DNA from: Eledone cirrhosa
Taxonomy: Eukaryota
DNA: 64,000 nucleotides
Direction: 5' to 3'
Assembly: GCA_964016885.1 (NCBI GenBank)
Contig: OZ024745.1
Coordinates: forward strand, 84,692,001-84,756,000
Shown: in pieces, positions 1 through 64,000 of the stretch
Numbering within the stretch: the stretch's first letter is position 1
How the letters are laid out: each line of letters opens with the position of its first letter
Position numbers and translations under genes: made by a program
Notes under the pieces: generated by a model
Databases searched by the model: none
What the model was told of the DNA's origin: nothing
What the model saw: only the letters and a program-made list of their open reading frames with translations

Positions 1-3000
1 TTCTTTTGAATTTGCCACTGACCAAGTAGGCAGTGAATTTTTTCAATGTCCTGGAATTTAGTCCCTGCTCGCTTTTTTCCATCCACTGAATTATTTTTAT
101 AGAAGTTCCCTGTGTCCACTCATTGCCTGAGTGCTTAGCTGAGAATAGAATCCCCGATGACGTAAGGATTCTCTATGGGTACGTTACGTAACCATATTAA
201 TTCCCTTACAGAAAATAATTAATTGGCTTGAAATATAAGTAAGTAAATTTTCATAATTTTCTTATTTTACGGCTTTCATATAATTGTTCTGCATCCCATT
301 GCATAGAACCTCAAAGTTACTAAGACAAAACATATATATTTGCTAGCATATGTATACATCCGTATACATATGTTGGCAGATATACTAATTCTTTATAATT
401 ATCTCCAAATTATTTGTTGAGAAAAACTTGCCGAAATTACTACTATGGTTCATGGTAGTAGTTAGGCTCTTGTCTTATTAGCACCCCACTCTCACTGATT
501 AACCTCAGTGTCACGTGATTGATTCTTTTGAATTTGCCACTGACCAAGTAGGCAGTGAATTTTTTCAATGTCCTGGAATTTAGTCCCCGCTCGCTTTTTT
601 CAATCCACTGAATTATTTTTATATAAGTTCCCTGTGTCCACGCATTGCCTGAGTGCTTAGCTGAGAATAGACTCCCCAATGACGTAAGGATTCTCTATGG
701 GTACGTTACGTAACCATATTAATTCCCTTACAGAAACTAATTAATTGGCTTGAAATATAAGTAAGTAAATTTTCATAATTTTCTTATTTTACGGCTTTCA
801 TATAATTGTTCTGCATCCCATTGCATAGAACCTCAAAGTTACTAAGACAAAACATATATATTTGCTAGCATATGTATGCATCCGTATACATATGTTGGTA
901 GATATACTAATTCTTTATATTTATCTCCAAATTATTTGTTGAGAAAAACTTGCCGAAATTACTACTATGGTTCATGGTAGTAGTTAGGCTCTTGTCTTAT
1001 TAGCACTCCACTCCCCACTGTTTAACCTCAGTTTCACGTGATTGATTCTTTTGAATTTGCCACTGACCAGGTACGCAGTGAATTTTTTCAATGTCCTAGA
1101 ATTTAATCCCCGCTCGCTTTTTTCCATCCACTGAATTATTTTTATATAAGTTCCCTGTGTCCACGCATTGCCTGAGTGCTTAGCTGAAAATAGACTTCCT
1201 GATGACGTAAGGATTCTCTATGGGTACGTTACGTAACCATATTTATTCCCTTACAGACACTAATTAGTTGGAGTGAAATATTAGTAATAAGTTAATTTTC
1301 ATAATTTTCTTATTTTACGTCTTTCATATAATTGTTCTGCATCCCATTGCATAGAACCACAAAGTTACTAAGACAAAACATATATATTTGCTAGCATAGG
1401 TATGCATCTGTATACATATGTTGGTAGATATACTAATTCTTTATATATTTATCTCCAAATTATTTCTTGAGCAAAACTTGCCGAAATTACTACTATGGTT
1501 GATGGTGGTAGTTAGGGTCTTGTCTTATTAGCACTCCACTCCTCACAGATTAACCTCAGTGTCACGTGATTGATTCTTTTGAATTTGCCACTGACCAAGT
1601 AGGCAGTGAATTTTTTCAATGTCCTAGAATTTAGTCCCCGCTCACTTTTTTCCATCCACTGAATTATTTTCATATAAGTTCCCTGTGTCCACGCATTGCC
1701 TGAGTGCTTAGCTGAGAATAGACTCCCCGATGACGTAAGGATTCTCTATGGGTACGTTACGTAACCATATTAATTCCCTTACAGAAACTAATTATTTGGA
1801 GTGAAATACAAGTAAGTAAGTTAATCTTCATAATTTTCTTATTTTAAGTCTTTCATATAATTGTTCTGCATCCCATTGCATAGAACCACAAAGTTACTAA
1901 GACAAAACATATATATTTGCTAGCATAGGTATGCATCTGTATACATATGTTGGTAGTTATACTAATTCTTTATATTTTTATCTCCAAATTATTTGTTGAG
2001 CAAAACTTGCCGAAATTACTACTATGGTTCATGGTGGTAGTTAGGGTCTTGTCTTATTAGCACTCCACTCCTCACTGATTAACCTCAGTGTCACGTGATT
2101 GATTCTTTTGAATTTGCCACTGACCAAGTAGGCAGTGAATTTTTTCAATGTCCTGGATTTAGTCCCCGCTCGCTTTTTCCATCCACTGAATTATTTTTAT
2201 ATAAGTTCCCTGTGTCCACGCATTGCCTGGGTGCTTAGCTGAGAATAGACTCCCTGATGACGTAAGGATTCTCTATGGGTACGTTACGTAACCATATTTA
2301 TTCCCTTACAGAAACTAATTATTTGGAGTGAAATACAAGTAAGTAAGTTAATCTTCATAATTTTCTTATTTTAAGTCTTTCATATAATTGTTCTGCATCC
2401 CATTGCATAGAACCACAAAGTTACTAAGACAAAACATATATATTTGCTAGCATAGGTATGCATCTGTATACATATGTTGGTAGTTATACTAATTCTTTAT
2501 ATTTTTATCTCCAAATTATTTGTTGAGCAAAACTTGCCGAAATTACTACTATGGTTCATGGTGGTAGTTAGGGTCTTGTCTTATTAGCACTCCACTCCTC
2601 ACTGATTAACCTCAGTGTCACGTGATTGATTCTTTTGAATTTGCCACTGACCAAGTAGGCAGTGAATTTTTTCAATGTCCTGGATTTAGTCCCCGCTCGC
2701 TTTTTCCATCCACTGAATTATTTTTATATAAGTTCCCTGTGTCCACGCATTGCCTGGGTGCTTAGCTGAGAATAGACTTCCTGATGACGTAAGGATTCTC
2801 TATGGGAACGTTACGTAACCATATTTATTCCCTTACAGACACTAATTAGTTGGAGTGAAATATTAGTAAGTAAGTTAATTTTCATAATTTTCTTATTTTA
2901 CGGCTTTCATATAATTGTTCTGCATCCCATTGCATAGAACCACAAAGTTACTAAGACAAAACATATATATTTGCTAGCATATGTATGCATCCGTATACAT

Positions 3001-4347
3001 ATGTTGGCAGATATACTAATTCTTTATATTATCTCCAAATTATTTGTTGAGAAAAACTTGACGAAATTACTACTATGGTTCATGGTAGCAGTTAGGCTCT
3101 TGTCTTATTAGCACTCCACTCTCACTGATTAACCTCAGTGTCACGTGATTGATTCTTTTGAATTTGCCACTGACCAAGTAGGCGGTGAATTTTTTCAATG
3201 TCCTGGAATTTAGTCCCCGCTCGCTTTTTTCCATCCACTGAATTATTTTTATATAAGTTCCCTGTGTCCACGCATTGCCTGAGTGCTTAGCTGAGAATAG
3301 ACTCCCCGATGACGTAAGGATTCTCTATGGGTACGTTACGTAACCATATTAATTCCGTTACAGAAACTAATTAATTGGCTTGAAATATAAGTAAGTAAAT
3401 TTTCATAATTTTCTTATTTTACGGCTTTCATATAATTGTTCTGCATCCCATTGCATAGAACCTCAAAGTTACTAAGACAAAACATATATATTTGCTAGCA
3501 TATGTATGCATCCGTATACATATGTTGGCAGATATACTAATTCTTTATATTAACTCCAAATTATTTGTTGAGAAAAACTTGCCGAAATTACTACTATGGT
3601 TCATGGTAGTAGTTAGGCTCTTGTCTTATTAGCACTCCACTCTCACTGATTAACCTCAGTGTCACGTGATTGATTCTTTTGAATTTGTCACTGACCAAGT
3701 AGGCAGTGAATTATTTCAATGTCCTGGAATTTAGTCCCTGCTCGCTTTTTTCCATCCACTGAATTATTTTTATATAAGTTCCCTGTGTCCACGTATTGCC
3801 TGGGTGCTTAGCTCAGAATAGACTTCCTAATGACGTAAGGATTCTCTATGGGTACGTTACGTAACCATATTTATTCCCTTACAGACACTAATTAGTTGGA
3901 GTGAAATATTAGTAATTAAGTTAATTTTCATAATTTTCTTATTTTACGGCTATCATATAATTGTTCTGCATCCCATTGCATAGAACCACAACGTTACTAA
4001 GACAAAACATATATATTTGCTAGCATATGTATGCATCCGTATACATATGTTGGCAGATATACTTATTCTTTATATTTACCTCCAAATTATTTGTTGAGAA
4101 AAACTTGCCGAAATTACTACTATGGTTCATGGTAGTAGTTAGGCTCTTGTCTTATTAGCACTCCACTCTCACTGATTAACCTCAGTGTCACGTGATTGAT
4201 TCTTTTGAATTTGCCACTGACCAAGTAGGGAGTGAATTTTTTCAATGTCCTGGAATTTAGTCCCCGCTCTCTTTTTTCCATCCACTGAATTATTTTTATA
4301 TAAGTTCCCTGTGTCCACGCATTGCCTGGGTGCTTAGATGAGAATAG

Positions 4348-4428
4348 ACTCCCTGATGACGTAAGGATTCTCTATGGGTACGTTACGTAACCATATTTAT
4401 TCCCTTACAGAAACTAATTAGTTGGAGT
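4348..4428 (+). ncRNA. Type I hammerhead ribozyme motif inside the satellite-1 monomer (representative intact copy)
   Basis: Stem I ACTCC/GGAGT. Core CTGATGA at 4353-4359. Stem II GTAAGG/CCTTAC encloses TATGG-G-TACG-tta-CGTA-A-CCATA. GAAA at 4410-4413. Palindromic stem III ACTAATTAGT and a GUU cleavage triplet. Stem II is closed by a C.A mismatch. Confidence 0.75.
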
Positions 4429-7400
4429 GGAATTTTAGTAAGTAAGTTAATTTTCATAATTTTGTTATTTTACGTCTTTCATATAATTGTTCTGCATCCC
4501 ATTGCATAGAACCACAAAGTTACTAAGACAAAACATATATATTTGCTAGCATAGGTATGCATCTGTATACATATGTTGGTAGATATACTAATTCTTTATA
4601 TTTTTATCTCCAAATTATTTGTTGAGCAAAACTTGCCGAAATTACTACTATGGTTCATGGTGGTAGTTAGGGTCTTGTCTTATTAGCACTCCACTCTCAC
4701 TGATTAACCTCAGTGTCACGTGATTGATTCTTTTGAATTTGCCACTGACCAAGTAGGCAGTGAATTATTTCAATGTCCTGGAATTTAGTCCCTGCTCGCT
4801 TTCTTCCATCCACTGAATTATTTTTATATAAGTTCCCTGTGTCCACGTATTGCCTGGGTGCTTAGCTCAGAATAGACTTCCTAATGACGTAAGGATTCTC
4901 TATGGGTACGTTACGTAACACAATTTATTCCCTTACAGACACTAATTAGTTGGAGTGAAATATTAGTAAGTAAGTTAATTTTCATAATTTTCTTATTTTA
5001 CGGCTATCATATAATTGTTCTGCATCCCATTGCATAGAACCACAACGTTACTAAGACAAAACATATATATTTGCTAGCATATGTATGCATCCGTATACAT
5101 ATGTTGGCAGATATACTTATTCTTTATATTTACCTCCAAATTATTTGTTGAGAAAAACTTGCCGAAATTACTACTATGGTTCATGGTAGTAGTTAGGCTC
5201 TTGTCTTATTAGCACTCCACTCTCACTGATTAACCTCAGTGTCACGTGATTGATTCTTTTGAATTTGCCACTGACCAAGTAGGGAGTGAATTTTTTCAAT
5301 GTCCTGGAATTTAGTCCCCGCTCTCTTTTTTCCATCCACTGAATTATTTTTATATAAGTTCCCTGTGTCCACGCATTGCCTGGGTGCTTAGATGAGAATA
5401 GACTCCCAGATGACGTAAGGATTCTCTATGGGTACGTTACGTAACCATATTTATTCCCTTACAGAAACTAATTAGTTGGAGTGGAATTTTAGTAAGTAAG
5501 TTAATTTTCATAATTTTCTTATTTTACGTCTTTCATATAATTGTTCTGCATCCCCTTGCATAGAACCACAAAGTTACTAAGACGAAACATATATATTTGC
5601 TAGCATAGGTATGCATCTGAATACATATGTTGGTAGATATACTAATTCTTTATATTTATCTCCAAATTATTTGTTGAGAAAAACTTGCCGAAATTACTAC
5701 TATGGTTTATGGTAGTAGTTAGGCTCTTGTCTTATTAGCAATCCACTCCCCACTGTTTAACCTCCGTTTCACGTGATTGATTCTTTTGAATTTGCCACTG
5801 ACCAGGTACGCAGTGAATTTTTTCAATGTCCTAGAATTTAGTCCCCGCTCGCTTTTTTCCATCCACTGAATTATTTTTATATAAGTTCCCTGTGTCCACG
5901 CATTGCCTGGGTGCTTAGCTGAGAATAGACTTCCTGATGACTTAAGGATTCTCTATGGGTACGTTACGTAACCATATTTATTCCCTTACAGACACTAATT
6001 AGTTGGAGTGAAATATTAGTAAGTAAGTTAATTTTCATAATTTTCTTATTTTACGTCTTTCATATAATTGTTCTGCATCCCATTGCATAGAACCACAAAG
6101 TTACTAAGACAAAACATATATATTTGCTAGCATAGGTATGCATCTGTATACATATGTTGGTAGATATACTAATTCTTTATATTTTTATCTCCAAATTATT
6201 TGTTGAGCAAAACTTGCCGAAATTACTACTATGGTTCATGGTGGTAGTTAGGGTCTTGTCTTATTAGCACTCCACTCCTCACTGATTAACCTCAGTGTCA
6301 CGTGATTGATTCTTTTGAATTTGCCACTGACCAAGTAGGCAGTGAATTTTTTCAATGTCCTCGATTTAGTCCCCGCTCGCTTTTTTCCATCCACTGAATT
6401 ATTTTTATATAAGTTCCCTGTGTCCACGCATTGCCTGGGTGCTTAGCTGAGAATAGACTCCCCGATGACGTAAGGATTCTCTATGGGTACGTTACGTAAC
6501 CATATTTATTCCCTTACAGACACTAATTAGTTGGAGTGAAATATTAGTAATTAAGTTAATTTTCATAATTTTCTTATTTTACGGCTATCATATAATTGTT
6601 CTGCATCCCATTGCATAGAACCACAACGTTACTAAGACAAAACATATATATTTGCTAGCATATGTATGCATCCGTATACATATGTTGGCAGATATACTTA
6701 TTCTTTATATTTATCTCCAAATTATTTGTTGAGAAAAACTTGCCGAAATTACTACTATGGTTCATGGTAGTAGTTAGGCTCTTGTCTTACTAGCACTCCA
6801 CTCTCACTGATTAACCTCAGTGTCACGTGATTGATTCTTTTGAATTTGCCACTGACCAAGTAGGGAGTGAATTTTTTCAATGTCCTGGAATTTAGTCCCC
6901 GCTCTCTTTTTTCCATCCACTGAATTATTTTTATATAAGTTCCCTGTGTCCACGCATTGCCTGGGTGCTTAGATGAGAATAGACTCCCTGATGACGTAAG
7001 GATTCTCTATGGGTACGTTACGTAACCATATTTATTCCCTTACAGAAACTAATTAGTTGGAGTGGAATTTTAGTAAGTAAGTTAATTTTCATAATTTTGT
7101 TATTTTACGTCTTTCATATAATTGTTCTGCATCCCATTGCATAGAACCACAAAGTTACTAAGACAAAACATATATATTTGCTAGCATAGGTATGCATCTG
7201 TATACATATGTTGGTAGATATACTAATTCTTTATATTTTTATCTCCAAATTATTTGTTGAGCAAAACTTGCCGAAATTACTACTATGGTTCATGGTGGTA
7301 GTTAGGGTCTTGTCTTATTAGCACTCCACTCCTCACTGATTAACCTCAGTGTCACGTGATTGATTCTTTTGAATTTGCCACTGACCAAGTAGGCAGTGAA

Positions 7401-10400
7401 TTTTTTCAATGTCCTGGATTTAGTCCCCGCTCGCTTTTTTCCATCCACTGAATTATTTTTATATAAGTTCCCTGTGTCCACGCATTGCCTGGGTGCTTAG
7501 CTGAGAATAGACTCCCCGATGACGTAAGGATTCTCTATGGGTACGTTACGTAACCATATTTATTCCCTTACAGACACTAATTAGTTGGAGTGAAATATTA
7601 GTAAGTAAGTTAATTTTCATAATTTTCTTATTTTACGGCTTTCATATAATTGTTCTGCATCCCATTGCATAGAACCACAAAGTTACTAAGACAAAACATA
7701 TATATTTGCTAGCATATGTATGCATCCGTATACATATGTTGGCAGATATACTAATTCTTTATATTATCTCCAAATTATTTGTTGAGAAAAACTTGACGAA
7801 ATTACTACTATGGTTCATGGTAGCAGTTAGGCTCTTGTCTTATTAGCACTCCACTCTCACTGATTAACCTCAGTGTCACGTGATTGATTCTTTTGAATTT
7901 GCCACTGACCAAGTAGGCAGTGAATTATTTCAATGTCCTGGAATTTAGTCCCTGCTCGCTTTCTTCCATCCACTGAATTATTTTTATATAAGTTCCCTGT
8001 GTCCACGTATTGCCTGGGTGCTTAGCTCAGAATAGACTTCCTAATGACGTAAGGATTCTCTATGGGTACGTTACGTAACCATATTTATTCCCTTACAGAC
8101 ACTAATTAGTTGGAGTGAAATATTAGTAAGTTAATTTTCATAATTTTCTTATTTTACGGCTATCATATAATTGTTCTGCATCCCATTGCATAGAACCACA
8201 ACGTTACTAAGACAAAACATATATATTTGCTAGCATATGTATGCATCCGTATACATATGTTGGCAGATATACTTATTCTTTATATTTACCTCCAAATTAT
8301 TTGTTGAGAAAAACTTGCCGAAATTACTACTATGGTTCATGGGAGTAGTTAGGCTCTTGTCTTATTAGCACTCCACTCTCACTGATTAACCTCAGTGTCA
8401 CGTGATTGATTCTTTTGAATTTGCCACTGACCAAGTAGGGAGTGAATTTTTTCAATGTCCTGGAATTTAGTCCCCGCTCTCTTTTTTCCATCCACTGAAT
8501 TATTTTTATATAAGTTCCCTGTGTCCACGCATTGCCTGGGTGCTTAGATGAGAATAGACTCCCTGATGACGTAAGGATTCTCTATGGGTACGTTACGTAA
8601 CCATATTTATTCCCTTACAGAAACTAATTAGTTGGAGTGGAATTTTAGTAAGTAAGTTAATTTTCATAATTTTCTTATTTTACGTCTTTCATATAATTGT
8701 TCTGCATCCCCTTGCATAGAACCACAAAGTTACTAAGACAAAACATATATATTTGCTAGCATAGGTATGCATCTGAATACATATGTTGGTAGATATACTA
8801 ATTCTTTATATTTATCTCCAAATTATTTGTTGAGAAAAACTTGCCGAAATTACTACTATGGTTTATGGTAGTAGTTAGGCTCTTGTCTTATTAGCAATCC
8901 ACTCCCCACTGTTTAACCTCAGTTTCACGTGATTGATTCTTTTGAATTTGCCACTGACCAGGTACGCAGTGAATTTTTTCAATGTCCTAGAATTTAGTCC
9001 CCGCTCGCTTTTTTCCATCCACTGAATTATTTTTATATAAGTTCCCTGTGTCCACGCATTGCCTGGGTGCTTAGCTGAGAATAGACTTCCTGATGACGTA
9101 AGGATTCTCTATGGGTACGTTACGTAACCATATTTATTCCCTTACAGACACTAATTAGTTGGAGTGAAATATTAGTAAGTAAGTTAATTTTCATAATTTT
9201 CTTATTTTACGTCTTTCATATAATTGTTCTGCATCCCATTGCATAGAACCACAAAGTTACTAAGACAAAACATATATATTTGCTAGCATAGGTATGCATC
9301 TGTATACATATGTTGGTAGATATACTAATTCTTTATATTTTTATCTCCAAATTATTTGTTGAGCAAAACTAGCCGAAATTACTACTATGGTTCATGGTGG
9401 TAGTTAGGGTCTTGTCTTATTAGCACTCCACTCCTCACTGATTAACCTCAGTGTCACGTGATTGATTCTTTTGAATTTGCCACTGACCAAGTAGGCAGTG
9501 AATTTTTTCAATGTCCTGGATTTAGTCCCCGCTCGCTTTTTTCCATCCACTGAATTATTTTTATATAAGTTCCCTGTGTCCACGCATTGCCTGGGTGCTT
9601 AGCTGAGAATAGACTCCCCGATGACGTAAGGATTCTCTATGGGTACGTTACGTAACCATATTTATTCCCTTACAGAAACTAATTAGTTGGAGTGGAATTT
9701 TAGTAAGTAAGTTAATTTTCATAATTTTCTTATTTTACGTCTTTCATATAATTGTTCTGCATCCCCTTGCATAGAACCACAAAGTTACTAAGACAAAACA
9801 TATATATTTGCTAGCATATGTATGCATCCGTATACATATGTTGGCAGATATACTAATTCTTTATATTTATCTCCAAATTGTTTGTTGAGAAAAACTTGCC
9901 GAAATTACTACTATGGTTCATGGTAGTAGTTAGGCTCTTGTCTTATTAGCACTCCACTTTCACTGATTAACCTAAGTGTCACGTGATTGATTCTTTTGAA
10001 TTTGCCACTGACCAAGTAGGCGGTGAATTTTTTCAATGTCCTGGAATTTAGTCACCGCTCGCTTTTTTCCATCCACTGAATTATTTTTATATAAGTTCCC
10101 TGTGTCCACGCATTGCCTGAGTGCTTAGCTGAGGATAGACTCCCCGATGACGTAAGGATTCTCTATGGGTACGTTACGTAACCATATTAATTCCCTTACA
10201 GAAACTAATTAATTGGCTTGAAATATAAGTAAGTAAATTTTCATAATTTTCTTATTTTACGGCTTTCATATAATTGTTCTGCATCCCATTGCATAGAACC
10301 TCAAAGTTACTAAGACAAAACATATATATTTGCTAGCATATGTATGCATCCGTATACATATGTTGGCAGATATAATAATTCTTTATATTAACTCCAAATT

Positions 10401-12062
10401 ATTTGTTGAGAAAAACTTGCCGAAATTACTACTATGGTTCATGGTAGTAGTTAGGCTCTTGTCTTATTAGCACTCCACTCTCACTGATTAACCTCAGTGT
10501 CACGTGATTGATTCTTTTGAATTTGCCACTGACCAAGTAGGCAGTGAATTATTTCAATGTCCTGGAATTTAGTCCCTGCTCGCTTTTTTCCATCCACTGA
10601 ATTATTTTTATATAAGTTCCCTGTGTCCACGTATTGCCTGGGTGCTTAGCTCAGAATAGACTTCCTGATGACGTAAGGATTCTCTATGGGTACGTTACGT
10701 AACCATATTTATTCCCTTACAGACACTAATTAGTTGGAGTGAAATATTAGTAAGTAAGTTAATTTTCAGAACTTTCTTATTTTACGTCTTTCATATAATT
10801 GTTCTGCATCCCATTGCATAGAACCACAAAGTTACTAAGACAAAACATATATATTTGCTAGCATAGGTATGCATCTGTATACATATGTTGGTAGATATAC
10901 TAATTCTTTATATTTTTATCTCCAAATTATTTGTTGAGCAAAACTTGCCGAAATTACTACTATGGTTCATGGTGGTAGTTAGGGTCTTGTCTTATTAGCA
11001 CTCCACTCCTCACTGATTAACCTCAGTGTCACGTGATTGATTCTTTTGAATTTGCCACTGACCAAGTAGGCAGTGAATTTTTTCAATGTCCTGGATTTAG
11101 TCCCCGCTCGCTTTTTTCCATCCACTCACAGAATTATTTTTATATAAGTTCCCTGTGTCCACGCATTGCCTGGGTGCTTAGCTGAGAATAGACTCCCTGA
11201 TGACGTAAGGATTCTCTATGGGAACGTTACGTAACCATATTTATTCCCTTACAGACACTAATTAGTTGGAGTGAAATATTAGTAAGTAAGTTAATTTTCA
11301 TAATTTTCTTATTTTACGGCTTTCATATAATTGTTCTGCATCCCATTGCATAGAACCACAAAGTTACTAAGACAAAACATATATATTTGCTAGCATATGT
11401 ATGCATCCGTATACATATGTTGGCAGATATACTAATTCTTTATATTTATCTCCAAATTATTTGTTGAGAAAAACTTGACGAAATTACTACTATGGTTCAT
11501 GGTAGCAGTTAGGCTCTTGTCTTATTAGCACTCCACTCTCACTGATTAACCTCAGTGTCACGTGATTGATTCTTTTGAATTTGCCACTGACCAAGTAGGC
11601 GGTGAATTTTTTCAATGTCCTGGAATTTAGTCCCCGCACGCTTTTTTCCATCCACTGAATTATTTTTATATAAGTTCCCTGTGTCCACGCATTGCCTGAG
11701 TGCTTAGCTGAGAATAGACTCCCCGATGACGTAAGGATTCTCTATGGGTACGTTACGTAACCATATTAATTCCGTTACAGAAACTAATTAATTGGCTTGA
11801 AATATAAGTAAGTAAATTTTCATAATTTTCTTATTTTACGGCTTTCATATAATTGTTCTGCATCCCATTGCATAGAACCTCAAAGTCACTAAGACAAAAC
11901 ATATATATTTGCTAGCATATGTATGCATCCGTATACATATGTTGGCAGATATACTAATTCTTTATATTAACTCCAAATTATTTGTTGAGAAAAACTTGCC
12001 GAAATTACTACTATGGTTCATGGTAGTAGTTAGGCTCTTGTCTTATTAGCACTCCACTCTCA

Positions 12063-15000
12063 CTGATTAACCTCAGTGTCACGTGATTGATTCTTTTGAA
12101 TTTGGCACTGACCAAGTAGGCAGTGAATTATTTCAATGTCCTGGAATTCAGTCCCTGCTCGCTTTTTTCCATCCACTGAATTATTTTTATATAAGTTCCC
12201 TGTGTCCACGCATTGCCTGGGTGCTTAGCTGAGAATAGACTCCCTGATGACGTAAGGATTCTCTATGGGTACGTTACGTAACCATATTTATTCCCTTACA
12301 GAAACTAATTAGTTGGAGTGGAATTTTAGTAAGTAAGTTAATTTTCATAATTTTCTTATTTTACGTCTTTCATATAATTGTTCTGCATCCCCTTGCATAG
12401 AACCACAAAGTTACTAAGACAAAACATATATATTTGCTAGCATAGGTATGCATCTGAATACATATGTTGGTAGATATACTAATTCTTTATATTTATCTCC
12501 AAATTATTTGTTGAGAAAAACTTGCCGAAATTACTACTATGGTTCATGGTAGTAGTTAGGCTCTTGTCTTATTAGCACTCCACTCTCACTGATTAACCTC
12601 AGTGTCACGTGATTGATTCTTTTGAATTTGGCACTGACCAGGTACGCAGTGAATTTTTTCAATGTCCTAGAATTTAGTCCCCGCTCGCTTTTTTCCATCC
12701 ACTGAATTATTTTTATATAAGTTCCCTGTGTCCACGCATTGCCTGGGTGCTTAGCTGAGAATAGACTTCCTGATGACGTAAGGATTCTCTATGGGTACGT
12801 TACGTAACCATATTTATTCCCTTACAGACACTAATTAGTAGGAGTGAAATATTAGTAAGTAAGTTAATTTTCATAATTTTGTTATTTTACGTCTTTCATA
12901 TAATTGTTCTGCATCCCATTGCATAGAACCACAAAGTTACTAAGACAAAACATATATATTTGCTAGCATAGGTATGCATCTGTATACATATGTTGGTAGA
13001 TATACTAATTCTTTATATTTTTATCTCCAAATTATTTGTTGAGCAAAACTTGCCGAAATTACTACTATGGTTCATGGTGGTAGTTAGGGTCTTGTCTTAT
13101 TAGCACTCCACTCCTCACTGATTAACCTCAGTGTCACGTGATTGATTCTTTTGAATTTGCCACTGACCAAGTAGGCAGTGAATTTTTTCAATGTCCTGGA
13201 TTTAGTCCCCGCTCGCTTTTTTCCATCCACTGAATTATTTTTATATAAGTTCCCTGTGTCCACGTATTGCCTGGGTGCTTAGCTGAGAATAGACTTCCTA
13301 ATGACGTAAGGATTCTCTATGGGTACGTTACGTAACCATATTAATTCCCTTACAGAAACTAATTATTTGGAGTGAAATATATGTAAGTAAGTTAATTTAC
13401 ATAATTTTCTTATTTTACGTCTTTCATATAATTGTTCTGCATCACCTTGCATAGAACCACAAAGTTACTAAGACAAAACATATATATTTGCTAGCATATG
13501 TATGCATCCGTATACATATGTTGGCAGATATACTAATTCTTTATATTTAACTCCAAATTGTTTGTTGAGAAAAACTTGCCGAAATTACTACTATGGTTCA
13601 TGGTAGTAGTTAGGCTCTTGTCTTATTAGCACTCCACTCTCACTGATTAACCTCAGTGTCACGTGATTGATTCTTTTGAATTTGCCACTGACCAAGTAGG
13701 CAGTGAATTATTTCAATGTCCTGGAATTTAGTCCCTGCTCGCTTTTTTCCATCCACTGAATTATTTTTATATAAGTTCCCTGTGTCCACGTATTGCCTGG
13801 GTGCTTAGCTCAGAATAGACTTCCTGATGACGTAAGGATTCTCTATGGGTACGTTACGTAACCATATTTATTCCCTTACAGACACTAATTAGTTGGAGTG
13901 AAATATTAGTAAGTAAGTTAATTTTCATAATTTTCTTATTTTAAGTCTTTCATATAATTGTTCTGCATCCCATTGCATAGAACCACAAAGTTACTAAGAC
14001 AAAACATATATATTTGCTAGCATAGGTATGCATCTGTATACATATGCTGGTAGATATACTAATTCTTTATATTTTTATCTCCAAATTATTTGTTGAGCAA
14101 AACTTGCCGAAATTACTACTATGGTTCATGGTGGTAGTTAGGGTCTTGTCTTATTAGCACTCCACTCCTCACTGATTAACCTCAGTGTCACGTGATTGAT
14201 TCTTTTGAATTTGCCACTGACCAAGTAGGTAGTGAATTTTTTCAATGTCCTGGATTTAGTCCCCGCTCGCTTTTTTCCATCCACTCACTGAATTATTTTT
14301 ATATAAGTTCCCTGTGTCCACGCATTGCCTGGGTGCTTAGCTGAGAATAGACTCCCTGATGACGTAAGGATTCTCTATGGGTACGTTACGTAACCATATT
14401 TATTCCCTTACAGAAACTAATTAGTTGGAGTGGAATTTTAGTAAGTAAGTTAATTTTCATAATTTTCTTATTTTACGTCTTTCATATAATTGTTCTGCAT
14501 CCCCTTGCATAGAACCACAAAGTTACTAAGACAAAACATATATATTTGCTAGCATAGGTATGCATCTGTATACATATGTTGGTAGATATACTAATTCTTT
14601 ATATTTACCTCCAAATTATTTGTTGAGAAAAACTTTCCGAAATTACTACTATGGTTGATGGTAGTAGTTAGGCTCTTGTCTTATTAGCACTCCACTCTCA
14701 CTGATTAACCTCAGTGTCACGTGATTGATTCTTTTGAATTTGGCACTGACCAAGTAGGCAGTGAATTATTTCAATGTCCTGGAATTCAGTCCCTGCTCGC
14801 TTTTTTCCATCCACTGAATTATTTTTATATAAGTTCCCTGTGTCCACGCATTGCCTGGGTGCTTAGCTGAGAATAGACTCCCTGATGACGTAAGGATTCT
14901 CTATGGGTACGTTACGTAACCATATTTATTCCCTTACAGAAACTAATTAGTTGGAGTGGAATTTTAGTAAGTAAGTTAATTTTCATAATTTTCTTATTTT

Positions 15001-17340
15001 ACGTCTTTCATATAATTGTTCTGCATCCCCTTGCATAGAACCACAAAGTTACTAAGACAAAACATATATATTTGCTAGCATAGGTATGCATCTGAATACA
15101 TATGTTGGTAGATATACTAATTCTTTATATTTATCTCCAAATTATTTGTTGAGAAAAACTTGCCGAAATTACTACTATGGTTCATGGTAGTAGTTAGGCT
15201 CTTGTCTTATTAGCACTCCACTCTCACTGATTAACCTCAGTGTCACGTGATTGATTCTTTTGAATTTGGCACTGACCAGGTACGCAGTGAATTTTTTCAA
15301 TGTCCTAGAATTTAGTCCCCGCTCGCTTTTTTCCATCCACTGAATTATTTTTATATAAGTTCCCTGTGTCCACGCATTGCCTGGGTGCTTAGCTGAGAAT
15401 AGACTTCCTGATGACGTAAGGATTCTCTATGGGTACGTTACGTAACCATATTTATTCCCTTACAGACACTAATTAGTAGGAGTGAAATATTAGTAAGTAA
15501 GTTAATTTTCATAATTTTGTTATTTTACGTCTTTCATATAATTGTTCTGCATCCCATTGCATAGAACCACAAAGTTACTAAGACAAAACATATATATTTG
15601 CTAGCATAGGTATGCATCTGTATACATATGTTGGTAGATATACTAATTCTTTATATTTTTATCTCCAAATTATTTGTTGAGCAAAACTTGCCGAAATTAC
15701 TACTATGGTTCATGGTGGTAGTTAGGGTCTTGTCTTATTAGCACTCCACTCCTCACTGATTAACCTCAGTGTCACGTGATTGATTCTTTTGAATTTGCCA
15801 CTGACCAAGTAGGCAGTGAATTTTTTCAATGTCCTGGATTTAGTCCCCGCTCGCTTTTTTCCATCCACTGAATTATTTTTATATAAGTTCCCTGTGTCCA
15901 CGTATTGCCTGGGTGCTTAGCTGAGAATAGACTTCCTAATGACGTAAGGATTCTCTATGGGTACGTTACGTAACCATATTAATTCCCTTACAGAAACTAA
16001 TTATTTGGAGTGAAATATATGTAAGTAAGTTAATTTACATAATTTTCTTATTTTACGTCTTTCATATAATTGTTCTGCATCACCTTGCATAGAACCACAA
16101 AGTTACTAAGACAAAACATATATATTTGCTAGCATATGTATGCATCCGTATACATATGTTGGCAGATATACTAATTCTTTATATTTAACTCCAAATTGTT
16201 TGTTGAGAAAAACTTGCCGAAATTACTACTATGGTTCATGGTAGTAGTTAGGCTCTTGTCTTATTAGCACTCCACTCTCACTGATTAACCTCAGTGTCAC
16301 GTGATTGATTCTTTTGAATTTGCCACTGACCAAGTAGGCAGTGAATTATTTCAATGTCCTGGAATTTAGTCCCTGCTCGCTTTTTTCCATCCACTGAATT
16401 ATTTTTATATAAGTTCCCTGTGTCCACGTATTGCCTGGGTGCTTAGCTCAGAATAGACTTCCTGATGACGTAAGGATTCTCTATGGGTACGTTACGTAAC
16501 CATATTTATTCCCTTACAGACACTAATTAGTTGGAGTGAAATATTAGCAAGTAAGTTAATTTTCATAATTTTCTTATTTTAAGTCTTTCATATAATTGTT
16601 CTGCATCCCATTGCATAGAACCACAAAGTTACTAAGACAAAACATATATATTTGCTAGCATAGGTATGCATCTGTATACATATGCTGGTAGATATACTAA
16701 TTCTTTATATTTTTATCTCCAAATTATTTGTTGAGCAAAACTTGCCGAAATTACTACTATGGTTCATGGTGGTAGTTAGGGTCTTGTCTTATTAGCACTC
16801 CACTCCTCACTGATTAACCTCAGTGTCACGTGATTGATTCTTTTGAATTTGCCACTGACCAAGTAGGTAGTGAATTTTTTCAATGTCCTGGATTTAGTCC
16901 CCGCTCGCTTTTTTCCATCCACTCACTGAATTATTTTTATATAAGTTCCCTGTGTCCACGCATTGCCTGGGTGCTTAGCTGAGAATAGACTCCCTGATGA
17001 CGTAAGGATTCTCTATGGGTACGTTACGTAACCATATTTATTCCCTTACAGAAACTAATTAGTTGGAGTGGAATTTTAGTAAGTAAGTTAATTTTCATAA
17101 TTTTCTTATTTTACGTCTTTCATATAATTGTTCTGCATCCCCTTGCATAGAACCACAAAGTTACTAAGACAAAACATATATATTTGCTAGCATAGGTATG
17201 CATCTGTATACATATGTTGGTAGATATACTAATTCTTTATATTTACCTCCAAATTATTTGTTGAGAAAAACTTTCCGAAATTACTACTATGGTTGATGGT
17301 AGTAGTTAGGCTCTTGTCTTATTAGCACTCCACTCCCCAC
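12063..17340 (+). repeat. 5-monomer higher-order duplication (2638-bp period) within satellite 1
   Basis: Rare variants recur 2638 bp apart: tttggcactg, ggaattcagt, tatgctggta (14043/16681), ccactcactg (14281/16919) and ctttccga. Confidence 0.9.
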
Positions 17341-20300
17341 CGTTTAACCTCAATTTCACGTGATTGATTCTTTTGAATTTGCCACTGACCAGGTACGCAG
17401 TGAATTTTTTCAATGTCCTAGAATTTAGTCCCCGCTCGCTTTTTTCAATCCACTGAATTATTTTTATATAAGTTCCCTGTGTCCACGCATTGCCTGAGTG
17501 CTTAGCTGAGAATAGATGCCCCGACGACGTAAGGATTCTGTATGGGTACGTTACGTAACCATATTAATTCCCTTACAGAAACTAATTATTTGGAGTGAAA
17601 TACAAGTAAGTAAGTTAATTTTCATAATTTTCTTATTTTACGTCTTTCATATAATTGTTCTGCATCCCCTTGCATAGAACCACAAAGTTACTAAGACAAA
17701 ACATATATATTTGCTAGCATAGGTATGCATCTGTATACATATGTTGGTAGATATACTAATTCTTTATATTTATCTCCAAATTATTTGTTGAGAAAAACTT
17801 GCCGAAATTACTACTATGGTTCATGGTAGTAGTTAGGCTCTTGTCTTATTAGCACTCCACTCCCCACTGTTTAACCTCAGTTTCACATGATTGATTCTTT
17901 TGAATTTGCCACTGACCAGGTACGCAGTGAATTTTTTCAATGTCCTAGAATTTAGTCCCCGCTCGCTTTTTTCCATCCACTGAATTATTTTTATATAAGT
18001 TCCCTGTGTCCACGCATTGCCTGAGTGCTTAGCTGAGAATAGACTTCCTGATGACGTAAGGATTCTCTATGGGTACGTTACGTAACCATATTTATTCCCT
18101 TACAGACACTAATTAGTTGGAGTGAAATATTAGTAAGTAAGTTAATTTTCATAATTTTCTTATTTTACGTCTTTCATATAATTGTTCTGCATCCCATTGC
18201 ATAGAACCACAAAGTTACTAAGACAAAACATATATATTTGCTAGCATAGGTATGCATCTGTATACATATGTTGGTAGATATACTAATTCTTTATATTTTT
18301 ATCTCCAAATTATTTGTTGAGCAAAACTTGCCGAAATTACTACTATGGTTCATGGTGGTAGTTAGGGTCTTCTCTTATTAGCACTCCACTCCTCACTGAT
18401 TAACTTCAGTGTCACGTGATTGATTCTTTTGAATTTGCCACTGACCAAGTAGGCAGTGAATTTTTTTAATGTCCTGGAATTTAGTCCCTGCTCGCTTTTT
18501 TCCATCCACAGAATTATTATTATATAAGTTCCCTGTGTCCACGCATTGCCTGGGTGCTTAGCTGAGAATAGACTCCCTGATGACGTAAGGATTCTCTATG
18601 GGTACGTTACGTAACCATATTAATTCCCTTACAGAAACTAATTATTTGGAGTGAAATATATGTAAGTAAGTTAATTTCATAATTTTCTTATTTTACGTCT
18701 TTCATATAATTGTTCTGCATCACCTTGCATAGAACCACAAAGTTACTAAGACAAAACATATATATTTGCTAGCATATGTATGCATCCGTATACATATGTT
18801 GGCAGATATACTAATTCTTTATATTTAACTCCAAATTGTTTGTTGAGAAAAACTTACCGAAATTACTACTATGGTTCATGGTAGTAGTTAGGCTCTTGTC
18901 CTATTAGCACTCCACTCTCACTGATTAACCTCAGTGTCACGTGATTGATTCTTTTGAATTTGCCACTGACCAAGTAGGCAGTGAATTTTTTCAATGTCCT
19001 GGAATTTAGTCCCCGCTCGCTTTTTTCCATCCACTGAATTATTTTTATATAAGTTCCCTGTGTCCACGCATTGCCTGGGTGCTTAGCTGAGAATAGACTC
19101 GCTGATGACGTAAGGATTCTCTATGGGTACGTTACGTAACCATATTTATTCCCTTACAGAAACTAATTAGTGGGAGTGAAATATTAGTAAGTTAATTTTC
19201 ATAATTTTCTTATTTTACATCTTTCATATAATTGTTCTGCATCCCCTTGCATAGAACCACAAAGTTACTAAGACAAAACATATATATTTGCTAGCATAGG
19301 TATGCATCTGTATACATATGTTGGTAGATATACTAATTCTTTATATTTATCTCCAAATTATTTGTTGAGAAAAACTTGCCGAAATTACTACTATGGTTCA
19401 TGGTAGTAGTTAGGCTCTTGTCTTATTAGCAATCCACTCCCCACTGTTTAACCTCAGTTTCACGTGATTGATTCTTTTGAATTTGCCACTGACCAGGTAC
19501 GCAGTGAATTTTTTCAATGTCCTAGAATTTAGACCCGCTCGCTTTTTTCCATCCACTGAATTATTTTTATATAAGTTCCCTGTGTCCACGCATTGCCTGA
19601 GTGCTTAGCTGAGAATAGACTCGCCGATGACGTAAGGATTCTCTATGGGTACGTTACGTAACCATATTTATTCCCTTACAGACACTAATTAGTTGGAGTG
19701 AAATATTAGTAAGTAAGTTAATTTTCATAATTTTCTTATTTTACGTCTTTCATATAATTGTTCTGCATCCCCTTGCATAGAACCACGAAGTTACGAAGAC
19801 AAAACATATATATTTGCTAGCATAGGTATGCATCTGTATACATATTTTGGTAGATATACTAATTCTTTGTATTTATCTCCGAATTATTTGTTGAGAAAAA
19901 TTTGCCGAAATTACTACTATGGTTCATGGTGGTAGTTAGGGTCTTGTCTTATTTGCACTACACTCTCACTGATTAACCTCAGTTTCACGTGATTGATTCT
20001 TTGGAATTTGCCACTGACCAGGTACGCAGTGAATTTTTTCAATGTCCTAGAATTTAGTCCCCGCTCGCTTTTTTCAATCCACTGAATTATTTTTATATAA
20101 GTTCCCTGTGTCCACGCATTGCCTGAGTGCTTAGCTGAGAATAGACTCCCCGACGACGTAAGGTTTCTCTATGGGTACGTTACGTAACCATATTAATTCC
20201 CTTACAGAAACTAATTAGTGGGAGTGAAATATTAGTAAGTAAGTTAATTTTCATAATTTTCTTATTTTACATCTTTCATATAATTGTTCTGCATCCCCTT

Positions 20301-23300
20301 GCATAGAACCACAAAGTTACTAAGACAAAACATATATATTTGCTAGCATATGTATGCATCCGTATACATATGTTGGCAGATATACTAATTCTTTATATTT
20401 ATCTCCAAATTGTTTGTTGAGAAAAACTTGCCGAAATTTCTACTATGGTTCATGGTAGTAGTTAGACTCTTGTCTTATTAGCACTCCACTCTCACTGATT
20501 AACCTCAGTGTCACGTGATTGATTCTTTTGAATTTGCCACTGACCAAGTAGGCAGTGAATTTTTTCAATGTCCTGGAATTTAGTTCCCGCTCGCTTTTTT
20601 CCATCCACTGAATTATTTTTATATAAGTTCCCTGTGTCCACGCATTGCCTGGGTGCTTAGATGAGAATAGACTCCCTGATGACGTAAGGATTCTCTATGG
20701 GTACGTTACGTAACCATATTTATTCCCTTACAGAAAATAATTAGTTGGAGTGGAATTTTAGTAAGTAAGTTAATTTTTATAATTTTCTTATTTTACGTCT
20801 TTCATATAATTATTCTGCATCCCCTTGCATAGAACCACAAAGTTACTAAGACAAAACATATATATTTGCTAGCATAGGTATGCATCTGTATACATATGTT
20901 GGTAGATATACTAATTCTTTATATTTATCTCCAAATTATTTGTTGAGCAAAACTTGTCGAAATTACTACTATGGTTCATGGTAGTAGTTAGGCTCTTGTC
21001 TTATTAGCACTCCATTCCCCACTGTTTAACCTCAGTTTCACGTGATTGATTCTTTTGAATTTGCCACTGACCAGGTACGCAGTGAATTTTTTCAATGTCC
21101 TTGAATTTAGACCCGCTCGCTTTTTTCCATCCACTGAATTATTTTTATATAAGTTCCCTGTGTCCACGCATTGCCTGAGTGCTTAGCTGAGAATAGACTC
21201 CCCGATGACGTAAGGATTCTCTATCGGTACGTTACGTAGCCATATTAATTACCTTACAGAAACTAATTATTTGGAGTGAAATATAAGTAAGTAAGTTAAT
21301 TTTCATAATTTTCTTATTTTACGGCTTTCATATAATTGTTCTGCATCCCATTGCATAGAACCACAAAGTTACTAAGACAAAACATATATATTTGCTAGCA
21401 TATGTATGCATCCGTATACATATGTTGGCAGATATACTAATTCTTTATATTTACCTCCAAATTATTTGTTGAGAAAAACTTGCCGAAATTACTACTATGG
21501 TTCATGGTAGTAGTTAGGCTCTTGTCTTATTAGCACTCCACTCTCACTGATTAACCTCAGTGTCATGTGATTGATTCTTTTGAATTTGCCACTGACCAAG
21601 TAGGGAGTGAATTTTTTCAATGTCCTGGAATTTAGTCCCCGCTCTCTTTTCTCCATCCACCGAATTATTTTTATATAAGTTCCCTGTGTCCACGCATTGC
21701 CTGGGTGCTTAGATGAGAATAGACTCCCTGATGACGTAAGGATTCTCTATGGGTACGTTACGTAACCTTATTTATTCCCTTACAGAAACTTATTAGTTGG
21801 AGTGGAATTTTAGTAAGTAAGTTAATTTTCATAATTTTCTTATTTTACGTCTTTCATATAATTGTTCTGCATCCCTTGCATAGAACCACAAAGTTACTAA
21901 GACAAAACATATATATTTGCTAGCATATGTATGCATCTGTATACATATGTTGGTAGATATACTAATTCTTTATATTAACTCCAAATTATCTGTTGAGAAA
22001 AACTTGCCGAAATTACTACTATGGTTCATGGTAGTAGTTAGGCTCTTGTCTTATTAGCACTCCACTCCCCACTGTTTAACCTCAGTTTCACGTGATTGAT
22101 TCTTTTGAATTTGCCACTGACCAGGTACGCAGTGAATTTTTTCAATGTCCTAGAATTTAGTCCCCGCTCGCGTTTTTCCATCCACTGAATTATTTTTATA
22201 TAAGTTCCCTGTGTCCACGCATTGCCTGAGTGCTTAGCTGAGAATAGACTTCCTGATGACGTAAGGATTCTCTATGGGTACGTTACGTAACCATATTAAT
22301 TCCCTTACAGAAACTAATTAATTGGCTTGAAATATAAATCAGTAAGTAAATTTTCATAATTTTCTTATTTTACGGCTTTCATATAATTGTTCTGCATCCC
22401 ATTGTATAGAACCACAAAGTTACTAAGACAAAACATATATATTTGCTAGCATATGTATGCATCCGTATACATATGTTGGCAGATATACTAATTCTTTATA
22501 TTTATCTCCAAATTATTTTTGAGAAAAACTTGCCGAAATTACTACTATGGTTCATGGTAGTAGTTAGGCTCTTGTCTTATTAGCACTCCACTCTCACTGA
22601 TTAACCTCAGTGTCACGTGATTGATTCTTTTGAATTTACCACTGACCAAGTAGGCAGTGAATTTTTTCAATGTCCTGGAATTTAGTCCCTGCTCGCTTTT
22701 TTCCATCCACTGAATTATTTTATATAAGTTCCCTGTGTCCACGTATTGCCTGGGTGCTTAGCTCAGAATAGACATCCTGATGACGTAAGGATTCTCTATG
22801 GGTACGTTACGTAACCATATTTATTCCCTTACAGAAACTAATTAGTTGGAGTGGAATTTTAGTAAGTAAGTTAATTTCATAATTTTCTTATTTTACGTCT
22901 TTCATATAATTGTTCTGCATCCCATTGCACAGAACCACAAAGTTACTAACACAAAACATATATATTTGCTCGCATATGTATGCATCCGTATACATATGTT
23001 GGCAGATATACTAATTCTTTATATTTATCTCCAAATTATTTGTTGAGAAAAACTTGCCGAAATTACTACTATGGTTCATGGTAGTAGTTAGGCTCTTGTC
23101 TTATTAGCACTCCACTCTCACTGATTAACCTCAGTTTCACGTGATTGATTCTTTTGAATTTGCCACTGACCAGGTACGCAGTGAATTTTTTCAATGTCCT
23201 AGAATTTAGTCCCCGCTCGCTTTTTTCAATCCACTGAATTATTTTTATATAAGTTCCCTGTGTCCACGCATTGCCTGAGTGCTTAGCTGAGAATAGACTT

Positions 23301-26300
23301 CCTGATGACGTAAGGATTCTCTATCGGTACGTTACGTAACCATATTTATTCCCTTACAGACACTAATTATTTGGAGTGAAATATAAGTAAGTAAGTTAAT
23401 TTTCATAATTTTCTTATTTTACGGCTTTCATATAATTGTTCTGCATCCCATTGCATAGAACCACAAAGTTACTAAGACAAAACATATATATTTGCTAGCA
23501 TATGTATGCATCCGTATACATATGTTGGCAGATATACTAATTCTTTATATTTATCTCCAAATTATTTGTTGACAAAAACTTGCCGAAATTACTACTATGG
23601 TTCATGGTAGCAGTTAGGCTCTTGTCTTATTAGCACTCCACTCTTACTGATTAACCTCAGTGTCACGTGATTGATTCTTTTGAATTTGCCACTGACCAAG
23701 CAGGCAGTGAATTTTTTCAATGTCCTGGAATTTAGTCCCCGCTCGCTTTTTTCCATTCACTGAATTATTTTTATATAAGTTCCCTGTGTCCACGCATTGC
23801 CTGGGTGCTTAGATGAGAATAGACTCCCTGATGACGTAAGGATTCTCTATGGGTACGTTACGTAACCATATTTATTCCCTTACAGAAACTAATTAGTTGG
23901 AGTGGAATTTTAGTAAGTAAGTTAATTTTTATAATTTTATTATTTTACGTCTTTCATATAATTGTTCTGCATCCCCTTGCATAGAACCACAAAGTTACTA
24001 AGACAAAACATATATATTTGCTAGCATAGGTATGCATCTGTATACATATGTTGGTAGATATACTAATTCTTTATATTTATCTCCAAATTATTTGTTGAGA
24101 AAAACTTGCCGAAATTACTACTATGGTTCATGGTAGTAGTTAGGCTCTTGTCTTATTAGCACTCCACTCCCCACTGTTTAACCTCAGTTTCACGTGATTG
24201 ATTCTTTTGAATTTGCCACTGACCAGGTACGCAGTGAATTTTTTCAATGTCCTAGAATTTAGACCCGCTCGCTTTTTTCCATCCACTGAATTATTTTTAT
24301 ATAAGTTCCCTGTGTCCACGCATTGCCTGAGTGCTTAGCTGTGAATAGACTCCCCGATGACGTAAGGATTCTCTATGGGTATGTTACGTAACCATATTTA
24401 TTCCCTTACAGACACTAATTAGTTGGAGTGAAATATTAGTAAGTAAGTTAATTTTCATAATTTTCTTATTTTACGTCTTTCATATAATTGTTCTGCATCC
24501 CCTTGCATAGAACCACAAAGTTACGAAGACAAAACATATATATTTGCTAGCATAGGTATGCATCTGTATACATATGTTGGTAGATATACTAATTCTTTGT
24601 ATTTATCTCCGAATTATTTGTTGAGAAAAACTTGCCGAAATTACTACTATGGTTCATGGTGGTAGTTAGGGTCTTGTCTTATTAGCACTCCACTCTCACT
24701 GATTAACCTCAGTTTCACGTGATTGATTCTTTTGAATTTGCCACTGACCAGGTACTCAGTGAATTTTTTCAATGTCCTAGAATTTAGTCCCCGCTCGCTT
24801 TTTTCCATCCACTGAATTATTTTTATATAAGTTCCCTGTGTCCACGCATTGCCTGAGTGCTTAGCTGAGAATAGACTTCCTGATGACGTAAGGATTCTCT
24901 CGGTACGTTACGTAACCATATTTATTCCCTTACAGACACTAATTAGTTGGAGTGAAATATTAGTAAGTAAGTTAATTTTCATAATTTTCTTATTTTACGG
25001 CTTTCATATGATTGTTCTGCATCCCATTGCATAGAACCACAAAGTTACTAAGACAAAACATATATATTTGCTAGCATATGTATGCATCCGTATACATATG
25101 TTGGCAGATATACTAATTCTTTATATTTATCTCCAAATTATTTGTTGAGAAAAACTTGCCGAAATTACTACTATGGTTCATGGTAGTAGTTAGGCTCTTG
25201 TCTTATTAGCACTCCACTCTCACTGATTAACCTCAGTTTCACGTGATTGATTCTTTTGAATTTGCCACTGACCAGGTACGCAGTGAATTTTTTCAATGTC
25301 CTAGAATTTAGTCCCCGCTCGCTTTTTTCAATCCACTGAATTATTTTTATATAAGTTCCCTGTGTCCACGCATTGCCTGAGTGCTTAGCTGAGAATAGAC
25401 TCCCCGACGACGTAAGGTTTCTCTATGGGTACGTTACGTAACCATATTAATTCCCTTACAGAAACTAATTAGTGGGAGTGAAATATTAGTAAGTAAGTTA
25501 ATTTTCATAATTTTCTTATTTTACATCTTTCATATAATTGTTCTGCATCACCTTGCATTGAACCACAAAGTTACTAAGACAAAACATATATATTTGCTAG
25601 CATATGTATGCATCCGTATACATATGTTGGCAGATATACTAATTCTTTATATTTAACTCCAAATTGTTTGTTGAGAAAAACTTGCCGAAATTACTACTAT
25701 GGTTCATGGTAGTAGTTAGGCTCTTGTCCTATTAGCACTCCACTCTCACTGATTAACCTCAGTGTCACGTGATTGATTCTTTTGAATTTGCCACTGACCA
25801 AGTAGGCAGTGAATTTTTTCAATGTCCTGGAATTTAGTCCCCGCTCGCTTTTTTCCATCCACTGAATTATTTTTATATAAGTTCCCTGTGTCCACGCATT
25901 GCCTGGGTGCTTAGCTGAGAATAGACTCGCTGATGACGTAAGGATTCTCTATGGGTACGTTACGTAACCATATTTATTCCCTTACAGAAACTAATTAGTG
26001 GGAGTGAAATATTAGTAAGTTAATTTTCATAATTTTCTTATTTTACATCTTTCATATAATTGTTCTGCATCCCCTTGCATAGAACCACAAAGTTACTGAG
26101 ACAAAACATATATATTTGCTAGCATATGTATGCATCCGTATACATATGTTGGCAGATATACTAATTCTTTATATTTATCTCCAAATTGTTCGTTGAGAAA
26201 AACTTGCCGAAATTACTACTATGGTTCATGGTAGTAGTTAGGCTCTTGTCTTATTAGCACTCCACTCTCACTGATTAACCTCAGTGTCACGTGATTGATT

Positions 26301-29300
26301 CTTTTGAATTTGCCACTGACCAAGTAGGCAGTGAATTTTTTCAATGTCCTGGAATTTAGTCCCCGCTCGCTTTTTTCCATCCACTGAATTATTTTTATAT
26401 AAGTTCCCTGTGTCCACGCATTGCCTGGGTGCTTAGATGAGAATAGACTCCCTGATGACGTAAGGATTCTCTATGGGTACGTTACGTAACCATATTTATT
26501 CCCTTACAGAAACTAATTAGTTGGAGTGGAATTTTAGTAAGTAAGTTAATTTTTATAATTTTATTATTTTACGTCTTTCATATAATTGTTCTGCATCCCC
26601 TTGCATAGAACCACAAAGTTACTAAGACAAAACATATATATTTGCTAGCATAGGTATGCATCTGTATACATATGTTGGTAGATATACTAATTCTTTATAT
26701 TTATCTCCAAATTATTTGTTGAGAAAAACTTGCCGAAATTACTACTATGGTTCATGGTAGTAGTTAGGCTCTTGTCTTATTAGCAATCCACTCCCCACTG
26801 TTTAACCTCAGTTTCACGTGATTGATTCTTTTGAATTTGCCACTGACCAGGTACGCAGTGAATTTTTTCAATGTCCTAGAATTTAGACCCGCTCGCTTTT
26901 TTCCATCCACTGAATTATTTTTATATAAGTTCCCTGTGTCCACGCATTGCCTGAGTGCTTAGCTGAGAATAGACTCCCCGATGACGTAAGGATTCTCTAT
27001 GGGTACGTTACGTAACCATATTTATTCCCTTACAGACACTAATTAGTTGGAGTGAAATATTAGTAAGTAAGTTAATTTTCATAATTTTCTTATTTTACGT
27101 CTTTCATATAATTGTTCTGCATCCCCTTGCATAGAACCACGAAGTTACGAAGACAAAACATATATATTTGCTAGCATAGGTATGCATCTGTATACATATT
27201 TTGGTAGATATACTAATTCTTTGTATTTATCTCCGAATTATTTGTTGAGAAAAATTTGCCGAAATTACTACTATGGTTCATGGTGGTAGTTAGGGTCTTG
27301 TCTTATTAGCACTCCACTCTCACTGATTAACCTCAGTTTCACGTGATTGATTCTTTGGAATTTGCCACTGACCAGGTACGCAGTGAATTTTTTCAATGTC
27401 CTAGAATTTAGTCCCCGCTCGCTTTTTTCAATCCACTGAATTATTTTTATATAAGTTCCCTGTGTCCACGCATTGCCTGAGTGCTTAGCTGAGAATAGAC
27501 TCCCCGACGACGTAAGGTTTCTCTATGGGTACGTTACGTAACCATATTAATTCCCTTACAGAAACTAATTAGTGGGAGTGAAATATTAGTAAGTAAGTTA
27601 ATTTTCATAATTTTCTTATTTTACATCTTTAATATAATTGTTCTGCATCCCCTTGCATAGAACCACAAAGTTACTAAGACAAAACATATATATTTGCTAG
27701 CATATGTATGCATCCGTATACATATGTTGGCAGATATACTAATTCTTTATATTTATCTCCAAATTGTTTGTTGAGAAAAACTTGCCGAAATTTCTACTAT
27801 GGTTCATGGTAGTAGTTAGGCTCTTGTCTTATTAGCACTCCATTCCCCACTGTTTAACCTCAGTTTCACGTGATTGATTCTTTTGAATTTGCCACTGACC
27901 AGGTACGCAGTGAATTTTTTCAATGTCCTTGAATTTAGACCCGCTCGCTTTTTTCCATCCACTGAATTATTTTTATATAAGTTCCCTGTGTCCACGCATT
28001 GCCTGAGTGCTTAGCTGAGAATAGACTCCCCGATGACGTAAGGATTCTCTATCGGTACGTTACGTAGCCATATTAATTACCTTACAGAAACTAATTATTT
28101 GGAGTGAAATATAAGTAAGTAAGTTAATTTTCATAATTTTCTTATTTTACGTCTTTCATATAATTGTTCTGCATCCCATTGCATAGAACCACAAAGTTAC
28201 TAAGACAAAACATATATATTTGCTAGCATATGTATGCATCCGTTTACATATGTTGGCAGATATACTAATTCTTTATATTTATCTCCAAATTATTTGTTGA
28301 GAAAAGCTTGCGGAAATTACTACTATGGTTCATGGTAGTAGTTAGGCTCTTGTCTTATTAGCACTCCACTCTCACTGATTAACCTCAGTGTCACGTGATT
28401 GATTCTTTTGAATTTGCCACTGACCAAGTAGGGAGTGAATTTTTTCAATGTCCTGGAATTTAGTCCCCGCTCTCTTTTTTCCATCCACTGAATTATTTTT
28501 TATATAAGTTCCCTGTGTCCACGCATTGCCTGGGTGCTTAGCTGAGAATAGACTCCCTGATGACGTAAGGATTCTCTATGGGTACGTTACGTAACCATAT
28601 TTATTCCCTTACAGAAACTAATTAGTTGGAGTGGAATTTTAGTAAGTAAGTTAATTTTCATAATTTTCTTATTTTACGTCTTTCATATAATTGTTCTGCA
28701 TCCCCTTGCATAGAACCACAAAGTTACTAAACAAAACATATATATTTGCTAGCATAGGTATGCATCTGTATACATATGTTGGTAGATATACTAATTCTTT
28801 ATATTTATCTCCAAATTATTTGCTGAGCAAAACTTGTCGAAATTACTACTATGGTTCATGGTGATAGTTAGGGTCTTGTCTTATTAGCACTCCACTCCTC
28901 ACTGATTAACCTCAGTGTCACGTGATTGATTCTTTTGAATTTGCCACTGACAAAGTAGTCAGTGAATTTTTTCAATGTCCTGGAATTTAGTCCCCGCTCG
29001 CTTTTTTCCATCCACTGAATTATTTTTATATAAGTTCCCTGTGTCCACGCATTGCCTGGGTGCTTAGCTGAGAATAGACTCGCTGATGACGTAAGGATTC
29101 TCTATGGGTACGTTACGTAACCATATTTATTCCTTTACAGAAACTAATTAGTGGGAGTGAAATATTAGTAAGTTAATTTTCATAATTTTCTTATTTTACA
29201 TCTTTCATATAATTGTTCTGCATCCCCTTGCATAGAACCACAATGTTACTAAGACAAAACATATATATTTGCTAGCATATGTATGCATCCGTATACATAT

Positions 29301-32300
29301 GTTGGCAGATATACTAATTCTTTATATTTATCTCCAAATTGTTTGTTGAGAAAAACTTGCCGAAATTACTACTATGGTTCATGGTAGTAGTTAGGCTCTT
29401 GTCTTATTAGCACCCCACTCCCCACTGTTTAACCTCAGTTTCACGTGATTGATTCATTTGAATTTGCCACTGACCAGGTACGCAGTGAATTTTTTCAATG
29501 TCCTAGAATTTAGTCCCCGCTCGCTTTTTTCCATCCACTGAATTATTTTTATATAAGTTCCCTGTGTCCACGCATTGCCTGAGTGCTTAGCTGAGAATAG
29601 ACTTCCTGATGACGTAAGGATTCTCTCAGTACGTTACGTAACCATATTTAATCCCTTACAGACACTAATTAGTTGGAGTGAAATATTAGTAAGTAAGTTA
29701 ATTTTCATAATTTTCTTATTTTACGGCTTTCATATAATTGTTCTGCATCCCATTGCATAGAACCACAAAGTTACTAAGACAAAACATATATATTTGCTAG
29801 CATATGTATGCATCCGTATACATATGTTGGCAGATATACTAATTCTTTATATTTATCTCCAAATTGTTTGTTGAGAAAAACTTGCCGAAATTACTACTAT
29901 GGTTCATGGTAGTAGTTAGGCTCTTGTCTTATTAGCACTCCACTCTCACTGATTAACCTCAGTGTCACGTGATTGATTCTTTTGAATTTGCCACTGACCA
30001 AGTAGGCAGTGAATTTTTTCAATGTCCTGGAATTTAGTCCCCGCTCGCTTTTTTCCATCCACTGAATTATTTTTATATAAGTTCCCTGTGTCCACGCATT
30101 GCCTGGGTGCTTAGATGAGAATAGACTCCCTGATGACGTAAGGATTCTCTATGGGTACGTTACGTAAACATATTTATTCCCTTACAGAAACTAATTAGTT
30201 GGAGTGGAATTTTAGTAAGTAAGTTAATTTTTATAATTTTCTTATTTTACGTCTTTCATATAATTATTCTGCATCCCCTTGCATAGAACCACAAAGTTAC
30301 TAAGACAAAACATATATATTTGCTAGCATAGGTATGCATCTGTATACATATGTTGGTAGATATACTAATTCTTTATATTTATCTCCAAATTATTTGTTGA
30401 GCAAAACTTGTCGAAATTACTACTATGGTTCATGGTAGTAGTTAGGCTCTTGTCTTATTAGCACTCCATTCCCCACTGTTTAACCTCAGTTTCACGTGAT
30501 TGATTCTTTTGAATTTGCCACTGACCAGGTACGCAGTGAATTTTTTCAATGTCCTAGAATTTAGACCCGCTCGCTTTTTTCCATCCACTGAATTATTTTT
30601 ATATAAGTTCCCTGTGTCCACGCATTGCCTGAGTGCTTAGCTGAGAATAGACTCCCCGATGACGTAAGGATTCTCTATCGGTACGTTACGTAGCCATATT
30701 AATTACCATACAGAAACTAATTATTTGGAGTGAAATATAAGTAAGTAAGTTAATTTTTATAATTTTCTTATTTTACGTCTTTCATATAATTGTTCTGCAT
30801 CCCATTGCATAGAACCACAAAGTTACTAAGACAAAACATATATATTTGCTAGCATATGTATGCATCCGTATACATATGTTGGCAGATTTACTAATTCTTT
30901 ATATTTATCTCCAAATTATTTGTTGAAAAAAACTTGCCGAAATTACTACTATGGTTCATGGTAGTAGTTAGGCTCTTGTCTTATTAGCACTCCACTCTCA
31001 CTGATTAACCTCAGTGTCACGTGATTGATTCTTTTGAATTTGCCACTAACCAAGTAGGGAGTGAATTTTTTCAATGTCCTGGAATTTAGTCCCCGCTCTC
31101 TTTTTTCCATCCACTGAATTATTTTTTATATAAGTTCCCTGTGTCCACGCATTGCCTGGGTGCTTAGCTGAGAATAGACTCCCTGATGACGTAAGGATTC
31201 TCTATGGGTACGTTACGTAACCATATTTATTCCCTTACAGAAACTAATTAGTTGGAGTGAAATATTAGTAAGTAAGTTAATTTTCATAATTTTCTTATTT
31301 TACATCTTTCATATCCCCTTGCATAGAACCACAAAGTTACTAAGACAAAACATATATATTTGCTAGCATATGTATGCATCCGTATACATATGTTGGCAGA
31401 TATACTAAATCTTTATATTTATCTCCAAATTTTTTGTTGAGAAAAACTTGCCGAAATTACTACTATGGTTCATGGTAGTAGTTAGGCTCTTGTCTTATTA
31501 GCACTCCACTCTCACTGATTAACCTCAGTGTCACGTGATTGATTCTTTTGAATTTGCCACTGACCAAGTAGGGAGTGAATTTTTTCAATGTCCTGGAATT
31601 TAGTCCCCGCTCGCTTTTTTCCATCCACTGAATTATTTTTATATAAGTTCCCTGTGTCCACGCATTGCCTGGGTGCTTAGGTGAGAATAGACTCCCTGAT
31701 GACGTAAGGATTCTCTATGGGCACGTTACGTAACCATATTTATTCCCTTACAGAAACTAATTAGTTGGAGTGGAATTTTAGTAAGTAAGTTAATTTTTAT
31801 AATTTTCTTATTTTACGTCTTTCATATAATTGTTCTGCATCCCCTTGCATAGAACCACAAAGTTACTAAGACAAAACATATATATTTGCTAGCATAGGTA
31901 TGCATCTGTATACATATGTTGGTAGATATACTAATTCTTTATATTTATCTCCAAATTATTTGTTGAGAAAAACTTGCCGAAATTACTACTATGGTTCATG
32001 GTAGTAGTTAGGCTCTTGTCTTATTAGCACTCCATTCCCCACTGTTTAACCTCAGTTTCACGTGATTGATTCTTTTGAATTTGCCACTGACCAGGTACGC
32101 AGTGAATTTTTTCAATGTCCTAGAATTTAGACCCGCTCGCTTTTTTCCATCCACTGAATTATTTTTATATAAGTTCCCTGTGTCCACGCATTGCCTGAGT
32201 GCTTAGCTGAGAATAGACTCCCCGACGACGTAAGGTTTCTCTATGGGTACGTTACGTAGCCATATTAATTACCTTACAGAAACTAATTATTTGGACTGAA

Positions 32301-34561
32301 ATATAAGTAAGTAAGTTAATTTTCATAATTTTCTTATTTTACGTCTTTCATATAATTGTTCTGCATCCCATTGCATAGAAGCACAAAGTTACTAAGACAA
32401 AACATATATATTTGCTAGCATATATATGCATCCGTATACATATGTTGGCAGATATACTAATTCTTTATATTTATCTCCAAATTATTTGTTGAGAAAAACT
32501 TGCGGAAATTACTACTATGGTTCATGGTAGTAGTTAGGCTCTTGTCTTATTAGCACTCCACTCTCACTGATTAACCTCAGTGTCACGTGATTGATTCTTT
32601 TGAATTTGCCACTGACCAAGTAGGCAGTGAATTTTTCAATGTCCTGGAATTTAGTCCCCGCTCGCTTTTTTCCATCCACTGAATTATTTTTATATAAGTT
32701 CCCTGTGTCCACGCATTGCCTGGGTGCTTAGCTGAGAATAGACTCCCTGATGACGTAAGGATACTCTAGGGTACGTTACGTAACCATATTTATTCCTTTA
32801 CAGAAACTAATTAGTGGGAGTGAAATATTAGTAAGTAAGTTAATTTTCATAATTTTCTTATTTTACATCTTTCATATAATTGTTCTGCATTCCCTTGCAT
32901 AGAACCACAAAGTTACTAAGACAAAACATATATATTTGCTAGCATATGTATGCATCCGTATACATATGTTGGCAGATATACTAATTCTTTATATTTATCT
33001 CCAAATTATTTGTTGAGAAAAACTTGCCGAAATTACTACTATGGTTCATGGTAGTAGTTAGGCTCTTGTCTTATTAGCACTCCACTCTCACTGATTAACC
33101 TTAGTGTCACGTGATTGATTCTTTTGAATTTGCCACTGACCAAGTAGGCAGTGAATTTTTTCAATGTCCTGGAATTTAGTCCCTGCTCGCTTTTTTCCAT
33201 CCACTGAATTATTTTTATATAAGTTCCCTGTGTCCACGTATTGCCTGGGTGCTTAGCTGAGAATAGACTCCCTGATGACGTAAGGATTCTCTATGGGTAC
33301 GTTACGTAACCATATATATTCCCTTACAGACACTAATTAGTTGGAGTGAAATATTAGTAAGTTAATTTTCATAATTTTCTTATTTTACGGCTTTCATATA
33401 ATTGTTCTGCATCCCATTGCATAGAACCACAAAGTTACTAAGACAAAACATATATTTGCTAGCATATGTATGCATCCGTATACATATTTTGGCAGATATA
33501 CTAATTCTTTATATTTACCTCCAAATTATTTGTTGAGAAAAACTTGCCGAAATTACTACTATGGTTCATGGTAGTAGTTAGGCTCTTGTCTTATTAGCAC
33601 TCCACTCTCACTGATTAACCTCAGTGTCACGTGATTGATTCTTTTGAATTTGCCACTGACCAAGTAGGGAGTGAATTTTTTCAATGTCCTGGAATTTAGT
33701 CCCCGCTCGCTTTTTTCCATCCACTGAATTATTTTTATATAAGTTCCCTGTGTCCACGCATTGCCTGGGTGCTTAGATGAGAATAGACTGCCTGATGACG
33801 TAAGGATTCTCTATTGGTACGTTACGTAACCATATTTATTCCCTTACAGAAACTAATTATTTGGAGAGAAATATAAGTAAGTAAGTTAATTTTCATAATT
33901 TTCTTATTTTACGTCTTTCATATAATTGTTCTGCATCCCATTGCATAGAACCACAAAGTTACTAACACAAAATATATATATTTGCTAGCATAGGTATGCA
34001 TCTGTATACATATGTTGGTAGATATACTAATTCTTTATATTTTTATCTCCAAATTATTTGTTGAGCAAAACTTGCCGAAATTACTACTATGGTTCATGGT
34101 GGTAGTTAGGGTCTTGTCTTATTAGCACTCCACTCCTCACTGATTAACCTCAGTGTCACGTGATTGATTCTTTTGAATTTGCCACTGACCAAGTAGGCAG
34201 TGAATTTTTTCAATGTCCTGGAATTTAGTCCCCGCTCGCTTTTTTCCATCCACTGATTTATTTTTATATAAGTTCCCTGTGTCCACGTATTGCCTGGGTG
34301 CTTAGCTGAGAATAGACTTTCTGATGACGTAAGGATTCTCTATGGGTACGTTACGTAACCATATTTATTCCCTTACAGACACTAATTAGTTGGAGTGAAA
34401 TATTAGTAAGTAAGTTAATTTTCATAATTTTCTTATTTTACGTCTTTCATATAATTGTTCTGCATCCCCTTGCATAGAACCACAAAATTACTAAGACAAA
34501 ACATATATATTTGCTAGCATAGGTATGGATCTGTATACATATGTTGGTAGATATACTAATT

Positions 34562-34564
<3 letters not shown>

Positions 34565-34628
<64 letters not shown>

Positions 34629-35071
34629 AAGCTCTGTTACCTACATAGAGCACTTATTTTTCCTGGACTTTTCCGACGGAATTATTTTATTTATATGTAT
34701 ATATATATATGTGTATATATATATATATATGTATATATATACATGTATATATATATGTATATATATATGTGTATATATATATGTATATATATATATGTAT
34801 ATATATATGTATATATATATATGTATATATATATATATGTATATATATATATGTTGTATATGTATATATATGTTTATGTATATATGTATGTATATGTATA
34901 TGTATGTATATGTATATATATATGTTTATGTATATATATATATATCTATATGTATATATATATGTATATATGTATATGTATAGATATATGTATATGTATA
35001 TATGTATATATATGTATATATATATGTATATATATATCTATATCTATGTATATATATATATATATATATAC
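34565..35071. repeat. (TA)n / (TATG)n microsatellite containing a ~70-bp island at 34625-34695
   Basis: Direct reading. Confidence 0.95.
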
Positions 35072-35074
35072 ATG

Positions 35075-35760
35075 AACGGAAAAAATGAAACGAAATTTCA
35101 TTTCCCACTCCTGGTACGGTTGTTACTTAAATATAAGCATGTACACGTACATACATATATGTATACAGACGTATAGTAGTATGTATATATATATACATAC
35201 ATGCACACATATATATATGTACGTATGGATTCACCGAACATTTATTATAATGCTCGGTGTGTTTGTAAACAAACATTCCGTATTAAGCCGTAGTGTCCAG
35301 CAACCATCGTTGCTCGTTTGTTCAACACTGACAAAGGAATGCTGTACTAGTTGTAAGCTTATTAGCTATCATCAGCAACGTATACCTTCCTTCCAGATTG
35401 TTGAACGTATATACTTACGTTATGCATATTAACGGCTGAGTAGCCCAATTTGCATTTCGAGTGGGATAATTGGCCGGGTGCAGCGAAAACGATAAACGGA
35501 AAAAATGAAACCAAATTTTAATTTCCCACTCTTAGTACGGCTGTTACTTAAATATAAGTATGTACACGTACATACATATATGTATACAGACGTACAGTAG
35601 TATGTATATATATATACATACATGCACACATATATATATGTACGTATGGATTCACCGAACATTTATTATAATGCTCGGTGTGTTTGTAAACAAACATCCC
35701 GTATTAAGCCGTAGTGTCCAGCAACCATCGTTGTTCGTTTGTTCAATACTGACAGAGGAA
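35075..35760. repeat. ~420-bp direct repeat, ~1.6 copies, family unknown
   Basis: aacggaaaaaatgaaac...ctgaca(a/g)aggaat starts at ~35075 and again at ~35495. Confidence 0.9.
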
Positions 35761-35868
35761 TATATATGTGTGCATGTATGTATATATATATACATATTAC
35801 TGTATATATATGTATATATCTGTATATATATATGTATATATATGTATATATATGTATATATATATAAC

Positions 35869-36053
35869 TGTTTCTACTTTAGGCACAAGGCCAGCAATTA
35901 CCCAGTGTATTACTGGTACTTTATTTTATCGACCCGTAAGGATGAAAGGCAGAGTTAACCTCGGCGGGATTTGAACTCAGAATGGCAAGGGCCGTAACTC
36001 TATGCGTCAAAGCATGGCGTCCGACCCTCTACCGATACTGCCAATCCACCGCC
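35869..36053 (-). mobile_element. tRNA-derived SINE resembling octopod SINEs
   Basis: The minus strand has an A box TGGCAGTATCGG, a B box GAGTTCAAATCC and a central gcctttcatcctt..gggtcgataaaataaagtaccag segment. A second copy lies at 51883-52063. Confidence 0.85.
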
Positions 36054-36335
36054 ATATGTATATATATATATAACGGCGATGAATTAGTTTTGCGAGGTTT
36101 TTTATATGAAATCGTCTGTCGAAACAAATATTGTTATACTTGGGGAGGGTCATATTTGTGTAATATTGCCTGAATTAATAACAGAACACAATCACTGTTT
36201 GGTTGGTTTTTGCTTTTCGTTTCTGTGTCTTTTATATCGGTAATCTAATTTATTCGGTCCTCAATGTTGCCATTTACTGACCAACGGTCAAAAATAATAC
36301 AGATACAATATAGACACAAACACATATATATAGTT

Positions 36336-36379
36336 TATCAAAGTTCTTTCGTTGCACATCTGCAACATCGTCAGTGGTG
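36336..36379 (-). ncRNA. Degenerate minimal hammerhead in the PLE pseudo-LTR
   Basis: The minus strand reads CTGACGA-T-GTTGCA-gatg-TGCAAC-GAAA-GAACTT. Stem I is weak. The inverted copy at ~38040 has a mutated core (CAGACGC). Confidence 0.55.
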
Positions 36380-36618
36380 CTATTGTTTCCTCCCGTTACA
36401 TTGTATGTCTATGCCATCTTTATTTAGTCTGTTTATATATTTATTTATTTGTTTGTTTTTTTATTTTATTTTGTCTTCTTTGCGCATGCGTTTGCGTGTG
36501 TGTATAGTGTTTTGTTTGATGTGTGTTCGTGATTGGGTGACTGTGTATTGGTTAATGTATTCTATCTTTACTAGTGTGTGTTTATATGTGTTTGTTGTTA
36601 TTGTGCTTGTGTATGTAT

Positions 36619-36646
<28 letters not shown>

Positions 36647-36649
<3 letters not shown>

Positions 36650-37539
36650 TACTTCTCTTAGTTCAGTGTTGTTTGTTTGGGTGTATTTGTTATTCCATTC
36701 ATTCTTTCTCTTTACCTTGGCCTTCTAAGTTCTATTTCACTGGCGTCTCTGATTTGCCTATCTGCTGGGTCATTTCTATGTTTAGATATTATTCTAATTT
36801 CTATGTTACCGTTGTGTTGTTGTCTGGCATGTTCGTATAGTACTGACCCGTTTTTCGTCCTTTTAGTTCCCCACAGTGTTGGTCTATCCTTTCACCTATG
36901 CTACAAGCTGTCTCGCCTATGTATGTTGTTGTAATGTTTCTGTAAGTACCCTCTGTACATCTTATGCTATAGACTACGTTTCTAGTTTTACAGTTTATCC
37001 GGGATTTTACCTTACATATGATACATTTCCTATTAGTACAGTGGGTTTTCTTAAAAGGGTAGGTTTTGCTGATCAGGGATTTTATAGTGGTTCCTGGCTT
37101 TTCTACCACCTTAATCTTTAAGTGGGTCTTTCTCAGGGCTTTTCTACACTGGTTAGCTAATTTCCCTCCAGGGCTAGCGTCCACAAACATGACACTCTGG
37201 TATCTCTGGTTGTCGTACCATGAGGTGGCTTTCCCTATCTTATGTCTAGCCCTAACTAAGCTATTCCATGATATGCTCCTGTATAATGGGCAAATTCCTT
37301 TCATGTCCCGTTCTATGAGGGTCTTATACTTCTCCATAGCTTCTTCGTATACTCTGACTCTGTCTCTTTGGTCGTAGCCAGAGAACTGCATGCGGTTGAT
37401 GAAGTGTTGGATGTGTCTTTCAATTTCTCTTGGGTCGGACATGCGGGACACATTCTTCATCACTCGTCCCAAATCTGCGATCAGAATATTAAACTTAGCA
37501 CTACTGGACATTGCTGAGTTTTTGAGTATCAGGTATTTG
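36647..37539 (-). pseudogene. PLE RT C-terminus plus GIY-YIG endonuclease, frameshifted
   Basis: ORF 36801-37511 contains RMQFSGY and CxxxxCxxC..CKTRNVVYSIRC..YIGETACSIGERIDQH. The C-terminus (..LNRKNEW in the inverted copy) is in another frame. Confidence 0.9.
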
Positions 37540-38193
37540 AAAGGGATGACTTCATGAGCGTCATCCGACTATACGAATATGCCAGACAACAACACAACGG
37601 TAACATAGACAACATAGAAATTAGAATAATATCTAAACATAGAAATGACCCAGCAGATAGGCAAATCAGAGAGGCCAGTGAAATAGAACTTAGAAGGCCA
37701 AGGCTAAACAGAAAGAATGAATGGAATAACAACAACACCCAAACAAACAGCACTGACTTAAGAGAAGTATAAATAAATAAATAGATAAATAAATATATAA
37801 ATACATACACAAGCACAATAACAACAAACACATATAAACACACACTCGTAAAGATAGAATACATTAACCAATACACAGTCACCCAATCACGAACACACAT
37901 CAAACAAAACACTATACACACACGCAAACGCATGCGCAAAGAAGACAAAATAAAATAAACAAACAACAAATAAATAAATATATAAACAGACTAAATAAAG
38001 ATGGCGTAGACATACAATGCAACGGGAGGAAACAATAGCACCACAGACGCTGTTGCATATGTGCAACGAAAGAACTTTGATAAACTATATATATGTGTTC
38101 GTGTCTATATTGTATCAGTATTATTTTTGACCGTTGGTCAGTAAATGGCAACATTGAGGCCCGAATAAATTAGATTTCCGATATAAAAGACAC

Positions 38194-38723
<530 letters not shown>

Positions 38724-38930
38724 AGTATTAAGGATACTATTTATGGTTATGAATGTAATAAAACCTTTTATGGTTATATATTTTTTATACAAACCCTAAA
38801 TAGTGAAAGATAGTCATTAATTACTATCTTATTACCAGTAAGATAAATAGCTCAATGTAATAACATCGGTTGTTTTACAGAGCAGTTATATAGAGATTAC
38901 AATAATCAAAGTTCAGTTTAAATCATTTAT

Positions 38931-38979
38931 TTGCTTACAATTGTTTCCTCCAAACCGAGGTTTGGATTCTTCTGAGCAA
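38931..38979 (-). ncRNA. Hammerhead variant in the inverted pLTR
   Basis: Reverse complement of 40496-40544. Confidence 0.7.
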
Positions 38980-39121
38980 CTATTTAGTGATCTATAACAT
39001 ACTTGACCTCCTTTTCAACACAAGAGACATATAAAAACATATGCACATATTGATCCACAGTGGGATGACATCCATCAAAATGATATAGCATGGCAATTTA
39101 CATATAAAGGTTAAAGGATAA

Positions 39122-39981
39122 AGATAAAAATAAAAATAAAAATAAAAATAAAAATAAAAATAAAAATAAAAATAAAAATAAAAATAAAAATAAAAATAAA
39201 AATAAAAATAAAAATAAAAATAAAAATAAAAATAAAAATAAAAATAAAAATAAAAATAAAAATAAAAATAAAAATAAAAATAAAAATAAAAATAAAAATA
39301 AAAATAAAAATAAAAATAAAAATAAAAATAAAAATAAAAATAAAAATAAAAATAAAAATAAAAATAAAAATAAAAATAAAAATAAAATTAAAAATAAAAA
39401 TAAAAATAAAAGTAAAAATAAAAATAAAAATAAAAATAAAAATAAAAATAAAAATAAAAATAAAAATAAAAATAAAAATAAAAATAAAAATAAAAATAAA
39501 AATAAAAATAAAAATAAAAGTAAAAGTAAAAATAAAAATAAAAAAAAAAAAAATAAATAAAAATAAAAATAAAAATAAAAATAAAAATAAAAATAAAAAT
39601 AAAAATAAAAATAAAAATAAAAATAAAAATAAAAATAAAAATAAAAATAAAAATAAAAATAAAAATAAAAATAAAAATAAAAATAAAAAAAATAAAAATA
39701 AAAATAAAAATAAAAATAAAAATAAAAATAAAAATAAAAATAAAAATAAAAATAAAAATAAAAATAAAAATAAAAATAAAAATAAAAATAAAAATAAAAA
39801 TAAAAATAAAAATAAAAATAAAAATAAAAATAAAAATAAAAATAAAAATAAAAATAAAAATAAAAATAAAAATAAAAATAAAAATAAAAATAAAAATAAA
39901 AATAAAAATAAAAATAAAAATAAAAATAAAAATAAAAATAAAAATAAAAATAAAATTAAAAATAAAAATAAAAATAAAAAT
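39122..39981. repeat. (TAAAAA)n hexamer microsatellite, ~140 units, inside the inverted pLTR
   Basis: Direct reading. Confidence 0.97.
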
Positions 39982-40225
39982 GAAGCATCGGCAGTCTATG
40001 AAGATAAAGCAAGAGGAAAGTTTAGAGTAGTGAGTGTATGAAACAATCTCACGTGTAGGATGCACGCGTGTCTTATACAGGATTAGAGTGCGTCAGAATG
40101 TTACTTGCAGAATGTTACTGCTTCAACTGCCTGACCCTCAGGCAGTTGAAGCAGGCAATCGATATTATTATGTGGGCTGAATTATTAAATCATTTTTTCG
40201 CATACACCTGTATGATATAATTCTG

Positions 40226-40233
40226 TATAAATA
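40226..40233 (+). promoter_or_regulatory. Possible TATA box at the pLTR start (also 44941-44948)
   Basis: TATAAATA lies at the 5' edge of the direct pLTR, upstream of the hammerhead and ORF. The AT-rich context weakens the call. Confidence 0.3.
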
Positions 40234-40495
40234 AGATACGCGTGCATGCTACACGTGAGATTGTTTCTCACACTGACTACTCTAATCTTTCCTCTTGCTT
40301 TATCTTCATAGACTGCCAATGCTTCATTTTTATTTTTATTTTTATTTTTATCTTTATCCTTTAACCTTTATATGTAAATTGCCATGCTATATCATTTTGA
40401 TGGATGTCATCCCACTGTGGATCAATATGTGCATATGTTTTTATATGTCTCTTGTGTTGAAAAGGAGGTCAAGTATGTTATAGATCACTAAATAG

Positions 40496-40544
40496 TTGCT
40501 CAGAAGAATCCAAACCTCGGTTTGGAGGAAACAATTGTAAGCAA
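40496..40544 (+). ncRNA. Type I hammerhead variant (core CAGAAGA) in the 5' pLTR
   Basis: TTGCT-CAGAAGA-A-TCCAAACC-tc-GGTTTGGA-G-GAAAC-AATT-GTA-AGCAA, with stem I TTGCT/AGCAA and palindromic stem III ACAATTGT. Confidence 0.72.
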
Positions 40545-40797
40545 ATAAATGATTTAAACTGAACTTTGATTATTGTAATCTCTATATAACTGCTCTGTAA
40601 AACAACCGATGTTATTACATTGAGCTATTTATCTTACTGGTAATAAGATAGTAATTAATGACTATCTTTCACTATTTAGGGTTTGTATAAAAAATATATA
40701 ACCATAAAAGGTTTTATTACATTCATAACCATAAATAGTATCCTTAATACTAATAACTGCTCCATATTGTTCAGCTGATATACAATAAATTACCTGC

Positions 40798-43252
40798 ATG
40801 CTGATCAAAGACCAACTCCCTATGTCAACCAAGAACATACCTATACCACCCAAAAATGCATATGAAAAGTTATTGATCAACAGTGTAAACTCCTTTATCA
40901 ATAGAGTGAGATGGAGGACATTCCATTATGATAAAAACAAATCTAGCAAGTATAATAATACCAACAAATTTGACTCCTTCGGCTTTAAAACCTTTAGAAG
41001 CCCCCCCCCCCCCTCATAACACACTACTAAACCACTTCGAAAATGACCTAATAAAACTAGTTAAGAATATTAAATACAAAAAACACCGTAATAAAAACAA
41101 CACCTTCTTAAACAAACTTAGCACCTCTATTAATGATTTCAAAACTAGTAGTAACATTTTTGTACATGCCGACAAAACTAATAACATATAGAGCCTAGAT
41201 TATAATACTTATTAGAAAGTTTATATATAATGAACTACATAAAAGCTACAGGAAAACCACTATGAAAAACTTAGAAGATATTAATATGGAAGGCTATAAT
41301 ATAGTATCCAAACTAGGGCTCCAGAGACATACACAACCTTATACCCCAAACCCCCCTAGATTCTCTCTGAAGGACCATAAGGAGGACTTCATTAGCAACC
41401 CCTCGATTAGACTCATCTGCCCCTCCAAGTCTGACATTGGCATTATCAGTAAAAAAATTCTAGATAAAATGATCCCACAGATTAAACAAGATTTACCTTA
41501 AACAATGGGGAAATACGGGTGAAGTGATTGAATGGTTCAAAAATATCAAAGATAGCAAGGATAAAAAATTTATTCAATTTGATATCAATTCTTACTATAC
41601 CTCTATTTCCCCTATCATACTAAATAAGGCACTTATAATGGCCATGGACAATAGTGACCTGACTAGACCCCAGATTGATGTCATACTTGCGGCCCGTAAA
41701 ACACTAATTACCTTTGAAGACCAATTATGGACCCGCAAAGATACGCAAAACAACTTCGACATTACCATGGGGTCTAGTGACTCGGCGCAGGTCACTGATT
41801 TAGTCGGCCTATATTTACTTAACCAAATCCATAGGGACCTTCCTTACCTCAGCGGTGGTTTGTATCGCGACGATGCACTTCTACTTATAGATTATAAAAA
41901 ATTCAATATAGAAAGAACTAGAAAATTATTGCACAAAACATTCAAAAACTATAACCTTAGTATTACCATGGACAAAAACACCAAAGACGTCAACTTCCTA
42001 GACGCCACACTCTACCTAGACTCAATGATATATACACCTTTCCACAAACCTAATGAAAAACTCATCTACGTAGATACCAAGTCTAACCACCCTAGATCTA
42101 TATCTAAGGGAGTATCTAATAGAATCTCTAATCTATCCTATGACATAAACACATTTAACAATAACTCGCAGTATTATAATCAGGCATTAGCTAGATCAGG
42201 ACATAATACAGGGATAGAGTTCCTACCTACAAAAACACATAGCTACAACATTATTTCACACAACATGTCCATGGGAAAATTTAATAATAGGAATAGCAAC
42301 ACACTAATAGAGATGATAACAACAAAAGTAACCCACACCACAGAAATTACCATAGTAACATTAAAGGAAACAAATCACCGGACATAAAAACAGAAATAGA
42401 AGAAGAAATAATACATTTTTCAACCCTCCTTTCAATCTAAACGTCTCTACCAAGCTACCTAGGGCTTTCTTCTCACTACTGGATAAACACTTCCCATCCG
42501 GCCACAGGTACCATAGCCTTTTAAACAAAAACACTATTAAAATCTCATACTCTACTACGCCTAACTTAGCATACCACATAGCTAGTAGCAATAAAAGAAA
42601 AATTAATTCCTACTTCCAACAAACTAAATCACAACAGACGATAAACCTTCAAAATAACATTCAAAATAAAATTATAGCAACTAACCATAATATCAATAGA
42701 AATAATAGTATTAGTACTAGTGTAAACATTAACGCTGCGAACGACAACCCACATAACCATAACACTATAGCTAACATCCAAACTTCTACACAGCATAGTA
42801 ACCGGCAGACTAACACCCAGAATGATTGTAACTGTAGATCAAATAGAACCTACCCTTTACATAAAAATGCTTAACCAAGGATATCATACTCATGTACAGT
42901 CACAACTAACAACTCTTCTGAAACCTATATAGGCTCTACTTCTAACTGCTTCAAAACAAGATACAATTCGCACCTCCACTCTTTCAAAAAACACAGTCTG
43001 GCCAACTCCACTTCACTATCTAGCTACATACACTATCTAAAAACTAAAAATAAAATATACACACTTAAATGGGAAGTGGTAGGTAGTGCATCATCGTACA
43101 AACCACCTAATAAATTTTGTAACCTCTGTCTACTAGAGACCCATACTATCATCTTCTCTAACCATAATCTCCTTAATAAAAAATCAGAAGTATTCGCATC
43201 TTGCCAACACCGCTTCCGACACTCTTTCCAAAACTTAAAACCCTATATATAA
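40798..43252 (+). pseudogene. Naiad-like PLE polyprotein (RT + GIY-YIG with Cys/His motifs), broken by stops and frameshifts
   Basis: Fragments read STKNIPIP..FINRVRWR, ADKTNNI, QFDINSYY, FDITMGSSDSAQVTDLVG, GLYRDD, VNFLD, FFNPPF, CNCR..YPL, TYIGST..FKTRYNSH and CNLCLLE..LLNKKSE..CQH. The stop is at 43250-43252. Confidence 0.93.
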
Positions 43253-43669
43253 CAATGTCAGACTGGAACCGTCACCACCCCTAGCAATTAGCATCAGTAG
43301 CAAACCTCACACCTCCTCTCCACACCCATTTATATACTCTAAAGGTAATACTGGCAGCATTATAGCACCATCTACCCTGGAGATACCCCCATGTACTTCT
43401 AAGTCTGATATCTCGGCCGTGGATTACTTAAACCGCATTGCACAAATATATGTTTAATATAAACTATAGACACGGTATTGGTTGTGCTAACATAGTCCTG
43501 TGCATGGAGTGCCACCATGAGATAGATTGATGATTAAGTAAGTAATCTTATTATGTGACTATATATTCTATACGATCAGTACAATGAATTATGCACAGGT
43601 GATACATCAGTTAGGAGTCTCTGTGTTGCTTGATGACCTGACTAGTATCTTTTGATGAGAGAACGGGTC

Positions 43670-44420
43670 CCCGGACCACCCTGGTGAACTTACCGGGAAT
43701 GTAGTCATACAATGACCCGAAACTTGCCGGGAGTCTTGTATGATAATAAGACCATTATTAGTAATAAGACCCTTATTAGTAGTGAGACCCTTATAATTAA
43801 TTTTGTAGTCTGACTCTTCTTATGGATTGTCCAGGTGTGGCATTCCATATTAGATTGTAATCATCAGGATATGAACCCCTTTAGTACTTATTAATAGACT
43901 CCACTCTAATTTGTAGATAAGATACCTAATTTAATTTATATATGAGATGAGAGTTTATGTATTGCTTGGTGGCCAGACTGGTGACTTTATATGGGAGATT
44001 TGATCTCCAGATTGTAATCTTCATGATATGAACTCCTTTAGTACTTATTAATAGACTCCACTCTAATTTGTAGATAAGATACCTAATTTAATTTATATAT
44101 GAGATAGGAGTTTATCTATTGCTTGATGGCCAGACTCGTGTCTTTATGAGAGACTTGATCTCCGGACCACCCTGGAGATATTCAGATTTACCTAGGATTC
44201 AGACATACAATGACCCAGAGCTTACCAGGAGTCACATATAAAATAATAGGACCATGCCAGGTCCTGCGGGAGGAATTACACTTACAAAGAATATTGATTT
44301 GGGGGTCTGACTCTTCTTATAGAATGTTCAGATATGACACCCCTTAATAGAAGGTAATCATCCTGATATATACACCTTTAGTACTTCTTAATAGACAACA
44401 CTGTAACCTATAATAAGTAA
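43670..44420 (+). repeat. Internal duplications in the PLE 3' UTR
   Basis: A ~157-bp near-identical duplication (43853 vs 44010) is nested in a diverged ~490-bp duplication (ccggaccaccctgg at ~43670 and 44162; gtctgactcttctta at ~43808 and ~44305). Confidence 0.85.
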
Positions 44421-45332
44421 CATAATCTAGAAATTAGTTATAACAGCATATGATAGGCACTTATTTGAAACACCATTAATGTAATTTAGGATAATAAATT
44501 TAACTAAGTAAACCAGCTAGTTACCTCCCCTTACGCATTAATTCCCCTTGGTCATACACACACTTCCGGAATATAGTATCATCACACAAAACTAAACAAC
44601 ATGATCTATTAATTAAGAATCGACAAGATACGGTTTATAACTTGGTTATATGCCGAACCATCGTGAATTATATGATAGACCCGTGGTCTATATATTGCGT
44701 CTCATGGATTATGTGAGTGGTGGTGTGCGCGAAGACAGTGGTACTGTTTTGCCTACGATATAATATGTTTTATAATATGTTTGATATTTTTGATATTTTG
44801 GTGTTTCTCCACATTCGGGACTGTATATCATACAGGTGTATGCGAAAAAATTATTTAATAATTCAGCCCACATAATAATATCGATTGCCTGCTTCAACTG
44901 CCTGACCCTGCAAGTAACATTCTGACGCACTCTAATCCTGTATAAATAAGACACGCGTGCATGCTACACGTGAGTTTGTTTCATACACTGACTACTCTAA
45001 ACTTTCCTCTTGCTTTATCTTCAATGCTTCATTTTTATTTTTATTTTTATTTTTATTTTTATTTTTATTTTTATTTTTATTTTTATTTTTATTTTTATTT
45101 TTATTTTTATTTTTATTTTTATTTTTATTTTTATTTTTATTTTTATTTTTATTTTTATTTTTATTTTTATTTTTATTTTTATTTTTATCTTTATCCTTTA
45201 ACCTTTATATGTAAATTGCCATGCTATATAATTTTGATGGATGTCATCCCACTGTGGATCAATATGTGCATATGTTTTTATATGTCTCTTGTGTTGAAAA
45301 GGAGGTCAAGTATGTTATAGATCACTAAATAG

Positions 45333-45381
45333 TTGCTCAGAAGAATCCAAACCTCGGTTTGGAGGAAACAATTGTAAGCAA
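45333..45381 (+). ncRNA. Hammerhead variant in the 3' pLTR
   Basis: Identical to 40496-40544. Confidence 0.72.
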
Positions 45382-45422
45382 ATAAATGATTTAAACTGAA
45401 CTTTGATTATTGTAATCTCTAT

Positions 45423-45698
<276 letters not shown>

Positions 45699-45979
45699 TT
45701 CGTTTCTGAATTTGTTTAGCAAGATTCTTTATCTGAAATCGTGTGTTGAAACCGATATTGTTATACTTTGGGAGGGTCATGTTGCCAATAAGAAACACAC
45801 GCACTAGTTGCTTTCACTTCAATTTATTATAATAAATTTATAATAAATTTATAATAAATTTATAATAAATTTATAAATTTATAAATTTCTGGTTGGTTGG
45901 TTGGTTCCACAACCAGATAGTTGTTTATATATAGTCATAGTTCTTTCGTCACACACTCTGTGACCTCAGCAGAATCGGC

Positions 45980-47678
45980 GTGAGTAACCGATCTGGGGAC
46001 CTAACAAACTGCATAATAGGCAGTATGGATGTTGTGTTCCTGTATCCATCTATTGACGTGGATTTTGCTGTGGAGAAATGCGTAGAAATGATCAGTGAGA
46101 GCAAGGTTGAGTTCCGTGGGATTGATACCAGTGAGCTGGGACTCCTACTTAGGCTTACCTATAGTAACAATTACCTAGACACATATGACCTTAGCAACCT
46201 GTGCCCTACACGACCAGCAAGAGGCAGACCACCTACCATTACCTCAATGGCCAAGAAAACCCACACAGATAGATGGAACGGGTGGACCAGAGCCATACGG
46301 ACACCCGAAAACCACGATGAACTGAAGAAAATGATTGCACATGCGGTAGGGGCCAGCATAAAACTAACCCTTAAGGAACATATGTTCAAATTTAATGGAA
46401 AAACATATGCCCAAGAGGAAGGAGCAGCCATTGGTGTTAGCATTGCAGGCGACATAGCTAACTTATTCATGGTATGGTGGGACAGTAGACTTAAACTTAA
46501 ACTTAAAGAACAATTAGAAGACCCCTTAACCCTGATAATGTACTCCCGCTACGTAGATGATATAAACATCGTAGTTAAGACACCCCCACTAGAGAACAGT
46601 CAGGAACTAGAGAAAAACACAATGGAAAGCATCCAGCAAATAGCAAACTCCATCCACCAGAGCATTAGAGTTACTATAGACTACCCAAGTAAACACCCCA
46701 ACCATCGATTACCTGTACTAGACACAGAGCTCTGGTTAGATACCATTAACAACCAAAAACAAATCCTCCATTCCCATTATGCCAAACCCATGACTTCTAA
46801 ACATCTGATCCACCGAAACTCGGCCGTTTCGGACCATACCAAAATCAACATACTGATTGCGGATTTGGTACGGGTGATGAGAAATGTGTCCCGCATGTGC
46901 AACCCGAAGAACTAGAGAGACACATACAACACTTCATCCACCGTATGCAGTTCTCTGGCTACAATCAGAGAGATAAAATCAGAGTGTATAGAGGATCAGA
47001 ATCAAATGGGAAAAAATGGTAAATAATGACATAAATGGGACCTGCCCCTTGTATAGGAGCAAATTTTGGAATAGAATAGAAAGAACTAGGAACAAGGCTA
47101 ATAGAATAAACTCATGGTATGATAGAAATAAATACCAGAGTGTAATGTTCTTCGATACAACCCCAAGAGGTGAATTAGCTTACACATTTAGAAGGACCCT
47201 AAATAAACATAAACTCAATATTAAGATAGTAGAAAGACCAGGTACCTCCGTAAAAACACTTATTAGCAAGACATACCCTTTTCAAAGGCCCTCATGTAGA
47301 GATAATAAATGTATAACCTGTAAAATAAGCCCCCATATTAACTGTAAAACTAGAAATGTAGTGTATAGCATAAGATGTACTGAAGGACAATGTAGAGACA
47401 AAAATGTAGTGTACATAGGTGAGACAGCCCGTAGTGTAGGGGAACGGATAAATGAACACTGGCGAGACCTTCAAGATAATAAAGAATCATTTGTACTCTA
47501 CCAACATGCTAAAATAGAACACAAGGGTAAATTAGAGAACATAGAAATAAAAATAGAATCTACACACAGAAAAGACGCAATGTTTAGACAAATTACAGAG
47601 GTAATAAACATAAAAGAATTACAACCAAAATTAAATAGAAAATATGAGTGGAACAGCAACATCACAACTTACAATTAA
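45980..47678 (+). pseudogene. PLE reverse transcriptase + GIY-YIG endonuclease, 5'-truncated and frameshifted near 46.9-47.0 kb
   Basis: Motifs GSMDVVFLYPSID, YAQEEGAAIG, RYVDDI, LPVLD, HYAKPM and NVVYSIRC..YIGETARSVGERINEH..LNRKYEW. Confidence 0.94.
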
Positions 47679-47878
47679 GGACAAAATGAAAACACACACA
47701 CACATAGAACAAACAACCAACCAGTAACATGTAAATAAACAAATAAATAAATGAACATAAACACACACAGACACCCGGTTGTGGCGCATGCGCAGACTGA
47801 GCACACAACACACACACAGAAACAAAATGGCGTAGGACAGAACAAAGGAGAGGCACAGAAACAAAGAAAGGAATCCCC

Positions 47879-47923
47879 AGTCCCTGAAGAGGTCACAGAG
47901 TGTGTGACGAAAGAACTATGACT
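47879..47923 (+). ncRNA. Minimal hammerhead-like motif in the PLE 3' pLTR
   Basis: AGTC-c-CTGAAGA-G-GTCACA-gagtg-TGTGAC-GAAA-GAACTA-t-GACT. Confidence 0.62.
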
Positions 47924-48090
47924 ATATATAAACAACTATCTGGTTGTGGAACCAACCAACCAACCAGAAATTTATAAATTTATAAATTTATTATAAATTT
48001 ATTATAATAAATTGAAGTGAAAGCAACTGGTGCGTGTGTTTCTTATTGGCAACATGACCCTCCCAAAGTATAACAATATATATATATATA

Positions 48091-48975
48091 AAGAAAAAAA
48101 TATGAAATCGAAAATGCAACTGGAGTCTTATTTTAAAAAATATATATATATTTATTTGGTTTCTTTACCGGTTTCGCACTTTTTCTTCGTTGGAGTTGGC
48201 TCTTAATCGCAACAGTTCTATTTCTATTTTAAATTTTATTAACGCCATCTTTTCCCTAAGTCTTTGTTGGTTTTCTGGTTCATTCGGGATGGGTTTTATT
48301 TGAAGATTTTTGGGGATGTCCTGGTTCAGTGAGTTGTTGTTTTGTTGAGACTTTGGTGGCATTTTCGGTCTTCGTGTGGTGGGTATATATTAGAAAGCCA
48401 GCTTTTTACACGAAGACCGAAAATGCCACCAGAGTCTCAACAAAACAACAACTCACTGAACCAGGACATCTTAAATGAACTCAAAGAGATTTCCTCTAAA
48501 CTCACAGTTTTGACCAACAAAGTGGACCAAATACACATCTATAAAAAAGGACCCCACGAAGAAACAGAAAATACCCAAGAGACGAATATTACTCCAGCAT
48601 TAACTAAGCTAATCGAAACCATTGAAACAGCAATGCTCCAAAAGCTGGAACAACCGTTAGAACCCAATCTACGAGATGTCCACTCAGTGAAAAACACGCT
48701 AATCAACATATATGAAAAGTGGCTAAACTCTACCTCAATCATCCTTCCCAAAAAGTTCCAAATAAAACCCATCCCGAATGAACCAGAAAACCAATAAAGA
48801 CTTAGGGAAAAGATGGCGTTAGAAAATTTTAAAATAGAAATAGAACTGTTGCGATTAAGAGCCAACTCCAACGAAGAAGAATTGCGAAACCGGTAAAGGA
48901 AGCAAATAAATATATATATATATTTTTTTAATTAAGACTCCAGTTGCATTTTCGATTTCATCTTTTTTTCTTTAT
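48091..48975. mobile_element. Fold-back (inverted duplication) of a probable retroelement ORF fragment
   Basis: 48091-48376 is the reverse complement of 48408-48972 with a ~275-bp internal deletion. Confidence 0.75.
48423..48896 (+). pseudogene. Coiled-coil-rich ORF fragment with an internal stop; possibly a retrotransposon ORF1 or N-terminal domain
   Basis: Reads MPPESQQ..ILNELKEISSKLTVLTNKVDQI..IYEKW..IILPKKFQIKPIPNEPENQ*RLREKMALENFKIEIELLRLRA. The inverted copy reads through the stop as Q. Confidence 0.5.
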
Positions 48976-49036
48976 ACTTTCACTCGTGTAGGACACCTCG
49001 GTTATTTTTCATTTTGTAAAAAAAACCTCCCTTTCT

Positions 49037-50264
<1,228 letters not shown>

Positions 50265-50412
50265 GATTAAAATACTTGAGTGCATTGGAGTAAAATACAC
50301 TCGTCGTATTAGAGAAATGACAGTATAGGATATAGCTCAATGTTATCCAACAGAGCCAAAAAATTATGAAAAATAAACAAAGAAGCCTTCAATACATCAA
50401 AAGTCTTTATTA

Positions 50413-50450
50413 GCTGACAATGTTTCGTCCTATTAAGGACTCATCAGAGA
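50413..50450 (-). ncRNA. Minimal type I hammerhead with a weakened stem I
   Basis: The minus strand reads CT-CTGATGA-GTCCT-taat-AGGAC-GAAAC-ATT-GTC-AG. Confidence 0.75.
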
Positions 50451-51882
50451 AAGAAAAGAGACAAGAAATATAAACGGCCAGAACAAGCCAAAACTCAGAA
50501 GAACAGGGAATTGATACTTATGAAAATATAGGAATGTTATCATAGAACGACATGCTAAAGCTAAAAGTGTGCATTTATAAATATAGACTATAGGGCAAGC
50601 GAGCAAGAAAGACATTAAACAAACCCACGTTGAAACACAACATAGTAATATAATGTGAGAATTATAATACAATAAACAATACAGTACAATAGATAATAAG
50701 AAATAAAAAACTTAATATATATATATATTCACACTCAATCCGACACGTATATATACACATTTACACAAACACATACTAACACGGATACAAATATAGATAT
50801 ATGCATTACAATAGAATAATCACCCTGACGGTGTGAATAAAGAATACCAGAATCAATTAAATAATAAATTGACATTAAAAAATATATAAAAATGCATCAT
50901 ACGTATCTTCCAAAGTCAACAAATTGTTTATAAAGTATTCAACAGAGTAAGGAAAAATACAATAATACCATATAATAAATGAAAGTATGGTGAAAAAACA
51001 TATATAAATATATATAATATAATATAGACAATAAATATACAGAGGTATAGGCAGTTCAAATCCACATAATACTACATATCAGTACTTAAATACCGTATAC
51101 ATATTTATAATTCAATCACATATAATACAATATAATACATTAATATTAATATTTCAATAGCAGACACACAATAATAAGGGAAAAAGCTTATGACATATTT
51201 ACGCGATGAATACAAGGACAGAAGATAGGAGACAGACAGCAAGTAGTAGTAAAATAAAACGAAAACAAAAACAAAAAACAAGCACAGACACAAAAACACG
51301 CAGGCGCTCTAAACCGTTAGGTAAATATAGATGATATTATTATTCTAAATCAAAAAAATTGAATTGAAACCCTTATTAATTTAATTAATATTATAATAGT
51401 TGAATAGACATTATGGGTTACTTCATATGGAATAAAAATTCAAGTCATCAAAACCGAAACAAATCAAGATATTACAAGAAATAAGCTAAGAGATCTATCA
51501 AAGATATATTAAAAATCGTCATTACGACTTACGTTATCAAAGTAAAAACTCCAATTAGAACTATGGTAGACAAAGGGGAACAGAAAGAAGTGAAACTATG
51601 GAGGGCAGGAAGGAACATAAAAGTAAAATTTATATATATTCAAAAGGCGAAGATTAAGAAAAAACGAGGTTCACTATCCTTAGATGTATGAGACTAAAAT
51701 TAAACTATTCAATAATATATCCTCCAACCAGGGATGAAAATAAAGATAGAAATATATAAGGCGACAACGGTGAGTAAAAATGTAATAATTGTCAAGAATA
51801 TAAATGGGCTAAGATAGGATAGCTAAAAAAACCCGAAAAACTAAAATCAATAAACCATAGAAAACTACTAATAATAATAATT

Positions 51883-52063
51883 GTTTCTACTTTAGGCACA
51901 AGGCCAGCAATTACCCAGTGAATTACTGGTACTTTATTTTATCGACCCCGTAAGGATGAAAGGCAAAGTCAACCTCGGCGGGATTTGAACTCAGATCGTA
52001 AAGGGACATAACCATGCTAGAAAGCATGGCGTCCGACCCTCTACCGATACTGCCAATCCACCG
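51883..52063 (-). mobile_element. tRNA-derived SINE inserted in a (TAA)n tract of the PLE UTR
   Basis: Same family as 35869-36053. It has (TAA)n on both sides and is absent from the homologous site at ~58445. Confidence 0.87.
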
Positions 52064-52160
52064 TTATAATAATATAATAATAATAATAATAATGAACCAA
52101 AACCAAAGAGATAAAGAAACAAAAGCAGCTAATGGATACGGTTTAAACTACCAGAGCTTT

Positions 52161-55900
<3,740 letters not shown>

Positions 55901-55913
55901 TATTAATTAATTA

Positions 55914-56225
55914 TACTATTTATGGTTATGTAAATACAAAAACCTTTTGCAGTTATATGTATTTTTTATACAAACCCTAAATAGTGGTAGTCAGTAATGT
56001 ATTACTACCTTATTACCAGTAAGTTAAGTAGCTCAATGTAAAAACATCAGATGATTTACAGAGCAGTTATATGAAATATAAGAATCAAAGAACTGTTCAA
56101 AACATTATTGTGCTTACAGCTGTTTCCTCCAAACCGAGGTTTGGATTCTTCGGAGCAATTTATTAATGAATGGACAGTTATATGACCTCCTTTTCTGCCA
56201 AGTGACATACCGATACATATGCAAA
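55914..56225 (-). mobile_element. Solo pLTR fragment of a family related to the 38.7-45.4 kb PLE
   Basis: Diverged colinear homology to ~38733-39050 (tactatttatggttatg..tatacaaaccctaaatagtg..tccaaaccgaggtttggattctt). Confidence 0.85.
56111..56157 (-). ncRNA. Hammerhead variant (core CCGAAGA)
   Basis: The minus strand reads TGCT-CCGAAGA-A-TCCAAACC-tc-GGTTTGGA-G-GAAAC-AGCT-GTA-AGCA. Confidence 0.7.
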
Positions 56226-56360
56226 TATTGTGGGTCAATATTCATTACAGCATTTAGAATGGCAGTACACACTTAGAGATTACATTCATATTAAAAGGTA
56301 CAATCAAAAATCTTATATTTCATATATATATGTATATATATATATGTATATATATATATG

Positions 56361-56459
<99 letters not shown>

Positions 56460-56477
56460 GTACATATATATATATAC

Positions 56478-56508
<31 letters not shown>

Positions 56509-56741
56509 AATGAGTAAATGAGTAAATATATATATATGTACATATATAGACATATATATATATACATATATATATATGTATATATATGTATATAGAATTA
56601 AAATACTAGAGTGTGTTGGAGTTAAACACCCTCGTCGTATTATAGAAATGACAGTATAAGATATAGCTCAATGTAATTAAACAGAGCCGAAGAATTATAA
56701 AAAATAAACAAAGAAGCCTTCAATACATCAAAAGTCTTTAT

Positions 56742-56786
56742 TAGCCGACAATGTTTCGTCCTATTAATAAGGACTCATCAGGGCTA
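56742..56786 (-). ncRNA. Canonical minimal type I hammerhead ribozyme
   Basis: The minus strand reads TAGCC-CTGATGA-GTCCT-tattaat-AGGAC-GAAAC-ATT-GTC-GGCTA: a perfect core, a 5-bp stem I and a GUC site. Confidence 0.92.
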
Positions 56787-58497
56787 CAAGAAGCACTAAC
56801 GGCCAGTACAATCCCAAACTCAGAAGAATAGGGGGTTTACATCTATTAAAGCTTAGGAAAGATATCAAGGAAAAGTCTGCTAAGGTTAAAAGTGAGCAGT
56901 TACAAATATAGACCAAATAGCAAAGAAGCGAGTAACATGTTGAACCTACATTGAAAATACTGTATAGTACAAAAACTTGAAACACAACATGGTAATATAA
57001 TGCGAGAATTACAATACGATATAGAATACAATATAATGGTTGGTGATAATAAATCCATACATATACACATTTATACAAACACTTACTAACACTTATTAAG
57101 TATTTAAATATAAATATATTGGTTATAGTATAATATAATAAAAAAAAAAAAAAAATAAAAATAAAAATAAAAATAAAAATAAAAATAAAAATAAAAATAA
57201 AAATAAAAATAAAAATAAAAATAAAAATAAAAATAAAAATAAAAATAAAAATAAAAATAAAAATAAAAATAAAAATAAAAATAAAAATAAAAATAAAAAT
57301 AAAAATAAAAATAAAAATAAAAATAAAAATAAAAATAAAATATAATCCCCTGTCAGTGTGCATAAACAATATAAAAACATTATAATAACATTATAATAAC
57401 ATTATTATAATATACTGACATCAAAAGATAAACAAAATTACATCATACATATCATTCAAGGTTAACAAATAGTATAAAGTTTTTCACAGGGTAAGAAAAA
57501 AATATCATATAGAACTAAATTGTGTTGAAAAAATATCTATACCATTACACAAAGTATTGACAACAAATATACGGAGGACAAGGCATTTTACATTGATATA
57601 AATATTACAAAATATTACAAAATATAACAAAACAGTACCTCAAATAACAGACATATATTAAAATCTATAATTCCATTACATAAAAATAATATGATATAAC
57701 AACGTTAATATTAAATAGCAAACAGAATCAATGGAAAATGCTTAAGATATATATTTACGTGGTTGACATATAGAGACATATTGTAATGTAATTACATGTA
57801 ATAATAAGACAGACAGCATGTGGTAGTAAAAAAATAAATTAAATAAAACGAAGAACAAAAAACAAAAACAAGTATATTTACTTAGGTATCAAATGCGGTT
57901 AAGTAAAAAAAGAAGATAGCAATCTAAACCGGAGAATTGAATAGAAAACCTTATTAAATTAATTAATATTAAAAGTATTTAAAATACATTTTTAGTCACT
58001 TCAAAATTGAATAAAGTTTAAGTCATCAAAATCGTATAAGCTTAAGATATCTCAATAAAAACTATCAAGAATTAAAGTTCAGTCAAATAACGTTATTAAA
58101 TAAAAAGACTCTAAATAGAACTATGGTAGACCAATGGGAACAGAAAGAAGAGAAATTATGGAGGATAGGAGGGAGCATAAAAGTAAAATTAATATATAAT
58201 ATAATATCATAAAAAGGAGCATAAAGGTGAAATTTATATATAGTATAATAGAAGGGACGAATATTAAGTGTGTAAAGGAGGAGGTTCATTAGTATTAGAT
58301 GAAGGAGACTCAAAACAAAGTATTCAATAAGATACAAACTTATAAGGCGATAATAGTGAAACTGTAATAAAGTTTAAGAAGATAGATAGGGTATGGTAGC
58401 CAAAAGACTATGAAAACTAAAATCGAAAAGCTGTAGAAAACTAATAATAATGGTAATCAAAAAGAACCTAAACTAAAAAGATAAGGAAATATAGCAG

Positions 58498-59600
58498 CTA
58501 ATGGATACGGTTTAAACTACCAGAACTTTTAGGTCTATAATAGAAGAAAGAATTAGAAATGGCATGGGGACAGGAAGAAAATATTTCAGACTTTCTATTA
58601 AGCAATACGCTCCTAGAGAAAATTATAGAGTGGGTCTCTAGGATACAGAGATTACAGAATTTAGTGTGTGTTGATAGGTGATTAGAGTCTGCTACTATAC
58701 GCCAATTCAGGCTACATGGTATACCAGCCCCTTTAAGATCCCAGATATGGTGTGCTAAAGAAGTAGAGTTCTTAAACTTAATATGCTTAAAATTAGAAAT
58801 ATGAGAATTAAACCTAGTTTTAAAAGTATTAGATGGGAGCCTATATATGTGCTATTAGAAGAATTAGTCTTAACTTCACAAGCATAAACAATGTTCCTAG
58901 AGAGGCAGTGACCATTTAAAGGGCAGTTAAAACTTACTCTACAGTTACACTTCCGGGTGCTATTGACCGGCTGAATGAGTGATGCATTACTCCTAGGGTT
59001 ATTATAAGATAAGGTCTGCTCAGGTGGTAAGGCATTAATGGATCTATCTAGACTAGTAGTACGCAAAGAGGAGTAGCTGTCCCTAATTTTCCTATTGTTA
59101 GTGTTAGCTAAATGAGAACTAATATTAGGGGTAGTAGAGAATGATAGTTTAATTACATTTTTATTAAAGATACCATGGTATTTATTAGTAGGAGGGAAAT
59201 TTTTCTCTAAGATAGAAAAGAAAGACCTAGGGATGTTAGTTAATACTTCATGATCATAAGGCGAGTTAAAGTAAGTATTGAGTCTCCTATTATTTCTATC
59301 TTTACTATCTCTACCGTTATCCAGTATCCCATTAATAGGATCAGGGTTACTACGAGGACTAGTTGAAACAACACTATTAGAAGCAGCTAAAACCCTATTG
59401 AGTCTCCTTCTGTTTCTACCTTTACTATATCTACTGTTATCTGGAATCATATCAATAGGATCAGGGTTACTAGTAGGATCAGTTGAAACAACACTATTAG
59501 AATTAGTAAAAACATTACCACTGGGTGAACGATCAGAGTGCCTAACTTGTTCCCTAGAACTAATCTCGAAAGGTGTAACATTAGACTCACTATTACGATT
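58498..59600 (-). pseudogene. Naiad-like PLE C-terminal region with GIY-YIG endonuclease, frameshifted
   Basis: YFNSPY..IFNKNVIKLSFSTTPN..CNCRVSFNCPLNGHCLSRNIVYAC..TYIGS, then in a shifted frame FKTRFNSH..CNLCILE..LLNRKSE..CPH..SLNRIH*. Confidence 0.9.
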
Positions 59601-59798
59601 ACGGTAACTTAACCTAGGGATGGGTTTGGATATACCTATGGGATTTCAGCGATTCTTATGCTTTCTACTCCCATTCATGGCCATATTATGGGATATTATG
59701 TTATTATTATTATGGGTAAACGGAGACTTTCTAAGGTTGTTCTCATTATAATTTATTTTACCAGAGTAACCATATATATATATGTATATATATATATA

Positions 59799-62700
59799 TT
59801 GACCAGTTTAATTTTCTTGATTTTTTTAGTTGATTCTATTGAGTTGATTCCTTGTATTAACATTGAAATAAAACCTGTTGAGAAAGTGGCTTCCTTGTTC
59901 AATCATCTTACCAGAAGCCTGACATTATTTATGTAAGCGGACGGTACTTGATTTAGAAGCCGGAGAAACCCATATACTGGATTTTACCAACCTTCCAGGG
60001 GTCCTGGTAAATTTCAATACCCGAAGTACTTGATCGTTTTTTTGGATATGCGAATGATTGTTTAACCATCGTCTCAGTGTGTTTGGCCTTTAACGTTTGT
60101 TATAACTCTGGTTCATCTGAATAATTGAGCACTTGCCGCACATCCCGGAGGTTGTTTTTCGTTATTTCGTGGGCCGAAATGCGAATCTCGATAATTTATG
60201 TTTGTATTATTCTCCAGACTCTAGCTATTGGCCAGTTAATTTTCTTGATGTTTTTAGTTGATTCTATTGACTGATGAATAGCTTATGTTAATTTTAACCC
60301 TCTGTTGAGAACTCTATTCGATTTGGGATGTTTTTGCATTCTTGCAAAAATATACACGACTGAATTCATACGCCTGATATAGGGGTTTCCTCCCTTGCCG
60401 ATCCCCACGTGGGGTCAGCAATAGTCAGTCCTTGTATTAACATTGAACTAAAAGCTGTTGAGAAAAAGGCTTCCTTGTTCAATCATCTTACCAGAAGCCT
60501 GACATTATTTATGTAAGGGGACGGTACTTGACTTAGAAGCCGCAGAAACCCATATACTGGATTTTACCAACTTTCCAGGGGTCCGGGTAAATTTTCAATA
60601 CCCGAATTAGTTGATGGTTTTTATTGAATATGCAAATGATTGTTTAACCATCGTCTCAGTGTGTTTGGTCTTTACCGTTTGTTATAGCTCTGGTTCATCT
60701 GAATCCTCGAGCACTTGCCGCACATCTCGAAGGTTGTTTTTCGTTATTTCGTGGACCGAAATGCGAATCTCGATAATTTATGTTTGTATTATTCTCCAGA
60801 CTCTAGCAATTGACCAGTTAATTTTCTTGATTTTTTAGTTGATTCTATTGACTGATGAATAGCGTATGTTAATTTTAACCCTTCTGTTGAGAACTCTATG
60901 CGATTTGTGATGTTTTTGCATTCTTGCAAAAATATACACGACTGAATTCATACGCCTGATATAGGGGTTCCCTCCCTAGCTGATCCCCACGTGGGTCAGC
61001 AATAGACAGTCCTTGTATTAACATTGAACTAAAACCTGTTGAGAAAGTGGCTTCCTTGTTCAATCATCTTACCAGCTGGCTGACATTATTTATGTAAGCG
61101 GACGGTACTTGATTTAGGTGCCACAGAAACCCATATACTGGATTTTACCAACCTTCCAGGGATCCGGGTAAATTTTCAATACCCGAATTACTTGATCGTT
61201 TTTTTGGATATGCGAATGATTGTTTAACCATCGTCTCAGTGTTTTAACGTTTGTTATAACTCTGGTTCATCTGAATCATTGAGCACTTGCCGCACATCTC
61301 GGAGGTTGGTTTTCGTTATTTCGTGGGCCGAAATGCGAATCTCGATAATTTATGTTTGTATTATTCTCCAGACTCTAGCTATTGGCCAGTTAAGTTTCTT
61401 GATGTTTTTAGTTGATTCTATTGACTGATGAATAGCTTATGTTAATTTTAATCCTTCTGTTGAGAACTCTATTCGATTTGTGATGTTTTTGCATTCTTGC
61501 AAAAGTATACACGACTGAATTCATACGCCTGATATAGGGGTTTCCCGCCTTGTCGATCCCCACGTGGGGTCAGCAATAGTCAGTCCTTGTATTAACATTG
61601 AACTAAAAGCTGTTGAGAAAGTGGCTTCCTTGTTCAATCATCTTACCAGAAGCCTGACATTATTTATCTAAGCGGACGGTACTTGATTTAGGAGCCGCAG
61701 AAACCCATATACTGGATTTTACCAACCTTCCAGGGGTCCGGGTAAATTTTCAATACCCGAATTAGTTGATCGTTTTTTTTTGGATATGAGAATGATTGTT
61801 TAACCATCGTCTCAGAGTGTTTGGCCTTTACCGTTTGTCATAGCTCTGGTTCATCTGAATCCTCGAGCACTTGCCGCACATCTCGAAGGTTGTTTTTCGT
61901 TATTTCGTGGGCCCAAATGCGAATCTCGATAATTTATGTTTGTATTATTCTCCAGACTCTAGCAATTGACCAGTTAATTTTCTTGATTTTTTTAGTTGAT
62001 TCTATTGACTGATGAATAGCGTATGTTAATTTTAACCCTTCTGTTGAGAACTCTATTCGATTTGTGATGTTTTTGCATTCTTACAAAAATATACACGACT
62101 GAATTCATACGCCTGATAGAGGGGTTGCCTCCCTAGCTGATCCCCACGTGGGTCAGCAATAGTCAGTCCCTGTATTAACATTGAACTACAACCTGTTGAG
62201 AAAGTGGCTTCCTTGTTCAATCATCTTACCAGCTGGCTGACATTATTTATGTAAGCGGACGGTACTTGATTTAGGTGCCACAGAAACCCATATACTGGAT
62301 TTTACCAACCTTCCAGGGATCCGGGTAAATTTTCAATACCCGAATTACTTGATCGTTTTTTTGGATATGCGAATGATTGTTTAACCATCGTCTCAGTGTT
62401 TTAACGTTTGTTATAACTCTGGTTCATCTGAATCATTGAGCACTTGCCGCACATCTCGGAGGTTGGTTTTCGTTATTTCGTGGGCCGAAATGCGAATCTC
62501 GATAATTTATTTTTGTATTATTCTCCAGACTCTAGCAATTGACCAGTTAATTTTCTTCATTTTTTAGTTGATTCTATTGACTGATGAATAGCGTATTTTA
62601 ATTTTAACCCTTCTGTTGAGAACTCTATTCGATTTGTGATGTTTTTGCATTCTTACAAAAATATACACGACTGAATTCATACGCCTGATATAGGGGTTGC

Positions 62701-64000
62701 CTCCCTAGCTGATCCCCACGTGGGTCAGCAATAGTCAGTCCTTGTATTAACATTGAACTACAACCTGTTGAGAAAGTGGCTTCCTTGATCAATCATCTTA
62801 CCAACTGGCTGACATTATTTATGTAAGCGGACGGTACTTGATTTAGGTGCGGCAGAAACCCATATACTGGATTTTACCAACCTTCCAGGGGTCCGGGTAA
62901 ATTTTCAATACCCGAATTACTTGATCGTTTTTTTGGATATGCGAATGATTGTTTAACCATCGTCTCAGTGTGTTTGGCCTTTAACGTTTGTTATAACTCT
63001 GGTTCATCTGAATCATTGAGCAATTGCCGCACATCTCGGAGGTTGTTTTTCGTTATTTCGTGGGCCGAAATGCGAATCTCGATAATTTATGTTTGTATTA
63101 TTCTCTAGACTCTAGCTATTGGCTAGTTAATTTTCTTGACGTTTTTAGTTGATTCTATTGACTGATGAATAGCTTATGTTAATTTTAACCCTCTGTTGAG
63201 AACTCTATTCGATTTGTGATGTTTTTGCATTCTTGCAAAAATATACACGACTGAATTCATACGCCTGATATAGGGGCTTCTTCCCTCGCCGATCCCCACC
63301 TGGGGTCAGCAATAGTCATTCCTTGTATTAACATTGAACTAAAACCTGTTGAGAAAGAGGCTTCCTTGTTCAATCATCTTACCAGCTGGCTGACAATATT
63401 TATGTAAGCGGACGGTACTTGATTTAGGTGCCGCAGAAACCCATATACTGGATTTTACCAACCTTCCAGGGGCCCGGGTAAATTTTCAATACCCGAATTA
63501 CTTGATCGTTTTTTTGGATATGCGAATGATTGTTTAACCATCGTCTCAGTGTGTTTGGCCTTTAACGTTTGTTATAACTCTGGTTCATCTGAATCATTGA
63601 GAACTTGCCGCACATCTCGGAGGTTGTTTTTCGTTATTTCGTGGGCCGAAATGCGAATCTCGATAATTTATGTTTGTATTATTCTCCTGACTCTAGCTAT
63701 TGGCCAGTTAATTTTCTTGATGTTTTTAGTTGATTCTATTGACTGATGAATAGCTTATGTTAATTTTAACCCTTCTGTTGAGAACTCTATTCGATTTGTG
63801 ATGTTTTTGCATTCTTACAAAAGTATACACGACTGAATTCAGACGCCTGATATAGGGGTTTCCCCCCTTGCCGATCCCCACGTGGGGTCAGCAATAGTCA
63901 GTCCTTGTATTAACATTGAACTAAAAGCTGTTGAGAAAGTGGATTCCTTGTTCAATCATCTTACCAGAAGGCTGACATTATTTATGTAAGCGGACGGTAC
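59799..64000 (+). repeat. Satellite 2: tandem array of ~571-584 bp monomers (~7 copies), running off the window end
   Basis: cttgtattaacattgaa (or a 1-nt variant) recurs at 59851, 60431, 61012, 61586, 62170, 62741, 63322 and 63904. Confidence 0.98.

What the first reader, a model, noticed from the sequence alone, without database searches (positions are those of the whole stretch)
2966..4140. The rest of the monomer is a strand-specific structured RNA (23-bp and 13-bp hairpins with G.U pairs only)
Seen: 2966-3015 TATATTTGCTAGCATATGTATGC-atcc-GTATACATATGTTGGCAGATATA forms 23 contiguous pairs, 4 of them G.U. 4112-4140 AATTACTACTATG-gtt-CATGGTAGTAGTT forms 13 pairs, 2 of them G.U. Smaller hairpins are CACTGA/TCAGTG, CACTG/CAGTG and GTTCT/AGAAC. 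Two common variants (ggca>ggta, ggtagtag>ggtggtag) convert Watson-Crick pairs to G.U and keep pairing. Inference: G.U without A.C points to selection on + strand RNA, the same strand as the hammerhead, rather than on DNA cruciforms. The 23-bp stem could be a Dicer, Drosha or ADAR substrate.
Basis: partly seen in the sequence, partly recalled or inferred. Interest (0 to 1): 0.75.

Follow-up and report, generated by a model that had tools for sequence, protein, structure and literature searches.

The report
Hammerhead retrozyme with selected RNA fold
These hairpins belong to a jumping non-coding element with a predicted self-cutting RNA motif, present in thousands of copies in this animal genome; paired changes across the copies show that the two long stems are kept as RNA on one strand, likely to help a Penelope-type enzyme copy the RNA back into DNA, while this particular 81-kb tandem array is decaying.

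Summary
The two long hairpins are real and favour the + strand. They belong to a 526-bp unit that is also a dispersed family with a type I hammerhead (9,151 matches of this class). Copies are 5'-truncated, mostly back-to-back and end in (TA)n, as Penelope-like insertions do: a non-LTR retrozyme. Inherited changes keep pairing in 21 of 25 cases in the two long stems, against 33 of 72 copy-private changes. With sister families the long stem shows five doubly changed pairs and 122 G.U against 2 A.C cells. Insertions end at two fixed, predicted single-stranded sites on either side of the long stem, so I read the fold as a likely template scaffold for the reverse transcriptase. Drosha/Dicer geometry is not met; written-back ADAR edits were not seen. 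No RNA data. The scan had found other retrozyme families in this genome, not this one.

The parts
1..34565 (+). Tandem array of ~526-bp retrozyme units (65 full units in the window, mean identity 95%); continues upstream to G000:C5:84,645,783, about 81 kb or ~153 units; 3' end runs into (TA)n at the family's 'long' end point
   Evidence: one 10-kb stretch of the upstream part was not fetched, so continuity there is inferred
2966..3015 (+). Hairpin A (long stem), here in the array-specific unbroken form; same element at 4012-4061; mobile copies have a G.A mismatch and about 5 G.U
4112..4140 (+). Hairpin B (10-13 pairs), length and loop vary between families
3993..4159 (+).
4065..4074 (+). 'Long' 3' end point of insertions, just 3' of hairpin A; predicted unpaired (93rd percentile of 13-nt windows); likely priming site on (TA)n
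4170..4234 (+).
4186..4304 (+). Invariant TGTCACGTG block (4186-4194, E-box-like by recall) and a TATA-like run (4294-4304) upstream of the ribozyme: candidate internal promoter, untested
   Evidence: function inferred
4348..4428 (+). Type I minimal hammerhead: stem I ACTCC/GGAGT, core CTGATGA (4353-4359), long stem II with an unpaired C and A at its base, GAAA (4410-4413), palindromic stem III, predicted cut after GUU at 4423
   Evidence: no Rfam hammerhead match
4471..4485 (+). 'Short' 3' end point of insertions, about 61 nt after the predicted cut; most unpaired stretch of the predicted circle (99th percentile)
4489..4512 (+). Hairpin E, sequence conserved across families and predicted paired, but without compensatory support

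Best explanation
The hairpins are part of the + strand fold of a non-autonomous, hammerhead-bearing repeat (non-LTR retrozyme) whose two long stems and enclosing helix are conserved by pairing-preserving changes, likely because the folded RNA is the template that a Penelope-type reverse transcriptase copies into (TA)n sites. Shown: dispersed family, insertion anatomy, two fixed end points, covariation on + only, decay in this array. Inferred: transcription through tandem units; self-cleavage, probably as dimers through the palindromic stem III; circularisation; priming at two unpaired UA-rich sites that flank the domain holding hairpin E, one strand of helix G and hairpin A; G.U pairs as tolerated swaps within a helix selected for shape rather than sequence. 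One insertion at this locus later grew into an ~81-kb satellite by DNA-level amplification (inferred), where selection on the RNA has lapsed.
For: Dispersed: 3,614 candidates, 1,224 hammerheads with this stem II, 9,151 of the class, with stem II swapped in pairs between families. Of 100 sites, 68 have more than one arm and 62 are back-to-back; 142 of 181 arms end at one of two points; 126 of 181 have TA-rich 3' flanks. 41 of 43 classifiable two-arm sites have one short and one long end (11 more of the 54 had an end elsewhere). Tree of 79 copies: inherited changes keep a pair in 38 of 51 cases vs 76 of 181 private ones (p 6e-5); A+B 21 of 25 vs 33 of 72 (p 0.001); Watson-Crick to G.U vs to A.C is 19:7 inherited and 45:39 private. 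23 sequences with sister families: hairpin A 93.8% paired, 5 pairs changed on both sides, covariation above 500 of 500 shuffles and above all slid controls; G.U in 122 cells at 17 of 23 pairs, A.C in 2 cells. Both end points are unpaired in the predicted circle and in most of 9 sister units. The ribozyme matches the minimal hammerheads described for Penelope-like elements (PMC4209133).
Against: No RNA evidence of any kind here. No autonomous partner found: seven flanking stretches of Penelope-like fragments in the window show no convincing likeness. Substitution rate per site is not lower in stems than outside them (0.35 vs 0.37 inherited). Stem I has low pair probability in the predicted circle (0.14); the GUU cut site and the C.A at the base of stem II are atypical (recalled), and Rfam does not score the motif. 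The number of pairs with a double change (9) is reached by 69 of 500 shuffles, and related sequences can beat that shuffle control. Helices F and IIb were chosen after seeing their variation; A to E were pre-specified (23 of 33 vs 43 of 110, p 0.003). Most copies come from one stretch of contig C1 and were picked by hammerhead or hairpin patterns. Only 1 of 9 predicted frog retrozyme dimers cleaved in vitro (10.64898/2026.07.22.740005).
Confidence: 0.8

Rival explanations
1. The G.U pairs are a record of ADAR A-to-I edits in the stems, written back into DNA by reverse transcription, rather than tolerated swaps under selection.
Against: Changes shared by all copies at one site, where per-molecule edits should collect, show 1 A>G among 13 stem changes. 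In a young sister family (56 sites) one-site stem changes are 3 A>G and 3 T>C of 32. G.U pairs toggle both ways (to A-U and to G-C). No 5'-U neighbour preference beyond background.
Confidence: 0.1
2. The long stem is kept imperfect (G.U every few pairs plus a G.A) to stay folded while avoiding ADAR or other double-stranded-RNA sensors; this can hold together with the best explanation.
For: Longest pure Watson-Crick run in hairpin A is 3 to 7 pairs in all 21 dispersed copies of alignment A2, and 9 only in the array-specific form. G.U wobbles and G.A mismatches suppress bystander editing in engineered guides (PMC11994451, abstract only).
Against: No direct test; short runs are also expected from neutral wobble toggling in an AU-rich helix.
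Confidence: 0.25
3. Hairpin A is a small-RNA precursor (Drosha/Dicer substrate).
For: A 22-23 pair stem; weak likeness to AT-rich miRNA models (best 27 bits vs cut-off 81).
Against: 4-nt loop, no basal extension, sits inside a multibranch domain; both arms vary with compensation instead of one arm being fixed; Drosha and Dicer requirements (about 35 bp stem, larger loop, free ends) are recalled, not looked up.
Confidence: 0.05
4. The hairpins are DNA inverted repeats (cruciform or single-strand DNA hairpins) of a satellite, with no role as RNA.
For: DNA parameters also favour +. Inside the array variants ignore pairing and the ribozyme core decays. Two of three linked array-specific changes make the arms more complementary as DNA.
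Against: A cruciform is strand-symmetric, yet G.U exceeds A.C 122 to 2; the same strand carries a covarying hammerhead; insertions have retro-type anatomy. It may describe the present array, not the origin of the stems.
Confidence: 0.05

Closest known systems
Metazoan non-LTR retrozymes (coral, mussel, axolotl; PMC7229834, passages and Discussion read; 10.64898/2026.07.22.740005, parts 1-3 of 5 read)
   Same: Non-coding tandem unit with one type I hammerhead, low GC (35%), dispersed monomers to long multimers, predicted highly self-paired RNA; 526 bp lies within the reported 51-972 bp.
   Different: Minimal-type hammerhead with a ~50-nt stem II region; fixed short and long insertion ends; covariation outside the ribozyme shown here (I did not meet such an analysis in the passages read or in searches); expression and circles untested.
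Penelope-like elements, their pseudo-LTRs and minimal hammerheads (PMC8557442 and PMC3846280, passages; PMC4209133, part 1 of 4 and passages)
   Same: 5' truncation, partial tandems, inverted 5'-truncated partner copy, (TA)n targets, a tail at one end only; short helix I, long helix II with an unpaired 5' nucleotide, palindromic helix III.
   Different: No reading frame; tail of about 115-120 nt instead of the 30-40 bp described, and it holds the long stem; no sequence link to an autonomous element found.
Other retrozyme families noted by this scan in the same genome (310, 424, 465-468 bp units)
   Same: Back-to-back arms with two fixed ends in TA repeats, by their notes.

Membership tests
Metazoan non-LTR retrozyme | Type I hammerhead in each repeat unit | tested here: met
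   Core and three stems found; stem II covaries across families; intact in 35 of 39 unselected dispersed copies but only 15 of 65 array units
Metazoan non-LTR retrozyme | Short non-coding tandem units, dispersed in many copies | tested here: met
   ORFs were not listed for the array itself, non-coding status rests on the repeat's indels and AT-rich make-up
Metazoan non-LTR retrozyme | Highly self-paired RNA on the ribozyme strand | tested here: met
   Predicted fold and covariation; not probed
Metazoan non-LTR retrozyme | Self-cleavage and accumulation as linear and circular monomer RNA | not testable with these tools
   No RNA holder listed
Penelope-mobilised element | 5' truncation, partial tandem and inverted partner copy | tested here: met
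   62 of 68 multi-arm sites back-to-back; 74 of 181 arms longer than one unit
Penelope-mobilised element | Microsatellite target and one-sided tail | tested here: met
   126 of 181 TA-rich flanks; 41 of 43 one short plus one long end; tail longer than described
Penelope-mobilised element | Shared pseudo-LTR sequence with an autonomous element | tested here: inconclusive
   No likeness to the fragments in this window; the genome's autonomous families were not surveyed
Canonical pre-miRNA | About 35-bp stem, loop of 10 nt or so, single-stranded flanks (recalled) | tested here: not met
   22-23 pairs, 4-nt loop, inside a multibranch domain
Canonical pre-miRNA | Stacked 21-23 nt reads from one arm | not testable with these tools
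   no small-RNA run available
ADAR-edited retrotransposition template | A>G excess in stems among changes made before insertion | tested here: not met
   1 of 13; 3 A>G vs 3 T>C of 32 rare stem changes; a site-level A/G excess remains; power is modest

The most novel reading that the evidence does not exclude
The covarying domain (hairpin E, helix G, hairpins A and B) is the cis-acting handle for a Penelope reverse transcriptase: like a telomerase RNA it presents two unpaired UA-rich template sites, so one RNA primes both ends of a cut (TA)n target and yields the one-short, one-long, back-to-back insertion.
Probability: 0.35. Interest if true: 0.75.

Novelty: new member of a known kind. Interest (0 to 1): 0.42.

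Why it matters
How Penelope-type enzymes recognise RNA and make inverted, one-tailed insertions is open (PMC8557442 calls for an in vitro system), and retrozyme folds in the papers read are energy predictions. This family gives a covariation-backed structure outside the ribozyme and ties it to two fixed insertion ends, which names the stems and sites to mutate. It also shows that a retrozyme-derived satellite can lose its RNA constraints, so structure should be judged on dispersed copies. The class itself is known, and the scan has met it before in this genome.

Tried and rejected
Rfam: no match at gathering scores in the window; only sub-threshold AT-rich miRNA models in 3900-5100. Sequencing runs: no RNA holder listed; two contig runs of one sample laid on 3900-5100 only show the repeat's diversity. 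ADAR write-back: two direct tests negative. Autonomous partner: no likeness to Penelope-like fragments in the window; a search for the same stem III with a short stem II gave 29 matches that read as deletion forms of these families. Higher-order repeat in the array: at most a faint rise at lag 5 (95.9% vs about 95.2%). Rows dropped: from the 30 segments, four false matches, one truncated copy and four near-duplicates were left out of alignment A2 and two window units added (23 rows); the tree used 79 of 100 sites (400 or more columns); positions near indels, and homopolymers, were masked. Look-ups of earlier notes by sequence and by words found nothing. Literature searches listed no paper on cephalopod retrozymes or on covariation in retrozyme bodies; supplements were not read and may hold such families.

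Full report
1. Setting. Window 1-34565 is a tandem array of a ~526-bp unit: 65 full units, mean identity 95%. It runs into (TA)n at 34565 and starts about 46 kb upstream of the window, at G000:C5:84,645,783, about 81 kb in all; one 10-kb piece was not fetched.

2. The observation. Both long hairpins are as described and fold far better on + than on -. A whole unit has z -7.2 on + and -2.8 on -. The asymmetry survives removal of the long stem and the ribozyme (-5.0 vs -0.7) but is smaller for the whole consensus as a circle (-7.7 vs -5.9). The unbroken 23-pair form is not typical: 29 of 65 units have it, and its signature occurs 30 times in the genome, all in the 3' part of this array, against 271 matches for the form with a G.A mismatch. 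Among 14 common array variants at paired positions 4 keep or improve pairing and 10 break it, and the ribozyme core is intact in 15 of 65 units.

3. What the unit is. It is a dispersed family (3,614 candidates). Each unit carries a type I hammerhead on +: stem I ACTCC/GGAGT, CUGAUGA, a long stem II with an unpaired base on each side at its foot, GAAA, a palindromic stem III and a GUU cut site. Rfam does not score it, but it fits the minimal hammerheads described for Penelope-like elements (PMC4209133). A looser pattern finds 9,151 motifs of this class, with stem II exchanged in pairs between sister families. Of 100 insertion sites, 68 have several arms, 62 of them back-to-back; 142 of 181 arms end at one of two points, about 61 and 176-184 nt after the predicted cut, and 126 of 181 run into TA-rich sequence. 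Among 54 simple two-arm sites, 41 have one short and one long end, 2 have two long ends, none two short, and 11 have an end elsewhere. Sister families end at the same two points. Truncation, partial tandems, an inverted partner, (TA)n targets and a one-sided tail are the described marks of Penelope-like insertion (PMC8557442; PMC3846280). The array's own 3' end is the long end point, so it likely grew from one such insertion.

4. Is the fold selected? On a tree of 79 dispersed copies, changes inherited by three or more copies keep a canonical pair in 38 of 51 cases; copy-private changes, mostly neutral, in 76 of 181 (p 6e-5). For hairpins A and B it is 21 of 25 vs 33 of 72 (p 0.001); for C, D and E 2 of 8 vs 10 of 38. 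Watson-Crick pairs go to G.U rather than A.C 19:7 in inherited changes and 45:39 in private ones. Against: the per-site rate in stems is not reduced (0.35 vs 0.37), one subfamily of 17 carries an A.C in hairpin A, and recombination may inflate event counts. Within the family alone only 1 of 43 predicted pairs shows a double change. With sister families (23 rows) hairpin A is 93.8% paired with 5 doubly changed pairs; the covariation score beats 500 of 500 shuffles and all slid controls, though the count of doubly changed pairs does not (69 of 500). G.U fills 122 cells at 17 of 23 pairs and A.C 2 cells. A long-range helix (3993-4004 with 4148-4159) closes a domain around A and B and covaries too. 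Hairpins C and D are not conserved.

5. How it most likely works. Shown: the points above. Inferred from the known retrozyme cycle (PMC7229834 Discussion): transcription through tandem units, self-cleavage probably as dimers, circularisation, and copying by an autonomous Penelope-type enzyme. Specific to this family: the two end points lie in the 99th and 93rd percentile of unpaired 13-nt windows of the predicted circle and stay mostly unpaired in 9 sister units; both are UA-rich and could pair with a cut (TA)n target; the 115-120-nt interval between them holds hairpin E, one strand of helix G and hairpin A. I therefore read the stems as a likely scaffold that presents priming sites, and the G.U pairs as tolerated swaps in helices selected for shape. 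No partner element was found, although the window holds Penelope-like fragments.

6. ADAR, Dicer, Drosha. I noted the idea of written-back A-to-I edits before seeing a like claim for another family. Site-level data lean that way: 17 of 51 stem purines opposite U are A/G-polymorphic vs 7 of 91 loop A. Direct tests do not: 1 A>G among 13 stem changes shared by all copies at a site, and 3 A>G vs 3 T>C among 32 rare stem changes at 56 sites of a young sister family, where G.U toggles to both A-U and G-C. The stem might instead be kept imperfect to avoid editing (PMC11994451 abstract); untested. A 4-nt loop inside a multibranch domain does not fit a miRNA precursor (requirements recalled).

7. Verdict. 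A new member of a known class, the non-LTR retrozymes (10.64898/2026.07.22.740005). The added value is a covariation-backed fold tied to fixed insertion ends. The scan had already described other retrozyme families with like anatomy in this genome, but not this one. Interest 0.42.

Noticed in passing
window 1-34565: The array-specific haplotype with the perfected long stem goes with an intact ribozyme core more often (11 of 32 units) than the family-type haplotype (3 of 33; p 0.017, post hoc, units not independent). It is absent from the upstream part sampled in L072-L074. Unexplained: hairpin-templated DNA repair, or renewed selection on some array units.
   Followed up: partly
G000 C1, loci L147-L166, L179-L248: Several sister retrozyme families (521-571 bp) share the ribozyme class and end points; one is very young and has at least 2,564 copies of its stem II signature, with expanding A/T homopolymer hairpins.
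   Followed up: partly
window 4186-4194 and 4294-4304: An invariant TGTCACGTG block across sister families and a TATA-like run about 45 nt before the ribozyme; T runs of 5-6 on + argue against Pol III (recalled rule). Candidate internal Pol II promoter.
   Followed up: no
window 36061-38195: Truncated Penelope-like element with inverted arms ending in (TA)n, a CxxC-bearing frame (36801-37568, -) and its own minimal hammerhead at 36374 (-); one arm has a tail about 165 nt longer.
   Followed up: partly
window 45698-48200: Penelope-like element with a weak RVT_1 match (45941-46912, below cut-off), a hammerhead-like core at 47884 (+) and an inverted tail at its 5' side that resembles the tail of the element at 36 kb.
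   Followed up: partly
window 40910-43252 and 58498-59645: Two more broken Penelope-like frames; GIY-YIG match just under cut-off at 42875-43249.
   Followed up: no
window 56781 and 50447 (- strand): Two copies of a canonical-looking type I hammerhead of another repeat family, next to (TTTTTA)n arrays.
   Followed up: no
L074:3550-3770 and window 35075-35300, 35495-35730: The same ~230-bp repeat flanks both ends of the 81-kb array (one copy upstream, two downstream), seen by eye; not tested as a target duplication.
   Followed up: no
L032/L085 with L186/L187 (G000:C1:18,960,000-18,962,000): Copies of two different sister families sit together at one site, on opposite strands.
   Followed up: no
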